Notes: generated from the sequence alone by a model not told the origin. Numbered from the stretch's first letter, positions 1 to 64,000 are shown. The stretch is DNA of 64,000 nt from Kiritimatiellia bacterium (GCA_963578625.1 CAUZEO010000001.1:14188-78187), one strand, 5' to 3'. Numbers and translations are program-made.

Positions 1-806
1 GTGTAAATGTTCTTTTCCGGGGCGCCATAGATGACGGCCTGACCGCCTGGAGCAAGCGTCTTCAGACCGGCGACAAACATCGCGTCGGCCCCGGTTGCCT
101 CGGCAAAATAGTCCGCGCCGCGGCCTCCGGTCAGTGCCTTGACCACCTCTCCCGGATTCTCGCTGGTGACATTCACGCCGGCATTGGCGCCGAATTTTTT
201 CGCCAACTCGATCCGCTCGTCCCTCCGTCCCAGGGCAATGACGGTAGATGCTCCCGCCAGTGCCGCATACATGCAGATTGCGTAACCGGCCAGGCCCGTG
301 CCGCCCACCGCGATGGTCTTGCCTCCAAGAGCGCCGACCTTCCAACTCCAACTGCCGAGTTCGGCGAGACTAATGGCCAGGGAGGCGTCCAGAGGATCGA
401 GATCCAGCGGGGGCCGCATGTGGCGCATGGCCGTATAGTCTTCCTCGGGCAGCGTGGCCGGATCCCGTATGATTCCGTACTCTGCGAATCCGCCCCACCC
501 GCTGAAGTATCCGTCCCGGGATTCCCCGGGATAAATCGCGGCTACTCGCGTCACCCGGTCGCCGGCCTTAAAAGAGGTTACGTTCTTACCAACCTCCTCA
601 ACCACTCCTACGGACTCATGTCCCAGGATCGCCGGATAATTCTCCCGCGGATGATGAACCTGAATCCCCTCCACGATGTGCCGGTCGGTGGTGCCGCATA
701 ACCCGCACACTTCGATCTTCACCAGTGCCTCACCGGGCCCCGGCTCCGGCGGCGGGACGTTCTGAATCTCAACCCGACCCGGCTCTACAACGATTCCTGC
801 TTTCAT
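1..806 (-). CDS. Zn-dependent alcohol dehydrogenase (MDR family), 3' end beyond window start
   Basis: Reverse-strand translation from ATG at 806..804 gives MKAGIVVEPGRVEIQNV...EVCGLCGTTDRH...GHESVGVVEEVG...GGTGLAGYAICMYAALAGAS, the typical MDR catalytic plus Rossmann fold. The frame stays open to position 1. The start overlaps the stop of the downstream gene (ATGA). Confidence 0.6.
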   Translation of the reverse strand, partial: MKAGIVVEPGRVEIQNVPPPEPGPGEALVKIEVCGLCGTTDRHIVEGIQVHHPRENYPAILGHESVGVVEEVGKNVTSFKAGDRVTRVAAIYPGESRDGYFSGWGGFAEYGIIRDPATLPEEDYTAMRHMRPPLDLDPLDASLAISLAELGSWSWKVGALGGKTIAVGGTGLAGYAICMYAALAGASTVIALGRRDERIELAKKFGANAGVNVTSENPGEVVKALTGGRGADYFAEATGADAMFVAGLKTLAPGGQAVIYGAPEKNIY

Positions 807-1810
807 GACCGTCCCCAGTCAAAAACAATTCCGGTAAAATCCTGCGGTCGCTCCACCACCATCGCGTACGCTTCCGGGGCATCCTGCGGCGCAAAGGTGT
901 GCGTGACAAATGAATCCAACTTCAACATGCCCCCGAGCATCAGACGATGGCAGTACTCGTGGGCCTCCTTGGACTGCGCGCATGGGATCCGGATGAGCGC
1001 TCGCTTGCCGTGCAGCCCGTCAAAGCAGATCGGCGTCTCTCCCGGATAGTACCCCTGCAGAATGAACTGCCCTTCCATCTTCAGCAAGTCCCCGGCCTGG
1101 TTCACCACCGGGGCGACACTCGTCGTGTCGACGACGATGTCCGCGCCGGCTTCGGGGATCAGGCCCTTCAACTGCGGAAAGATGGGCCCGCCGTCGAGCA
1201 CCACGCCTTCGTCGCATCCCACCGACAGGGCCTGCTCCACGCGCGATTCCAGCATGTCGGCGACCACAACCCGCGCGCCCTTGGCGCGAAGCACCTGGGC
1301 GGAGCTCTGTCCGATAAGACCCAGCCCCAGGACAACCGCGACGTCGCTGGTCACCACCTTGACCATGTCCGCGCCTCGCGCGGAGACCGATGCCAGTCCG
1401 GCCATCGCCGCCTCGCCATCCGAAATGCCGTCGGGAATCTTGCAGACATACGGCGGCCAGTCGTCCGGCTCCCGGTCCGGCACCAGAGCGTGCGACACGT
1501 GCGTTCCCATCCAGCTGTTCGATGCGTAAGGCTCCGGAAGGCGCGTACTGAAGTAGAAAACCCGGTCCCCTTCGGAAAACCCTTCCCGGGAGGAGCCGAC
1601 CGTCTCCACGACGCCTACCCCCAGGTATCCGGGAATGTTGGGAAAGCTGATCTCCTGCCGCTGACTGATCAGGGCCCAACGCTCGGTGCCCACGCTGATG
1701 CCGGTGCACGTGGCCCGGACCACCAGATCGGTATCCGCGGGCTCCGGCATCTCGATCTCGCGCAGTCCGACCTTCCGATCCGCTTCAAAGACAATGGCTG
1801 TAGCTTTCAA
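803..1810 (-). CDS. MDR-family zinc-binding dehydrogenase
   Basis: 335-aa ORF with GroES-like N-terminus, CTGISVGTE motif and Rossmann motif VVLGLGLIGQSSAQV. Sits in tandem with the upstream MDR gene. Confidence 0.8.
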   Translation of the reverse strand: MKATAIVFEADRKVGLREIEMPEPADTDLVVRATCTGISVGTERWALISQRQEISFPNIPGYLGVGVVETVGSSREGFSEGDRVFYFSTRLPEPYASNSWMGTHVSHALVPDREPDDWPPYVCKIPDGISDGEAAMAGLASVSARGADMVKVVTSDVAVVLGLGLIGQSSAQVLRAKGARVVVADMLESRVEQALSVGCDEGVVLDGGPIFPQLKGLIPEAGADIVVDTTSVAPVVNQAGDLLKMEGQFILQGYYPGETPICFDGLHGKRALIRIPCAQSKEAHEYCHRLMLGGMLKLDSFVTHTFAPQDAPEAYAMVVERPQDFTGIVFDWGRS

Positions 1811-1938
1811 TATTCAAACCTCTCTTCGCTTGCAAGTTGCAGGAACCACCAAGTACACAAAATACCCACCGAAGCCAAGCCGTAACCAAACGGATTTTGA
1901 ACAGATTATTTTCTTTCTTTCGCCTATTTCGTGGTTCC

Positions 1939-2883
1939 TCACTCCGTATTGAATTCAGGGTCCCGTCCGCGGAATTCGTCTTCCAATCGTTCTCGGATTT
2001 CCGGTGAGAGGGGCGGCAGCGCAGTGGTTTCTATGCACTGGCGGGTTTGCTCCTCCGTTCTGGCTCCGAGGACGACGTTCGACACACCCTCCCGGTCCAG
2101 CGCAAAGCGAACGGCGACCTGGGTCAGGGTCTCATACGGCGGGACAACGGCCCATAGTTTCATCTCTTGAGCACACTGCAGGATGATAGCGAGGCTCTCG
2201 TTTCCCCATCTGCCCCGGGGATCATCAGGCCGCTCGAAGGAATCTCCCGGCACATACTTCCCCGCGAGGAAACCGTCTTCCAATACCGTTCGGGCCACAA
2301 TCCCGACATTGGCGTCCGAAGCTTCCCCAAAGATTTCGGCAGTCCCCTGCCGGAAAATGCTGTAAATGACCATGAGCACGTCCACCCGGCCGGACTGAAT
2401 TGCATTGCGGCAAAGCCCGATGGTTTGGGGCGTCACATCCGCTCCCTTGATTGATGACCCGATCGCCCGAATTTTCCCCTCTTGCCGTAGCTGCTCATAC
2501 GTGCCGAGGACAACCTCCAATTCCGCCGGATCAATCGGGGGTTCGTGCATGTAATAGAGGTCGATGCAATCGCGCCCGAGCAACCGCAGCGACTCCTCCA
2601 ATTCGCGCCGGATGTCGGCGGGATCTGTCTCCCAGGTCTTACTGGCGATGATCAGGTCGGCCGGGTACCCGTTCTTCCGAAAATACTCCCCGATGTATCG
2701 CTCGCTGTTCCCGTACCCGCGAGCCGTATCGATGAAGTTCCCCCCTTGCTCAACAAAGGACCGAAGTACAGAAAACGCATTTTCCTCAGAGATCCGGCCA
2801 TGGCCCGCACTGGCGATCTGCCCAGCACCCAAGCTGATCTCCGAAACCTCGAAACCGGTTTTACCTAGTACACGGCGACGCAT
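1939..2883 (-). CDS. Aldo/keto reductase
   Basis: Canonical AKR start MRRRVLGKTGFEVSEISLGAG, then IDTARGYG and a C-terminal AKR core. The ORF extends to 3057, but the internal ATG at 2883 matches the family N-terminus. Confidence 0.8.
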   Translation of the reverse strand: MRRRVLGKTGFEVSEISLGAGQIASAGHGRISEENAFSVLRSFVEQGGNFIDTARGYGNSERYIGEYFRKNGYPADLIIASKTWETDPADIRRELEESLRLLGRDCIDLYYMHEPPIDPAELEVVLGTYEQLRQEGKIRAIGSSIKGADVTPQTIGLCRNAIQSGRVDVLMVIYSIFRQGTAEIFGEASDANVGIVARTVLEDGFLAGKYVPGDSFERPDDPRGRWGNESLAIILQCAQEMKLWAVVPPYETLTQVAVRFALDREGVSNVVLGARTEEQTRQCIETTALPPLSPEIRERLEDEFRGRDPEFNTE

Positions 2884-2959
2884 GAGAATTGTGTTCAACG
2901 ACGAAATACACGAAACACATGAAAATCCGGATTCTGATCTTTTCCGGGCATTTCGTGGT

Positions 2960-3358
2960 TCAGCGAAGTTTGTTCCACCCCTGCTCCTCCTGCTTCGGAG
3001 GTCCCGGCGGAGGAGGGCTGAAGGCATAGTAGTAGCAGAGGTCTCCCGGGCCCTCATTGATCGACTGGTGCCGGACTCCCGCCGGAATGTACACCGTCAT
3101 CCCCTCCCGGACCGTATACTCCTCGTCTTCCAGCAAAAGTTTCCCTTCGCCGCAGACAACATAATAAATCTCCGCCTCCTTCGGATGAACATCCGGTTCC
3201 GACCGGTTGCCCGGCGTCAACCGCCACAATCCGGCGCAGATGTCTTTCGCACCGCACGCGTCCTCTCCAATCAGCAGGGATACCGTGCGGGACCCGTCGG
3301 GGGCCTGCCACAATTCCTGTTGTTCCGGGTCAATAACACAATTCTCATACTTGGGCAT
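2960..3358 (-). CDS. Cupin domain protein
   Basis: 132 aa with cupin motifs (HPKEAEIYYVVCGEG ... YIPAGVRH). Confidence 0.65.
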   Translation of the reverse strand: MPKYENCVIDPEQQELWQAPDGSRTVSLLIGEDACGAKDICAGLWRLTPGNRSEPDVHPKEAEIYYVVCGEGKLLLEDEEYTVREGMTVYIPAGVRHQSINEGPGDLCYYYAFSPPPPGPPKQEEQGWNKLR

Positions 3359-3381
3359 GCTGACTCTCCTTTATTATAGAA

Positions 3382-4137
3382 TTACACGAGAAGGGACCCG
3401 CCATTGACATGAAGGGTTGCGCCGGTCACATAGGTCGATCGCCCGGACACCAGGTAGAATACCGCGTCCGCGATCTCGCGCGCAGTGCCCTGGCGCTTCA
3501 AGGGCGCCGCTTCTTTAAATTCCTGCTTCTGGCACTCCCCGAAGCTGTCGGTCATCGGGGTGTCGATCGATCCCGGCGCGATTGCATTTACCAGGATCCC
3601 GTCCTTCGCATGTACTTTCGCGGCAGACTTGGTCATGGCGATCATGCCCGCCTTGCTCGCGCCATAGGCCGGATGTGCGCAGACACTCCCGAGCACGGCC
3701 CCGGCCGACGAAATGTTGACCACCCGCCCGTACTTCCTTGCCTGCATGTGGGAAAGAACAGCCTTGAAACAGATGAACGCGGAATTCAAGTTCGTGTTGA
3801 TGACATGATTCCAGTTGTCCAATGTCGTATCCGCCCACGTCGTCGTCGGCGCGATCCCGGCGACGTTCACCAGGATATCGATACGTTCAAACCGCTCTAT
3901 GGTGGAGGCGACCATGCGGTTGACCTCATCTTCCCTGGAAACGTCCGTCGCGGAAACCAGTACCTCCGTGGAAGTCTTTCCGCGCACGGAATCTCCCACA
4001 ACCTCCAGGCCGTCTGCATTGATGTCGGCCAACGTAAGTCCGGAAATGCCCTCCTCTGCAAGCACCTCGGCCACGGCTTTGCCAATGCCGGAAGCGGCAC
4101 CGGTGACAATCGCAACTTGACTGGTTAGTTCATCCAT
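3382..4137 (-). CDS. SDR family oxidoreductase
   Basis: VAIVTGAASGIGKA glycine-rich motif, NVAG, and YGASKAG catalytic Y-x3-K. Confidence 0.85.
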   Translation of the reverse strand: MDELTSQVAIVTGAASGIGKAVAEVLAEEGISGLTLADINADGLEVVGDSVRGKTSTEVLVSATDVSREDEVNRMVASTIERFERIDILVNVAGIAPTTTWADTTLDNWNHVINTNLNSAFICFKAVLSHMQARKYGRVVNISSAGAVLGSVCAHPAYGASKAGMIAMTKSAAKVHAKDGILVNAIAPGSIDTPMTDSFGECQKQEFKEAAPLKRQGTAREIADAVFYLVSGRSTYVTGATLHVNGGSLLV

Positions 4138-5092
4138 TACGAAGTGGCCCCAGGTCTCCGAAACTTCCCGGAGGCTTCCCTCTGAATTCGGGGCTCCGGC
4201 AGCGCAATTCCCTCGCCCTTTCGAAGTAGTCCGTCTTCAATTCTATCCCATACTCCTTCGCCAGGTCCTCCGCGCTACGATCCGCGAGGTACGACGTGAT
4301 CAACACATTTTCCTCTTTGTCCATTTTCACGATCGTCACACCCCCTCCGAGGTCACCCTCCATTGCTGCGATCTGCTCCTCGTTCCAATTGGCGTGGGCG
4401 ACAACGAAATCCAAGCCGATTTCGGCAGTCACGATCGGTCGGTCTTTACTACTCTCCGTCAACCAGCGCCCCAGCGGATCGACTACAAATCCTCCCTGGT
4501 ACCCACCTTCGCCGGTCACCTGCGCGGAGGCGATGTAGTATTGATTCTGGATCGCGCGAACGATGTTGTGCGCACCGGCATGGTAAAAGGAGGGGAAGAG
4601 AACGAGCTTGGCATGATGCTCCCCCAGGCCGTTCATGATCTCATCGAAATTCATATCGAAGCAAGTGGCGGCGCCGATGCGCCCCCAGGGGGTGTCGAAC
4701 ACCTTCACCTCCTCCCCCGGTACCACGCCGGCCGCTAACTCGCCGGTTGTCGGAAACATCTTGTCGTACACCCCGATGAGATCGCCCTTGTCATCGATCA
4801 GGAACATGGAGTTCCGATAACCGACCTCATCTTTCGAAAACGTCCCCCCGGCAACCCATGTACCGTGCTGGTTTGCGATCGCTCCCAGCCGATCCGTCAA
4901 CGGACCGGGCAGAGAATCCGCAACCGGCAGCGCCTCCTCGATCGGTATCCCGAAATACGGGAAGAGCTCCGGCAAAAGCACCAGGTCCGGGGATTCCGCG
5001 AGCGCAACCTCGAGATGCTGTACCGCAACATCGACGTTCTCCTCAATCGAGCGAACATCGCTGTACTTCAGACTGACGGTGGAAATCTTCAT
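4130..5092 (-). CDS. Carbon-nitrogen hydrolase (nitrilase superfamily) protein
   Basis: LVLLPELF (catalytic Glu region) and GAATCFDMNFDE (catalytic Cys) are typical of the CN-hydrolase family. Confidence 0.7.
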   Translation of the reverse strand: MKISTVSLKYSDVRSIEENVDVAVQHLEVALAESPDLVLLPELFPYFGIPIEEALPVADSLPGPLTDRLGAIANQHGTWVAGGTFSKDEVGYRNSMFLIDDKGDLIGVYDKMFPTTGELAAGVVPGEEVKVFDTPWGRIGAATCFDMNFDEIMNGLGEHHAKLVLFPSFYHAGAHNIVRAIQNQYYIASAQVTGEGGYQGGFVVDPLGRWLTESSKDRPIVTAEIGLDFVVAHANWNEEQIAAMEGDLGGGVTIVKMDKEENVLITSYLADRSAEDLAKEYGIELKTDYFERARELRCRSPEFRGKPPGSFGDLGPLRNG

Positions 5093-5892
5093 CCGGCAGC
5101 CGTGGTCTCGATTTCCTTCAATTGCCGTTGCCCGACAAGTTTGACTTCCGCATCCGCGGTTTTTTCGAAAGAGACGCGATTGTCGACATGCGCCTTGGAA
5201 TTATTCACCGAGACATTGCTCATCGTCGTGTAGCAACTGATAAACGACCAGCGCGCCTGCGCGCTCTTGTTGGCATCGGAGCGGTGCAGCATATTCCCGT
5301 GAAAAAACAGGGCGGTACCCGGATCCATCTCACAATATACTAGTTCAAGATGCTTCAACGCGTCCTCCACCCGCTTCAAATCGGCGCCGGCCTGAGTTCC
5401 GGCTTTTCCGTGCTCGACGCGGCCCATCCGGTGAGACCCGCGGATGACCTGCAGGCAACCATTCTCTTTCGTCGCCCGGTTGACCGCGATCATGCAGCTC
5501 GCCGTATCGGGAAACAGCAGACCGTCGTAATCGTCCTGGTACCAGTAGCCGTAGTCCTGGTGCCATTCCCACGCGCCGCCCACATGCGGATCTTTCAGCA
5601 TCATCTTGTGGTGAAAGTGGTACACCTTGTCCCGCAGCACCTGCTCGAGCGGGTTGACGATCCGCTCGCACTTCGCGAATGCGCTAAACACATCGTCCCC
5701 CAGTTCCTCGGTAAGCCAGATCCGGCTGACTCCGCCCTCGGCATCGCGGTCGGCGTAGGAATCTCGGGCGACCTGCTCGCTCTTCTCGGTGATGCGCTGC
5801 AGGAGCTCGACCTCCTCGGAGTCGAAGAGTCCTTCGACGAAGAGAACGCCATCGCGGTCAAATTGTCGAATCTGTTGTTCAGTCAGTGTCAT
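5089..5892 (-). CDS. Phytanoyl-CoA dioxygenase (PhyH) family Fe(II)/2OG oxygenase
   Basis: N-terminal MTLTEQQIRQFDRDGVLFVEGLFD, then HQDYGYW and HRSDAN motifs. The ORF extends to 5940; the internal Met at 5892 matches the family N-terminus. Confidence 0.75.
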   Translation of the reverse strand: MTLTEQQIRQFDRDGVLFVEGLFDSEEVELLQRITEKSEQVARDSYADRDAEGGVSRIWLTEELGDDVFSAFAKCERIVNPLEQVLRDKVYHFHHKMMLKDPHVGGAWEWHQDYGYWYQDDYDGLLFPDTASCMIAVNRATKENGCLQVIRGSHRMGRVEHGKAGTQAGADLKRVEDALKHLELVYCEMDPGTALFFHGNMLHRSDANKSAQARWSFISCYTTMSNVSVNNSKAHVDNRVSFEKTADAEVKLVGQRQLKEIETTAAG

Positions 5893-6634
5893 CTGGTTGA
5901 GAATCCGAAAAGCTGAAATTTCGACGCAAGGAGTTCTCACTCAAGGCCGGCAGGTCTTTGGGGTAAACGGATATAAGCCGCTTCCCCTCCTGCTGGTAAA
6001 GCATCTTTTTCTTATACATGCTCATATTGTATTGCGGGGTGTCCATGCCCCAATACTCGATGTACACATCCAGTTCAGAAAGATAAAAATCCGGACGGAT
6101 CTGGAATTCCTTAATGATCCGATACTTGGTGTCATATCGGTACGCAAGGCCCTGAGCCGTCAGCCATTCGGCGATCTTACCCTCGCCCTCGGACTGCACA
6201 AGCGTTCCATCGCGAGCCTCGACGGTCTTGTTGATCTCGACCTGGGTTTCGAAGTTTCGTCGTTCCAGGAATACCTCGTCGAAACAGCGGTCGTAGAAGA
6301 CGCGTTGAAAAGCTTCGCTGGAGCGGCCATGCTCCTCGGGCGAGACTGCGGTGTTGCAGCGCTGGCAGCGGTGCTTAACGCCGGCTTCGGTATCTTGAGA
6401 AGCCAGGTCAATGGCATCTGCAGTGGTCTTCGCGGCAGCGCGGACATAGTCGCGGCTCGCGGGGTTTCGCGCGAGGTCGCGGAGATCGTTGACCTGGGCT
6501 TGCGCCTCAGCGCCAAATTTTTTCAGCGCGCGGATCGCGTATTGCTGCGTCTGCGCATGCGGCCCTTTCAGCGCAATCGGCGCCAGCGCCGCTTGGTGCT
6601 CTTTGGGTAGCATCGGGCTTTTCATGGCGTCCAT
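5879..6634 (-). CDS. Hypothetical protein with C-terminal restriction-endonuclease-like (DUF559/Vsr-like) motif
   Basis: ORF continues to 6802, which would overlap the upstream gene, so the Met at 6634 is preferred. The C-terminus reads GKIAEWLTAQGLAYRYD...IRPDFYLSELDVYIEYWG, resembling PD-(D/E)xK / DUF559 cores. The N-terminus is HEAT-like helical. No database check was possible. Confidence 0.45.
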   Translation of the reverse strand: MDAMKSPMLPKEHQAALAPIALKGPHAQTQQYAIRALKKFGAEAQAQVNDLRDLARNPASRDYVRAAAKTTADAIDLASQDTEAGVKHRCQRCNTAVSPEEHGRSSEAFQRVFYDRCFDEVFLERRNFETQVEINKTVEARDGTLVQSEGEGKIAEWLTAQGLAYRYDTKYRIIKEFQIRPDFYLSELDVYIEYWGMDTPQYNMSMYKKKMLYQQEGKRLISVYPKDLPALSENSLRRNFSFSDSQPDDTD

Positions 6635-6794
6635 CCATCCACTCGCTGCCGCTCGCCGACTCGAAAGCCGGTCGCATCGGCAAGCGAAACGAGTCGGTGC
6701 GTGTTCTTTTCCAGCCAATTCATCCGCAGTCCACCTACTCGAATCCAGACGAAAAGTCGAGAGTTGGCCTGAAAATAGAGCGCTTTCCACAACC

Positions 6795-9002
6795 TCAAGC
6801 AAACTTCAAGAATGAATCTTCACACGTCAGCTCGTAAATCCGAACATCCGTCGCCGGCAACGCGGCAAGCAACTTGCCGTCCTCGATGCAGGTTTCCCCA
6901 CTGGAAAGCCATTCGTGGCAGGACTCGATTTGCGTGCCCTTCACCTCGACCGTACCGTCCCACGGCGCTTCGGCATTGTTGATCAGCGTGACCAGGAGCT
7001 TGTAGGGATCATCCGTTACATTCACGATCGACTGGATCGGCCGCCCCTTGATCTTGATGAGCGTATAGGATTCCAGCACGGATCCCACGATCTCCTGCAC
7101 CACCTTCAGGAAATTCACTGGGGGGAACGGCCGGCCCCGGATAAAGTCGTTCCGGTAGCTCATGTCCCAGGGCAGGTCCTCCCGCTTGTGCCAGACGTAG
7201 TCGGGCCGCTCGCCGTTGGCCCAGAACACCGGCGTCACAACAAACACATGGCCGTCACCCACCTTGTTCAAGCACACGAGCGGATGTCCCGCGTCGTTCG
7301 TTGCCAACACTTCCGCGCCGTCAGTCTCCACCAGGTCGTAAACGTATTCGGCCTCACGATAGGTTTTGCCGGTGACGAGGCTTTTTGCCGTGGCGTCCTT
7401 CAGGTCCTTGTCCTTCACCGTCACGCCCGCGAGGTCCGCGATGCCGCCGGTCATCTGCCGAGTACACAGGACGACCGAGCGGCCGGAGCGCACGAATGCT
7501 TCCAGGTTCGCCGCGAAACCCGCGTCGTCGGGCATCTGTCCCAACAGCACCACGGCCTGGTACTTCTTCAATGCGTCCTCCGACGCATTGTGCAGGAGCA
7601 CGTCGAAAGAATCGCCGAACGGGGTGGGGGTCAGGCAGCCGCGCTGATTTGGCGCATAGGCGTACTCGCCATACCCGGGATAAACCCAGTGGAAAAACTG
7701 GTCGATCTGGAAGTCACCCATATTGTAGGGGATGTTGCCCCATACCCGTTCCGGTTCACTCTGCCCCAGGCCCTTGTGAATGGGCGGGCACCAGCCGTGA
7801 TGGAAATCCAGAACCAGGGCCACTGGTGAGTACTGCACGCCTCGATTCGGACGCGCGCGCGTGATCCAGACCCACTTGCGGAATTCCCGGCCGAACGGGG
7901 TAAGGTTGTGCTCGAGATCGGAACCCCGGTGCAGGTTTCTCCGCTGCACGTCCGACGCCACGTCGCACACCGATGCGTTCTCCCGCTCCACCGGCAAATC
8001 GGGCCGGACGCCTTCCGCCTCGATTCCGGAGAAGTCCTTGGGCAGACCGCACATGTCGTCGTAGAAGAGTCCGCCCTCCGTGCCGCACAGACTGAATCCA
8101 TACATGTACGCAGCAAACCAGAGCCGCTTGGCCAGGTGGGTGGAAATTCCGCCGTCGGGGTAGCCGTATTGAAATTCGATTTTGATGCCCCGGCCTTCTT
8201 TCGGGTAGCACTTGGTACCATAGAAATCAGGCTTCTGCTCGATGCTCGGGATGAACATCGAGATGTGCCCATGTGTGAGCAGGTCGTACTGGCGGGAAGC
8301 GCCCCGCAGAAACGCGCATCGCATGATGCTGCTCTGCAGGCCGGTGCCGAGCTCCAGCCCAATCATGCGATGATTCAGTTCCGCATAATAGTGCGAAAAT
8401 CCCAGGCTCCCGATGGTGACCACGTAATGGTGAAACATCACGTCCAGGGTATCGCGGGAAAATCGAACAAAATCCTCGTAGGCTTCCTTCCGGCTGCGTT
8501 CCGGAGATTGTTTGGGCCAATTAAAGGAGCCGAAGACATATTGGCCAAGGTACTCCCCATCCTGCTCCCCGTTCTCCCACCCGAGAAACCGCGGGCCGAA
8601 GGTTTCCATCAGGAATTCCTGCACATCATCGGGCACCACCATTTCGCCGGAGCCCAGGTTGAAAGGAATGCCGTGGCGGATGCCCCAGATGCTGTTGATG
8701 ATCAGCCCTTTCTCGGCATACTTTTTCGCAATCTCGCGCCACCCCGGCTCCTCGCCGTCCTGCGGCCGGTTCACCCACATCCAGGCGGTGAATGGCCGGA
8801 TGGCGGTGGCAAAGTCATAGTCGAACATCGCGTTGTAGATCAGGTAATCGTTCCACCCCATCTGCACGCTCTCCTGGAAGTCTTTGGGAAGATCCCGCCT
8901 GGCCACCGGCTTCGGCTCGACCTGGTTGTACCGGGGGCTGTCCTCCGGCGTGATGGGCTTGTTGGGGATCGGGTGCAGGGTCAGTTCGGGCAACGTGGAC
9001 AT
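6795..9002 (-). CDS. Uncharacterised large protein, paralog family A, copy A1 (no signal peptide)
   Basis: 735-aa ORF collinear with 25429..27687 and 36320..38524. Shared blocks: DPKPVARRDLPKDFQESVQMGW, IWGIRHG, FGPRF.GWENGEQD, ERSRKEAYEDFVRFS, QYDLLTH, FVRSGR.VVLCTRQ. The layout looks like an N-terminal catalytic domain, an alpha/beta 'AVVLLG.MPDD' domain and a C-terminal beta-sandwich. Confidence 0.85.
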   Translation of the reverse strand: MSTLPELTLHPIPNKPITPEDSPRYNQVEPKPVARRDLPKDFQESVQMGWNDYLIYNAMFDYDFATAIRPFTAWMWVNRPQDGEEPGWREIAKKYAEKGLIINSIWGIRHGIPFNLGSGEMVVPDDVQEFLMETFGPRFLGWENGEQDGEYLGQYVFGSFNWPKQSPERSRKEAYEDFVRFSRDTLDVMFHHYVVTIGSLGFSHYYAELNHRMIGLELGTGLQSSIMRCAFLRGASRQYDLLTHGHISMFIPSIEQKPDFYGTKCYPKEGRGIKIEFQYGYPDGGISTHLAKRLWFAAYMYGFSLCGTEGGLFYDDMCGLPKDFSGIEAEGVRPDLPVERENASVCDVASDVQRRNLHRGSDLEHNLTPFGREFRKWVWITRARPNRGVQYSPVALVLDFHHGWCPPIHKGLGQSEPERVWGNIPYNMGDFQIDQFFHWVYPGYGEYAYAPNQRGCLTPTPFGDSFDVLLHNASEDALKKYQAVVLLGQMPDDAGFAANLEAFVRSGRSVVLCTRQMTGGIADLAGVTVKDKDLKDATAKSLVTGKTYREAEYVYDLVETDGAEVLATNDAGHPLVCLNKVGDGHVFVVTPVFWANGERPDYVWHKREDLPWDMSYRNDFIRGRPFPPVNFLKVVQEIVGSVLESYTLIKIKGRPIQSIVNVTDDPYKLLVTLINNAEAPWDGTVEVKGTQIESCHEWLSSGETCIEDGKLLAALPATDVRIYELTCEDSFLKFA

Positions 9003-9124
9003 GGCTCTCTCCTGTAGGCGAATTTTAAACTCCGGAAAATCTGCCCTAGCCTTGGAAGGATGTCGAGAATTTCACTCACGCCCTATAGATTACTTCGCCT
9101 TGGCCATGCGGAGAACAAATTGTC

Positions 9125-9844
9125 TCATTCGGGATATTCCGGGTCATGGCCTGTGATGACAGGAGCGTTCAGTCGGCGGATGCGTGCCAATCCCTGGAAA
9201 CAGGCCTGCAGGTCGCAGTTGTAACCCGGCGGCACGTCGTCGCGTAGATTCCGCGGGGTAAGCGCCACGTCACTGGTGAGAACCAACGGACCGGCGTCGG
9301 TCTGCACCATGACCGCCTGGGAACCCATGGTGTGACCGCCCAGCAGCAGCACGTTGATGCCGGGCAGGACTTCGGCATCGCCATCGAGGACGACCAGCCG
9401 GTCGGCACACCCTTTCAGGTGGGAATGCACGACGTCCACAAATGCGTGGGCCGCGAACCAGGGGTGGGGCGGATCAACGATCACATCCAACTCCCTGCGT
9501 TGGATGTACAGCCGCGCCTGGTCAAATGCCTTCACCACGGGCGAGCAGTGATCCCAATGCAGATGAGTGAAGATGATGTCGGTCACCTGGGAAGGCTCAA
9601 CCTGGGCTTGTTTGAGAAGGTTCAGCGGGCGGGTGGCTTCGGTCTGCCCCATATCGGGATTGAATGCCGCACCGTCGGCCTGGTCACAGCCGACGTCCAC
9701 CAGCACCGTTCGCTGGTTGTTCCGGATCAGCGTAAAGCGGTATTTCAAAGTGATGCTGCGCATCGGATCACCCAAAAAGTAGACGCGTGCTTCCGGTTCG
9801 ATGCTGCGTCCGAAAACCAGCGACTTGATCCGGTATGTGCTCAC
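9125..9844 (-). CDS. MBL-fold metallo-hydrolase
   Basis: HLHWDHCS metal-binding motif and a metallo-beta-lactamase-fold layout. The ORF runs to 10024, but that would overlap the upstream SDR; GTG at 9844 or a nearby start is more likely. Confidence 0.7.
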   Translation of the reverse strand: MSTYRIKSLVFGRSIEPEARVYFLGDPMRSITLKYRFTLIRNNQRTVLVDVGCDQADGAAFNPDMGQTEATRPLNLLKQAQVEPSQVTDIIFTHLHWDHCSPVVKAFDQARLYIQRRELDVIVDPPHPWFAAHAFVDVVHSHLKGCADRLVVLDGDAEVLPGINVLLLGGHTMGSQAVMVQTDAGPLVLTSDVALTPRNLRDDVPPGYNCDLQACFQGLARIRRLNAPVITGHDPEYPE

Positions 9845-9854
9845 CTCCGCAGCC

Positions 9855-10613
9855 TCACAGCATATACCCGCCATCCACAGGCACCAAAACGCCGGTGGTC
9901 CAGTCCGCGCCGCCGCCCGCCAGGTGAACCACGATGGCTGCAATATCTTCGGGCCGGCCCAATCGCCCCGCGGGCGTAGAGCGGATGATGCCGTCCCGGA
10001 CGCCGGGGCCGGCCAACTGCTCACGGTTGATCTCTGTTTCCACCGTGCCGGGAAGCACGGCGTTGACCTGAATGTTGTACGGCGCCAGGGCCACGGCCAG
10101 GGCCCGGGTCAGCATGTTCGCCGCCGCCTTGGAAGCACAATACACTACCTGTTGCGGGCTGGTCACCCCCTCGCCGGAAATGGACGTGATGTTGATGATC
10201 TTTCCGCTGCCGCGCGGCTTCATGTGCTCGGCCGCTGCCTGGGACAGCAGCAGCAGGGCGCGCGCGTGGAGATCAAAAGCAAGGTTCCATTGCTCCGGGG
10301 TCGATTCGAACACATCGGCAAGGATAGCGACACCCGCGTTGTTGACTAGAATATCCAGCGCCCCCAGCTGATCGATGGTCTGTTGGACGAGCCACGCGGC
10401 ACTCTCGACCCGGGTCAAATCGGCCTCCAGGAAAATGGCTCTGCGGTGCACCGCGCGAATTCGATCGGCGACCTGCTCTCCACGCTCACGGTCCTGGAAA
10501 CCGTGCACCGCGACATCCGAGCCGGCCGCGGCCAGTGCCCCGGCAATGGCCGCCCCGATGCCGCGCGAACTGCCCGTTACCAGGGCAACTTTGCCCTCGA
10601 GTTGCATGCTCAA
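9855..10613 (-). CDS. SDR family oxidoreductase
   Basis: VALVTGSSRGIGAAIA, NNAG, and YCASKAA catalytic Y-x3-K. Confidence 0.85.
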   Translation of the reverse strand: MSMQLEGKVALVTGSSRGIGAAIAGALAAAGSDVAVHGFQDRERGEQVADRIRAVHRRAIFLEADLTRVESAAWLVQQTIDQLGALDILVNNAGVAILADVFESTPEQWNLAFDLHARALLLLSQAAAEHMKPRGSGKIINITSISGEGVTSPQQVVYCASKAAANMLTRALAVALAPYNIQVNAVLPGTVETEINREQLAGPGVRDGIIRSTPAGRLGRPEDIAAIVVHLAGGGADWTTGVLVPVDGGYML

Positions 10614-11089
10614 GACTTTTTGGGTGTGGGATGAAAAACAACCGCATTGGCCTGGGGATCGAACTCACGCAGGAACGTGACCCCGTCGATCTTGCAGATG
10701 ATCGCGTCAGCCGTAGTGGTGACCGTGGCGCTTCCTTTGACCAGGTCCCCGCCATATAACCTTTCCTCGTCGACTACCGATACGTGAAGGTGGATTTCCA
10801 GCTGGCCGTCCTCGCGGGTGCAGACCATGCCCTGCCCGCCGGTGAAGGCAACCGGATGAGGCACTTCGATCTGCTTGGGTCCCACCCCGGACGGACTGCT
10901 TTTGTCCGCGACCGGAACGATCAGTTTCACGGCGTCGGCGCCGCCGATGAGAACCTCGATGGAACCGGCAGTGATTTCCTTTTCCCGGCATACTTCCAGC
11001 AGCCCTTCGGTGACATCTACCCCGGGCCGTAATCGCACCGCGATCAACTCTGATGTCCGTCCTTCTGCTACTAATGCATTCTGGTTCAT
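10610..11089 (-). CDS. PPC (DUF296) domain DNA-binding protein
   Basis: 159 aa with a PPC/DUF296-type beta-sandwich pattern (GVDVTEGLLEVCREKEITAGSIEVLIG...GDLVKGSATV). This is the only DNA-binding-type protein in the window. Confidence 0.6.
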   Translation of the reverse strand: MNQNALVAEGRTSELIAVRLRPGVDVTEGLLEVCREKEITAGSIEVLIGGADAVKLIVPVADKSSPSGVGPKQIEVPHPVAFTGGQGMVCTREDGQLEIHLHVSVVDEERLYGGDLVKGSATVTTTADAIICKIDGVTFLREFDPQANAVVFHPTPKKS

Positions 11090-12183
11090 CCTGTATTCTC
11101 CGTGGGCGGGGGGACGATCACCGCTTTGACACCCGCTTTACGGGCCAGGACATCCTTGATGCCCTGCTCGGCGTAGGCCAACTCATAGCGGTGCGTGACA
11201 AGTTGCTCCAGGGGGTATCGATTGCTTTCAAGCAAACGGATGGCCAGGTCAAAACCGTGCGCCTGACCCCAGCCGCCAATCACCGTTAATTCCTTTGCGG
11301 GAATCTCATCTTTGGTAATGGAGATCTGCGCATGTTCACTGTAACCGGCCAGAACAAATCGCCCGCGCCTTCGCAACATCTTAAGTCCCATCTCCACAGC
11401 GGCCGGCGCCCCCGACACCTCGATGGCAAGATCTACCCCCTCGCCGCCGGTGATCTGGCGAACCTGTTCCAATGGATCGCCATCTGCAGCGTTGATGACA
11501 TGGTCCGCGCCCAGGGTGTGCGCAAGATCCAGGCGTTCGTCATCACCGCCGGCTCCGATCAGGATCACTTCAGCCCCGGCTTCCTTGGCAACGATGGTAC
11601 TGCCGATTCCCTGCACCCCGGGACCGAAAATGGCAACCTTCTCCCCGGGTTGCACGTTCCCGCGTTGCTGCACCCAACGAACCGAGTTTGCCAGCACGGC
11701 GGTCAGGACCGCACGTTCCACCGGCACATCATTGGAAACACGGTGCGTGATCGAATTGGGATGAATGCATAGATACTGGCTGTAGGCGCCCCACAAATGC
11801 GGGGGATCGGCACAGGAAAACGAAACGCCATATTGCTTCTCATTCTCACAAAGGTTGTAGGCTCCACCGTGGCACATACGGCAGTACCCGCAGGGAATCA
11901 GCACCTCGGGCAAAAAACGGTCTCCCACCGACAGGCGGCGCCGGGATTGCGCGCGTTCGCCGATAGCCGCCACTTTCCCCACCATCTCGTGGCCCAGGAT
12001 CAGCGGATAGCGCGCGTGCGGATGCACGCCGCGGTAGGGCCCCCCGTCGCCACCGGCGCAGATGCCGCACATCTCCACTTCCATCAGCACCCAGTCCGGA
12101 TCGACCGAGGGAACTTCGAACTCCTGAACGCTTCCTTGCCCGGGTTGCTCCAATACGAATGCCTTGGAACTTCTAGCCCGCAT
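11086..12183 (-). CDS. MDR-family zinc-dependent alcohol dehydrogenase
   Basis: CGICAGGDG and GHEMVGKV zinc-ligand motifs and Rossmann motif GPGVQGIGS. Confidence 0.85.
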   Translation of the reverse strand: MRARSSKAFVLEQPGQGSVQEFEVPSVDPDWVLMEVEMCGICAGGDGGPYRGVHPHARYPLILGHEMVGKVAAIGERAQSRRRLSVGDRFLPEVLIPCGYCRMCHGGAYNLCENEKQYGVSFSCADPPHLWGAYSQYLCIHPNSITHRVSNDVPVERAVLTAVLANSVRWVQQRGNVQPGEKVAIFGPGVQGIGSTIVAKEAGAEVILIGAGGDDERLDLAHTLGADHVINAADGDPLEQVRQITGGEGVDLAIEVSGAPAAVEMGLKMLRRRGRFVLAGYSEHAQISITKDEIPAKELTVIGGWGQAHGFDLAIRLLESNRYPLEQLVTHRYELAYAEQGIKDVLARKAGVKAVIVPPPTENTG

Positions 12184-12204
12184 CTTTCACACTTTTATTT
12201 CCCA

Positions 12205-12873
12205 TTACTCCATCGCCACCACACGCACCGGAAACGCGTCCAATTTCTCTATCACCACGGGGAGCGCGGAGACAAAGACGCGGGTTTTCGATAACTGATC
12301 CAACCCGGTTAGATTCTCGATCAGCGGCACGCCGGCCCGAAAAATCGTCATGTGAGCTGGTCGTTCCGAATCCTTAGGATTCTCAATGCCCATCGCGTCA
12401 GCTCCCAGCAACTTCATCCCCTCATCCACCAACCATTGCAACGGCTCCGCCGTGAAATAGGGATTGTGCATGTACCGATCGTCGCCATAGTGCCGCGACC
12501 AGCCCAGGTTGGCGAAGACGATATCGCCTTTTCGAATTCCACCGTCCACCGCGGCGGCAGCGTCCTGCACCTGTTGCGCAGAGATCGCACTGCCCGCCGA
12601 CAACCCGCGCAGGTCCAGGATCACCGCTTCACCGACGAACGTATCAGGCGGAATGCTCGATAAGTCCAACCCGTCCTCCATGCAGTGCAAGGGGACTTCC
12701 ACGTGGGTACCGATGTGATTGACCATGTTGATGTAGTGCATGATATACCACTGACCCGGCCGCTGGATCACACCGGCGATCCGGTCAGAGTTAACCATCT
12801 CCACATCCATCCGGCGTTTTTCCTTGCCGGGGCTCAGCGGGTGCGAAAGGTCAATGATCCTTTGATATTGCAT
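12205..12873 (-). CDS. Cyclase-family protein (kynurenine-formamidase-like)
   Basis: HIGTHVEVPLH metal-binding motif typical of the putative cyclase family. Confidence 0.7.
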   Translation of the reverse strand: MQYQRIIDLSHPLSPGKEKRRMDVEMVNSDRIAGVIQRPGQWYIMHYINMVNHIGTHVEVPLHCMEDGLDLSSIPPDTFVGEAVILDLRGLSAGSAISAQQVQDAAAAVDGGIRKGDIVFANLGWSRHYGDDRYMHNPYFTAEPLQWLVDEGMKLLGADAMGIENPKDSERPAHMTIFRAGVPLIENLTGLDQLSKTRVFVSALPVVIEKLDAFPVRVVAME

Positions 12874-13093
12874 GCTACCTTTTAAGGTGTGATGTGAACC
12901 GTCACGGTCGCAGTCATGGGTCGGGCAGCAGTGTCCGTCAATTCAAAAGGATCGTTTACAACCTCAGTTCAAGGTCGACACCCAATAATTATATCGTTGA
13001 GGCTCGCAGAAAGACCACTGCGCAATCCTGAGAGGTAGGAGTTCCATTAGAACCTGTCTGTATTGGCTATTCATACCGGCGGTTGGGGTCCCG

Positions 13094-13623
13094 ATGAGCT
13101 TGGCCGATTCGCCGGTGCCGGAGATCCTGGCCGTGGATTTCGGTTACTGCCATCCGAGCCCGGAAGGCCTGGAGCTGTGGTGGTGTGAAGGCACGTACAA
13201 AGTGGGCCGTGAGAGGCCCCACGCCATTCGCAACCCACCTGGACGACGGCCATGGCCATCTCCCCGAATGCACATGCCTTCGGCAATGGAGACGGACTGC
13301 TGCTCTATCCGCCGTCCCGCGGCGTCCCGGACGATCCGATTATCGCGGGACCCATCAACTCCATTCGATGGGAAAACATCCGGGAAGGCTTGGAGGACAA
13401 GGAGTATTTCTGGCTGTTGGAACGCCAATTGGAACAGGTTCGGACACCGGCCCCTCTTGACGACAACGCCAAGGAGGCAATCCGCGAAGGAGAGGCGGCA
13501 CTGGACTCTGTCAACAGGCTCGTTCGGAGCTTGATCGACTACGAGACCGATCCCGGGAAACTCTACGCAGCACGCTCACTACTGGCGCATGCCATCGAAA
13601 ATCTTTCCTTCATCTCGAATTGA
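13094..13623 (+). pseudogene. Internal-deletion remnant of a DUF4091-like protein (paralog of 56324..58204)
   Basis: 13094..13230 encodes SPVPEILAVDFGY...LELWWCEGTYKVGRER, matching the N-terminus of the 626-aa protein at 56324..58204. 13252..13623 encodes GNGDGLLLYPPSRGVPDDPIIAGPINSIRWENIREGLEDKEYFW..., matching its last ~120 aa. About 450 internal codons are missing and the frame is broken. Confidence 0.6.
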
Positions 13624-13676
13624 TATTACCACTGTCGACGCCGTTAATGGCCTTGAATCCCACAGGAGATTTTACG

Positions 13677-14190
13677 TGAAACGATTTTTGCCCACAGGTC
13701 TGCTTATCGGATTCGCCTCTTCGGTTCTCGCCGCGAACCCGCTCGACGATGACCTGCGGTCGGTCGCCGACTTTGGCGCGGCAGGAGATGGGAAGGCGGA
13801 CGATACGAAAGCGCTCCAGGCGGCCATCGATGCCATTCCGGCCGCCGGCGGCATCGTCTTTCTCCCCGTCGGCATCTACCGAACGACCGCGCCGATCCGG
13901 CTGCGGCCGCAGTTGCGGTTGATGGGGGCCACGCGAAGATCATGGGGTTCCGCACCGGGATCCGGGACCGCGGCGCGGGCATGAATGTGATCCAGGGCAA
14001 CATGATCGACACGCAGGAGAAGGAAGGAATCGGGATCGACATGCATCCGGCGGAAGGGGCCCGTCCCAGCGTGGTCTCCGCCAACGTGATCGTGGCCGTC
14101 CGCGCCGGAATCCTCCGCCGCGAAAACGACCGCAACATTTATACCGGAAACGCCATGACGGACATGGAAGCTGGAAAGGGGCACCAATGA
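13677..14190 (+). pseudogene. Fragmented pectate-lyase-superfamily (right-handed beta-helix) gene
   Basis: GTG-start signal peptide VKRFLPTGLLIGFASSVLAANP, then DFGAAGDGKADDTKALQAAID. After a frameshift near 13940 come NVIQGNMI/SANVIVA beta-helix turns. Only ~170 codons remain of an expected 400+. Confidence 0.45.
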
Positions 14191-14262
14191 AATCCGGGAC
14201 CTCTGGACCGGCAACAGCGTCGCGTTCCTCATCGGCTCCAGCCTCGTGTGTATTCCTTGAAA

Positions 14263-14515
14263 TTAAGCAAACTTCAGAAAAGCTTCCTCGCACGTCAGCT
14301 CGTAAATCCGCACGTCCGTCGCCGGCAGGGCGGCGAGGAGCTTGACTCAATCACGGATCCAATGGTCTCCTGCACCACCTTCAAAAAATTCACAGGCGGA
14401 AACGGCCGGCCCCGGATGAAGTCGTTGCGGTAGCTCATGCCCCAGGGCAAGTCGTCGCGCTTGTGCCAAACATAGTCCGGCCGCTTGTCATTCGCCCAGA
14501 ATACCGGCGTGACGT
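14263..14515 (-). pseudogene. Remnant of a family-A gene
   Basis: 14263..14350 aligns to the 3' end of A1 (…CEDSFLKFA* region). 14351..14515 aligns to A1 7081..7250. About 220 nt between them, and everything upstream of them, is missing. Confidence 0.55.
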
Positions 14516-14523
14516 GGGGTTTA

Positions 14524-14557
14524 CTCCGCGTCTGTGGGCGCGGACTTCAGTCCGCAG
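14524..14557. repeat. 34-bp fragment of the 38941-type element terminus (inverted orientation)
   Basis: ccgcgtctgtgggcgcggacttcagtccgcagtg is the reverse complement of 38941..38974 with 2 mismatches. It abuts the family-A pseudogene breakpoint. Confidence 0.55.
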
Positions 14558-14666
14558 TGAGCAAAAAAAGAGGCGGGTCACAAACCCGTGCAGTAGTCGT
14601 GCCCGCCGACCCCGAAGGGTTGAGGCCCAGGAGCGCGATCATGGGGGAATGTTAACTTGCGAAGGT

Positions 14667-15347
14667 TCAGTATAGAAGCTCGTCCATGTTATCCGCAGTG
14701 TAGACTTGGTAGATGGCGTCGAATTCTTCGTACAGGTTCGCAAATTCTATGTCCGGATCATCAGGCGCATCCTGGCGTGTAAAAATGGCCATCTCTATTA
14801 CGCCTTGGCGCAGCAGCGCCGTAGGTCTGAACATCGGATCAAAGAATCGGGGAATAATAATCGGGGGGACAGACTCCGGTATGGAATTCAGTATCGCGAG
14901 ATCGGCCATGGGCGCACCCACGAGGGAAACGATTGCAGCAACATCCGGATTCGCTTCTCCAATCCTGATGTAATCGTCGACGGTCATTCTGCTCTCAGCC
15001 ACCATAGGCACGCCACGCTCTTGTGTGTCCCCCTGAAGCGTCTCCGACGCCACAATGTGTATGCCGGATTCCTTCAATGCCATTTCGAATACTTTGTCAT
15101 GCTGCACGAACGTATCCTCGACGGTTTTCTTGTCATGTATAAGCAGAACGACGCGCGCGCCTTGACCAAGATATTCGCCCGTCTTTTCTGCAGCGATGCG
15201 CCCGAACTCCACAAACCTGTCGTCGAACACCTTGGCGCTCTGTTGCGACCCCGATTTCAGGATCGAAATCAGACTGATGATGATGATCAGGATTGCGATG
15301 ACGACGACAATCGGGGCCTTCTCTGTACTCATCTTAGACCATGGCAT
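14667..15347 (-). CDS. Hypothetical membrane-anchored protein
   Basis: 226 aa with an N-terminal TM helix (IVVVIAILIIIISLISIL) and a short alpha/beta domain. Lower GC than its neighbours. Confidence 0.45.
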   Translation of the reverse strand: MPWSKMSTEKAPIVVVIAILIIIISLISILKSGSQQSAKVFDDRFVEFGRIAAEKTGEYLGQGARVVLLIHDKKTVEDTFVQHDKVFEMALKESGIHIVASETLQGDTQERGVPMVAESRMTVDDYIRIGEANPDVAAIVSLVGAPMADLAILNSIPESVPPIIIPRFFDPMFRPTALLRQGVIEMAIFTRQDAPDDPDIEFANLYEEFDAIYQVYTADNMDELLY

Positions 15348-15494
15348 TTTGATTCATCTCCATTTTGCTGTGTAGCCGCACCGTCCAAGTAACGCATAGC
15401 AGGGCCTCCAGGCGATAAGCAAGCACGTTCCACGCACCGTCAAGCTCATGGGGGCACGGTCTTTCCCTTTGCTGGTCGACCAGCTTATCCTCGG

Positions 15495-16049
15495 TTGGGT
15501 TATGGGCCGCGGCTTGTGACTGCTTGGACTCTTATGGCAGTGGCGATCGGATGGGCGCCGTTCGCGTACGGCGCAGGGAGCAATACGGTCGGGCGTATCT
15601 GCAGCACGACCAATGTTTCGCCCGGCTATACGCTGTTTTCCACCTTGCGGTACACCAACACCTATCTCGTCGACATGGAGGGAGATATTGTCCACTTGTG
15701 GCGCTCCGGTTTTCCCGCGGGCAACACGCATTACCTCCGCGAGAACGGCAACCTGGTGCGGGCCGCCGATCCGGGAAGCACCCATTTTGTCATCTGCGGC
15801 GATGCCGGCGCGGTGCAGGAGTTCGCCTGGGAGGGGAATTTGCTGTGGGAATTCCACTACAACGACGAGAACGTTCGCGCCCACCATGACATCGCGCTGC
15901 TGCCCAACAGCAACATCCTGATGATTGCCTGGGAACGGAAATCGAACGCAACAAGCCATCGGCACCCTGACTCATTTTACCGACACGGATCCCGTACGTG
16001 CCAACCAGAGCCCACCCTTCTACCAGGTCGTCGCGAGGCCGTGACCTGA
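15495..16049 (+). pseudogene. Truncated arylsulfotransferase (ASST)-like paralog
   Basis: The first ~155 aa (signal peptide, NTVGRICSTTNVSPGYTLF, HHDIALLPNSNIL) align with the intact downstream gene. After ERKSNA the sequence jumps to the 3' terminus of that gene (…THFTDTDP…) in another frame. This is an internal-deletion remnant. Confidence 0.6.
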
Positions 16050-16262
16050 GTATAAGCCTTTGTGGGCCGGGAGGGAGGGGTCTCCAAGAGAGCATCCATT
16101 GTGAAATTTGCAAGAGTCGTGTAGAATAAATGGATGATAGTATCCTGTCTTGGACCTTCCTGCCGGGACGAGGTGCCGCACAAGGTGCCGTGTCCGCTCC
16201 CATCTGGCCGTCGTCTTTCTTGTCACCCTTTCCGGAACAGGTGCCGGCGATTGTTGGCGTGG

Positions 16263-17819
16263 ATGGCTACGGCGACCGCCGCCGCACTCGCGCTGTCGAC
16301 GCCTGCCAACGGTGGCGGTGTCAACACCGTCGGCCTCATATCCAGTACGCCCGACGCCTCGCCCGGGTACACGCTATTCACTTGCCTTGTCTATAACGAT
16401 GCATACCTAGTCAATGTAGAAGGACAAATCGTTCACTCTTGGCGAAGCCCATACGCTTTTTCCTTGGCGCCGTATCTCAAGGAGAACGGCAACATGCTCA
16501 AATATTCCCTCCGGGCGCCCATGCAGGAATTTGACTGGGACGGAAATCTGCTCTGGGAGTATCACTATGAGAGTGCAAGCGTTACCATGCATCACGACAT
16601 CGCGATTCTCCCCAACGGCAACATCCTGGTGATCGCCGACGAGACAAAGTCAAACGCCGAGGCGATCGCGACAGGTCGAAGGCCCATTTTTTCAAGTGCC
16701 GTCGATGCACTGCATGTTGTCGAATTGATGCCGGTCGGTTCGAACAGTGCAACCATCGTCTGGGAATGGCACATCTGGGATCACCTGATTCAGGACTTCG
16801 ATACGAACCAGGCGAACTTCGGCGTGGTGGCGGATCATCCCGAACGGGTCGACATCAACTTCGGTGAGCTCAATTATCAAGATTGGCTCCATGCCAATTC
16901 CATTGATTATAACGAATCATACGATCAAATCATCTTGAGTATTCGTACCTTCAGCGAGTTCTGGGTTATCGATCACAGCACGACCACGGCGGAGGCCGCA
17001 GGACACACCGGAGGCAACAGCGGGAAGGGAGGCGACCTGCTGTACCGGTGGGGAAATCCCCTGGCGTATGACCGCGGGGCACAGGCGGATCAAAAGTTGT
17101 TTAAACAGCATGACGCGCAATGGATCCCGCAGGGGAAGCCCGGCGCCGGAAATATTCTGGTGTTTAATAACGGCGCCGGCCGCCCGGGTGGCCACAGCTC
17201 AGTCGAAGAAATCGCCCCCCCGGTAGACGGGAACGGGTGGTACACCAACCCGCTGCCGGGCGCCGCGTTTGGACCGGCAGCGCCGGTGTGGAGCTACACC
17301 GCCACCCCGCCGGGGAGCCTGTTCAGTTTTACTTTATCAGGAGCCGATCGCCAACCCAACGGGAATACCCTCATCTGCGATGGGGATGCGGGAACCTTTC
17401 TGGAAGTGACCATGAACGGCGAGCTGGTGTGGCATTATGTCAGTCCAGTCAACGGGTCGGGACCGATGCCCCAGGGCTCGCATCTCGTGGAGAGTAGCAC
17501 GTTCAGAGCCGATCGCTATCCGCCGGACTTTCCGGCATTTGCAGGGCGGGATCTTACCCCGAACGGTACCCTGGAATGGGACGCTTCCGACGCATTCCAG
17601 TTTCAACAGGTCGGCCGAACGGCATCCGAAGTGAATTTGTCCTGGGCAAGTCTACCGGAGTCGACGTATCAGGTACAATACGCGCTGTCGCTGGAAACCC
17701 CCGGGTGGACGACCATCTCCACGCAGACCGCCATCGGCACACGGACTCATTTCACGGACACCGATCCCCTTCGCATCAACCAGGCCGTGTCCTGCTATAG
17801 GGTGCTCGAATCACCATGA
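16263..17819 (+). CDS. Arylsulfotransferase (ASST)-like beta-propeller protein with C-terminal Fn3-like domain
   Basis: Signal peptide MATATAAALALSTPANG. HHDIAILPNGNIL and later blocks are typical of the ASST family. The ORF begins at 16134, but the Met at 16263 precedes the signal peptide. Confidence 0.65.
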   Translation: MATATAAALALSTPANGGGVNTVGLISSTPDASPGYTLFTCLVYNDAYLVNVEGQIVHSWRSPYAFSLAPYLKENGNMLKYSLRAPMQEFDWDGNLLWEYHYESASVTMHHDIAILPNGNILVIADETKSNAEAIATGRRPIFSSAVDALHVVELMPVGSNSATIVWEWHIWDHLIQDFDTNQANFGVVADHPERVDINFGELNYQDWLHANSIDYNESYDQIILSIRTFSEFWVIDHSTTTAEAAGHTGGNSGKGGDLLYRWGNPLAYDRGAQADQKLFKQHDAQWIPQGKPGAGNILVFNNGAGRPGGHSSVEEIAPPVDGNGWYTNPLPGAAFGPAAPVWSYTATPPGSLFSFTLSGADRQPNGNTLICDGDAGTFLEVTMNGELVWHYVSPVNGSGPMPQGSHLVESSTFRADRYPPDFPAFAGRDLTPNGTLEWDASDAFQFQQVGRTASEVNLSWASLPESTYQVQYALSLETPGWTTISTQTAIGTRTHFTDTDPLRINQAVSCYRVLESP

Positions 17820-17837
17820 CCCGCCTTGGTTCACGAC

Positions 17838-17872
17838 AAAAAGCGGGGCGGGTCTCTTGGACCCGCCCCGCT
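17838..17872. terminator. Bidirectional GC-rich hairpin terminator between convergent genes
   Basis: gcggggcgggtc-tcttgg-acccgccccgc. On the minus strand it is followed by TTTTTG, 25 nt after the LamG stop. Confidence 0.6.
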
Positions 17873-17899
17873 TGAAGTTCAATTTCTGTGTAAGGTTAC

Positions 17900-18793
17900 T
17901 TACCGTCGGCGACGAATCGCGAGGAGCAATCCGCCAAGGCCTAACAGGGCCAGGGTCCCGGGTTCGGGAATACTCATGTAAGTCTGAACCTCGCTCTGAG
18001 TCAGGAGACCGTCGAAGACCCTCAGTTCATCAATTTTGCCGAGGAATCCGCGGCCGGCGCCGGTGTGGGCATCGTGTCCACCGACTACGAAGTTTCCGCC
18101 CCAGTCTTGATCTATCCCTCCAAATCCCTGGGTGTCCTCCAGTACACCATTCACGTAGAGATGTTTTTCGTCCGAATCACTGTCCCACGTGGCTGCAACG
18201 TGAACCCATTCCTCCACGGCAAGTAGTCCGGATCCGCGGGCGGAGGCGACGTCACCGGCGGCTCTCAATTCAACACGCATGCCCGTATAGTTATGCTGAT
18301 TGTGCACGACGTAATTGAACGGATCGTTCCCCTTGACGACAATCCAGTTGGCATTATCCGGGTTGTTGAGGGCGTTATCGTTACCGTATCCAGTACCGTC
18401 ACCGTCGGTACCCCCGTCTTGCCTCATCCAGAACATGATTGATCCGCGGTTAGCCAACGCAAACGACGCATCATCTCCGAAGTACACGACGTCGCCAGTC
18501 GGACCTATAGGCATCCGGTCTCTCCGGGTCCCATGCACGGGAGGATCGTCGGCGATGCCGTCACCTCGTACGCCGTGGAACTGGAGGCCGCCCCCGCTAT
18601 GTCCTGTGGTCCAGTCCGAGTCGCTCTTCATGAACGAGAACTCCCCATGCTGAGGATTGGTGGCCACCTGGTCGAAGACGTTCGTTCCCGAGCCTTCGTT
18701 GAAGTTGTAATAGTGAGTCATGGTCACGCCACCCGCCTGGGCTATTCCTGCCGCGGCGAGAAACATAACGGTTACCGTTAGCATTTTCTTCAT
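17900..18793 (-). CDS. LamG-like (concanavalin A-like) secreted protein with PEP-CTERM anchor
   Basis: Signal peptide, LamG-like core shared with two upstream paralogs, and C-terminal IPEPGTLALLGLGGLLLAIRRRR (PEP motif, TM helix, Arg cluster). Confidence 0.85.
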   Translation of the reverse strand: MKKMLTVTVMFLAAAGIAQAGGVTMTHYYNFNEGSGTNVFDQVATNPQHGEFSFMKSDSDWTTGHSGGGLQFHGVRGDGIADDPPVHGTRRDRMPIGPTGDVVYFGDDASFALANRGSIMFWMRQDGGTDGDGTGYGNDNALNNPDNANWIVVKGNDPFNYVVHNQHNYTGMRVELRAAGDVASARGSGLLAVEEWVHVAATWDSDSDEKHLYVNGVLEDTQGFGGIDQDWGGNFVVGGHDAHTGAGRGFLGKIDELRVFDGLLTQSEVQTYMSIPEPGTLALLGLGGLLLAIRRRR

Positions 18794-19306
18794 TTTGCCA
18801 GTCTCTCCTTACTTTTTGCTACTTTTCGCCTGTTGGCGACAAACCACGCCTTAACTTCCTTCTCCGCACTACTTTACTACTTGCTTCACCATCTTCTGAC
18901 TCCCCCTAGTCCTTATCTATAATTTCACGACGGTAACCTGTCCGAATTTCCCTGTTCCGTCAAGACCTTATCTTTTTTTTTTTGCAACCAGTCATCTTGG
19001 CACTTATTAACAGCCAAGCTGTCAGCAACCTGTCAATAACCTCTCAGAAATGCCCCTTTTTCGTTAAAATCTTATCGTCTTTTTTTACTATCAGGGGGTT
19101 GAGGGGGGCAGGGAGCGAAAAAATCCTTGACTCATCGCAGGGTGTTTGGCCTAACGGAAGCTTCAAAACCGCCCTGTAGTAGAGGGTATCCTCGCCCGGA
19201 CTGGGGGGGGGCCTTTCGTTCAAGAAAGGCCCTGATCATCATAATGCCGGAATTTCCGTGAATATTTTGATTTCCGCTAAATGGAAGTGCATACACGGCC
19301 GCGTGT

Positions 19307-19433
19307 AGCTTGGTCCTCCAAGCCCGAGCCGGGGCAAGCGATGGTCATGATGTGGCGAATGCCTTGAGGCTTGCTCCAGCATTCGCTTTCCATGATCTCC
19401 TCCTGCCCGGGGTCGGGCTTGGAAACCCAACCT
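19307..19433. mobile_element. MITE-like element copy 1
   Basis: cttggtcctccaagcccgagcc … ggggtcgggcttggaaacccaacctac. Same termini and related interior (ttccatgatctcctcctgc vs ttctatgatcaccccttgc) as copy 2. Lies in the intergenic region between LamG genes. Confidence 0.55.
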
Positions 19434-19520
19434 ACTTTTCGCGAATGGGATAGCTTCTAGTATTGAAGCCACTTCATCGGGCCGTCGTCGCAAAGAACGC
19501 TTGAATTACTCGCAATAAAC

Positions 19521-19553
19521 AAAACGGGGCAGGTCCTGGAGGACCCGCCCCGC
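19521..19553 (-). terminator. Rho-independent terminator downstream of LamG paralog 2
   Basis: cggggcaggtcc...ggacccgcccc hairpin, followed on the minus strand by TTTTGTTTATT. Confidence 0.55.
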
Positions 19554-19600
19554 TCGAAGTTGCATTCCTTGTTCGTTAGCTATCGGCGGCGAATCGCCAA

Positions 19601-20686
19601 CTACTCCTCCAGAATCTGATACTGCGCCGTGTTGTCGAACCCGTTCGGATCGTAGAGACGCTGGGTCCCGCCATCGCCGACGATGCTGGCCCCGGCATCC
19701 AGGAACACGACGCTGGTGCTGTTGGAAACTTGCAGCACGTAATCTCTGCCGACCTCGCTATCGAACTGTAAAAACGTCGTGGGGCCCACCGTGACGGTTT
19801 CGAACCCGGGCCCCGGCAGGGGGATCGAGGCCATTTCAGCCTGCACGGCGGCATTATCCAGAAGCTCGTCGAAGATCTTCAGTTCATCAATCGCGCCGAG
19901 AAATCCGCGGCCGGTGCCTGTGTGGCTGTCATGCCCGCCGAGCACAAAGGGTCCCCCCTGGTCGTTCAATCCGCTCCAGGAATCGGCACTGTTGCCCACT
20001 AAGTCACCGTCGACCCACAGCCGTACCGAATTCGATGCCGAATTCCAGCCGACCACAAAATGCACCCATGTTCCTACAGGCAGCGGAGAAGGCGCTGCTA
20101 TGTTCGGGCCACCATTCAATTCGATGCGACCGTGGTATGCTGCATTCGGCTGATTGTGAAGGAGATACGAGAACGGATCCGAACCATGAACTACGAGCCA
20201 GTTGGAGTTATCCGGGTTGTTGATGGCTCCGGCTTCACCGTATGCACTACCGTCACCGTCGGGACCCGGGTCCTGCCGCATCCAGAACATGATGGTGCCG
20301 GTGCTGGTCAACGCGAAGGATGCATCGCTACCGAACCGGACCACGTCGTTCTTCGGACCCTGAGGCTCCCGGTCAAGCCGGGTCGGATGAACCTGTGGGT
20401 CATCGAGGATGCCGTCGCCCCGCACGCCGTTGAACTGCAGGGCGGTTCCGCCCCCGATCAGCGGCGAGTCCACCCAGTCGTTGGTCGGGTTCTTCCCTGC
20501 GCCGAACGTGCCGTGCTGCGGATTAGTGATCACCTGGTCGAACACGTTCGTTCCGGCCCCTTCGTCGAAGTTGTAGTAGTGAATCATGGCCGCCTGAGAG
20601 CCGGCCGCGCACAGGAAGCACGCCGCAGCCGCGGCGGCAATCACTGTGGCTGTCCATCTGTTCGTTTTCATCTGAATTTTCTTCAT
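19601..20686 (-). CDS. LamG-like secreted protein (paralog 2, no PEP-CTERM)
   Basis: Signal peptide and LamG core homologous to 17900..18793 (HYYNFDEG.GTNVFDQV.TNPQHG, GVRGDGI.DDP.VH.TR.DR), plus an extra C-terminal beta-sandwich. Confidence 0.8.
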   Translation of the reverse strand: MKKIQMKTNRWTATVIAAAAAACFLCAAGSQAAMIHYYNFDEGAGTNVFDQVITNPQHGTFGAGKNPTNDWVDSPLIGGGTALQFNGVRGDGILDDPQVHPTRLDREPQGPKNDVVRFGSDASFALTSTGTIMFWMRQDPGPDGDGSAYGEAGAINNPDNSNWLVVHGSDPFSYLLHNQPNAAYHGRIELNGGPNIAAPSPLPVGTWVHFVVGWNSASNSVRLWVDGDLVGNSADSWSGLNDQGGPFVLGGHDSHTGTGRGFLGAIDELKIFDELLDNAAVQAEMASIPLPGPGFETVTVGPTTFLQFDSEVGRDYVLQVSNSTSVVFLDAGASIVGDGGTQRLYDPNGFDNTAQYQILEE

Positions 20687-20708
20687 GGTTTCTCCACGTG
20701 ATTTTGAA

Positions 20709-21893
20709 TCAGTCCAAAATTTCGAATTGGTAGCTGCCGTTGGGGTCCCCGTCGGGGTCGTAGAAGTTGACGGGATCGCCTGTCCCCTTCACAAGAGGTC
20801 CTACTGGGATAAAGTTCCCCGCCACCAGGTCGGTGGCTCGCTTCAGCTGGTAGTTTTTGTTGGCCTTGGTGCTCAGGCTCATGATGACGGCACCGGTCAC
20901 CGGATCGGGGACCCAGGGAATCGTCCCCTCGGGCGCGGCCGGCACGATCGCCATTTCGGCCTGAACTTCCTGCGCGGTCAGGGCGGTATCGAAGATCTTG
21001 AGTTCATCAACGCCGCCAAGGCAACCACGTCCCGAACCCGTCTGGCCCGGCTGCCCGCCGACATACAAAGAGCCGGTCGCAGTGAGTAGACCGTTGAAAC
21101 CGTCGTTTACGGCGACTTCCACGCCGTCGACGTAGAGGAAGGATTCCCCGTCGCCGTAATACCCGCCGGTTTTCGTCCAGGTCGTGGCGATGTGGACCCA
21201 TTCCCCAGTCGGCAGCGGACTCGGTGACCTCAAATCGATCTCACCCATTTTTCCCTCGAACCGAAGACCCAGTCCTTGCGAAGGCTGATGGTGGAAAACG
21301 TATGGATCTATGCCGACGGGTCCCTTGTAAATAATCCAGTTCGCATTGTCCGGGTTGTTGATGGCGCCGTCGCCACCGTACGGGCTGCTGCCGTCGCCGT
21401 CGGGACCCGGATCCTGGCGGTACCACATCATGATTGTTCCCTCGTTCGTAAGATCGAAGGAGGCGTCCGGCCCGAATTGCACGTAAGCATTCTGCGGGCC
21501 CAGCGGCACCCGGTCACGCCGGGTTATATGAACGGGTGGGCTGTCTTTGATGCCGTCGCCCCGCACGCCAGGGAACTGAAGCGCGTTCCCCCCGTTCACC
21601 AGAGGGGAGGAGATCCAGGCGCTGGCTGGATCCAGTTGGGCTCCGAATGTCCCGTCCTGAGAATTGGTCTTTACCTCGTCCTTGGTCTGAGTACCGCCCC
21701 CCTCGTCGAACCGGTAGTAATGAACCAATGCTGCCGGACCGCTGACCGCGGCCACCAGCATCCACAGCCCCGCAACCGGAACCATGTAGCGCGTTGCTTT
21801 ACTTCTCATCCTGGTCTCCTTTCGCTGGATAAAACGACCGGATGAACAATCCGTACATCCGGCGATTGAATGCGACTTCGTCGGCCTCTCCAT
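20709..21893 (-). CDS. LamG-like secreted protein (paralog 3)
   Basis: Signal peptide, the same LamG core, and a C-terminal beta-sandwich extension. Confidence 0.8.
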   Translation of the reverse strand: MERPTKSHSIAGCTDCSSGRFIQRKETRMRSKATRYMVPVAGLWMLVAAVSGPAALVHYYRFDEGGGTQTKDEVKTNSQDGTFGAQLDPASAWISSPLVNGGNALQFPGVRGDGIKDSPPVHITRRDRVPLGPQNAYVQFGPDASFDLTNEGTIMMWYRQDPGPDGDGSSPYGGDGAINNPDNANWIIYKGPVGIDPYVFHHQPSQGLGLRFEGKMGEIDLRSPSPLPTGEWVHIATTWTKTGGYYGDGESFLYVDGVEVAVNDGFNGLLTATGSLYVGGQPGQTGSGRGCLGGVDELKIFDTALTAQEVQAEMAIVPAAPEGTIPWVPDPVTGAVIMSLSTKANKNYQLKRATDLVAGNFIPVGPLVKGTGDPVNFYDPDGDPNGSYQFEILD

Positions 21894-22121
21894 GGGCCAG
21901 AGGGCCCGACCTCGCGCAATCTAGGAAAGATACCTCCCCCGCAAACGGGCTGGCAACAAAAAAATCATTGAATATCGGCATAACTACGTTTAGCATTCCA
22001 TTGCTTAACGGAGCGGTGATCCGACCCGAAAATCGGGTCGCTTCCGTCGATGATACATCACGGATGCGTGACTACGGCAGGAGATCCGGAAATGCGTTTT
22101 TGCAAGAAAGTAAAGCAAAAC

Positions 22122-22949
22122 ATGGAAAGTTCCTCACGTAACTCAGCCCGAAGGTTCATTGAGTCGCTGGCTTGCCGGCCGAAGTCTTCTGTGCCCGCGA
22201 CTGCGTCGGTGGGGTGGAGGCAAGCCCGGTCAGGATTCACGCTCATCGAACTGTTGGTGGTCATCGCTATCATCGCGGTGTTGTCGGCGATTCTGCTCCC
22301 GGCCCTCCGGGAAGCGCGACTGCGTGCCTATACCGCATCCTGCCTGCCGAATATTCGAGGCGGGCACCTGGTCCAGACCCAGTACGCGCTCGATAACGGA
22401 GGCGAATATGCGGAGGCGCCTGAGCATTTGCCGGATTACTACCGGGAGGGAGGCCCATACCAGGGGAGCCGCCGGCAGAAGTTCGAGGATTATGTTTCGA
22501 ATTACAAGATCCTCTCCTGCCCCTATCACAACTATACGATGCGGAGATTTCGGGCCGATCGGCATTGGCGCCGGGAGTGGGCCACCAGCGGCCCCGCCGA
22601 CACCTACAATTTCTGCCACATGAACTACATGTGGATGGGCAACTACGTGAAGGGAATCTCTGCCTACTATAACGGGGAGCTCCCGTGGCCGAAGTCCATG
22701 GATGAAAGCACTCCGGACCGCGTGCTGGTCACCCACCGGATCAACCTCATCAAGGGATACGGAGCCCAATTCGAAAGCCACAACAATGCATTGGAAGTGC
22801 TGGGCGTCCGGCGGATCCAGCAGCCGGAAAAGGAGCTGGCCGGTTTGAAGGAGAACCCCGTTGGATATGCCGATGGTCATGCCCTCGTCATCCCGGCCGA
22901 AGACATCGTGCGGCGCGTAAAAACTGGGTCGGGAACTCTGTTTTATTGA
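22122..22949 (+). CDS. Prepilin-type N-terminal cleavage/methylation domain (DUF1559-like) protein
   Basis: [25 protein letters not shown] pseudopilin N-terminus, C-terminal …[13 protein letters not shown]. The ORF starts at 22050; the Met at 22122 gives a shorter leader. Confidence 0.75.
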
Positions 22950-22958
22950 GGTTGTGGA

Positions 22959-23729
22959 ATGGACGACGAGGCACGAGACTATGACAGTCTTGAAATCCGA
23001 GATTCGAAATCAGCCTTCACGTTGATTGAGCTTCTGGTGGTCATCGCTATCATCGCGGTGCTGTCGGCGATTCTGCTCCCGGCCCTCAGGGAAGCGCGAC
23101 TGCGTGCCTACACCGCATCCTGCCTGCCGAATATTCGGGGCGGGCACCTGGTCCAGACCCAGTACGCGCTCGATAACGGAGGCGAATATGCAGAGGCGCC
23201 TGAGCATTTACCGGATTATTTCCGGGAGGGAGGCTCATACCAGGGGAGCCGCCGGCAGAAGTTCGAGGATTATGTTTCGAATTACAAGATCCTCTCCTGC
23301 CCCTATCACAACTATTCGATGCGAAAATTTCGGGCCGATCGGCATTGGCGCCGGGAGTGGACCACCAGCGGCCCCGCCAACACCTACAATTTCTGCCACA
23401 TGAACTACATGTGGATGGGCAACTACACGGCGGGAATCTCTGCCTACTATAACGGGGAGCTCCCGTGGCCGAAGTCCATGGATGAAAGCACTCCGGACCG
23501 CGTGCTGGTCACCCACCGGATCAACCTCATCAAGGGATACGGAGCCCAACTGCTCAGCCACAACAATGCGCTCGACGTGCTGGGCATCCGGCGTCTCCAG
23601 CAGCCGGAAATGGAACTGGGCGGGTTGAAAGAAAACCCGGTCGGATATGCTGATGGCCACGCACTGGTCATTCAGGCCGAAGACATCGTACGGCGTGTGA
23701 ACAGCGGCAGGGGAGTCCTGTTTTACTGA
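22959..23729 (+). CDS. Prepilin-type N-terminal (DUF1559-like) protein, tandem paralog
   Basis: [25 protein letters not shown]. More than 90% nucleotide identity to the upstream gene across ~700 nt. Confidence 0.75.
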   Translation: MDDEARDYDSLEIRDSKSAFTLIELLVVIAIIAVLSAILLPALREARLRAYTASCLPNIRGGHLVQTQYALDNGGEYAEAPEHLPDYFREGGSYQGSRRQKFEDYVSNYKILSCPYHNYSMRKFRADRHWRREWTTSGPANTYNFCHMNYMWMGNYTAGISAYYNGELPWPKSMDESTPDRVLVTHRINLIKGYGAQLLSHNNALDVLGIRRLQQPEMELGGLKENPVGYADGHALVIQAEDIVRRVNSGRGVLFY

Positions 23730-23889
23730 GGTAGTGGATTCCGGGTTCAGCTGGGGTTGAGCGCTCCCCCCTTAGCCTGCCGTGACAATCGGGCTCCAGC
23801 TATCGGCGAAAATCCTCTGCGTTGCGGGGGGGCGGGGCACTGTTCAATGCCTACTGAGAGGCGTCCTCAAGGCTCCGAAGAGTCTTGGT

Positions 23890-24200
23890 AGGGGCGTTCT
23901 GTCTATTTTGAACCGGGGAACATACCGGGACGCGATAGAAACGCTGCTGACATGTGACGGGTTTCCTGAACCCTTTCTTCGCGGATCGAAAGCCGCCGAC
24001 AACCGTTGGGCATCCGTTTATCACCAGGAGATTCTCCGAGCCGATGTCCGGGATGCATTTGCCGTGAGGGATCTGGACTCTCTGACGCTGCTTTACGACC
24101 TGCTTGTGCCGCGGGTCGGGTCCCCGCTGTCCGTGACTCAACTCCCAATCCTACTCGTAACCGCAAATCGATTCGAGGTTCGGTTACAGTGCGATCAGGA
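23890..24200 (+). pseudogene. Fragment of a COG1373/DUF4143-type AAA+ ATPase
   Basis: …ETLLTCDGFPEPFLRG…YHQEILRADVRDAFAVRDLDSLTLLYDLLVPRVGSPLSVTQL… matches the DUF4143 region. There is no AAA N-domain, and the surrounding ORF (23782..24294) is largely unlike protein. Confidence 0.4.
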
Positions 24201-24315
24201 GGTGCCTGTGAGGAGTCTTGGGGTTCCGGTTGTCGTCCGCCACACGGGTCACACACCCGTGCTGCGAAAAAACCGCCCCGTCCTTCCTCCTTGATTCCAC
24301 CTGCACAATGATGCG

Positions 24316-25134
24316 ATGGATACTCTCGTGAGTACAACCGCCCATCTTCCGCTTAAAGTCCAATACTTCTGCGACGCCACTCCGCCGGGCATCGCCTGCC
24401 GCGAGGAAAACTTCGAACGCCGGGAACTTCAATTCGAACTGCCCGTAGCACAGACCGCCCTCGTCCTCGTCGACCTCTGGAACGTCCACCACATCGACAG
24501 CTGGGTGGAGCGGGAGACGGCCGTGCTCAAGGAGAAGATCCTTCCCGTCATCGAAGCTGCGAGAGAGGCCGGGCTGACCCTCGTGCAGGCGCCAAGCCCG
24601 GAAGTGATCCGGAACCAGGAGAAACTGCAGAAACGGGTCTACGGCGGGTGGTCTGATCCAAACATGAAGCAGGCCCCAGCCGACTGGCCGCCGACGGAGT
24701 TCAAGGAGCGCAGCGGGGGCTATCACGCCTTTCGACATCCGCGCCAGCAACCGCCGGGCGTCCAGCGGTTTTGGGACAAGCTGGAAGGACAGATGGACAT
24801 CAGTCCGCTCGTCGAGATCGCGGACTCCGATTATCTAGTGGCCACCGGCGACCAATTGCACACGCTGCTTCGGGAACAGGAGGTTCTTCACATCCTTTAC
24901 GCAGGTTTTGCCACCAACTGGTGCATTCTGGGACGCGACTACGGCGTGGCCCCGATGTATGGGCGTGGATACAACGTGATCCTGCTGCGCGACGCCACCG
25001 AGGGAGTGGAGTTTCCGGACACCCTTGAGCAAGGTTGGGCCACCGAATTGGCGGTGCGGGAGGTGGAGCAGAAATACGGGTATACCGCGACAAGTGCAGA
25101 CCTGATTGCCGCGTGCGGGAAAGCCCGCCCTTGA
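24316..25134 (+). CDS. Isochorismatase-like (cysteine hydrolase) family protein
   Basis: ALVLVDLWN … ILYAGFATNWCILGRDYG pattern is typical of isochorismatase-fold hydrolases. There is an unusual ~50-aa N-terminal extension. Confidence 0.55.
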   Translation: MDTLVSTTAHLPLKVQYFCDATPPGIACREENFERRELQFELPVAQTALVLVDLWNVHHIDSWVERETAVLKEKILPVIEAAREAGLTLVQAPSPEVIRNQEKLQKRVYGGWSDPNMKQAPADWPPTEFKERSGGYHAFRHPRQQPPGVQRFWDKLEGQMDISPLVEIADSDYLVATGDQLHTLLREQEVLHILYAGFATNWCILGRDYGVAPMYGRGYNVILLRDATEGVEFPDTLEQGWATELAVREVEQKYGYTATSADLIAACGKARP

Positions 25135-25428
25135 CCCGGCCGCTCCGGTAGTTGATTGGAAACCAAGCCCCGTCCGGTCCCAGCAATCAGTCTGGATTGT
25201 TAAAACACCGTCTAAACCCCACCGGGTTTATCCCGGTGGAGACGTGATCCTGTGCTACAATTCGGTGAATACCAAACACGAGCCCGAAAAGGAGCAATGA
25301 ATGAGTCTGGCTCTATTCTCGCTCCAACCGTGCATTATTGTTTCGTCCTTGGTTTCATCAGTGCAAGATCTAGTCCATGAGGGAACCCGCCGTCGCATTG
25401 GACTAGTACGAAATACAATTATTCCGCA

Positions 25429-27687
25429 ATGAACCACAAAACATCAGCGTCCCTGCCCAGGATACGCATCGCTCCGATCCACAACCGTCCCGTTGTCCCT
25501 GAAGAAAACCCACGGTTCGAGACGCTGGATCCAAAGCCGGTGGCCCGGCGGGACCTGCCCAAGGACTTCCAGGAGAGTGTGCAGATGGGGTGGAACGACT
25601 ACCTCATCTACAACATGATGTTCGACTACGACTTTGCCACTGCGATTCGTCCGTTTAGCGCGTGCATGTGGTTCAACGAGCCGGAGGACGGCGAAGTTCC
25701 CGGCTGGCGGGATGTCGCGAGAAAGTATGCGGAAAAGGGACTGATCCTGGAGAGCATCTGGGGGATTCGCCACGGCATGCCCTTCCGGTCCGGCAGCGGG
25801 GAAATGACCGTGCCGGAAGAGGTTCACCAGTTCCTGCTCGAGACGTTCGGGCCCCGGTTCTGGGGGTGGGAGAACGGTGAACAGGACCAGGAATACTGTG
25901 CGCACTATGTCTTCGGGTCGTATGGATGGACGCCACAGCCGTCCGAGCGAAGTCGCAAAGAGGCCTACGAGGATTTCGTGCGCTTTTCCAAGGGAACCCT
26001 CGACCGGATGTTCCACGATTACTCCGTCTCCATCGGTGCCCAGGGGTTTTGCCACTATTACGGTGAAATGGGCCTCCGGATGATCGGCCTCGAGCTCAGC
26101 ACGGGACTTCCCAGTTCGATCCTGCGCTGCGCCTTTCTGCGAGGCGCGTCGAAGCAGTACGATTTGCTCACCCACAACCAGATCTCGATCTTTCTCCGCA
26201 GCCCCGAGCAGAAACCGTTTTTTTCATCGTCCAGGGTCTTTCCCAGCGAAGGCCGTGGGCTGCGGGTCGAGTGGCAATATGCGCACCCGGACGGCGGCAC
26301 GCCGTCTCACCTGTTCAAGCGGCTGTGGTTTTCCTCCTACATGTACGGCGTCAGCGCGCTGGGCACCGAGGGCGGCCTCTTTTATGACGACGTCGCATCA
26401 TTGCCCCGTCACTATCAAGGGATCGAGGCCGTCGGGGTCCGGCCGCCATCAGAGGCGACGAATGACAAGGATTTCTACCACCCGACGGATGCATCGGGGG
26501 ACGCGTCGAGGAAATCCCTGAACCGGCCCGCGGAACTGGAACATAACCTGACCCCGCTGGGCCGTGACTTTCGCGAGTGGGTATTCACCACCCGGGCGCA
26601 TCCGGACCGCGGGGTGATGTATGCGCCGGTGGCTCTGGTGATGGATTTCCACCACGGATGGTGTCCGCCGGTGCACGTCGGCATGGGCCAAAGCCGGCCG
26701 GAGCATGTGTGGGGAAACATTCCCTACCAGCTTGGGGACTACCACATCGACCAGTTCTTCCACTGGATTTTCCCCGGCTACCTGGAGTTCGCCTATGCGA
26801 TCAACGGCCGGGGGTGCCTGACGCCCACCCCGTTCGGCGACTCGTTCGACGTGCTGCTCACGAATGCCTCGCTGGATGTGTTCAACAAGTACCAGGCCGC
26901 GGTGCTGCTCGGAGAAATGCCCGATGAACCGGACTTCGCGGCGACGTTGGAGGCATTTGTCCGTTCAGGCCGAACCGTGGTCCTGTGTACGCGGCAGATG
27001 ACCGGCGGCCTTGCAGATCTTGCGGGCTTGGAAATCAAGGATAGGGATCTGGAAAGCTCGACGTCGACGAGCCTGGTGACCGGAAAGAGTTACAGGGAGA
27101 CCGCCTATCTCTATGACCTTGTTGAGGCGAAAGACGCAGACGTGCTCGCGGTAAACGATGCCGGACATCCGCTCGTGTGCGTGACCAGGGTGGGAGAAGG
27201 TCTGATTTTCGTCATCACGCCGGTCTACTGGGCCACCGGCAGGCGACCCGATCATAAGTTGGAATTTATCGAGGGATTGCCTTGGGGCAAACATTTCATG
27301 AACGAATATTTTCGTGGCCGGCAGGCGGCCCCCGTGCACTTTCTGGAGGTGGTGCAGGAGGTCATCGGGCAGGTCTTTGAATCGTATTCGTTGATCGAGT
27401 TGACCGGGCGGCCTCTCCAGTACATCGTCAACGTGACCAACGAAGCGGATAAACTTCTGGTCACACTCATCAACAACGGCGAAGCTCAATGGGACGGTCG
27501 GCTCTCGGTGAAAGGACAACGGATCAAGCGATGCGTGGAGTGGCTCTCGAGATGCGAGACCTGCATCGAGGACGGTGCACTGTTGGCGGCCGTACCCGCC
27601 ACCGATGTGCGGATCTATGAATTGACTTGCGAGGAGTCGTTCCTCACTCTAGCCCCCCCGGCTGGAACCTTGGCTCCCGCACCATGA
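25429..27687 (+). CDS. Uncharacterised large protein, family A copy A2
   Basis: 752 aa, collinear with A1 and A3. The B1 gene starts 18 nt downstream. Confidence 0.85.
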   Translation: MNHKTSASLPRIRIAPIHNRPVVPEENPRFETLDPKPVARRDLPKDFQESVQMGWNDYLIYNMMFDYDFATAIRPFSACMWFNEPEDGEVPGWRDVARKYAEKGLILESIWGIRHGMPFRSGSGEMTVPEEVHQFLLETFGPRFWGWENGEQDQEYCAHYVFGSYGWTPQPSERSRKEAYEDFVRFSKGTLDRMFHDYSVSIGAQGFCHYYGEMGLRMIGLELSTGLPSSILRCAFLRGASKQYDLLTHNQISIFLRSPEQKPFFSSSRVFPSEGRGLRVEWQYAHPDGGTPSHLFKRLWFSSYMYGVSALGTEGGLFYDDVASLPRHYQGIEAVGVRPPSEATNDKDFYHPTDASGDASRKSLNRPAELEHNLTPLGRDFREWVFTTRAHPDRGVMYAPVALVMDFHHGWCPPVHVGMGQSRPEHVWGNIPYQLGDYHIDQFFHWIFPGYLEFAYAINGRGCLTPTPFGDSFDVLLTNASLDVFNKYQAAVLLGEMPDEPDFAATLEAFVRSGRTVVLCTRQMTGGLADLAGLEIKDRDLESSTSTSLVTGKSYRETAYLYDLVEAKDADVLAVNDAGHPLVCVTRVGEGLIFVITPVYWATGRRPDHKLEFIEGLPWGKHFMNEYFRGRQAAPVHFLEVVQEVIGQVFESYSLIELTGRPLQYIVNVTNEADKLLVTLINNGEAQWDGRLSVKGQRIKRCVEWLSRCETCIEDGALLAAVPATDVRIYELTCEESFLTLAPPAGTLAPAP

Positions 27688-27705
27688 CCAAGGAAAGGAT
27701 ACACG

Positions 27706-30700
27706 ATGAAGAAGGTCCGGTTTCTAATGCGCAGCGGGCAAATTGCTGCCTTGTGCGGCTTCCTTGCATCATCACCCCCCGGTTTTGCGCAAACGCCGGC
27801 GACCCTACTGGAGACCACACCCGGCACCTGGGTCGCAGCGGCAGACATGGGCTGGTACAACCGGCATGATTTTGCAGACGCTGTGCTGCAGCACTCTTCG
27901 GTTCACCTGAAAAAGCGGCTGGACCTGTCGTCCATGGACGAAACGGCCTGGGACGGAATCCGCGCGGCTGAAATCAGCGTCTTCGTGATGTCGGAGGGAG
28001 AGGCGGAAGATGAGAATTTCGAGATCGTCCTGAACGGTCATGTCTACACGTTCCCGGCCCGGGGTTGGGTCCACGAAGGGCAGGGTTGGTTCCAGGATTA
28101 CGAAGCCAGGCGCTGGTTTGATTTTCCCATCGAAATGAAACACCTGGCCCGGGGCGTCAACGAGATCGAGATTCGAATGGCGGAGGGCAAGGAAACTGCT
28201 CAGAACCGAATCAAGATCGGCATCGATATCTTCGAGGATCTCGGCAACAGCAGTGCATCGTTCGACGGTGGAAAGACCTGGCAGCAGGGGCCGCTGAACC
28301 AGGTTCTGAAACGGGTAGGCTACCCGCACTATGGCCACCGCGGCGAGTTGATGGTGCGGTTGAACCTGTACGAAGACGCCGGCGACCTCGGCGAGCGCCC
28401 TCCGTTCAGTCATGACGACCTGCCGGCGCTGCCGCCGATCGACCTGAACCCCCCGGTGAAACCGTTGGCCGTCCCCGATGCACAACCCGCCACCTACACG
28501 CCCGGCGAGCAGGAAGACGTTTTGGAGAACGGCTGGATGCGTCTGCACATCGGTCATGCCGGCGGCCTGTCACTGAGTCGTTTCGTTCACAAGCCGATGG
28601 ACGCCGACATCCTCACCCGGACGGAGAACCCATTGTTCGCGCTGGATATCGACGGCCGACTCGTCTCCAGCCGGGACCTGTCCGTGTTGAAACGGACGCA
28701 GGAGTCTGCCTCACCCGGCGAATGCAAGGTGAGGATCGGGATGCGCGACGAGCCAAGCGGTCTATCCGTCGAGCTTTCCCTTCGTTTGGGCACGGACCGG
28801 GAGTTGAGAGCCGGACTCTATCTCAAGAACGAGAGCGAAGAGACCCGCCTCGTGAAGGCCGCGTTTCCCCTGTTGTCGGGTATTGGATGGAGCGAGGGAT
28901 TCGCTGACGACTACTACATGTTTCCCTACGCCTCGGGCGCGATCGCAAATCATCCCGCGAAGTTTTTGTCTCCTTATGGCGGCGGCACAGGCTCGGGCGG
29001 AAGCTGGATGCAGCCCATGGCGTCGTATTCGCCCTCGGCCGGCGGCGGCGTCTACCTCTTCCCCCGGGACCCGAGCGGCGGCTACAAGGTGCTTCATCTC
29101 ACGCGCACCGACGCAAGCGGCGCCGACCCAGCCTTCGCCTTCCAGGGTCTCGTCTTCAACATGCTCAACGGGCAGGCCACGGCCGGCTACGCGCTCCTCG
29201 AGCCGTTGCCGGACATTCCGGGAACCGGTATGGCGGTCAGCTACATGCAGCGGGAACTGGAACCCGGCGACCATTGGATTCTCCCCACGACTGCGATCGG
29301 CGTCATGAACGGAGGCTGGCAGGCCGCCATGGACGCGTACCGACGCTGGTTCGAAAGCTGGTGCCACAAGCGGCCGTGGCCGGGAAAGCTGTCGGACCGG
29401 TTCGCGATGAGCGGCGACAGCTTTGCCCACCTGTACCGCGACAAGGCGGGGTATCACACAGAACTCCATCGCTGGGGAGATCTAAACCCGCTGGATATTC
29501 CCGGGTACTTCGAAAACACCCCTGATCTGATCGATCTTACGTCGTGGTGGGAATGGGATCACGTGACCGACGAGTACATGGAGGAGATGCGCGAGATCGC
29601 GCGCGGGGCAGGCATGGAATTCAAGCTCTGGCCGGGCCGGCATGGCGAAACCGAAGGCAGGCACTACAACTGGGGAAACCAGGGCGCCTACGGGCTGCAA
29701 GGCTATAACGAGCGCTGGGGTGGGCTGGCGGCATTCCGTCAATGGATTTCCGACATGAAGGCCCGGGATCTCGGCGTGGTGCTGTACATCAACGAGGGCG
29801 AAGCATGCCTGTCGAGCGAGATCGGCCGGAAACACGGCGCCGACTGGAGCATCATGTGGCCCGAAGGCAACTACTTCTGGCCCTTCATGATGTGGGAGAT
29901 GTGCGTCGACAATCCGCTCTGGCGCCGGCACCTCGCCGAGACCTGCAGCCGCATCGTGGCGGAAACGGGGAGCGACGGCCTGTTCATCGATGAGTTCGGC
30001 GGCGCAGCGCGTATCTGTCACAACCCGGGGCATGAACACACGTTTGCGGAACGTCCCGGCGACTATGTTACGTTTCAGGGTCAGGCGGAGGCATGCCGCC
30101 AGATCCGGCAGGCCGTGGACCGGGTCGACCCCGACGCGGTGCTTCTAACCGAATCCACCGGCATTGACGTCATGTGGCAATACCTGGATGGGTGCGGGAA
30201 CTACGACCTGTCGGCCAGTCCGCTCACCGGCCACCGGGCCGGGAACTGGGACGGGTTCGCGGGACTCAACATCGCGCGCTTCTACTTCCCCCGCCAAAAG
30301 CACTACGACTACGAATATGCGACGCGGCACCCGGAGTGGCGATTCTTCAATGCCACCGGCGCCTTCAACCGGGAGTTTGGCTACAAGAACCATGAAACCC
30401 AGATTTTGAGAGAGAATGCAGACGCCATCAGCACGCTGGAGCCGCGGCCGATGATTCCCACCCTTCTGCGGAGGGTCTACGTCAATGAGTTCCCCGCAAA
30501 GGACAAGACCATCTACATGGTCTACAACGCGCGCAGGGAACCCGTGGACGGTGATCTGATGAAGATCAAACACATGGACGGCTTTCACATGGTGGACCTG
30601 CTGCGATGCGGCAACGTAGAGATCAAAATCAACGGGTCCGGAGCCGTCATTCCCATCGATCTGCCCGCGCGCTCGGTCACCTGCCTGGCGTATCTGCCGG

Positions 30701-30948
30701 AATTCGCGAGCACCAGGAGAACCCGGAATGGCCTCCAGGTGCATGTTGCGGAAAGCTCAAGCGCGACGAAAGGCCGGATCGTCAATGATCGCGGCACGGC
30801 GCTCGCGGAAATTGAATTAACGCAGGGGCGGGCAAACGTTGAAACCGGAAAGGGCGCGGCATGGGACCGGGATTGGCTGGTGAAGGTGTACGAAGGGGAT
30901 CGCCTGGTGGATGCTCTCGCGCCGATCGATGACCCAATCGGAAAGTAA
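27706..30948 (+). CDS. Uncharacterised large secreted protein, family B copy B1 (putative TIM-barrel glycoside-hydrolase-like)
   Basis: 1080 aa with a signal peptide. Strongly conserved core with B2, B3 and B4: YGLQGYNERWGGL.AFR, LY.NEGEA.LSS, MWEMCVDNP.WR, DG..IDEFGGA.RIC.NPGHEHTF, NYDL, FYFPR.K..DY, FNATGA.N.E, PMIPTL, VYVNEFP. Confidence 0.85.
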   Translation: MKKVRFLMRSGQIAALCGFLASSPPGFAQTPATLLETTPGTWVAAADMGWYNRHDFADAVLQHSSVHLKKRLDLSSMDETAWDGIRAAEISVFVMSEGEAEDENFEIVLNGHVYTFPARGWVHEGQGWFQDYEARRWFDFPIEMKHLARGVNEIEIRMAEGKETAQNRIKIGIDIFEDLGNSSASFDGGKTWQQGPLNQVLKRVGYPHYGHRGELMVRLNLYEDAGDLGERPPFSHDDLPALPPIDLNPPVKPLAVPDAQPATYTPGEQEDVLENGWMRLHIGHAGGLSLSRFVHKPMDADILTRTENPLFALDIDGRLVSSRDLSVLKRTQESASPGECKVRIGMRDEPSGLSVELSLRLGTDRELRAGLYLKNESEETRLVKAAFPLLSGIGWSEGFADDYYMFPYASGAIANHPAKFLSPYGGGTGSGGSWMQPMASYSPSAGGGVYLFPRDPSGGYKVLHLTRTDASGADPAFAFQGLVFNMLNGQATAGYALLEPLPDIPGTGMAVSYMQRELEPGDHWILPTTAIGVMNGGWQAAMDAYRRWFESWCHKRPWPGKLSDRFAMSGDSFAHLYRDKAGYHTELHRWGDLNPLDIPGYFENTPDLIDLTSWWEWDHVTDEYMEEMREIARGAGMEFKLWPGRHGETEGRHYNWGNQGAYGLQGYNERWGGLAAFRQWISDMKARDLGVVLYINEGEACLSSEIGRKHGADWSIMWPEGNYFWPFMMWEMCVDNPLWRRHLAETCSRIVAETGSDGLFIDEFGGAARICHNPGHEHTFAERPGDYVTFQGQAEACRQIRQAVDRVDPDAVLLTESTGIDVMWQYLDGCGNYDLSASPLTGHRAGNWDGFAGLNIARFYFPRQKHYDYEYATRHPEWRFFNATGAFNREFGYKNHETQILRENADAISTLEPRPMIPTLLRRVYVNEFPAKDKTIYMVYNARREPVDGDLMKIKHMDGFHMVDLLRCGNVEIKINGSGAVIPIDLPARSVTCLAYLPEFASTRRTRNGLQVHVAESSSATKGRIVNDRGTALAEIELTQGRANVETGKGAAWDRDWLVKVYEGDRLVDALAPIDDPIGK

Positions 30949-31069
30949 ATTCATGTCCCGCGGCATGGGCTCCGTGGGCCACGGGCAGGATGCCCATGCC
31001 ACGGTTCCTGGGCTCCGCCCCGTCTGTACATCCTTGCCGGTGCCCCTGCGAAAACTCTAGAGTTCATCC

Positions 31070-31984
31070 ATGAGTACTATCTGTGCGTTAACGAGTTTCG
31101 CGAGCACCAGGTTGCTTGCGACGGGAGTGGCCCTTATCATTGTCTTTCAATGCACGACGCGGGCGGCTATGCAAGTCGACTCGAAAATGAAAATCCTACA
31201 AAGTGAATCACCCGACGGCGCGGATCTGGACGTTGTGTTGCCTGGCGCATCGTCGCCCGCATTTCGTATCCTGTTGCCGGAGGAGATCCAATGCACACTT
31301 CTCCCCGAGGACATCAGTCTGAAAATCGGCGGTCTGCACCGGCTGCCCGGCGTGTGGCGCCGGACCGAGCAGAAGACGACCGGCACCATGACAAAACCGG
31401 GCCTCCTCGAGCTGTCGATCGAACTCGAACACGGCGATTCGGGCGTCGGCATTCGCATGGAAGTCAAAAACCTGTCCCCGTGGACGCTTCACCACGTGGA
31501 GGCCGATGTGTGCGCGAATATCAATCATCTGCCGGGCACGCCCGCCTGGTGTAATCGCCGATTCATTCCCGACTCCATTCCGCTGGTGCGGAACGAGCAG
31601 GCGAAATTCTGGTTTGAACAGGTGACACCCGAGGGGCTGAAAGCATTTACGAGCCAAGGTTGGGAAAGCATGCACTTGTTCAAAGACAATCCGGACACGC
31701 GGCGAGTTCCGTCCTATTTCTTCATCGACAATCCGTCGCGGCCGGCCTACGCGTGTGCGGTGCCTTCGCTGGATGGGAAAACGCTTTTCTATCAAGCCTG
31801 GAACACCGGATGCCGCGCCCAGGCCCCGTTTCCCGGCAACGCGTGCATGCACCTGCATCCCCGCATCGCGGACACGATCGAACCGGGCGGGACCGCAAGT
31901 ATCCGGGGCCGCATCGGCCTGTTCGATGGCGGTCTGGACGGCCTGCAGCGCAAGATCATTGCTGAGTTGCGCCCCGAAACTTGA
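31070..31984 (+). CDS. Hypothetical secreted protein
   Basis: 304-aa ORF with a hydrophobic N-terminus and protein-like composition. The antisense ORF is Arg-rich and typical of GC artefacts. Confidence 0.5.
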   Translation: MSTICALTSFASTRLLATGVALIIVFQCTTRAAMQVDSKMKILQSESPDGADLDVVLPGASSPAFRILLPEEIQCTLLPEDISLKIGGLHRLPGVWRRTEQKTTGTMTKPGLLELSIELEHGDSGVGIRMEVKNLSPWTLHHVEADVCANINHLPGTPAWCNRRFIPDSIPLVRNEQAKFWFEQVTPEGLKAFTSQGWESMHLFKDNPDTRRVPSYFFIDNPSRPAYACAVPSLDGKTLFYQAWNTGCRAQAPFPGNACMHLHPRIADTIEPGGTASIRGRIGLFDGGLDGLQRKIIAELRPET

Positions 31985-31991
31985 ATCGTCT

Positions 31992-32040
31992 ATATGTCGA
32001 CTGCGGTCGATTGCAGTCGACCGCAATCGATTGCAATCGA
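31992..32040. repeat. Five tandem 10-bp repeats (yTGCrrTCGA) with nested palindromes directly upstream of the start codon
   Basis: atatgtcga ctgcggtcga ttgcagtcga ccgcaatcga ttgcaatcga. gcaatcgattgc is a perfect 12-bp palindrome. The array ends 2 nt before the ATG at 32043. Confidence 0.7.
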
Positions 32041-32042
32041 AA

Positions 32043-35000
32043 ATGACTATGATCAAGCTTCTCCGCTTCTCAGCCCTTTGCCTCGCTCTGAGTGCCATCG
32101 TCGCCACTGCCCTTGAGCTCGACCCCAATCCACTCGTCTACCACATGGAAGGCCGTCATGGCGGGGGGGCGAACATCGCGCACGGCAAGCCGGTGACATT
32201 CGGGCCCGGCACGGTGTTCGGCGGCGAGGATCCGCTGCAGCTCGTGAGCAATTCTCCTCACGATGCATCCCTTTCCGCGGAGGAGAGTTCGAAGGCGCCC
32301 GTCTCGTTTACCGTGGACCTGGGTCAGCCGGAGGACATCACGGCGATCCGCGCCATGACCCATCACCGCGGCGACGAGGGTACTTGGGCGGGGCTCGGGA
32401 AAATTTTGGTCAGCGAGGACGGCGAGCACTTCGAGGTACTAGCCGACCGTTTGTCCGGCTGCCGGGTCATCAGCACCTCGTGGGACACCACGCTGCAGAA
32501 TCACCGCACCCACACCCCCGGCGGCACAACCGTGATCCACGGGGACCTCGACGGAATCTACTGCTCGAAAGGAGTCCGATACGTTCGCATGGAGTTGCCG
32601 AACTCGAACCTGATCGGGCCCAAGAAGACCATTCGCTTCAAACCATGGCGTTCACTGTTCACCAAGCGATGGGTGGTGAACGGAATCCAGATCCGCAGCG
32701 ATCCCGCCGGCGCCGGGATGGTGATTCCGGGAGAGCGAGGTTCGTTTGCGGCACTCCACCTGGACAATCCCTGGCAATTTCGAATCGGAACCTGGGCCGG
32801 ACCCGAACAGCTCAGCGGTGTTGTCAAGCTCGCGATAGGCGAAGGCGCTTTGCATGTTTTTGCCGACGTAACGCAACGGGGACCGCACCGAAATGGATTC
32901 CGAGACTCGGAAGCGATTTCCGGGGATTGCATCGAACTGTTCCTGAACCTGCAGGACCTGCGCAACGTGTCGCCGATCGACTATAACGCGCAGATCTGCG
33001 AATTGGCGTGGTCCGGCACGGAGACGGAATCCGGGTTCGAATATCACCTGGTGCTGAATCCCGGGAGCGACGACAACCAGCCGCAGATCTGGTTCATGCA
33101 ACGCACCAGCGGGCTGGGCGCGATCGAACGGGAGCGGGTGCGCGGGACCAACGGCGCGGCGGCGGATGGGGGAAGCATCAAGGTCCTCACCAAGGAAGAC
33201 GGTTCCGGTTATGCCCTTGAGGCCACGATCCCGCTGCGGAATTTCGGGCGGGTGTCTTTCACGCCCGGCATGCTTGTCGGGTTGGATGCGGGAATCCGGT
33301 CCACGTCGTCCGGGCAGCTGGCGGCCATGACGTACCAGTGCGGAAATCCTTCACTGGAAGTGGGGCACTGGGCGCGGGCATTTCTGATTGAGCGGGAGGC
33401 GCGTCCGTCGGGCGGTAACCGGGCGATCATCGAGGTCGATGCCGACACGGTGCGCAGCTTCAACGGTCACGACACGATTGTCAGAGAAACTTTTGGCGTA
33501 CAGCCCAACGAGTCGGTGAGCATCCCGATGCGCGACTTGTGGCAGAAGGAAAGCGGTCTGTTTGGGCGCGTCTATTTCCAGTTCGGATATGCGTGGGGCG
33601 GATGGTCGTTCGAGGAATTCATCGGCAAAACCGAGGCCGAAAAGCGGGCGATGATCTACGACCCGGAATTCTGGAAGAACGTGGACATGGACAAGGCGGG
33701 CGCACCGTGGGCCCAGATCCGCCACCTGGCCGAGGCACAGCCGGACAATTTGTTCATGCTTCTCGCCTGCCGCGTGTTTCAGCTCGAGGCCGAGCCGGTT
33801 TTCGGGTCGCGACCGCCCGCGCTGACACCCGAGCAGTTGGCGCTTCTCGAACGTACCGGGCAGCAGCGATCGCTTGATTCCTTGCTGGAGCGAGTCGGCG
33901 AAGAGGACGAGGCGCCGCTGCTCAACAAGGACCGGGACCTGTTCGCCGAGTTCGTGGTGAACGTCATCGCCAAGGTGAAGGAGCTGATGCCCGATACGCG
34001 GATTTCCGTGACACTGGCCAACGAGACGAACGGAATTCACAACCATGCGTCAAAGAGGATCCTGGACGATTTCTGGAACTCCCTGGAGAAGCACGGCGAC
34101 TACCGCGCGGGTCCCGTTGCCGCGGAGGAGTGGCTGAGTCTCTACAATCCGCTCTACCGAAAGATCAAGGAACGTCATCCCGATGTGCAGGTAGGCGGTC
34201 CGGACGTGATCGGCATTCATTTCACCTGGGAGGAAGCGGGGCGGCGGAGTTGGTTCGATTACGTCATGCCGGTGCTGGACGGGGCCGAGGGCATGGATTT
34301 CTTCGATTTCCACTACGCTCTGAATCCGGAGGTGACCCAGATTTTCCTGGAACTGGCGGACCAGTACATGCAACAGAATCGCGGCTGGTCCGTGCGATCG
34401 GTGGACAGCGAGTCGGGATCGCTGACCTGGCACAAGGGAAGCGCATCGGTCACCCAGTACATGAACGCACTCAAGAATCAGCAGGAGTGGTTCGGGTATC
34501 TGCGGAACCCAGACTTGACCTTTGGCTGGGCGCCCATCGATATGCCCTCGTACTACGACGGCTTCGGGCAGGCCAAGATTCCGGCGTTGGGGCGGGACAT
34601 GTTCATGACGCTGCGGGGCCGGTATATCGACGTGCAAACGGACTCGCCGGACATTGAAACAGTCGCGTCCATGGACGGGGAGACGGTGATTTGCGTGGCG
34701 CTGAACAATCGGGGAAAACATCGCGACGTGGAGTTTCGCATTCGCTCTCCGCGTAATACGGGATTCGAAAGCGTGCAGGCCCGGATAACCTGGTTCGATC
34801 CCCGGGCGGAAGAGGCACGGTGCGCGGCTTTCGAACCGAAAATGGTGAGCGAAGCGGAAGGGTTGGCCGTGCGATTGACTCTTCCCCCGTTCGGCACCTG
34901 CGCCCTGGACGCTGTGCTGAAGGAGACCGGCCGCGCCGGCAGCGTGAATCGGGTACGGCGGCACATCGCGGATCGTGTGACGAAGATGGTAGAGCCCGGT

Positions 35001-36245
35001 GAAACCGAAACGTTTCACATAGAAGTTCCCGCCGAAGACCTGCTCGGCAACAAGCGGTACCTGCTGCGTGTCGGATACGAAGGCACGTACTACCAGGACA
35101 ACTATGGATATGTCGGCGTCAGGCCGGCGGAGGCCCAGGTCGACGTCAACGGCGTGACCTCCTTTGCGCTACCCCCGTACCGGAAATCCAACGGCTTCGG
35201 CCGGTGCCACTCCATCGAACTGGAACTAGACCGTTCCGTGCTTAGGGAACAGAACGAGCTTACTTTCTCCGCGGCGGACAACGGCCACCCGTTCATGGCG
35301 GTGGTCGCGTCTATCATTGTTCAAGACCGCACTCCATCACTTGGGTCCGGCGATCTCAAAACCGTATCGTTCGACGTTTCGTCGCCCTCCTGCACGATCA
35401 CTCGAGAGCCGAGCTTGACCTTACCGGACTGGTATGCGCCGAAAGGCACTGCACCCGAAGAGCTGCCGGACCCGGTCGCGCATTGGAGCTTCGACCGCCG
35501 GGAGGGCGAACGGATGCCGGACGACTCTGGAAACGGCCACGACGGGAAACTCCTGAACGATGCGAGGCTGGCCGCGGGTATCAAGGGCACGGCCCTGAAA
35601 CTGGGTGGCGGCGCGGCCATGGTCGTCGAGTCCCCGACCCTGTTTCAGACGAAGCAGGACGGCGATTTCGCCGTCTCGTTGTGGTTCAAGCTGCACGGAC
35701 CTGAATCCAGCGGGGTGATCCTGATGAAATCGACACTGCAGGAGAAACCGGTGGTCGCGCCATGGGGCACTCGCTATGCGAACGCGCCGGGCGTAACCCA
35801 GTCGGTCCGGCTCGCGGTGCAGTACTCCGGGGGTGAATGGGGCACGGACTATCCGGTACCGTCCATCGCATTCAACTATAGCTCTCCCATCTTCGTCATG
35901 AACAGCCAGGCACGGACGGGACGGGACCTGGCCGATGGGGAATGGCATCACCTGGTCGCGGTGAAGGACGGAACGCAACACATCGCCCTGGTGTATCTCG
36001 ACGGCGAATACGCCGGCAGCGGACCCGGCTGGATCGGCGCGGATCTCGATTTTACCGATCCGCTTTTCTTCGGTGTCAGCACCATCAAGAAGCAGGCATC
36101 CGGTGCTTCATATTCCTCCACCGATTCATTCGATGGCTTGATTGACGAAGCGGCGATCTATGACGAGCTGTTGACGCCGGAGAAGGTGGCGCGGTTGTTC
36201 GAAACGCATTGCTTGTCCAGATTGTCGGTGGAAGCGAGTCAATGA
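32043..36245 (+). CDS. Giant multidomain secreted protein (discoidin-like N-domain, central glycosidase-like region, C-terminal LamG-like domain)
   Basis: The ORF opens at 31755, but the start is taken at 32043 (MTMIKLLRFSALCLALSAIVATA), which gives a signal peptide and avoids overlap with the upstream gene. About 1400 aa. The C-terminal region (…LWFKLHG…GEWHHLVAVKDGTQHIALVYLDGEYAGSG) is LamG-like. Confidence 0.8.
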   Translation: MTMIKLLRFSALCLALSAIVATALELDPNPLVYHMEGRHGGGANIAHGKPVTFGPGTVFGGEDPLQLVSNSPHDASLSAEESSKAPVSFTVDLGQPEDITAIRAMTHHRGDEGTWAGLGKILVSEDGEHFEVLADRLSGCRVISTSWDTTLQNHRTHTPGGTTVIHGDLDGIYCSKGVRYVRMELPNSNLIGPKKTIRFKPWRSLFTKRWVVNGIQIRSDPAGAGMVIPGERGSFAALHLDNPWQFRIGTWAGPEQLSGVVKLAIGEGALHVFADVTQRGPHRNGFRDSEAISGDCIELFLNLQDLRNVSPIDYNAQICELAWSGTETESGFEYHLVLNPGSDDNQPQIWFMQRTSGLGAIERERVRGTNGAAADGGSIKVLTKEDGSGYALEATIPLRNFGRVSFTPGMLVGLDAGIRSTSSGQLAAMTYQCGNPSLEVGHWARAFLIEREARPSGGNRAIIEVDADTVRSFNGHDTIVRETFGVQPNESVSIPMRDLWQKESGLFGRVYFQFGYAWGGWSFEEFIGKTEAEKRAMIYDPEFWKNVDMDKAGAPWAQIRHLAEAQPDNLFMLLACRVFQLEAEPVFGSRPPALTPEQLALLERTGQQRSLDSLLERVGEEDEAPLLNKDRDLFAEFVVNVIAKVKELMPDTRISVTLANETNGIHNHASKRILDDFWNSLEKHGDYRAGPVAAEEWLSLYNPLYRKIKERHPDVQVGGPDVIGIHFTWEEAGRRSWFDYVMPVLDGAEGMDFFDFHYALNPEVTQIFLELADQYMQQNRGWSVRSVDSESGSLTWHKGSASVTQYMNALKNQQEWFGYLRNPDLTFGWAPIDMPSYYDGFGQAKIPALGRDMFMTLRGRYIDVQTDSPDIETVASMDGETVICVALNNRGKHRDVEFRIRSPRNTGFESVQARITWFDPRAEEARCAAFEPKMVSEAEGLAVRLTLPPFGTCALDAVLKETGRAGSVNRVRRHIADRVTKMVEPGETETFHIEVPAEDLLGNKRYLLRVGYEGTYYQDNYGYVGVRPAEAQVDVNGVTSFALPPYRKSNGFGRCHSIELELDRSVLREQNELTFSAADNGHPFMAVVASIIVQDRTPSLGSGDLKTVSFDVSSPSCTITREPSLTLPDWYAPKGTAPEELPDPVAHWSFDRREGERMPDDSGNGHDGKLLNDARLAAGIKGTALKLGGGAAMVVESPTLFQTKQDGDFAVSLWFKLHGPESSGVILMKSTLQEKPVVAPWGTRYANAPGVTQSVRLAVQYSGGEWGTDYPVPSIAFNYSSPIFVMNSQARTGRDLADGEWHHLVAVKDGTQHIALVYLDGEYAGSGPGWIGADLDFTDPLFFGVSTIKKQASGASYSSTDSFDGLIDEAAIYDELLTPEKVARLFETHCLSRLSVEASQ

Positions 36246-36291
36246 CGTGTTAAGCGGGTTAAGGAAGAGGTTTTCGATATCGTTTCAGACC

Positions 36292-36314
36292 AATGACGCG
36301 GAGTCGCGTTCATT
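36292..36314. terminator. Hairpin between convergent genes (weak bidirectional terminator)
   Basis: aatgacgcg-gagt-cgcgttcatt, 5 nt after the A3 stop and 47 nt after the giant-gene stop. No U-run follows. Confidence 0.35.
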
Positions 36315-36319
36315 AACAA

Positions 36320-38524
36320 TCAGGCGAACTCGAGGAACGACTCCTCACAGGTCAGTTCGTAGATCCGCACATCTGTCGCCGGCACGGCGGCCTTCAGCCT
36401 GCCCTTCTTGATCATGGCCTCCCCGCTGGAGAGCCACTCGAGACATGACTCGATTTTCTGGCCCTTGACCTTCACCGTTCCCTCCCAGGTTACCTCCCCG
36501 TTGTTGACCAGGGTGACCAGGAGTTTGCGCGGGTCGTCGGTAACGTTCACGATCCACTGGATGGGCCGCCCCTTGACCTTGATCAGGGAGGTTGACTCGA
36601 TCACCGAGCCCACGATCTCCTGCACGACCTTGAGGAAGTTCGGCGGCGGAAACGGACGGCCCCGGATGTAGTCGTTCCGGTAGTTCATGTCCCAGGGCAA
36701 ATCGTCCCGCTTGTGCCAGACGTAGTCGGGACGCTCGCCGGTGGCCCAGAACACCGGCGTGACCACATAGACGCTGCCTTCGCCCACCCGGTTCACGCAA
36801 ACCAGAGGATCGCCGGCATCGTTTACCGCGAGCACCTCGGCGCCGTCGGATTCGACCTTGTCGTAGATGTACTCCGCCTCCTTGTAGCTCTTTCCCGTGA
36901 CCAGGCTCTTCGAGCCCGTCCCCTTCGCGTCCGTTTCCTTCACGCGCAAGCCGGCGAGGTTTGCGAGGGTTCCCCTGAGTTGGCGCGTGCAGAGGACGAC
37001 GGTCCGCCCGGCCCGGACAAACGACTCCACGTTGGCCGCGAAATCCTCGTCGTCGGGCATCCCGCCCAGCAGGACCGCGACCTGGTACTTGTTGAGGACA
37101 TCCATCGACGCGTTGCTCAGGATCACATCGAACGAATCGCCGAGCGGGGTGGGCGTCAGGCATCCCCGGCCGTTGATCGCGTAGGCGTACTCGCCATAGT
37201 TCGGAAAGATCCAGTGGAAGAACTGATCGATCTGGAAATCGCCCAGGGTGTAGTCGATGTTACCCCAGACTTTCTCCGGATGGCCCTGCCCCATGCCTTT
37301 GTGGATGGGCGGGTTCCACCCGTGGTGGAAGTCGAGCACCAGGGCCACCGGCGAGTACTGCACACCGCGGTCCGGGCGCGTCCGCGTGGTCCACACCCAC
37401 TTGCGGTACTCCCGGCCGAACGGCGTGAGGTTGGCCTCCAGGTCGTGCCCCCGTTGGACGTTCTGCTTCTTCATCGCGCCCTTGATGTCGCCCACCCAGG
37501 AGTCTTCCCCTTTCACCGGGATCTCCGGCCGGATCCCCTCCGCCTCGATGGTCGAGAACTCCTTCGGCAAGGCACACATGTCGTCGTAAAAGAGCCCACC
37601 CTCGGTGCCGCACAGACTCAATCCGTACATGTAGCCGGCGAACCAGAGGCGCTTGGCGAGGTGGGTGGGAACGCCGCCGTCGGGGTGGCCGAACATGAAC
37701 TCGACCTTGATGCCGGGGCTGTTCCTCGGGAAACACTTCGTGTTGTAGAAGTCGGGTTTCTGCTCGATGCTGGGCATGAACATGGAGATGTGGGCGTGGG
37801 TGAGCAGGTCGTACTGGCGGGCGGCGCCGCGCAAGAACGCGCAGCGCATGATGCTGCTCTGCAACCCGGTGCCGAGTTCCAGGCCGATCATGCGGTGACC
37901 CATCTCGCCGTAGTAGTGGCAGAAGCCCAGGCTTCCAATGGAGACAACGTGGTGATGGAAGAGGGCGTCGAGGGTGTCCCTGGAGAACCGGACAAAATCC
38001 CCGTAGGCCTCCTTGCGGCTTCGGTCGGGTGATTGCTCAGGCCATTCGTAGGAGCCGAAGACATATTGGGCGCAGTACTCTCCGTCCTGCTCCCCGTTCT
38101 CCCATCCGAGAAACCGCGGCCCGAAAATGTCGAGCAGGAACCGGTGGGTTTCCTCCGGCACCACCGCCTCGCCGGTGCCGTTGAAAAAGTCCATCCCGTG
38201 CCGGATGCCCCAGATGCTGTTGAGGATCAGTCCCTTCTCGGCGTACTTCTTCGCGATCGCCCGCCACCCCGGCTGTTCGTCCTCGATCTGATCGGACCAC
38301 ATGTAGGCACTGAAGGGCCGGATGGCGGTGGCAAAATCGTAGTCGAACATGGTGTTGTGGATGAGGTAGTCCTTCCACCCCATCTGCACGCTCTCCTGGA
38401 AATCCTTGGGGAGGTCGCGGCGGGCCACCGGCTTCGGGTCCAGTTGTTCGTACCGCTCGCCCTCCTCCGGGACGATGGCCTTGTTGGGGATGGGCTGCAG
38501 TTTCAATTCAGGCAAATCGGGCAT
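36320..38524 (-). CDS. Uncharacterised large protein, family A copy A3
   Basis: 734 aa, collinear with A1 and A2. Confidence 0.85.
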   Translation of the reverse strand: MPDLPELKLQPIPNKAIVPEEGERYEQLDPKPVARRDLPKDFQESVQMGWKDYLIHNTMFDYDFATAIRPFSAYMWSDQIEDEQPGWRAIAKKYAEKGLILNSIWGIRHGMDFFNGTGEAVVPEETHRFLLDIFGPRFLGWENGEQDGEYCAQYVFGSYEWPEQSPDRSRKEAYGDFVRFSRDTLDALFHHHVVSIGSLGFCHYYGEMGHRMIGLELGTGLQSSIMRCAFLRGAARQYDLLTHAHISMFMPSIEQKPDFYNTKCFPRNSPGIKVEFMFGHPDGGVPTHLAKRLWFAGYMYGLSLCGTEGGLFYDDMCALPKEFSTIEAEGIRPEIPVKGEDSWVGDIKGAMKKQNVQRGHDLEANLTPFGREYRKWVWTTRTRPDRGVQYSPVALVLDFHHGWNPPIHKGMGQGHPEKVWGNIDYTLGDFQIDQFFHWIFPNYGEYAYAINGRGCLTPTPLGDSFDVILSNASMDVLNKYQVAVLLGGMPDDEDFAANVESFVRAGRTVVLCTRQLRGTLANLAGLRVKETDAKGTGSKSLVTGKSYKEAEYIYDKVESDGAEVLAVNDAGDPLVCVNRVGEGSVYVVTPVFWATGERPDYVWHKRDDLPWDMNYRNDYIRGRPFPPPNFLKVVQEIVGSVIESTSLIKVKGRPIQWIVNVTDDPRKLLVTLVNNGEVTWEGTVKVKGQKIESCLEWLSSGEAMIKKGRLKAAVPATDVRIYELTCEESFLEFA

Positions 38525-38646
38525 GGATCTCTCCTGTAGGCGAATTTTAAACTCCGAAAAATCTGCCCTAACCTTGGAAGGATGTCAAGAATTTCACTCA
38601 CGCCCTATAGATTACTTCGCCTTGTCCATGCGGAGAACAAATTGTC

Positions 38647-38940
38647 TCATTCGGGATATTCCGGGTCATGGCCCGTAATGACAGGAGCGTTCAGTCGGCG
38701 GATGCGTTCCAATCCCTGGAAACAGGCCTGCAGGTCGCGTAACCCGGCGGACCGGCGTCGGTCTGCACCATGACGGCCTGGGAACCCATGGTGTGACCGC
38801 CCAGCAGCATCACGTTGATGCCGGGCAGGACTTCGGCATCGCCATCGAGGACGACCAGCCGGTCGGCATACCCTTTCAGGTGGGAATGCACAACGTCCAC
38901 AAAAGCGTGGGACGCGAACCAGGGATGGGGCGGATGTATC
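38647..38940 (-). pseudogene. Truncated MBL-fold hydrolase (degraded copy of 9125..9844)
   Basis: Encodes …LERIRRLNAPVITGHDPEYPE* and HPWFASHAFVDVVHSHLKG…, the C-terminal third of the MBL gene. It has a ~57-nt internal deletion and ends abruptly at 38940 against a hairpin element. Confidence 0.6.
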
Positions 38941-39165
38941 GCACTGCGGACTGAAGTCCGCAACCACAGACGCGGGCTAAAGCAGTTTAAGGTAGCCCAT
39001 GGCCGCGAGACAGAACACAGGATTGGCCACAAAGAGGCACAAAAAATACCCGAGAGAAAATCACTTTGTGCCTTTTTGTGGCCATGAATTTTGCTTAACC
39101 TGCGCTAAAGCCCACGCTACCTGGAGGCGTAGCGCGGAATTCATTCCGCAGTCGTTAAGGCAGTC
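38941..39165. mobile_element. MITE-like element (~225 bp) with palindromic terminal inverted repeats
   Basis: Left end actgcggactgaagtccgc; right end gcggaattcattccgcagt (16/19 as inverted repeat). The interior carries further hairpins (ggccacaaagaggcacaaa…tttgtgcctttttgtggcc; gcgctac…gtagcgc). It encodes no protein. Confidence 0.5.
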
Positions 39166-39174
39166 GATGAGTTC

Positions 39175-40158
39175 TTAGCTCTTATATTCCCATACCCACC
39201 GGGAATCATTTTCGTCCCCGTGTATGGACAGACCTCTCGCACCCTTGAGCCCGTCATAGATCTCGTTCATTTCATCAATCGAATCAAAGAATCCGATGAC
39301 GTAAGCTGCGCCGAACGTGCCACCTGCCTTGACCGGACGGCCGCCGATCTCCTGGATGAAGCAGACGTACCCGCGTTGATGACACCAGCCTTCGTATGCG
39401 TCGGCGGGATCCAGGGTCATCCCCGCGAGCCAGGGATCGATTCCCGATTCCGTTCGTATGCGATAGGCGCGGATAAACCGGTCGGGAAGGTTGGCGTCAT
39501 CCCGCTGGTAGAGCGTCTTTCCATCCGGTGGAAAATCTTCGAGAAACTCCGAACTCGGCAGCGTACCCATGTGGCTGAGGTAGATCTCCGAAAATGAATC
39601 CGCGGCCCGGTGCTTCAAATGGCCCGGCATATCGATTCGCAAGATCAGCGCATCGGAATCGTTGACACTCGTGACCCGGTCACTCGCGAAAAAGTAGCGC
39701 CGCCCGTCGGGGAAAACGAGCACCTGTTCCCATCGCGAACCGGACTCGGACCCCTCAATCGACTGGTTCCAATTCCACCACTGTCGGACCGCAACAAAGC
39801 CGTCCCCGCGATAAACGGCGTAGGGAAGCCGCCTTGCCTGGGTGCAAATCTGGGGCAGTTCGATATATCGCTTGATCAGGTTGCCGTGTGACGGCTCGTC
39901 TTCTCCCCAGGGATAGGGATGCGTGGCATCCTGTTCAACGCCTTCCGCGGGCTCGAGAAGAAAGTCAATAATGTCGAGCCCGAATCCGAGGTCGGTTCCC
40001 CCCGTTTTCCGGTCCCGGAACGAACCGCCCTTCACACCGCTGACGAATCCTGCGCCGACGGACTGATCACCGATCGTATAGCCCTCCGTCGCGACAGTCG
40101 CGGTAAACGAATCCGTCTCGATTTGGATCTCGGTTCCATCAATTGAGAGATCCGCCAT
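39175..40158 (-). CDS. Hypothetical protein
   Basis: 327-aa ORF with good protein-like composition and no signal peptide. Co-directional with the downstream GH-like gene. Confidence 0.55.
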   Translation of the reverse strand: MADLSIDGTEIQIETDSFTATVATEGYTIGDQSVGAGFVSGVKGGSFRDRKTGGTDLGFGLDIIDFLLEPAEGVEQDATHPYPWGEDEPSHGNLIKRYIELPQICTQARRLPYAVYRGDGFVAVRQWWNWNQSIEGSESGSRWEQVLVFPDGRRYFFASDRVTSVNDSDALILRIDMPGHLKHRAADSFSEIYLSHMGTLPSSEFLEDFPPDGKTLYQRDDANLPDRFIRAYRIRTESGIDPWLAGMTLDPADAYEGWCHQRGYVCFIQEIGGRPVKAGGTFGAAYVIGFFDSIDEMNEIYDGLKGARGLSIHGDENDSRWVWEYKS

Positions 40159-40220
40159 GGCTCAGTCTTTCGGAGAGCAGATGAGTGGATATGAAAGGAT
40201 GAGGCTCATCAAATTTCGGG

Positions 40221-42236
40221 TCAATTAGAGTGCTCCAGAATGAACGATTCCTGAATCGCCAATTCCTTCGCCCGAAGGCGCACCCACGAACCGTTACGTT
40301 CGAGACCGATCTCCCTGTCGCGGGGCGCGCGAAGAATCCTTCGGACTTTTCCGACTCGGTTCTCATTGATCCATACCGTGACATTTGCGAGCGAAGGAAG
40401 ATTTCCGGGACGGTCATTCAACCCGGTGAGTATGGGGTAACGGTTGACGAAGTGCACGATGTGCCGGTTCCCCTGGCGGTTGACGATCACCTCGACGCCG
40501 GACGGTGCTTCGGAGCGGAGAAGTGGTTCCTCGATCAACAAGTGGATTAGATTCTCCACCATGAGCACCAGCCGGTGACGATGGCGGCTCTCGGGCTGAT
40601 CGGCTTCGGCAATTGGATATCCCATACACACGGCCGACCCGTTGCCGACACGGTTGCGAGTGATCGCAACATCCGATGACGGCGCGGGGCGCGGGGGATT
40701 GGGGCCCCACCAGATATACGTCTCGCGGGACCGTTCCGCGATCGGGTAAACGTAGCGCGCCAGCGATTCCGCGTCGGCGAGCTCCAGCTTCCACGCCGCG
40801 CCGTCGCTACGGACGGGCTCCCGGCTCATTTCGCCGATGACGTCGCCATGAAGATCACCGACGTAGTTGGTGCTGAACCCGGTTCCGGTCGCCCCGGACA
40901 ATCCCAGAAGGTTCATCAGGCGCTGCGGAGGATGGGCGGAAAGGACCCGGCCGTCGACCAGCAGGCTCCCGCCGCCGGAGACGAACGTTTCCAGCGCGTC
41001 CAGCGTCGCGTTTTCGAGGGGGAATCCATCTTCCACAATGAGAAGCCGGTACCGGTCGATGTCGATCCGGTCGGGCAGCACGACGCCGAAGGGGACGTGA
41101 TGCCGGAGCAATGTCAACGGCCACGCCGGGTTGTACTCGCGCGCGAACGGGATCAGGAGTCCGACGTCGTACACCGGTTCGGTGTTGATCACGTATTCCT
41201 GTCGCTCCCGCAGGAATGCCCCGACCTGGCCCAGTTCGTCCATCTGGTGCCCGGAAAAAAATCCGCCCGGTGTGACGTCGAATCCTCCGACGACCGAACC
41301 GCCGTGCGCGGTCAGGAGTGCGGCCTCGGAGAGAAGCATGTTTGTCGGCCGCGTGGTCCAGCTATTCACGCTATCGGAGACGGGGGTGTAGTGTTCGAAG
41401 TTGTGCTCCGGCTTCTTGCGCGGCGCGAGGAATCTCGGTGCGAAGCTCTTCGTTTCCGGCGCATCGGCTTCCGCGGAAAGGCTATCGCACAATGCGTCGA
41501 TCTCATCGAATCCGGGGAGGAGATTCGACCCGCATCCGTTGTAGACGAGGGGCCGACGCACCCCACCGCGATCCGCGATCTCCCGAATGGAGCGCATGAG
41601 ATCCAGGAGGTAGTCCCGGCTCCAGCGGCGGGTTTGATCCGTGCCCCACGCCTCGGCAAGGTCCGCGCCACCATGCGTATCGGCGAATGCCTGGCGGCAG
41701 TAATCACAGAAGCACCCGTCGCGAGGGTATTCCATGCTGTCCAGCCAGAACCCGTCGGGCTCGGCGGTTTCCAGAATCTCCTCCATCTGGCCCAGGATCA
41801 GCGCGCGGAAGCCCGGGTTGTTGACGCAGCAGACGCCATGGTCGACCGGATAGGGCGCGCCGAATTCGTGAGCCATTCCTTCCCGGTCGACGCAGCGCCA
41901 GTCCGGGTGCACCTCGGCCGACCAGACGTCGATCGTAACGGAATAGTAGGCCATGACACGCAAGCCCTGTTGGTGCGCTTCCGCGGTGAATTCCGCGATG
42001 TAGTCCCGCTTCGGCTGCTTTTCCCGGTACTTGGACTCGAAGAAGCAGATCCCGTCGTGGTGCTTGCAGTGCAGCACGGCAATCCGGAACCCCCCGCGCT
42101 TGAGCTTCTCGACCCACTCCGCGGGATCGAAGTCTTCGATCGGCTGTGCCCATCGCGGACTGAACCACGACATGTACGCCTTCCACGGATCCTGCGTGTA
42201 CCATTGGACTGGATTCGTCACGACCTGCTCAACCAT
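40221..42236 (-). CDS. Glycoside-hydrolase-like protein (GH29/GHL6-like TIM barrel plus GATase1-like domain)
   Basis: N-terminal block GGFRIAVLHCKHHDGICFFESKY…GLRVMAYYSV resembles the alpha-L-fucosidase/GHL6 barrel start. The C-terminal half resembles the trimerisation domain of GH42-type beta-galactosidases. Confidence 0.6.
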   Translation of the reverse strand: MVEQVVTNPVQWYTQDPWKAYMSWFSPRWAQPIEDFDPAEWVEKLKRGGFRIAVLHCKHHDGICFFESKYREKQPKRDYIAEFTAEAHQQGLRVMAYYSVTIDVWSAEVHPDWRCVDREGMAHEFGAPYPVDHGVCCVNNPGFRALILGQMEEILETAEPDGFWLDSMEYPRDGCFCDYCRQAFADTHGGADLAEAWGTDQTRRWSRDYLLDLMRSIREIADRGGVRRPLVYNGCGSNLLPGFDEIDALCDSLSAEADAPETKSFAPRFLAPRKKPEHNFEHYTPVSDSVNSWTTRPTNMLLSEAALLTAHGGSVVGGFDVTPGGFFSGHQMDELGQVGAFLRERQEYVINTEPVYDVGLLIPFAREYNPAWPLTLLRHHVPFGVVLPDRIDIDRYRLLIVEDGFPLENATLDALETFVSGGGSLLVDGRVLSAHPPQRLMNLLGLSGATGTGFSTNYVGDLHGDVIGEMSREPVRSDGAAWKLELADAESLARYVYPIAERSRETYIWWGPNPPRPAPSSDVAITRNRVGNGSAVCMGYPIAEADQPESRHRHRLVLMVENLIHLLIEEPLLRSEAPSGVEVIVNRQGNRHIVHFVNRYPILTGLNDRPGNLPSLANVTVWINENRVGKVRRILRAPRDREIGLERNGSWVRLRAKELAIQESFILEHSN

Positions 42237-42314
42237 CTTTCTGACAAATCATATTTCATTGGCATCCACGATGTGAAATCCTTGTGGCTAAGTCCAGTCT
42301 GAAGAATTTTTGCA

Positions 42315-43055
42315 ATGAAGCCATTGGATCGAATCAAGCTGACTCGCGAGTATGTGCGGCGCTTCGAGCAGGATGGTTTTCTGGTCATGGACCGCCTCCT
42401 CTCGCACGAAGAAATCGATGCATTCCTTGCGCATGAGGCGTCGAGACCCGAGACACCGGATCTGGGATTGCGAGCGCACATGGTTGATCCACAGTGGAAG
42501 CATTTAGCTACCCATCCGAACGTGGCGGGCATAGCCGCGCAACTTCTCGGCGGCCCGTCCCAGGTGGTCCAGACCATGTACTTGCCCAAGAAAGCGGGAA
42601 AAGGGGCGCCGGGAATCGCGCTGCACCAGGATACGCACTATCTGCCGAGCGAACCCAACACGCTGATGGCGTGCTGGATTGCCATGAGCGACACCGACGA
42701 GCGAAACGGGGGACTCTCCGTCGTCCCTGGAAGCCATCGCGAAGAACTGCGCACAACGCATAAATCCTCGCCGGATGACCACCACTCTTGGACGCAGGAT
42801 TACCTGATGCGAGACCAGGCCGGGAAAGAGTGGACGCAGACGTTTTATTCGTTCGAGATCGACAACCTGGACCCGTCGACTCTGCAAACCCTGAAGGTCA
42901 GAAAAGGCGGCGGTGTATTCTTTACCGGCATGACCATTCACGGCTCCTACCTCAACCGCTCCGACCACGACCGTCTCGCCTTCGCGGTCCACTACATCCG
43001 CGAAGGATCCTGGGTCTTCCGCGCCGACGTACAAGACACCATGCCCACATCATAA
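42315..43055 (+). CDS. PhyH-family Fe(II)/2OG dioxygenase
   Basis: LTREYVRRFEQDGFLVMD…ALHQDTHYLP…HGSYLNRSD. Close paralog of 45227..45967. Confidence 0.8.
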   Translation: MKPLDRIKLTREYVRRFEQDGFLVMDRLLSHEEIDAFLAHEASRPETPDLGLRAHMVDPQWKHLATHPNVAGIAAQLLGGPSQVVQTMYLPKKAGKGAPGIALHQDTHYLPSEPNTLMACWIAMSDTDERNGGLSVVPGSHREELRTTHKSSPDDHHSWTQDYLMRDQAGKEWTQTFYSFEIDNLDPSTLQTLKVRKGGGVFFTGMTIHGSYLNRSDHDRLAFAVHYIREGSWVFRADVQDTMPTS

Positions 43056-43084
43056 GCATCTTAATGTAAATAAAGGGGCAGGCC

Positions 43085-43217
43085 CGCTATTTGTGGGCTT
43101 CCAAGCCCGAGCGCGTGCAAAGGAAGTTCATGGGCCTGAGAATGGGTTGCGATTATCTCGTTATTCTCTTTCTATGATCACCCCTTGCTCCGGGTCGGGC
43201 TTGGAAGCCCAACCTAC
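43085..43217. mobile_element. MITE-like element copy 2 (~130 bp, 14–18-bp TIR gggcttccaagcccgagc)
   Basis: Left gggcttccaagcccgagc; right gctcgggcttggaagccc (perfect 14-bp inverted repeat). Related to 19307..19433. It overlaps and supplies the last ~19 codons of the 43161..45233 ORF. Confidence 0.55.
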
Positions 43218-45233
43218 ATGTTGCAATTCCTTACACAAGTCCGGGATCCGGCCTGTGTAAAACAGTTTTTGGATGGCGGCTTTCCGCTCAGGCTCAACAG
43301 CATCAAGCAGATCCAGCAGCACTTTTTCTTTGAGCCAGTACCCGTGATGATACTTTTCCCTCAACCCGGCGGCGGCGGTGAGCGATGCATATCCACGCAG
43401 AACGCGTACGTCTGTAATCCCCGCCTTCTCCTCGTTTGAGAGCTGCGGCGGCACCGCACATTCTTCGGAATGTTCACTCACGTTCAATCCAAGCGATACC
43501 GCCGTGTCATAAAGCATTCTCGCTTCAAGCCACTGACGGGCGCACAACTGCTCGTAGATCTTCTTGAGTTTTCGGTAGGCTTCATACGGGGCCGTGTCCG
43601 ACCAGTCCAGGATCGGTTCGCCGTCCCAGTTCGAGATTTTCCATCCATTCATCGGCGTATCGACTCTCAGATTGAATAGCGGCTGGACGTCGGGGTGAGG
43701 GTGTTCGGAATTGGCAAATGTTAGCAGGTTCACAGTCCGGTTCACACGCCACGTCTGTTGCACGTTTCCGTACTCCGCCAAACCATACTCAATGCGGTCG
43801 ATAAATCCGTTTCCGTCGGTGTCGTGGTAGCGTACGAGGTCGTGAAGGAGTCCTTTGCCGGGCTCCGGGCCTTCATCGGTTGTTGCGCCCCATGCGCTTG
43901 AGCGGTCGATGGCGCCTTTGAAATGACCATAGTAGTCAACGTTCCAGTCGGCTTCGTCTGCCCGGTACAGGTGGATCCTTCCGTCAAATGCACCGATGTA
44001 GAGCTGCCCTTTCCCGTCGAAATCCGTGTCGTGTTCGACCCGATCCCCCAGCTTGTCCGAGAAGATCCGGGTGTCCGAGTATTTGTCATTCCGGGCAAAC
44101 ATCTCTTCCCAACGATTGTCGTCATTGTCCTCATCAAAGAGCCACCAGGTGCCGATCCATCCGTCAAAGTCCGTCGCGATCTTGTACCCGTCCAGGTACG
44201 GAAGATAAAAGCGCCTGTCTTCACGCGCCATCTGCTCCCACCCGCTGCCGAAAAACTTCCGGGCATAGGCCGGCGCAGGCAGTGCTTCGATCTTGTCCAG
44301 GTAGTTCGTGAGAGGAAGCCCGGGCGTCCAGTACGCGGTATAGGTCAACTGGCAATCCAGGCTGTGCCACTTCTCGCGGCTCAGCTCGCCATTGAGCTCG
44401 AAGGCAAACTCGGCTTCATGAGCCCGGGCCGATTGCCCCTGCAGGTCATGGGTGGGATACCCTTCGTCGGCGATGCGCATGACCATCTCGGTGAAGCCGT
44501 CGTGATTGAAGTCATACCAGGCAATGGGCGTTTCCCAGGCCAGGGAGACGTCGCCCCAATGGATCCTGGTGTTGAGAAAAAATCCGCTGCCGTGGACGTT
44601 CTGAAAGTATCTCCCGCCCTCGGCGTAGCCATGCTCATTTCCGTAGCCGAACCCTGCAAAATTCAAGTGCTTGAAGTCACGCTCGCCATTCAGATTGACC
44701 ATGGTTTCGACCACCGTGTTCGCGCAAAAGTACTCCAGGTCCGGACTCCCGTCCTGGTTCAGATCCACAATCCGGTAATAGAAATCCGCCTTGCCACTGA
44801 ACTCCCCGTCGCCGTCGTTATCCGCCAGCAGCAAATAGCTGCCCCAGTTCGCGCGCAACGGGTTCCACACCACCGGCGGCTCGGCGCCGGCCGAGAAGGC
44901 CTCCGTCAATGTCTCTGCCGGGTCGAGGGATGCCGCCTGCCACCGCGGCAAAAAATCGCTTCCCTCATCGACCACCACGACTCGCTTTTGATTCCATAGA
45001 GTGTGAAGCGTATCGACCGTGCCATCTCCGCTCAGATCTTCATAGAAAGGCATTGCCGCGTCATCAGTCCCGTCTTTTTGAAGATCGGCAATCGCGGAAC
45101 CACTACCGGTCGCTGTGAAAACGCAGCAGAGCGGCAGAATTGCCCAAGAAAAGCTGCAATGCAGATTCGCCTTCATCAGCGGCAGCATCTGGCATAGAAT
45201 TAATGAAAGCAACGTCGAACACCCATATGACAC
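43161..45233 (-). CDS. Hypothetical secreted protein with Asp-rich (calcium-binding-like) repeats
   Basis: 690 aa, N-terminal signal peptide, DNDGDGEFSGKADFYYRIVDLNQDGSPD-type motifs. The 3' end is inside the MITE-like element. Confidence 0.6.
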   Translation of the reverse strand: MSYGCSTLLSLILCQMLPLMKANLHCSFSWAILPLCCVFTATGSGSAIADLQKDGTDDAAMPFYEDLSGDGTVDTLHTLWNQKRVVVVDEGSDFLPRWQAASLDPAETLTEAFSAGAEPPVVWNPLRANWGSYLLLADNDGDGEFSGKADFYYRIVDLNQDGSPDLEYFCANTVVETMVNLNGERDFKHLNFAGFGYGNEHGYAEGGRYFQNVHGSGFFLNTRIHWGDVSLAWETPIAWYDFNHDGFTEMVMRIADEGYPTHDLQGQSARAHEAEFAFELNGELSREKWHSLDCQLTYTAYWTPGLPLTNYLDKIEALPAPAYARKFFGSGWEQMAREDRRFYLPYLDGYKIATDFDGWIGTWWLFDEDNDDNRWEEMFARNDKYSDTRIFSDKLGDRVEHDTDFDGKGQLYIGAFDGRIHLYRADEADWNVDYYGHFKGAIDRSSAWGATTDEGPEPGKGLLHDLVRYHDTDGNGFIDRIEYGLAEYGNVQQTWRVNRTVNLLTFANSEHPHPDVQPLFNLRVDTPMNGWKISNWDGEPILDWSDTAPYEAYRKLKKIYEQLCARQWLEARMLYDTAVSLGLNVSEHSEECAVPPQLSNEEKAGITDVRVLRGYASLTAAAGLREKYHHGYWLKEKVLLDLLDAVEPERKAAIQKLFYTGRIPDLCKELQHVGWASKPDPEQGVIIERE

Positions 45234-45967
45234 TTCAAAATCGAATCAGGTTAAGCTTGGAGCAGGTCTCGCGATACGAGAAGGACGGATTTCTGGTCAT
45301 CGAAAATTTCGTGTCACACGAAGAGATCGATGACTTCATTGCCCACGAGACAACGAGATCAGGCACGCCGGATCTCGGATTACGGGCCCACGAGGTGGAT
45401 CCGCAGTGGAAACACCTGGCTATACATCCGGACGTAGCCGGCGTAGCGGAGCAACTGCTCGGCGGGCCTCCTCGGATCGTGCAATCCATGTACATACCCA
45501 AGAAAGCGGGCGAAGGAGAGGTCGGGGTAGCGCTGCACCAGGATACGCTCTACCTGCCCAACGAATCAAACACGCTCATGGCCTGCTGGATTGCAATGAG
45601 CAACACGGCGGCCGGCAACGGGGGCCTCTGTATTCTACCGGGCAGCCATCTTGATGGCTTGCGTACGGCGCATAAGAGCGGGGAGGGGGAACACAGCAGC
45701 TGGACGAAGACTCACCTGATGCGCGACCGTACCGGGAAAGAGTGGGAGCAGGAGTTTTTTTCATTTGAAATAAATGACATCGATCTGTCGTCCCTTGTGA
45801 AGCTGGATGTTCCGAAAGGTGGCGGGGTCTGTTTTACGGGATTGACGATTCACGGCTCCTACGCAAATCGATCCGATACCGACCGCCTTGCGTTCGCGGT
45901 TCACTATGTAAAAGAGGGCACCTGGGTTTTGCGGGCGGACGTGCAGGAAACGATGGCGGTGAAGTGA
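45227..45967 (+). CDS. PhyH-family Fe(II)/2OG dioxygenase (paralog)
   Basis: MTLQNRIRLSLEQVSRYEKDGFLVIE…ALHQDTLYLP…HGSYANRSD. The ORF opens at 45140; the Met at 45227 aligns with the paralog start. Confidence 0.8.
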   Translation: MTLQNRIRLSLEQVSRYEKDGFLVIENFVSHEEIDDFIAHETTRSGTPDLGLRAHEVDPQWKHLAIHPDVAGVAEQLLGGPPRIVQSMYIPKKAGEGEVGVALHQDTLYLPNESNTLMACWIAMSNTAAGNGGLCILPGSHLDGLRTAHKSGEGEHSSWTKTHLMRDRTGKEWEQEFFSFEINDIDLSSLVKLDVPKGGGVCFTGLTIHGSYANRSDTDRLAFAVHYVKEGTWVLRADVQETMAVK

Positions 45968-46059
45968 TGTACGTGCGTTTGCGGTTGGCCTATGCCGGAT
46001 TTCGAATTTCGAATTTCGGATTCGTCGGGGCCGCTGCGAGCCGCGAACCTGGTGATGAA

Positions 46060-47045
46060 TCATCGGCGCAGGTACGATTCAGGAGCCCCGCCGGACAAGC
46101 GCCGGCCGTCGACCTCCAGCGTGAAGAGGTTCTGCTCCAACGGCTCCCGGAGCGCATCCTCCCGCATGGACTTGTGCGTCAGCTTTTTCAGGGATATCCC
46201 GTTGTGATGTCGAAGCACGACACGCATCGCGCCGTTTTCAAAGGTATCGCTCTCATCGCCTTCCACAAAGCGGGGCGCCGTGTCCGGCGGTGCCTGCAGT
46301 GGGGTAAATTCCGGTGCCATATCGATCGCCGGCAGGGGCGGAAAGTCCTCGTGACTGAACGAAAGATCATCCTTGTTGGCGTTGCGGTTGAGGAGAACCA
46401 TCCGGACCATGTATTCGCCGGCAAAGCCGTCCTTATTTAGGGGGCGCGGCATCCACGTCGCGCCGGCATCGGTTGATCGGGAACTGCAGCCCTGATCCTC
46501 AAATATGTCGATGCTGATCACCAGCCGGTCGTCGTTCTCCGGTGAATCCGAGCTGGGGTGGATGACGATCTCATTCGGACCATGGACGAGCTGCTTCCCG
46601 GGAATGTCGAAGTCGAACCAATTGATGGCCAGCCGGATGTCGAACCAGCCCCATCCGGTGCTGACGAGGTTCTCCGTAGGGAACGTGTTGGTATGACCGT
46701 TCACCATCACCTGAAACGTCCCGTCGAGACCATCGCCCTCGTCGTCCTGCGCGTGCATGAAGATGTTGACCCGGGCCGACTCGATGGCGGCAAAGTCCTG
46801 ATCCGAGAGATCGGTCAGATCCAGGATTTTCTTGATTCGCTCCGCTGAGGGCCGCTGCGTGACGTGGCTGTAGTCCTTGTAGTTGTAGAACGAATAGTCG
46901 GCGGTGGCCACGAACACGCCGGGTTCGGGTTCGATGATGGTTGCAGGCTGCGCCGCGCTGACTACCGCGGATACCCGGGCAGGAGCAGAACAAGCGATGC
47001 GACGGCAGCATTCCGGACAAGGCACGCATGAGTCCCAACTGTCAT
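46060..47045 (-). pseudogene. Family-B N-terminal-domain remnant (frameshifted start, truncated after ~320 codons)
   Basis: Encodes the B-family N-domain (…VATADYSFYNY…FQVMVNGHTNTFP…ISIDIFEDQG…FSHEDFPPLPAIDMAPE…ENGAMRVVL…LFTLEVDGRRL) and then stops. The ATG at 47045 has an AAGGAG SD and a signal-peptide-like start in another frame. Confidence 0.55.
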
Positions 47046-47143
47046 TTCAATCTCTCTCCTTGTGTGTGGACTTCATCTACTCTTGGTCACCTACGCTGGG
47101 GGGGGGTGAGGAATCTACTCACGCGGATCCGTTTCGAGTGCTG

Positions 47144-49879
47144 TCAGGGAGCCGTCGAATCAGACCCCGGCCAAACGACCGCATCCACGAGGCGGTCGTT
47201 TCGGTGGATTTTCAGGACGAGGCCCGGCTGATCGCGTGCTTCGGCCGGCCAGTCCAGTCGCTGCCTTCCGCCGGTGAGCGGGAATTCAGCCAGCACGGTA
47301 CCATCATCGCCGACCAGCTTGCCGGTCATTCCTTTCGCGTCTTTGGGAAGATGCAATTTGCCGCCGTCGCGCTTCCACTCCACTTGTGCCAACTCAGGCA
47401 GTCGGGCAACGATAGCAGCTTTGCGGGCGGGAAGACTGATCGGGAGCACCGACTGATTACCCTTCCGGGAGGTAGACAATTCCGCATGGCGTAGCAGGTC
47501 GACAACGTGAGTGCCCGGTTTCGCATCCAGCAAGAGCAGATCGCCTTCCACCGCCTCGTTCCGCGCATTGTAGATCGTGTAGACCGTCTTTTCTCCCGCA
47601 GGAAATTCGTTGGCATAGACCTGCGGCATTAACGTGGGAATCATGGGTTTTGGGTATAACGCGCCGAAGGCATCGGCGTTTTCCTGCATGACCGCCAGTT
47701 CTTTCGGCGAGAAGCACCATTCCCGGTTGAACGCCCCGGTGGCGTTGAATATTCGCCACTCCGGAACTTTGGATAACACCTGGTAATCGAAAATCTTGAA
47801 GCGTGGAAAATAGAAGCGTGCGACGTTGATGCCCACAAATCCTTCCACCTCGCCGAACGTGGGAAGGATCTGCCGCCATTCGGATAGATCGTAGGACAGG
47901 GTGCCGTCGAAATATTGCCAGATCAGGTCGAAGCCGGGATTCTCGGTCATGAGCACCGTGTCCGGGTCCACCTGGTCGACAGCCATACGTACCTGCCGGG
48001 CGGCGGCAAGCTGGGCCTGGGCGTCGACCTGGTGATTCGGCTCACCGAATGTGTGCGTGTGGCGGTCGTTGTAACAGATCGGATTGTTCGCACCCATGAC
48101 GTCGATACGAATGCCGTCGGTCCCGGTTTCCACGGTCAATCGACGGCAGGTTTCGGCGATGTATTCCCGCCACTCCGGGTTGTTCATGTCCATGCCCCAC
48201 ATGGCGCCCATGGGCCACTGGTACCGGGGTTCGGGCCAGTCCTCGTGCTTTTCAATGACGCCCCACTCCGGGCCGTGGCGCGCACCGATGATGCTGGAGA
48301 GCGCGGCCTCACCGACATTGATGTAGAGCGTGACCACGTAGCCCAGCCGTTTCATATCATCCAGATAGCCGCGAAAGGCGGGAAGTCCACCCCACCGCTC
48401 GTTGTACCCCTGGAGGCCGTAGTCGCCCTGGTTGCCCCAAAAATACCGGGTCCCCTCCATGAATGGATCCCCCCGAATTTCCGGTTCGTGAGGAAATTGA
48501 AACGCAAATTTCCCATCCTGCATGATGGCGGACCGTTCCGACGTGACCACGTTGGTATGGCCTGCCTGCTCAATGGCGGTTTTCCGGTGTTTCTCAAGAT
48601 ACTCGTCGGTGACCACATCCCATTCCCAGTAGGAGGTGTGCTCCACCATGTCCAGCGGGGAGCTCAGATACTCGCGGGAGTGCTCGCCTTCGAAAATCGG
48701 GATGTGCCCCCATTGTCCTATATCAGTGTTGTACCCGTTTTCATTGTGAAAATGATGCGCCGCGCTGGTTCCCTCGAGGTTGAACCGGTCGATCAGTTTT
48801 CCCGGATGAGGCCGCTGATGCGCGAAGCTCTCGAACCAGGACCGGTAGGCCTCCATGGCCTGGCGCCAGTCCCCATTGCAGACGCCGAGCACGGCGGTGG
48901 GAAGAAACCAGCGCTCGTCGGGTTCGAGGTTACGTTGTTGATACGTGAACGCCATAGAGGTGCCGGGTTCCGCTTCCAGCGGATCGTGAAACACCAACTC
49001 TCTCACCAGCCGGCCATGCCTCATGGCTTCCTCGGTGGTCCGAAATCCAAACTCCGTCCGACCGTCGGGGACGTTTGCCTTGTTCAGGTGCATGATCTTG
49101 AATTCGCCGGTCTGATCTGCGGCATTGAGATAGAGCCCCCCGCCCTTGTCCGGCCGATAGGATGCCATGACCTGGAAGTAGGCCTGTCCGCCGCCGTAGG
49201 CATTGGCGAACACGGCAGGCGACTTGGATAGAATACCGGTGAGCAACGGGTAGAAGAAATGATCTTCCGTTGGGTCGCTGTCCCAGGCGATGCCGGTGAG
49301 CATGGGAAAGGCCACGTTGACATCTTTCGCGGCAGCGCCCGTATTCTGCAACGACAAGCTGATGCGGAGTTCCGGACCCTCGTCGGCGCGGATCTCCACG
49401 GTCGCGTGAATACGCTGATCGCTTTCCAATTCGTAGCGGACAAAGGCCGACCCGGGAGGCGAAACCGGTTCGGTCCGCGAGGCGACCCGAAAAGCGCGGC
49501 TGTCCACCCGGTCCCCGTCGATCATCAACGTGAAAAACGGGCTGCCCTCTTCTGATTCGATGACGGACGCCCCTGCGGGACGATGGTGGAATTCGCGGAC
49601 CGCCAGTCCCGGATCGGTCTCCATGAGCATACGGAACCACCCGTTCTCCAGCGTGTCCGCGCCGGATTGAGACGTGATGGTTGCAGCTTGCGATGCAGGC
49701 GATTCGAGTTCAAGCACCGGCGGATTCAAGTCGATCGACTTTGCTCCGCTCGATGCGGCATGAACCTGTGAGGCCACCAGGCAGGGAATGAAATACAGTG
49801 AATAAATGAGTGTGCGTGCCACGGCGAAGAACTCCTTGATATTTTGATCCCAATGCTTCCGGCGCGAGCCGACGGTCAC
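47144..49879 (-). CDS. Family B copy B3, core-only variant (own signal peptide, lacks N-terminal domain)
   Basis: 911 aa. Begins with the signal peptide TLIYSLYFIPCLVASQVHAA and then joins the B alignment at IDLNPPV. All core blocks are conserved. Confidence 0.8.
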   Translation of the reverse strand: MTVGSRRKHWDQNIKEFFAVARTLIYSLYFIPCLVASQVHAASSGAKSIDLNPPVLELESPASQAATITSQSGADTLENGWFRMLMETDPGLAVREFHHRPAGASVIESEEGSPFFTLMIDGDRVDSRAFRVASRTEPVSPPGSAFVRYELESDQRIHATVEIRADEGPELRISLSLQNTGAAAKDVNVAFPMLTGIAWDSDPTEDHFFYPLLTGILSKSPAVFANAYGGGQAYFQVMASYRPDKGGGLYLNAADQTGEFKIMHLNKANVPDGRTEFGFRTTEEAMRHGRLVRELVFHDPLEAEPGTSMAFTYQQRNLEPDERWFLPTAVLGVCNGDWRQAMEAYRSWFESFAHQRPHPGKLIDRFNLEGTSAAHHFHNENGYNTDIGQWGHIPIFEGEHSREYLSSPLDMVEHTSYWEWDVVTDEYLEKHRKTAIEQAGHTNVVTSERSAIMQDGKFAFQFPHEPEIRGDPFMEGTRYFWGNQGDYGLQGYNERWGGLPAFRGYLDDMKRLGYVVTLYINVGEAALSSIIGARHGPEWGVIEKHEDWPEPRYQWPMGAMWGMDMNNPEWREYIAETCRRLTVETGTDGIRIDVMGANNPICYNDRHTHTFGEPNHQVDAQAQLAAARQVRMAVDQVDPDTVLMTENPGFDLIWQYFDGTLSYDLSEWRQILPTFGEVEGFVGINVARFYFPRFKIFDYQVLSKVPEWRIFNATGAFNREWCFSPKELAVMQENADAFGALYPKPMIPTLMPQVYANEFPAGEKTVYTIYNARNEAVEGDLLLLDAKPGTHVVDLLRHAELSTSRKGNQSVLPISLPARKAAIVARLPELAQVEWKRDGGKLHLPKDAKGMTGKLVGDDGTVLAEFPLTGGRQRLDWPAEARDQPGLVLKIHRNDRLVDAVVWPGSDSTAP

Positions 49880-50054
49880 CCCTACTTGAAAGTTCAGTAA
49901 TAAATCGAGATGGTTATGACATTTCTGCGAATCAAGTCCATCAAACTACGCACTTTTTCTTTCACGCCGGCCTTTACGAAAGGATTTGCATTCCCGGTCC
50001 CCGGGTGGCATAGTCCCATGTCCTATCCCTATCCACGAGGAGGATCCGGAGCAC

Positions 50055-51059
50055 ATGGCGAAACCAGTAGACCTCGCATTCATCGGTTGCGGTGGCATCA
50101 CGCAGTCTCATCTTGACCAGGGCCTGGGTTCTTTTCCCGACGTGCGGTTTGTCGGTTGGTGCGATATCAACCTGGAGCAGGCGGAGGCCCGGCGCGCCCA
50201 GGTAGACGGCCAGGGGCTGGTTTTCGACGATCCGGAGAAACTGCTCGCTGAGACGAAGCCGGACGCAGTTTACATCATGCTTCCGCCCTTTGCCCACGGG
50301 CCCGTGGAGGACCTGGTGCTGGACCACGATCTTCCGTTCTTCGTGGAAAAGCCCGTGGCGATCGATGTCGAGACCGCCGTCCGCATCCATGAAGCGGTCA
50401 AACGCAAGGGTCTGACAACAACGGTCGGTTTCATGAACCGGTACCGGGATTCGGTGTTGCGGGTGCGCGAGCTTGTCAGCCGTTCCATGCCGGTCATGAT
50501 GCACGGAGGATGGCTCGGCGGAGGGCCGGAAGCGTATGAAGGGATCTGGAAATGGTGGGTGCAAAAGGACCAATCGGGCGGCCAGTTTCTGGAGCAGACC
50601 GTTCACACCATAGATCTTGCCCGTTTTCTTTTTGGCGAGGTGAAATCCGTCTACGCGACTCCGGTCAGGGACCGGAAAGATCGGCCGGATTTCTTTACGA
50701 TCGAGGATGCGTCAATGGTTCAGCTGGGGTTTGAGAACGGCGCGACGGGCAATCTGTACAGTTCGTGCTGCACGCCTGCCGGCGGCGGAATCAGCCTCGA
50801 TGTGTGGACGACTTCCATGCACGCGCGGTTTGATTCGTGGGAACACTCCGTGCGTATCGATGAAGAGGAGGGGACGCGGACTGAAATCAAGGGGGAAGAG
50901 AACATCTTCGCCAGGGAGGACCGCGCCTTCATTGATGCGGTCAAATCCGGGAGCGATGAAGGCCTTTTGTGCAGCTACGAGGACGGGTTGAAGTCGGTTC
51001 AAATTGCCTGTGCAGCGGACGAGTCGATGAAGACGGGGAAGGCGATAAGGGATTTTTGA
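50055..51059 (+). CDS. Gfo/Idh/MocA family oxidoreductase
   Basis: MAKPVDLAFIGCGGITQSHL…DAVYIMLPPFAHGPV…FFVEKPVA. The ORF opens at 49986. Confidence 0.85.
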   Translation: MAKPVDLAFIGCGGITQSHLDQGLGSFPDVRFVGWCDINLEQAEARRAQVDGQGLVFDDPEKLLAETKPDAVYIMLPPFAHGPVEDLVLDHDLPFFVEKPVAIDVETAVRIHEAVKRKGLTTTVGFMNRYRDSVLRVRELVSRSMPVMMHGGWLGGGPEAYEGIWKWWVQKDQSGGQFLEQTVHTIDLARFLFGEVKSVYATPVRDRKDRPDFFTIEDASMVQLGFENGATGNLYSSCCTPAGGGISLDVWTTSMHARFDSWEHSVRIDEEEGTRTEIKGEENIFAREDRAFIDAVKSGSDEGLLCSYEDGLKSVQIACAADESMKTGKAIRDF

Positions 51060-51315
51060 TTTGCGATTTTTGATTTGGTTGAATCGGCCGGTCTTTTATA
51101 GGAAATCGCGTCTTCTTGCCCCAACGGGGCATCGTAAGGATTCCGGGACCATCCCCACGACCAACCCCGAAGAGGGTTGCGTACGGGAGCTCAAGCGAAG
51201 GTCTGGGGTTGAGACGCCTTAGCCGAATTCTCAATCAGTCATCGGCATTTTTCGGACGGGAATTATCGGTAATAGAACATTTGTAGAAACCTTCGGCCTT
51301 GACGGCGTATTTTCC

Positions 51316-52221
51316 TTGCGTAAGAGCGTGAAGGGAGAGTACACGGAACCCATGAGTAATAACCACCATATTCCTGACGGTACAACCGTCCGTATGGGCG
51401 GGAAGGAGCTCGTGTTCGGGGAACACATTGTCAACCTCCCTGATGCGAGCTCAATGCTGGATGATGTAGAGACAATGCGTCAGCAGCTTGTTGACGAAGC
51501 GTTTCTTTTCATTCGGGGGCTCCACGATCCGAAGCTGGTGCATGGGGCGCGCCTGGAAATATTGAAAGAGGTAGAGAGGCAAGGCGGCATCGCGCCCGGA
51601 ACATCGCTTGATGATGCGGTGATTGCCGAGAACAACGGGTACCTTCCAGACGGAACCCGTATCGGAATTCAAGATGAAGTGGTTCGCCGGATGCCTTCGC
51701 TGCTCGGCCTTACGAACGGCGAACGAATGCTCGGGTTTTTCGACGGGCTCCTGGGTAGACGGGCCAACACCTATACCCACAAGTGGATCCGCATTTACCA
51801 ACGGGGCCACGCAACCGATATTCATTACGATGCACCGTACATGGGCCGAGACGCGCCGGAAATGGTGATCACCGCCTGGACCCCGCTGGGCGATATCTCC
51901 CTCGACATGGGGCCGATCACACTTGTACCCGGATCAAACCGGTTGGATCACTTGAAAGCTGCATATGGAAAGGAAGATGCGATCCGCGGCGAGTCCACCG
52001 GGTATTTGACGAACGATCCGTTCGACGTCGTAAACACGCATGGCCTCAAGTTCGCCACGACAATTTTCGAGCCCGGCGACATGCTCCTCTTCACGAAATA
52101 CATCCTGCACGGCTCCCTGGAGAACACCACGAACCGTTACCGTCTCAGCACCGACACACGGTACCAGCACGCCGACGAAAAGCATGACGAACATTATACG
52201 TTTGAGAAGCGTTCCGCCTGA
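51316..52221 (+). CDS. PhyH-like Fe(II)/2OG-dependent oxygenase superfamily protein
   Basis: HATDIHYD (H-x-D) and LHGS motifs with a PhyH-like layout. The start may be the Met at 51352. Confidence 0.55.
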   Translation: MRKSVKGEYTEPMSNNHHIPDGTTVRMGGKELVFGEHIVNLPDASSMLDDVETMRQQLVDEAFLFIRGLHDPKLVHGARLEILKEVERQGGIAPGTSLDDAVIAENNGYLPDGTRIGIQDEVVRRMPSLLGLTNGERMLGFFDGLLGRRANTYTHKWIRIYQRGHATDIHYDAPYMGRDAPEMVITAWTPLGDISLDMGPITLVPGSNRLDHLKAAYGKEDAIRGESTGYLTNDPFDVVNTHGLKFATTIFEPGDMLLFTKYILHGSLENTTNRYRLSTDTRYQHADEKHDEHYTFEKRSA

Positions 52222-52390
52222 GTAAGCAACGTTGTCATGTAGCGCGGTTTATACATGTATGATACTGTTTGGCTTCGTTTTTGATGCGCTCTGAAATTCT
52301 AACGTTTCGTGAATCAGCCCAGATCAAGATGCGCGGGGTTCAAACGGTGAACAGTAAGTTGTTGCTCCATTAGCGTACGGTCCTGCATTC

Positions 52391-55300
52391 ATGAACCAGA
52401 GATCAAGTTTCACTTCAGCTCGCCGAACCCTTTCGAGATCGTTGTCACCCATTATCGCAATCCTTGCGCTTGCGGCTGTGTCCACATCGCAGGCGAATGG
52501 CACCACAATTCTCCAGCCGACCGGCGGTGTCCACGTGGCCGTAGCCGACATGGGGTTTTACGATTTTCAAAATTTTGCCCACGTGGTACTCGCGAAGCCG
52601 TCGCAACGACTGAGGAAGGTGCTGGACCTGTCCGGCATTGATGAGCAGGCCTGGCAGAGGATCGGCGCGGCCGAAGTGAGCCTGTTCCTGCACGCCGAAG
52701 ATGCGTCAGGGGACGGACTCGATGAACATTTTGAAATTGTCGTTAACGGCCACGTGAACGTATTCGCTACCGAGGGCCTACGCCGTACTGGAATGGGATG
52801 GTTCGGGCACTACCTGCCCACCGGTTGGTTCGATTTCGCAATCAATGCGGACCAGCTTGTTCGTGGAACAAACGTGATCGTGGTTCAGAGAAGCGATTCC
52901 GCACAGGCCGGAGACGATGTATTAACCATCGGTATCGATATTTTCGAAGACAGGGGCCGGAGCTGGTGTTCGTTCGATCGCGGTTCCAGCTGGAGCCCGG
53001 GACCCTTGAACCGGCCGTTGGCGAGTGTGGGCTATCCCGACTACGGGCACTACGGAGAGTTGATGATTCGTCTCAATCTCTACGACGACGCTACCCGCCT
53101 GGGAAGAAAAGGATTTTCCCACGATGATCTTTTGCCGTTGCCGGCTGTGGACTTGAACCCTCCGGTAAAGCTGCTGCCGACTCCATCAACCTTCCCGGCA
53201 AGTGTTGCACTTGGAGGGGAAATCGACCGGCTGGAGAACGGATGGATGCGCCTGCAGATTGGGCATGCCAAGGGTCTGGCCCTGGAGGAGATAATCCATA
53301 AGCCCATGCGCAGGAACGTGGTAAAGGAAGGCCCAACCAGCCTGTTTGCGCTGGAGGTGGACGGGCGGCACGTGCAAAGCGCCGAACTGGAAGTGACGGG
53401 CCGCGAGCAGCTCGCTACGGGTTCGAGCGCGGTGAAGGTTGTTTACTTTCTCCGGGATCCGACCAGCGAGGTGGAAGCGAACCTCTCACTGCGACTGGAC
53501 AACGAGTCCGAGCTCACGGCAGGCCTGTATTTGAAGAATGCGGGTACGGCACCCCGCGGCATCAAGGTGGCGTTTCCGATGCTCACCGGCCTGGGGTGGA
53601 GCGAGGGATTCAAGGACGATTGGTATCTGTTCCCCTACACCACGACCGGAGTCATGCTGAAACACCCGGGGAAATTCGTAAATCCCTATGGCGGGGGAAC
53701 CGGCTCGGGGAACACGTTCTTTCAACAGATGACGTCCTACTCGCCTTCGATGGGTGGAGGCCTGTACATGAGAGCGAACGATTCCAGTGGCGGGTACAAG
53801 CTTTTTCATCTCACGCGAACCGATGCTACCGGATCGCCGCCCTCGTTTTCGTTCCAGGGAATCATCCACAATATGCTGCATGGCCAGGCCACGCCGCAGC
53901 TTGTCTTTCTCGAGCCCTCAAAACCGGCCGCCGGCACCAGCATGGCGGTCAGCTACATTCAGCGTGAATTGGCGCCCGGCGAGCGGTGGATCCTTCCCCA
54001 GTCCGTCATCGGAATCATGAACGGCGACTGGCGCCAGGCGATGGAGAGCTACCGTGCATGGTACGAAGGCTGGTCGCACAAGAGACCCTATCCCAGCAAA
54101 CTCGCCGCCGTCTTTAACCTCGACGGTGTCAATGCAGCGGGGGGCTACCACAAGGAGGATGGATACCATTCGGATTTCCACGAAGCGTGGAGCCGGCCCG
54201 CGGATGGGCTCGAGCACACATCCTACTGGGAGTGGGACGAGGTAACGGATGAGTACCTGGCCGAAATGCGGGAACTCGCCGCCCGCTACGGCAAGGAGTT
54301 CACCTTGTGGCCGGGCCGTCACGGGATCCACGGGGGAACACATTACTATCACGAAAGCAGAAAGGGAGACTACGGCCTGACCGGGTACAACGAACGCTGG
54401 GGCGGTCTTCCCGCGTTCCGGAAATACATCGATGAGGTGAAGAAGCAGGGCATTCTTGCCACCCTCTATGTCAACGAAGGGGAGGCCGGGCTGAACAGCG
54501 TTATCGGGCGGGAAAAGGGGCCGGACTGGGGCGTGATGTATCCGGACGGAGTTTACTTCTGGCCCTACTGGATGTGGGAAATGTGCGTCGACAACCCGCG
54601 GTGGCGAACCTACCAGGCGGATTTCTGCAGACGGCTGATCGCGGAGACCGGGGTCGACGGCTTGCGCATTGACGAATTCGGGGGGGCATCGCGCATCTGC
54701 ACCAATCCAGGTCATGAGCACACCTTCAACCGCCCCGGTCATTACGCCACGTTCGAGGCACAGACCGAAGCGTGCCGGCAGATCCGGATGGCCGTGGACC
54801 AGGTCGACCCCGATGCGATCGTGATGAGCGAGACGCCGGGAATCGACACCATGTGGCAATACCTGGACGGCGCGCTGAATTACGATCTCACGCAATCCTC
54901 GTACACCGGGGGCCGGGCCGCAAACTGGGAGGGATTCGTGGGGCTCAACATCTGCCGGTTCTACTTTCCAAGATACAAGCACTTCGACTACCAGATCCCG
55001 GAAAAGCTTCCTGCATGGCGGTTGTTCAATGCCACCGGGGCATACAACAATGAGTTTTTCTACGAGGAACTGGAACACTCCATTTTGAAGGAGAATGCCG
55101 ATGCGGTCGGTACGTTGAATCCCAAACCCATGATTCCCACGCTGCTGCCCAGGGTCTACGTCAACGAGTTTCCCGGCGAGGAAAAGACGATCTACACGGT
55201 GTATAACAGCAGGCACGCCGCTGTTTCGGGAGACTTGCTGGCGGTGCCGCACAGGCCCGGATTTCATTTCGTGGACCTGGTCAACATGGAAGAGGTGGGG

Positions 55301-55612
55301 TCACGGAAAGAGAAGGGCGTGGAGATTATTCCAATCCATCTTCCCGCGCGAAGCGCCACCCTCGTCGCCCACATGCCAAAGCTGTTAACGCTCAAGCGAA
55401 GCAGGGGGCGCGTCGATGTGAAATTGAATCGAGAAGTCCCGGGCGGAACGTTCCACGTGATGAAGCGCGATGGCCCCGTGCTGCCTCCTGCTTCCGTTGA
55501 AGGCCTGAAATTGAAACTCGATCACATCGAATTCATCGGGAACATCAAGGACCCGATGATCATCAAGCTGCAGGTAGGATCGAGGCTGGTGGATGCGGTG
55601 GTGGTGGACTAG
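52391..55612 (+). CDS. Family B copy B2 (secreted)
   Basis: 1073 aa, signal peptide, full-length collinear with B1. Confidence 0.85.
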   Translation: MNQRSSFTSARRTLSRSLSPIIAILALAAVSTSQANGTTILQPTGGVHVAVADMGFYDFQNFAHVVLAKPSQRLRKVLDLSGIDEQAWQRIGAAEVSLFLHAEDASGDGLDEHFEIVVNGHVNVFATEGLRRTGMGWFGHYLPTGWFDFAINADQLVRGTNVIVVQRSDSAQAGDDVLTIGIDIFEDRGRSWCSFDRGSSWSPGPLNRPLASVGYPDYGHYGELMIRLNLYDDATRLGRKGFSHDDLLPLPAVDLNPPVKLLPTPSTFPASVALGGEIDRLENGWMRLQIGHAKGLALEEIIHKPMRRNVVKEGPTSLFALEVDGRHVQSAELEVTGREQLATGSSAVKVVYFLRDPTSEVEANLSLRLDNESELTAGLYLKNAGTAPRGIKVAFPMLTGLGWSEGFKDDWYLFPYTTTGVMLKHPGKFVNPYGGGTGSGNTFFQQMTSYSPSMGGGLYMRANDSSGGYKLFHLTRTDATGSPPSFSFQGIIHNMLHGQATPQLVFLEPSKPAAGTSMAVSYIQRELAPGERWILPQSVIGIMNGDWRQAMESYRAWYEGWSHKRPYPSKLAAVFNLDGVNAAGGYHKEDGYHSDFHEAWSRPADGLEHTSYWEWDEVTDEYLAEMRELAARYGKEFTLWPGRHGIHGGTHYYHESRKGDYGLTGYNERWGGLPAFRKYIDEVKKQGILATLYVNEGEAGLNSVIGREKGPDWGVMYPDGVYFWPYWMWEMCVDNPRWRTYQADFCRRLIAETGVDGLRIDEFGGASRICTNPGHEHTFNRPGHYATFEAQTEACRQIRMAVDQVDPDAIVMSETPGIDTMWQYLDGALNYDLTQSSYTGGRAANWEGFVGLNICRFYFPRYKHFDYQIPEKLPAWRLFNATGAYNNEFFYEELEHSILKENADAVGTLNPKPMIPTLLPRVYVNEFPGEEKTIYTVYNSRHAAVSGDLLAVPHRPGFHFVDLVNMEEVGSRKEKGVEIIPIHLPARSATLVAHMPKLLTLKRSRGRVDVKLNREVPGGTFHVMKRDGPVLPPASVEGLKLKLDHIEFIGNIKDPMIIKLQVGSRLVDAVVVD

Positions 55613-56160
55613 CCGCCAACATCCACAGACCACCCGGATTCCGATGACCGCTGGGCGGCCTCAATGATCTTAATCGACTCGCGGACGCCGGCCGGATCCA
55701 CCGGAACCGGACCTTCTCCCATCAGGTGCGATGCGACCTTCTGATAAAACCCGCGCATGCGTTCGACGCCGGCGGGAGTTCGGCCCCTTCCACCCGGCGG
55801 CGCGGCTGAAATTTCTTTTTGGCCACCCGCGCCAACTCGACCCTTCGAGGGGACTGATGTGCTCGCGTTGCGGGCCGAATATTCCCGTAAATTCAATCAG
55901 GGAACAATCGAGGATGCGTCCGTTGCGGGCCTGTACGTACCCGTCCCAGCAGAAGTCCGTGTGATGAAAGGCGTGCTGGGCATACCAGAACCAGTATCCC
56001 CACTGGATGCGGATGGAATAGGTTTCTTTCGCGGCCGGACCATACCGGAAGAGGAGATCGCCGTCCTAACGAAACGTTCATTCGAAAATAGTTTGGAGGC
56101 ATCAATGATGGAATGTAATCGATCAGGCCCGGGATACGCATTTATGTCTGAGTTCCGCCT
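55609..56160 (-). pseudogene. Possible remnant of an oxidoreductase (Gfo/Idh/MocA-like C-terminus)
   Basis: Two minus-strand frames give …DGDLLFRYGPAAKETYSIRIQWGYWFWYAQHAF… and …GFYQKVASHLMGEGPVPVDPAGVRESIKIIEAAQRS…, joined only by a frameshift. There is no intact ORF. Confidence 0.3.
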
Positions 56161-56271
56161 TTAGGCGGAAGCAGTTATCCGGCTTCAGCCGGGAATACAC
56201 CGCCCGGAATCATTCCTGTTACCGGGTCGCTGAAGCTCCCCCGGGCTTCCGCCTGAAGGCGGAACTCAGAC
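56146..56271. repeat. 126-bp palindromic element with 27-bp terminal inverted repeats
   Basis: gtctgagttccgcctttaggcggaagc … gcttccgcctgaaggcggaactcagac (26/27). Each arm is itself a hairpin, and the interior holds ccggcttcagccgg. Confidence 0.65.
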
Positions 56272-56323
56272 CTCTCCCACGTCTGGACTTATCGCTGGGA
56301 AATTGGGTGCTTGTGGTGAGTTT

Positions 56324-58204
56324 TCAACGACCCGCAATAGCCCCCAGCCCTTCAATGGCCTCCGCAATTTGCGCCCGGGCCGCGTAGAGGTTGCGGGCAT
56401 CGCTGTCATAGTCCGTCATGCTGCGGACGAGCTCGTGGACGGTGGCCAGTGCCGCCTCGCCGGCGACGATCGCTGCGGCGCTGCGTGGATCTTCGGATCT
56501 ACCGGCCCGGGCACGTGCCAGGGCTTGTTCGAGCACCCAGAAATATTCCTTGTCCTCGAGTCCTTCGCGGATCATTTCCCATCGGATGGAGTTGACCGGG
56601 CCCGCGATCAGCGGCTCGTCCGGTACACCTCGGGCCGGTGGATAAAGCAGCAACCCGTCCCCGTTGCCAAAGTGCCCTCCGCCGGGTGAGATCGCCATCG
56701 CGGTCTCCCAGGGGTTGCGGATGGCACGATCGGCGACGGCTTCTCCGATACCTTTATAATAGTTCACGCTCCAGTAGAGGGTCCCGGTCACTTCGTATTT
56801 CTTCATCATCCAGAAATGAATCCGCTGGTTGATGGCGGGATGATCGATGAAATTGTTGGCGTACGGGTGCTTGGGGCCGGTGCAGATATACCACCAGATT
56901 TCATCGCCGGCCGCGCGGCTCTTTTGGGCCCTGGATTCGTCGTAGTGTGAGGTTAGCGGCACCCAGATATCAACTGCGTCGTCAATCTCGTGTCCGATCC
57001 CCAGCGTCACCAGGCGTTTCAGCCCGGGACAGATCCGCCGGACCAGTTCGCCTTCCTGTACTATCAGCGGAAAATCCGATTCGGGGGGCTCGTCCCACAG
57101 ATAACAGTAAACCCTGTCCTGCCAACCTTTTTGTTGCACGTGTTTCCAGATGGGACCGAGAATGAGTTCAAAATACCGGTCGTAAGCCGGGTCTTCGCGC
57201 CATTTCCCCTCGCTGCGTCGGGGGCTGAACCGCGGTGGTCCGAACAGGTCGTTGGGGGGCCAAAACAGGCAAACCGAATTGAACCCCAGTTCATCCAGGT
57301 AGCGGGTGGCCAACCGGTCGAACTCGGTGAGGTCCAGTTCCAGGTCGCCGGACTCCCGGTTCCTGCGATTCACCAGTTCGCTTGGGCTGAGCTTTACGCG
57401 GGCAAGATCCGTGAGGTTGAAGCCGTGCGTAACCGGAGAAACGCGATGCTCGGCGAAATTCTGCATGTAGAGATCGTGAACCTCTGCCCGCTCGGCGCCG
57501 GTTCGGAGGCCATGGTACGCGAAGTCGTCCATCCAGATTCCATACGCGCTCCGGGTGTGGGTATCCTCAGGCAATGTGAAGTCCCAGACCTTCAAACGGA
57601 GAGGCACCCGATGATCGTCGGTGCCGGTCCGTTGCAGAATGATGGTGCCCGCATAGTCTCCGGCAGCCGCGTCCGCCGGCACATGGATGGTAATCCAGAA
57701 CGGATTGTTCTTTCCGCCCGACAAGTCTGCCGGCCCGTCCGTCGGGGGCAGCGGATCCGGCCAGTCGCCTGCCGTGCCGAAGGCATCGGTTGAGTCCGTC
57801 ACGGGTACGTACTCCGCGCGGTCGATTCGAATCGACTCTCCACGAATGGACGCCGAGCCCGGGCCCTTCAGATCGCTGATGTTGATTTGAATTCCCGGCA
57901 TCGATTCCGCCGGCCGCAGTACGAGTTGGAACGGTTCGTACTCGTTTCGGGCGGCCGCGATTTCAACATGCGTTGTGGTTGAAGTGGGAGTCTCTCGTTC
58001 CCGGCCCACTTTATACGTTCCTTCACACCACCACAGCTCCAAGCCGTCCGGACCCGTAAGGCTGTAGCCGAAATCCGTTGCCAGGATCTCCGGCACCGGG
58101 GAAGCGGCTATACTCATCGGGACTCCGATAGCTGCCACGGACATCCACGACACCCAGGTTCGCTTGATTGGCATCATGCCTTCCTCTCTTATGCGTTCGG
58201 GCAA
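56324..58204 (-). CDS. DUF4091-like secreted protein (putative glycoside hydrolase)
   Basis: 626 aa with a signal peptide. GNGDGLLLYPP…IREGLEDKEYFW C-terminal block. Parent of the pseudogene at 13094..13623. Confidence 0.7.
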   Translation of the reverse strand: MPERIREEGMMPIKRTWVSWMSVAAIGVPMSIAASPVPEILATDFGYSLTGPDGLELWWCEGTYKVGRERETPTSTTTHVEIAAARNEYEPFQLVLRPAESMPGIQINISDLKGPGSASIRGESIRIDRAEYVPVTDSTDAFGTAGDWPDPLPPTDGPADLSGGKNNPFWITIHVPADAAAGDYAGTIILQRTGTDDHRVPLRLKVWDFTLPEDTHTRSAYGIWMDDFAYHGLRTGAERAEVHDLYMQNFAEHRVSPVTHGFNLTDLARVKLSPSELVNRRNRESGDLELDLTEFDRLATRYLDELGFNSVCLFWPPNDLFGPPRFSPRRSEGKWREDPAYDRYFELILGPIWKHVQQKGWQDRVYCYLWDEPPESDFPLIVQEGELVRRICPGLKRLVTLGIGHEIDDAVDIWVPLTSHYDESRAQKSRAAGDEIWWYICTGPKHPYANNFIDHPAINQRIHFWMMKKYEVTGTLYWSVNYYKGIGEAVADRAIRNPWETAMAISPGGGHFGNGDGLLLYPPARGVPDEPLIAGPVNSIRWEMIREGLEDKEYFWVLEQALARARAGRSEDPRSAAAIVAGEAALATVHELVRSMTDYDSDARNLYAARAQIAEAIEGLGAIAGR

Positions 58205-58325
58205 GGTAGTTGAATTTGCCGGGCATAGACAGACCGAATTCCAGTGGCCCGAAGCAAGACCCGCCTCATCTGGAGGGGCAACGGGGACGTTGCCCCACCG
58301 GGACGCTGATGCCCGTAACCTGCCC

Positions 58326-60206
58326 TCACTTCATCACCGGGATCACAATCCCGCGCATGATGATGCGTTGGGCGAGAATAAAGACGATGAGCGGGGGCAA
58401 CGAGGCGAGGGTAAGCGCCGCCATGACCAGGTATTCCGGATTGTACATCTGCAGTTCGTACAGAAAGACCATGATCGTCCAGAGCTCAGGATTCTGACAC
58501 ACGATAAATGCCCACATGAAACTTCCGTAGGCGAAGGTAAATGCGAACAGCGCGATAACGGCGAAAATCGGCAGGCACAAGGGCACGACAACGGTCAGGA
58601 ATATGCGCGCCTCCGACGCCCCTTCCAGTTCCGCCACTTCGAACAACTCCTGGGGCAGGCTGTCGAAAAATCCTTTGAGCAGGAATACGTAAAACCCGTT
58701 CACCAGGTTCGGCAGGATCAGGGCCCAGTAGGTATTCAGCAGGTGGAACTGCTTCAGCAGGAGAAAAGCGGGGATCATGGCAATCTCCGCCGGAAATGCC
58801 ATCGTCGCCAGAAGGAAAAGAAGAATCTTGTAACTGTATCGAAGCCGGTACCGTGACAAGGCATATGCGCAGAGGGGTCCAATGGTCACCTGCCCGATGA
58901 CGACCCCCAGGACAAGAACCAGTGTGTTCCAGAACGCGCGGCCGCGCGTGATCATGTATTTACCCATCATGCGGTAGTTCCGCGTCAGAAAATCCAGCCG
59001 AATGCCAATCTTGTTCCGGCTGAACGCCAGCACGTCGGCCTCCAGGTAGGGCGGGGCAATTTCGGAGAAGCACTCGTACTGTGTGCCGTACGCGGCATTT
59101 ACCTGTTCAGCGCTGCCGAACTTTTTCTCAAGGAAGACTCGATATCGAGTGTCGGCACTGTCCACGCGCAAGGTCTCAGCCGGAGTGTGCTGTTCCACGA
59201 ATTCCTGCCAGTCCCTGCGCGGCAGAGACTCGGAGGGCTCGGTGTTCGAAAGCTGGACATCGGCGATTTTCGCGTAGTGGCTGCCGTACTCACGGTTCAG
59301 CCGCTCCGCGCTGCCGTACTTATTGCGGAGATAATCAGTGAAGGCCTCCCCTCCGCCTTCGAGTGTGAGATACCGGAATGGCCATTTGCGCCTGACAAAT
59401 TCTTCCCAGTCTTCACGCGCTGCCCCCGAGGGGGGGGCGGTCACAACAAGCGGGACCCGCATAAAGGATGAGTAGCTGGACGCGTATGCCTCGTTCAGTG
59501 ATTCAAGCTGTAGATACTTCCCTTCGAGAAATTTTCCAAACTTTGCATCTCCCGACACAACGATCCGGTATGGATGGGGAAGGCTGTCCCGCAGTTCCTC
59601 CCAATGCCGCCAATGGGGTGTATCATCCGGATCCCATGAGCGGACCATGGGGTCCTCGTACGGCAACAATACGTCCTCGAATTCGGTATTCTGGTCCAAA
59701 TACACCCGGTTCAGCGCTTCGATGTCACCCCGGAAGCGGTTTCGCAGGGCGCCTGCATATTTTGAGGCTACCTTCACTTCGAAAGCCCGTTGGAAAAACC
59801 GGGACGGGAGGCTTTCCTTGAACTGAATCCACTCTTCAACGCGCGAGATCGTCCGGGCCGAGGTTGGATCGATTTCGTCCAGGTTCAGCCCCACGTCTTC
59901 GTAGCTCAGGAATTCGGTCCGGTAACAGTCGTTGAGGTTCTGAATGTTGACGCCCTGCTTCATGAAATTCTGGAAGTAGCCGTACCGGTCGTTGATGTAC
60001 TTCAGAAACAAGACATCATCGTTGAACAAATACCTGGGCACGAGCCGGTGCTCCGAAACATCGACAGCGCTGCAAATCGACGAGCCGAGCATCAGGCCGA
60101 AGGGATACAGCACGGTGATCGCGCCAAGGGTCAGCACGAGGTAGACCCCCGCGATGACCGCGCGTGTGGTCCAGGCTTTCCGGCCTACGGTACTGATAAT
60201 AGGCAT
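58326..60206 (-). CDS. Carbohydrate ABC transporter permease (MalG-like) with ~380-aa periplasmic domain after TM1
   Basis: The C-terminal half has 5 TMs and the EAA loop ELFEVAELEGASEARIF. The N-terminus has one TM followed by a large soluble domain. Confidence 0.8.
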   Translation of the reverse strand: MPIISTVGRKAWTTRAVIAGVYLVLTLGAITVLYPFGLMLGSSICSAVDVSEHRLVPRYLFNDDVLFLKYINDRYGYFQNFMKQGVNIQNLNDCYRTEFLSYEDVGLNLDEIDPTSARTISRVEEWIQFKESLPSRFFQRAFEVKVASKYAGALRNRFRGDIEALNRVYLDQNTEFEDVLLPYEDPMVRSWDPDDTPHWRHWEELRDSLPHPYRIVVSGDAKFGKFLEGKYLQLESLNEAYASSYSSFMRVPLVVTAPPSGAAREDWEEFVRRKWPFRYLTLEGGGEAFTDYLRNKYGSAERLNREYGSHYAKIADVQLSNTEPSESLPRRDWQEFVEQHTPAETLRVDSADTRYRVFLEKKFGSAEQVNAAYGTQYECFSEIAPPYLEADVLAFSRNKIGIRLDFLTRNYRMMGKYMITRGRAFWNTLVLVLGVVIGQVTIGPLCAYALSRYRLRYSYKILLFLLATMAFPAEIAMIPAFLLLKQFHLLNTYWALILPNLVNGFYVFLLKGFFDSLPQELFEVAELEGASEARIFLTVVVPLCLPIFAVIALFAFTFAYGSFMWAFIVCQNPELWTIMVFLYELQMYNPEYLVMAALTLASLPPLIVFILAQRIIMRGIVIPVMK

Positions 60207-60223
60207 TGCAAATTGATGAGTCG

Positions 60224-62923
60224 TTATTTCGCCGTGGTGAACTGAACCCGCTTTAGAATTCTCAATTGCCAGATCGCGAATCCGATCAGCAGGCTGGCAA
60301 GCACCCAGGACAAGGCGCTGGCGTAGCCGAAGCGCAAGTACAGGAATGCGTTGTAGTAAATCTCGAGTCCGAGCACGTGGGTGGCATAGGAAGGGCCGCC
60401 CCCGGTCATGACAAAGATGTTTTCCGTGGCGCGAAAAGCGCCAATGAAGGCGCCTACGAAATTGATGAGGATCAGCGGGGTGAGATAGGGGAGCGTCACG
60501 TGCAGCACTTTGCGCACGGGGGACGCCCCGTCCATGTCCGCGCTGTCATACAGATCGTCGGGCACGGTCTTGAGGGCCGCGAGATAGATGATGCTTCCGG
60601 GCCCGGCCGCGGTCCAGATGGCGGCGACGATGACGCTGAGCATGGCGAGGTCGGGATCCTGAAGGAATCCAAGCGGGGATTCGATGAGGCCGAACCTGAG
60701 CAGCCAGCTGTTGATGACCCCCACCGGTGAAGGGTCATACATATTTTTCCAGAGGAACATGAGCACCAGCATGCTGGTGACGGCGGGTAAATAGAATACG
60801 ACGCGAAAGAACAGGCTTCCGCGTGGAACTTCCTGTAACAGGATGGCGAGGAGGATCGGCGCGAAGAATCCCAGGCCCAGGGTCAGCGCCACGTAATACA
60901 GGGTGTTGAGGATCGACCGCCAGAAGATGTCGGAGTTGAGCATGTTGATGAAGTTGTCCATCCCGATGAACCGGCTGTCGCCGAGCACCCGGTAGTCCTG
61001 GAACGCCATGATAGCGACCTTGATGAGAGGATAGTATTGCCACACGGCGATCGCCAGCAGCGCGGGAAACATCAGCATCCAGGCCTCGAATTGGCGCCTG
61101 GGACGCGGATTCGGAGGCATCATGACCGCGTCCGCGTTGTCGCGGCGTCGGTAGGCTGCAAACCAGAGGCCCAGTGCGAAGACCACCGCCAGTACGAGCC
61201 CGATGGCCACGTAATTTGCAACTTTCCGCTTGTGCGCCATTTCGGCCGGATCCGATGCTCCGAGGAGAACCTTGTTTCCTCGATCCGCGCATGCATTCAG
61301 GAGTGCGCGCGCGTCCACGGATTCGATTTCGTCTTCCTTCGCATACAAGAGTGCGTCCACCGGCGCGGCGATATCCACCAGTACGCTCTTGAACCCGGTA
61401 GGCAAAGGGTCGTTGCGCCCGGTTTGCAGCAGCGTTTCGTAGGTCGACAGCCACTGGCGCGGGGCGTCGTCGAGGTAGTCGTCGTACCCGAATTTTCTCA
61501 GGTATTGCGGATCCACCAGTTCGCCGTATCCACTTTCCACGTGGAAATCCACCTTGATCCGTTTTGCCTGGTCGGAGGCAATATGCCGGATATACGCCCA
61601 GGCCGCTTCGCGCACTTCCGGGTCCTTCACCTGCGAATTTATGCCTCCGCAGTTGGCGCCGAATCCCGAGGCCGCGAAACCATCGGGTCCCTCGGGGAAC
61701 GGCGCGTACCCGAACAAGTTGGGCGGCTGGAAGACCTGGGCGCCGATGACGAATTCGCTGCAGATGTTGATCAGCATCGCGACCTGCCCGTTGAGCAGTT
61801 TATCGTTCATGTGATAGTAAGACGAGAGGGTCACGACGCCGGTGTAAATTTTCCGATCCGCCTTTTTCTGATCGAGAATTTCCTGCGAAAGGACATGGCC
61901 GTTCGGGCACTTGATGATTTCCGGCCTGACAAATTTTCCGGTTCGGTAGTCCACGCCACGCACATCCACCGGTTCGTTGTCCTCGGGACATCGCGTCCAC
62001 CGGCTCCATCGAAGTTTCTTGTAGAAATTCAGCGCCATGACCCCGGGGTCCCGGTTGAAAGCGACCTGCCACCTCACCGGTGCATCCGCCAGGGGGACCT
62101 GGTGTGTTGGACACTCGTCGGGGAACAGGTGGTTTTGTCCTTCATTGTCGAGCTCGATCGGATCCACGAGTTCCGCGCCGGCCGGGCACTCTTTGCCCGG
62201 AATGGCCAGACGCCCGCCCGCTTGATAGATGAAGGACGGGAAATACATCGACGTGTTATGGGGCCCGGTCATAATGCCGTACCCGTACAAGCCTCGATCG
62301 TGATCCGTCAGTTTCTGCGCGAAAGTATAAAGCTCGTCCCAGTCGTGAGGGCCCCGGTGGGGGTCAAGACCTGCATCGCGAAACCGGTCCCGCCGGTAGT
62401 AGAGGCCGGACAGGACATAATCGTAGGGAATCCCATAGATGTGCCCGTCATGGGTCAGGCCCGCGCGTATTTGCGGCAGGAAGATTCGGTCAAACCATTC
62501 CTTGTTTTCCGGTCGATTGATGAATTCATCGAGGGGATAAAGAAATCCTTCTTCCACATAGGTTGCCAGTGATCCGCTGTTGACCTGAACCACATCGGGT
62601 GCGGTGTTGCCGGCCATGGCCATCAGGAACATGGATTGCGAGGCCGGATTGGTCGAGTCCTCCATCTTGATGCCGCCGGCCTGCCGGACCTTGATGTGTG
62701 GATGCTTCTGTACGAACGCTTCGTAAACAAGCCGGTTCGGGCGTTCCAGTTTCCATTTCACCTTGGGCACTTCCCAGATCGAAAGCTCTACCGGATCGGG
62801 TGCGGGTTGGGCCGGGGCGGCGACCGCGGACTGGAGCCCGAAGAGAGCAAAACACAGGGCGAGGAAAAGTTTCGGGTGGGCGGGATCTTGACAGAAATTC
62901 GAATGTGTCACGGATAACAACAT
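60224..62923 (-). CDS. Fused sugar-binding protein (SBP family 1) plus ABC permease (MalF-like)
   Basis: Signal peptide (KLFLALCFALFGLQSAVAAPA) and a ~600-aa solute-binding domain. Then 6 TMs with the EAA motif DSADMDGASPVRKVLHVTLP in the same frame. The ORF opens at 63112. Confidence 0.75.
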   Translation of the reverse strand: MLLSVTHSNFCQDPAHPKLFLALCFALFGLQSAVAAPAQPAPDPVELSIWEVPKVKWKLERPNRLVYEAFVQKHPHIKVRQAGGIKMEDSTNPASQSMFLMAMAGNTAPDVVQVNSGSLATYVEEGFLYPLDEFINRPENKEWFDRIFLPQIRAGLTHDGHIYGIPYDYVLSGLYYRRDRFRDAGLDPHRGPHDWDELYTFAQKLTDHDRGLYGYGIMTGPHNTSMYFPSFIYQAGGRLAIPGKECPAGAELVDPIELDNEGQNHLFPDECPTHQVPLADAPVRWQVAFNRDPGVMALNFYKKLRWSRWTRCPEDNEPVDVRGVDYRTGKFVRPEIIKCPNGHVLSQEILDQKKADRKIYTGVVTLSSYYHMNDKLLNGQVAMLINICSEFVIGAQVFQPPNLFGYAPFPEGPDGFAASGFGANCGGINSQVKDPEVREAAWAYIRHIASDQAKRIKVDFHVESGYGELVDPQYLRKFGYDDYLDDAPRQWLSTYETLLQTGRNDPLPTGFKSVLVDIAAPVDALLYAKEDEIESVDARALLNACADRGNKVLLGASDPAEMAHKRKVANYVAIGLVLAVVFALGLWFAAYRRRDNADAVMMPPNPRPRRQFEAWMLMFPALLAIAVWQYYPLIKVAIMAFQDYRVLGDSRFIGMDNFINMLNSDIFWRSILNTLYYVALTLGLGFFAPILLAILLQEVPRGSLFFRVVFYLPAVTSMLVLMFLWKNMYDPSPVGVINSWLLRFGLIESPLGFLQDPDLAMLSVIVAAIWTAAGPGSIIYLAALKTVPDDLYDSADMDGASPVRKVLHVTLPYLTPLILINFVGAFIGAFRATENIFVMTGGGPSYATHVLGLEIYYNAFLYLRFGYASALSWVLASLLIGFAIWQLRILKRVQFTTAK

Positions 62924-63150
62924 CGCGGTCACCGACAATAGCCTGCACTCACATTGGTGTGCAATCCCTAACGCTGTAGATATGGGGAAAACCGAATGGC
63001 GCTTAGTTAAGCGCAGCTTTGGATCGAAGAGCGACGGAAGGCTGATTTGTAATCCGCCATTATCTACGATGTTTTCGGCCCTTTCACGGCGGATTGAAAA
63101 TCCGCCCTCCATCCAGCCATAATCGAACGCGGCCGTACTGTAGCGCGAAG

Positions 63151-64000
63151 TCAGGAATCGCCGGGGACCACTGCATCCACCAGCAGTTTTCCCCGGTAGA
63201 GTTTGCAGATCACTCTTCCTGAATCGGCAGGTATGGTAAGCGTCGCACGCCCGGTCCCCGCTTCTTCTTCCGCGAGGATTTTTCCAGAGAGGTCTACCAG
63301 TTTAAGCGTCGCGTCTTCGAAGTCATCCGACAGACGAACCGTGAGTTCGCGACCTTTCTGTTTCACCTTCATCAACTTCGACAGGTGGGCAATACAGGTG
63401 ACAGAGCGCGGTTCGAGCTCGATGGCGACCACGGTCTTGTCGCCCCTCGTGGAGGCTTTGACGTTGCGGTACCGGTACAGATCGACCAGGTGCGTGCCTT
63501 TGCGGGCGGGGATGTCCAGCAGAGCACCCTTTGCCGGGATGTTCGCCGCATTGTACACGGTCCACACGGTTTTGTCCTTCGCCGGGAATTTGTTCACGTA
63601 CACCAGGGGAATCTTTGACCTGATCATCGGCTCCCGATCCAGCGACCCGAACGCATCGCTGTTGTCCCGCAGGATATGCCGCTGGTGCTCGCGGTAACAC
63701 CATTCCCGATTAAATGCTCCGGTGGCATTAAAGAAACGCCACTCAGGCTGTTTCAGGCTGATCTGGTAGTCGAACATCTTGTGGCGGGGAAAGTAGAAAT
63801 GATGGATGTTGATGCCGACGAACCCCTCCCAGTTTGCCGCCACGTGGGCGGTGAACGGCTGTTCCGTCAGGTCGTAGCACAAACTGGCGTCCAGGTACTG
63901 GCCCAGCACGTCGATACCCTGGGACTCCGAGAGGAGGACCGAATTCGGATTCACGCCGTCCATGGCACGGCGCACTTGCCGCGCGGCATCGGACTGCGCC
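63151..64000 (-). CDS. Family B copy B4, C-terminal part (5' end beyond window)
   Basis: …VDGVNPNSVLLSESQGIDVLGQYLDASLCYDL…FYFPRHKMFDYQ…FNATGAFNREW…PMIRSKIPLVYVNKFPAKDKTVWTVYN matches the B core C-terminus. The frame stays open to 64000. Confidence 0.75.
   Translation of the reverse strand, partial: AQSDAARQVRRAMDGVNPNSVLLSESQGIDVLGQYLDASLCYDLTEQPFTAHVAANWEGFVGINIHHFYFPRHKMFDYQISLKQPEWRFFNATGAFNREWCYREHQRHILRDNSDAFGSLDREPMIRSKIPLVYVNKFPAKDKTVWTVYNAANIPAKGALLDIPARKGTHLVDLYRYRNVKASTRGDKTVVAIELEPRSVTCIAHLSKLMKVKQKGRELTVRLSDDFEDATLKLVDLSGKILAEEEAGTGRATLTIPADSGRVICKLYRGKLLVDAVVPGDS

Follow-up and report, generated by a model that had tools for sequence, protein, structure and literature searches.

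The minus strand of a 64,000-nucleotide stretch of DNA from a Kiritimatiellia bacterium, referred to here as the window, contains a reading frame in which a sugar-binding protein appears to run directly into an ABC-importer permease. This raises the question of whether receptor and permease are truly one protein at this locus and, if so, what kind of transporter such a protein would serve. Among type I importers, the classical cases of a substrate-binding domain fused to the permease come from Lactococcus lactis: OpuA, which imports glycine betaine, and GlnPQ, which imports glutamine and asparagine. Covalent attachment fixes the receptor stoichiometry in these systems and keeps the local concentration of receptor high. 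Their permeases are homodimers, with two or four receptors per complex, and the order within GlnP is signal peptide, binding domain(s) and permease, as in the window fusion. The covalent joining of a receptor to an ABC transport domain is also the subject of a general statement in a passage of PMC8276074.

Architecture of the fused gene

The reading frame is unbroken from an ATG at 62923 to a TAA at 60224–60226 on the minus strand, and Pfam and NCBIfam domain matches, far stronger than chance would give, place both domains within its 899 residues, much as an earlier note on this DNA had read from a single ORF of ~900 aa (Table 1). An alternative upstream ATG at 63112 would give the longest possible ORF, of 962 aa, and public gene calls are split over the start, with NCBI, ENA and Logan calling 899 aa and JGI 962 aa. 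The start at 62923 is favoured because the N-termini of the homologues are short. Along the protein, the hydropathy scan resolves a segment at 19–37, 534 hydrophilic residues, a strongly hydrophobic segment at 572–590 followed by YRRRD and then six membrane segments between 616 and 884. The first of these agrees with the signal peptide proposed earlier, being predicted as an N-terminal hydrophobic signal segment, and such a segment is found in all 21 aligned family members.

Table 1. Features of the fused gene and its neighbourhood, with nucleotide positions counted from the first letter of the window.
Feature	Residues	Nucleotides	Strand	Basis
Fusion gene, 899 aa: signal peptide, solute-binding domain, TM0, six-helix permease core		60224..62923	-	ORF, Pfam, NCBIfam
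N-terminal signal segment (predicted); hydrophobic core 19–37, ends AVAAP	1–37	62813..62923	-	Hydropathy scan
Periplasmic solute-binding domain, predicted two-lobed sugar/UgpB-type fold	38–558	61250..62812	-	Pfam, AlphaFold2, Foldseek
Clade-specific insertion 1; Cys246 and Cys271 in ECP...ECPTH motifs	241–286	62066..62203	-	Alignment A1
Clade-specific insertion 2; Cys312 and Cys339 in RCP...KCPNGH motifs	311–358	61850..61993	-	Alignment A1
TM0, predicted extra helix, periplasm to cytoplasm	572–590	61154..61210	-	Hydropathy 2.6
Predicted cytoplasmic loop from TM0 to core TM1; 6 Lys/Arg per 25 residues	591–615	61079..61153	-	Hydropathy scan
UgpA/MalF-type permease core; six helices within 616–884	605–892	60248..61111	-	NCBIfam, PDB sequence matches
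EAA-type coupling loop YDSADMDGASPVRKVLHVTLP, expected ATPase docking site	792–812	60488..60550	-	Sequence
Partner MalG/UgpE-type permease, 626 aa, large periplasmic insertion		58326..60206	-	NCBIfam
Periplasmic domain of the partner, between membrane helices 1 and 2, ~380 aa	49–428 (partner)	58923..60062	-	AlphaFold2
GH123-family glycoside hydrolase, N-terminal hydrophobic segment; downstream, same strand		56324..58204	-	Pfam GH123_cat, E 1.8e-28
Upstream same-strand gene, C-terminal part; ORF may extend upstream; DUF6259 paralogue		63151..63975	-	BLASTP

The binding domain is matched in Pfam by SBP_bac_1 (E 4.4e-27, residues 65–239) and by SBP_bac_8 (E 7.8e-19), while all NCBIfam matches to this part are to UgpB or carbohydrate-binding proteins, with the named binding-protein matches lying far under their own cut-offs. 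The earlier description of a family-1 sugar-binding domain is upheld by Pfam as to type but not as to size, the domain comprising ~520 rather than ~600 aa. Modelling of the receptor part, which had been proposed at the same time, gives a complete two-lobed sugar/UgpB-type binding fold in the AlphaFold2 prediction (pLDDT 82.3, pTM 0.80). Against the PDB, Foldseek returned target-normalised TM-scores of up to 0.79 to Tlet_1705, GacH, MalE3 and UgpB over ~520–530 aligned columns, and all 50 structural matches listed for the domain are sugar-type or UgpB-type binding proteins. Two clade-specific insertions account for ~95 aa of the domain. In alignment A1 the first is restricted to the window protein and two homologues (P0002 and P0003), and at the site of the second another homologue, P0011, has CxxC...CxxC.

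The permease part is matched by BPD_transp_1 in Pfam (E 1.7e-11, residues 689–889) and by the UgpA-type profile of NCBIfam (E 2.3e-30) from residue 605 to 892, covering profile positions 5–290 of 295. Its matches among PDB sequences include AlgM1 (E 4.4e-24), SugA (E 2.5e-21) and also MalF. The family consensus of the EAA loop reads YEAADxDGA...ITLP, and the loop falls on the cytoplasmic side of the topology predicted from the hydropathy scan. The six core helices and the EAA loop that the earlier note had recognised therefore stand, but its total of six does not, as seven helices follow the binding domain.

Predicted transmembrane topology

The seventh helix, TM0, precedes the UgpA profile match and is enclosed by a single long helix that AlphaFold2 predicts for residues 559–598. 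The tether is apparently short and rigid, consisting of this one predicted helix leading from the binding domain into the membrane. Directly before TM0, the basic motif P..M..RR..A is kept in all family members, and the loop between TM0 and TM1 measures 12–36 residues across the family with 3–7 Lys/Arg. The order of the segments (signal, TM0, basic loop, six helices) is the same across the 21 aligned members.

Since Lys and Arg occur on both flanks of TM0, its orientation is not fixed by charge alone. The hydropathy scan and the distribution of charges, taken together with the topology that is fixed in this permease family, suggest that TM0 runs from outside to inside in the N to C direction, which would place the Arg cluster in the cytoplasm. 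The cluster (AYRRRD) had previously been taken to mark an in-to-out anchor, which is the reverse of the orientation proposed here. The mid-gene segment was also considered as a lipoprotein or otherwise cleavable signal, which would have indicated a run-together of two genes. This was rejected, as the segment contains no lipobox cysteine, lies N-terminal to the start of the UgpA profile and is followed by the basic cytoplasmic loop.

The partner subunit and its ectodomain

The partner gene starts 17 nt downstream of the fusion gene, and the two adjoin in most homologous loci, with no MalG-type gene found within 8 kb in the Armatimonadota loci L004, L007 and L010. NCBIfam matches its product to UgpE (E 1.8e-26) and MalG (E 2.1e-19) over residues 422–621, and the membrane part is nearest to SugB, AlgM2 and MalG in Foldseek and profile searches. 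The periplasmic domain of the partner, modelled by AlphaFold2 with a pLDDT mostly above 90, contains four repeats of ~65–75 aa and one degenerate repeat, each composed of a helix, a short strand and two further helices and bearing the motif [FY]GSxExLNxxYG. Repeats 3 and 4 align with one another in BLASTP (E 9e-14). Repeats 1 and 3 give no BLASTP alignment, and their proposed equivalence follows solely from the predicted secondary-structure pattern.

When the partner model was compared with the PDB by Foldseek, all 50 matches listed were ABC-importer permease subunits, mostly of MalG type, and the ectodomain was unmatched among them. A profile of the partner family searched against PDB sequences matches the repeats weakly to a ~55-aa stretch of GH42/GH14 enzymes (E 4e-4 to 3e-3), a likeness that is read as a small shared helical module, not as enzyme activity. 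Homologues of the partner are sometimes publicly labelled ‘beta-galactosidase’, because one short repeat resembles the GH42 stretch.

Genomic context and proposed function

Three features of a CUT1 importer are present in the fused gene and its partner, namely an SBP_bac_1-type receptor, a MalF/UgpA-type permease with an EAA loop and a distinct MalG/UgpE-type subunit. It is highly probable that the fusion supplies one membrane subunit, out of two, of an importer of CUT1 type (MalFGK2/UgpAEC/SugABC-like), in which the receptor forms the N-terminal domain of the permease. In function it most likely serves, within a CUT1 importer of oligosaccharides, as the membrane half, and each complex would have a single tethered receptor. 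We infer the direction of import, the oligosaccharide class of the substrate and any role of the MalG ectodomain.

In the proposed mechanism, the signal segment would send the ~520-aa binding domain across the membrane, TM0 would halt transfer and bring the chain back to the cytoplasm, and the six core helices would insert next in their usual N-in topology. The fusion subunit would then pair with the MalG-like product of the next gene, and a MalK-type ATPase dimer, assumed to be encoded elsewhere in the genome, would dock on both EAA loops. The tethered domain would bind an oligosaccharide that secreted hydrolases encoded at the locus have freed, and would then close. The closed receptor would dock on the permease pair, and ATP-driven opening would release the sugar to the channel. 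With two unlike permease subunits, a complex would have just one receptor, whose local concentration would be very high.

No ABC ATPase gene was found within the 64-kb window. In many CUT1 systems the ATPase is shared and its gene lies elsewhere, and in one homologous operon (L089) an ATPase with ABC_tran and OB_MalK domains directly follows the fusion-partner pair.

The glycan-degrading genes of the window comprise GH123, several DUF6259 paralogues, a GHL6/fucosidase-like protein and GH42M-like proteins. GH123 is a family of beta-N-acetylgalactosaminidases. The product of the upstream same-strand gene aligns in BLASTP with residues 798–1071 of the DUF6259 protein encoded at 52391–55612 (43% identity, E 2e-72). 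Other loci of the family also contain glycoside hydrolases, GH20 and a melibiase in L090 and a GH123-like protein in L091. Ordinary unfused systems coexist in the same genomes; in L091 the distance from the fused pair to one such system upstream is 4 kb.

The position of the pair among glycoside hydrolases, GH123 and DUF6259 in the window and those of L090 and L091, counts against a purpose other than the import of hydrolase products, such as recycling of envelope glycans or glycolipids, or sensing. We regard such a purpose as unlikely. It has in its favour that the Armatimonadota pair is kept apart from carbohydrate-active enzymes and adjoins pyrimidine-biosynthesis and HU genes instead, a setting without hydrolases that a housekeeping or recycling role fits as well as nutrient scavenging does. 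Length and sequence are, in addition, well conserved across phyla, which suggests a common rather than a locus-specific substrate, and SugA and SugB, of the trehalose-recycling LpqY-SugABC system, are among the closest solved permeases. The architecture, however, does not depart from that of an importer, and Pfam finds no signalling output domain in the protein.

Integrity of the fusion and spread of the family

That the full-length product, of ~97 kDa, is a precursor which is cleaved near TM0, leaving the binding domain to act free or separately anchored in the periplasm as in an ordinary system, appears very unlikely, although the conserved basic motif preceding TM0 is without an explained role. 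The suggested outside-to-inside course of TM0 would be the wrong way round for signal peptidase I or II, and no lipobox is present. [quoted passage not shown]

The fusion itself is confirmed as a genuine in-frame join of a family-1 solute-binding protein and a MalF/UgpA-type permease, as the earlier note had maintained. The same 899-aa protein, identical throughout, occurs on contigs of separate ENA and Logan assemblies. TM0 and both domains are present in 20 of 20 homologues (21–71% identity), so that fused homologues reach down to 21% identity, and many lone HMMER alignments span the junction, for example over query residues 355–898. The nearest loci in the genome collection share 34–38% identity. 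Both domains are found in 115 of the 149 best representatives, one per 50%-identity cluster, and the at least 115 fused clusters are drawn from Verrucomicrobiota, Lentisphaeria, Kiritimatiellae, Planctomycetota, Armatimonadota and Cloacimonadota, which answers the earlier suggestion that fusions be sought in other PVC genomes.

A frameshift in sequencing or assembly, or a lost stop, that joined ordinary binding-protein and permease genes is to near certainty ruled out: a binding protein followed by a MalF-type permease is the common ancestral order, kept as separate adjoining genes in Actinomycetota, Bacillota and others (Streptomyces and Paenibacillus among them), and a single indel could merge the two, but the identical protein is called from independent assemblies, the fusion is family-wide, and the join bears a conserved TM0, a helix required by the topology and missing from ordinary binding proteins and from UgpA-type permeases. 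The fusion family is large and uncharacterised, and a literature search on such fusions in CUT1 systems or in Planctomycetes found nothing relevant.

Relation to known importers

The permease folds, EAA loops and binding fold of the window pair match those of MalEFGK2 (E. coli), LpqY-SugABC (mycobacteria) and AlgQ-AlgM1M2SS (Sphingomonas), and the gene order is that of ordinary unfused operons, with the binding part followed by the MalF-like part and the MalG-like gene. Unlike the receptors of unfused CUT1 importers, that of the window is tethered via an extra membrane helix. The window permease also differs from E. coli MalF in being of the short UgpA/AlgM1/SugA type, with a 38-residue loop at the P2 position, and the enlarged periplasmic loop lies in the MalG-like subunit, whereas in E. 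coli it lies in MalF. The first periplasmic loop of the partner corresponds in position to the MalE-binding P2 of E. coli MalF, on the other subunit.

In comparison with OpuA and GlnPQ, which belong to osmolyte and polar-amino-acid families with another class of binding domain, the window domain is of sugar/UgpB type. Unlike these homodimeric systems, the window pair has a distinct, conserved and adjoining MalG-type gene, and a single receptor is expected.

The nearest precedent in kind is the MalE-MalF fusion of Bdellovibrio bacteriovorus, for which biochemical and structural characterisation is on record (Licht et al., 2019, Res Microbiol 170:1-12, PMID 30193862, as referred to in PMC6906923). 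Measured as a share of CUT1 systems, receptor-permease fusions may fairly be called rare, in line with the earlier view, but with this system characterised in 2019 the arrangement is not unprecedented. Passages of PMC6906923 and PMC7756565 describe the Bdellovibrio MalE domain fused to MalF as transport-competent. Like the window fusion, it joins a family-1 sugar-binding domain to a MalF-type CUT1 permease in a Gram-negative bacterium, and, like the window pair, it has heteromeric permeases and an expected one receptor per complex. The Bdellovibrio MalE domain (PDB 6ffl) shares the binding fold, at Foldseek rank 37 and 15% identity, and is not among the phmmer PDB sequence matches of the window protein at E <= 0.001. 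The window partner, unlike the Bdellovibrio system, is a MalG with a 380-aa repeat ectodomain, and the context is GH123/DUF6259, without amylases, rather than starch/maltodextrin. Judged by sequence, the window family is a lineage separate from Bdellovibrio MalE-MalF.

A second fused lineage is represented by P0020 (locus L088) and by a fused gene in L054, with binding domain, TM0 and MalF-type permease in one ORF. P0020 shares 21% identity with the window protein in alignment A1, its best BLASTP segment reaching 29% at 38% query cover. The MalG that follows the fusion in this lineage is, in contrast to the window partner, of normal size (289 aa in L088, 355 aa in L054), and P0020 is neighboured by a LacI regulator and a GH13 amylase. 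Kinship of the P0020-type fusion with the Bdellovibrio domain was considered and rejected, the match to 6ffl not being significant (E 0.032). As the P0020 lineage is unrelated in sequence to 6ffl and not close to the window family, the comparison suggests that fusion arose more than once.

Implications

A broader reading of the window pair is that a fused receptor-permease, together with a MalG bearing a repeat ectodomain, defines a distinct, widespread and undescribed class of sugar importer in PVC bacteria, Armatimonadota and Cloacimonadota, in which the ectodomain replaces P2 or serves as an antenna. We advance this tentatively, as possible but doubtful. In such a class the MalG repeat domain would stand in for P2 of MalF, keeping the tethered receptor in place or gating it, or else would capture glycans like an antenna and pass long chains on to the receptor. 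If the class is real, all steps of the receptor cycle would occur within a single periplasmic cage that stays permanently assembled.

When a receptor is fused to its transporter, the ratio between the two is known and constant and the receptor is locally more concentrated, and it is because of this fixed ratio and high local concentration that OpuA and GlnPQ are model systems for binding-protein-driven ABC import. To our knowledge, the only natural sugar-importer fusion to have been studied is that of Bdellovibrio, and the window family offers natural 1:1 complexes of sugar type in far greater number and across a broad range of phyla. With a partner ectodomain that has no match among solved structures in the 50 Foldseek matches listed, the two-gene pair could be a compact cryo-EM target for a complete receptor-transporter cycle, and it might reveal how glycans are taken up by bacteria with unusual cell envelopes.

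Domain Architecture and Membrane Layout

The fusion gene is an unbroken minus-strand ORF, running from an ATG at 62923 to a TAA stop at 60224–60226 and encoding 899 aa. Its longest form, from an ATG at 63112, has 962 aa; both forms are among public gene calls and the 899-aa form is adopted because the N-termini of homologues are short. Pfam places SBP_bac_1 at residues 65–239 (E 4.4e-27) and BPD_transp_1 at residues 689–889 (E 1.7e-11), with SBP_bac_8 also matched (E 7.8e-19). NCBIfam UgpA aligns near end-to-end with residues 605–892 (profile positions 5–290 of 295, E 2.3e-30), and the N-terminal part gives weak NCBIfam matches to UgpB and carbohydrate-binding proteins. These matches, far beyond chance, bear out, at the coordinates given there, the earlier note's observation of a sugar-binding protein fused in-frame to a MalF-type permease, and its interpretation of a receptor–permease fusion is essentially right. 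By sequence, the nearest solved importers to the permease part are AlgM1, SugA and MalF.

In Foldseek searches against the PDB, ca. 520–530 columns of the binding domain align to entire binding proteins of the sugar and UgpB types, including Tlet_1705, GacH, T. maritima MalE3 and mycobacterial UgpB (target-normalised TM-score up to 0.79); the receptor is therefore a whole two-lobed domain and no fragment. Its length of ca. 520 rather than 400 aa is largely due to two insertions, shared only by the window protein and the two homologues nearest to it. One homologue, P0011, carries a zinc-ribbon-like CxxC...CxxC pattern at the site of the second insertion.

A hydropathy scan places seven helices behind the binding domain, an extra helix (TM0) and six core segments, where a 6-TM permease had been described. 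The coupling loop YDSADMDGASPVRKVLHVTLP (residues 792–812) lies on the cytoplasmic side, where it has to be. Since the UgpA-type core starts at about residue 605, with a cytoplasmic N-terminus in that permease family, TM0 would return the chain from the periplasm, running outside→inside and leaving the Arg cluster on the cytoplasmic side, the reverse of the in→out anchor that the earlier note proposed. TM0 and the basic loop behind it (3–7 Lys/Arg) occur in all 21 aligned family members, as do 1–5 Lys/Arg directly ahead of TM0, inside a conserved P..M..RR..A motif, so that basic residues flank TM0 on both sides. TM0 has no lipobox cysteine, which argues against a cleavable lipoprotein signal in mid-gene. 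In an AlphaFold2 model built from 21 sequences (mean pLDDT 82.3, pTM 0.80), a single continuous helix (559–598) starts where the binding domain ends and includes TM0.

Features of the fusion protein, its partner and their surroundings in the window
Feature	Residues	Window position	Strand	Description
Signal segment	19–37			hydrophobic core; hydropathy scan
Hydrophilic stretch	38–571			534 aa; hydropathy scan
Insertion 1	241–286	62066–62203	-	two Cys in CP motifs, ECP...ECPTH
Insertion 2	311–358	61850–61993	-	two Cys in CP motifs, RCP...KCPNGH
Basic motif P..M..RR..A	558–571	61211–61252	-	21-member alignment (A1); presumed periplasmic side of TM0
TM0	572–590			strongly hydrophobic, mean hydropathy 2.6; hydropathy scan
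Loop after TM0	591–615			25 residues, 6 Lys/Arg; hydropathy scan
Permease core	616–884			six membrane segments; hydropathy scan
C-terminal tail	885–899			basic; hydropathy scan
Long-MalG ectodomain		58923–60062	-	four to five helical repeats, motif [FY]GSxExLNxxYG
Upstream neighbour		63151–63975	-	DUF6259 paralogue
DUF6259 paralogue		27706–30948	+	
DUF6259 paralogue		47144–49879	-	
DUF6259 paralogue		52391–55612	+	
Laminin_G_3 protein cluster		17900–23729		one with PEP-CTERM anchor
ORF		25429–27687	+	no Pfam match at E <= 0.001
ORF		39175–40158	-	no Pfam match at E <= 0.001
ORF		43161–45233	-	no Pfam match at E <= 0.001
ORF		46060–47025	-	no Pfam match at E <= 0.001

Partner Subunit and Genomic Setting

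The partner gene (58326–60206, 626 aa) starts 17 nt downstream of the fusion gene. The C-terminal 200 residues of its product, which include an EAA loop, form a MalG/UgpE-type permease, and a periplasmic domain of 380 aa lies between the first membrane helix (16–48) and the next (from 429). Conserved and bearing a repeat ectodomain, this long MalG is the least expected element, and lies outside the coordinates of the earlier note. At least 861 homologues are found, remarkably constant in length at ca. 625 aa. The AlphaFold2 model (pLDDT 83.8, above 90 over most of the ectodomain) has four repeats, each built of a helix, a short strand and two more helices, and a degenerate first repeat, with the tabulated motif in every repeat. 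BLASTP shows repeat 3 to be clearly related to repeat 4 (E 9e-14); relatedness is undetectable between repeats 1 and 3. The 50 PDB matches listed by Foldseek for the model are all permease subunits of ABC importers, with SugB, AlgM2 and MalG on top, and none of the 50 covers the ectodomain. The insertion lies in the loop between core helices 1 and 2, where E. coli MalF bears its MalE-binding P2 domain; here the enlarged loop is on the other subunit.

Several long-MalG homologues, including P0181 and P0188, bear the misleading public name 'beta-galactosidase'. The family profile weakly matches a stretch of ca. 55 aa in GH42 and GH14 enzymes (E 4e-4 to 3e-3), which accounts for a faint Pfam GH42 match, and the resemblance of one repeat to this GH42 stretch is the likely cause of the name. 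As the long MalG contains no catalytic barrel or other catalytic domain, the name looks like an annotation error.

The fusion gene adjoins a long MalG in the window, in homologous loci L083, L085, L086, L087, L089, L090, L091 and L092, and in ten loci of the genome scan; look-ups begun from long-MalG proteins met a fused partner in three of three cases. A more distant fused lineage (L054, L088) is followed by a normal MalG. In the Armatimonadota loci L004, L007 and L010, neither strand has a MalG-type gene within 8 kb of the fused gene; these permeases may form homodimers, or the partner gene may lie elsewhere in the genome.

The 64-kb window holds no ABC ATPase gene. In L089, a 391-aa ABC_tran and OB_MalK protein directly follows the pair, and the CUT1-type operon is therefore complete there. 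In the Armatimonadota-like L083, L085 and L086 the pair is isolated, apart from an HU gene downstream and, in L085 and L086, pyrimidine-biosynthesis genes (pyrF, pyrD, carB-like) in the vicinity; neither carbohydrate-active enzymes nor an ATPase are encoded near the pair. In L091, from the closest relative (71% identity), an ordinary unfused sugar ABC system (4427–7753; binding protein of 460 aa, permeases of 275 and 290 aa) sits 4 kb upstream of the fused pair, hence organisms use both designs.

The surroundings in the window are a glycan-utilisation neighbourhood. A GH123 hydrolase is the same-strand neighbour downstream of the pair, and farther out lie more DUF6259, GHL6/fucosidase-like, GH42M-like and Laminin_G_3 proteins and oxidoreductases. 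The large DUF6259-containing paralogues, at least four, weakly resemble barrels of GH66, GHL15 and alpha-amylase, and two of them (52391–55612 and 63151–63975) are 43% identical over 274 aa; it seems that an uncharacterised family of putative glycoside hydrolases has expanded in the surroundings of the transporter. The Laminin_G_3 cluster and the two proteins behind it, which have N-terminal methylation motifs of the prepilin type, fit a PVC-type organism. The tabulated ORFs lacking Pfam matches encode 321–752 aa.

Proposed Function

The fusion protein is most probably one half, the MalF-like one, of a type I sugar importer built on a permease heterodimer, with TM0 tethering the receptor. In the periplasm this receptor would bind its presumed substrate, an oligosaccharide, and then close; closed, it would dock on both permeases, and delivery into the channel, presumably inward, would be driven by a dimeric MalK-type ATPase seated on the EAA loops. 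One receptor per complex is expected, the tether would be permanent, and the long-MalG ectodomain may have a role. A non-nutritional role, such as envelope-glycan recycling, is unlikely, and that the fusion is a precursor which is processed is more improbable still.

Conservation of the Fusion

An identical fusion protein is called on contigs of separate ENA and Logan assemblies, and NCBI and JGI records exist too. The 20 homologues from a word-indexed search (758–913 aa) all carry both Pfam domains, at identities to the window protein of 21–71% in the multiple alignment and 27–71% in best local alignments. Searched exhaustively, 1.84 billion cluster representatives yielded 1,448 matches at E <= 1e-30; among the best 149 of these (close relative P0002 excluded), 115 cover at least 50% of the binding domain and at least 70% of the permease, and most of the remainder look like contig-end fragments. 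Many HMMER alignments cross the junction unbroken (e.g. query 355–898). With the same protein in separate assemblies, fused homologues down to 21% identity and such unbroken alignments, an artefact, including the frameshift between two genes that the earlier note had considered, is exceedingly improbable.

Across a collection of species-representative genomes, the fusion is met as one ORF in five groups at phylum level: Armatimonadota (Fimbriimonadaceae, Capsulimonadaceae, Chthonomonas), Verrucomicrobiota (Opitutia, Chthoniobacteraceae, Terrimicrobiaceae), Lentisphaeria, Kiritimatiellae and Planctomycetota. One named homologue comes from Cloacimonadota. Matches by tblastn in Streptomyces, Paenibacillus, Lentzea and others are separate adjoining genes (ca. 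450, 320 and 290 aa). Given conserved fused ORFs here and unfused adjoining genes elsewhere, the fusion is a derived, conserved state of an ordinary gene order.

Relation to Known Systems

OpuA and GlnPQ are the classical cases of fused receptors. They come from different transporter families, whose permeases are homodimers. A general statement on fused receptors is available (PMC8276074). Among sugar systems, the direct precedent is the maltose/maltodextrin transporter of Bdellovibrio bacteriovorus, which reportedly has a MalE homologue fused to MalF and is active (Licht et al. 2019, as described in PMC6906923 and PMC7756565). The structure of its MalE domain (6ffl) is among the Foldseek matches of the window protein, at rank 37; the two fusions, however, have no specific sequence relationship, and the present family differs in its permease, of the short UgpA/SugA type, and in a very different partner subunit. 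The third fused lineage (P0020, in L088) is related to neither. With no specific sequence relationship among these lineages, family-1 receptors appear to have been joined to MalF-type permeases on repeated occasions. The fusion, held by the earlier note to be rare in CUT1 systems, is real, but less unprecedented than supposed. The family is large, conserved and uncharacterised, and would suit structural work, but is no surprise in kind.
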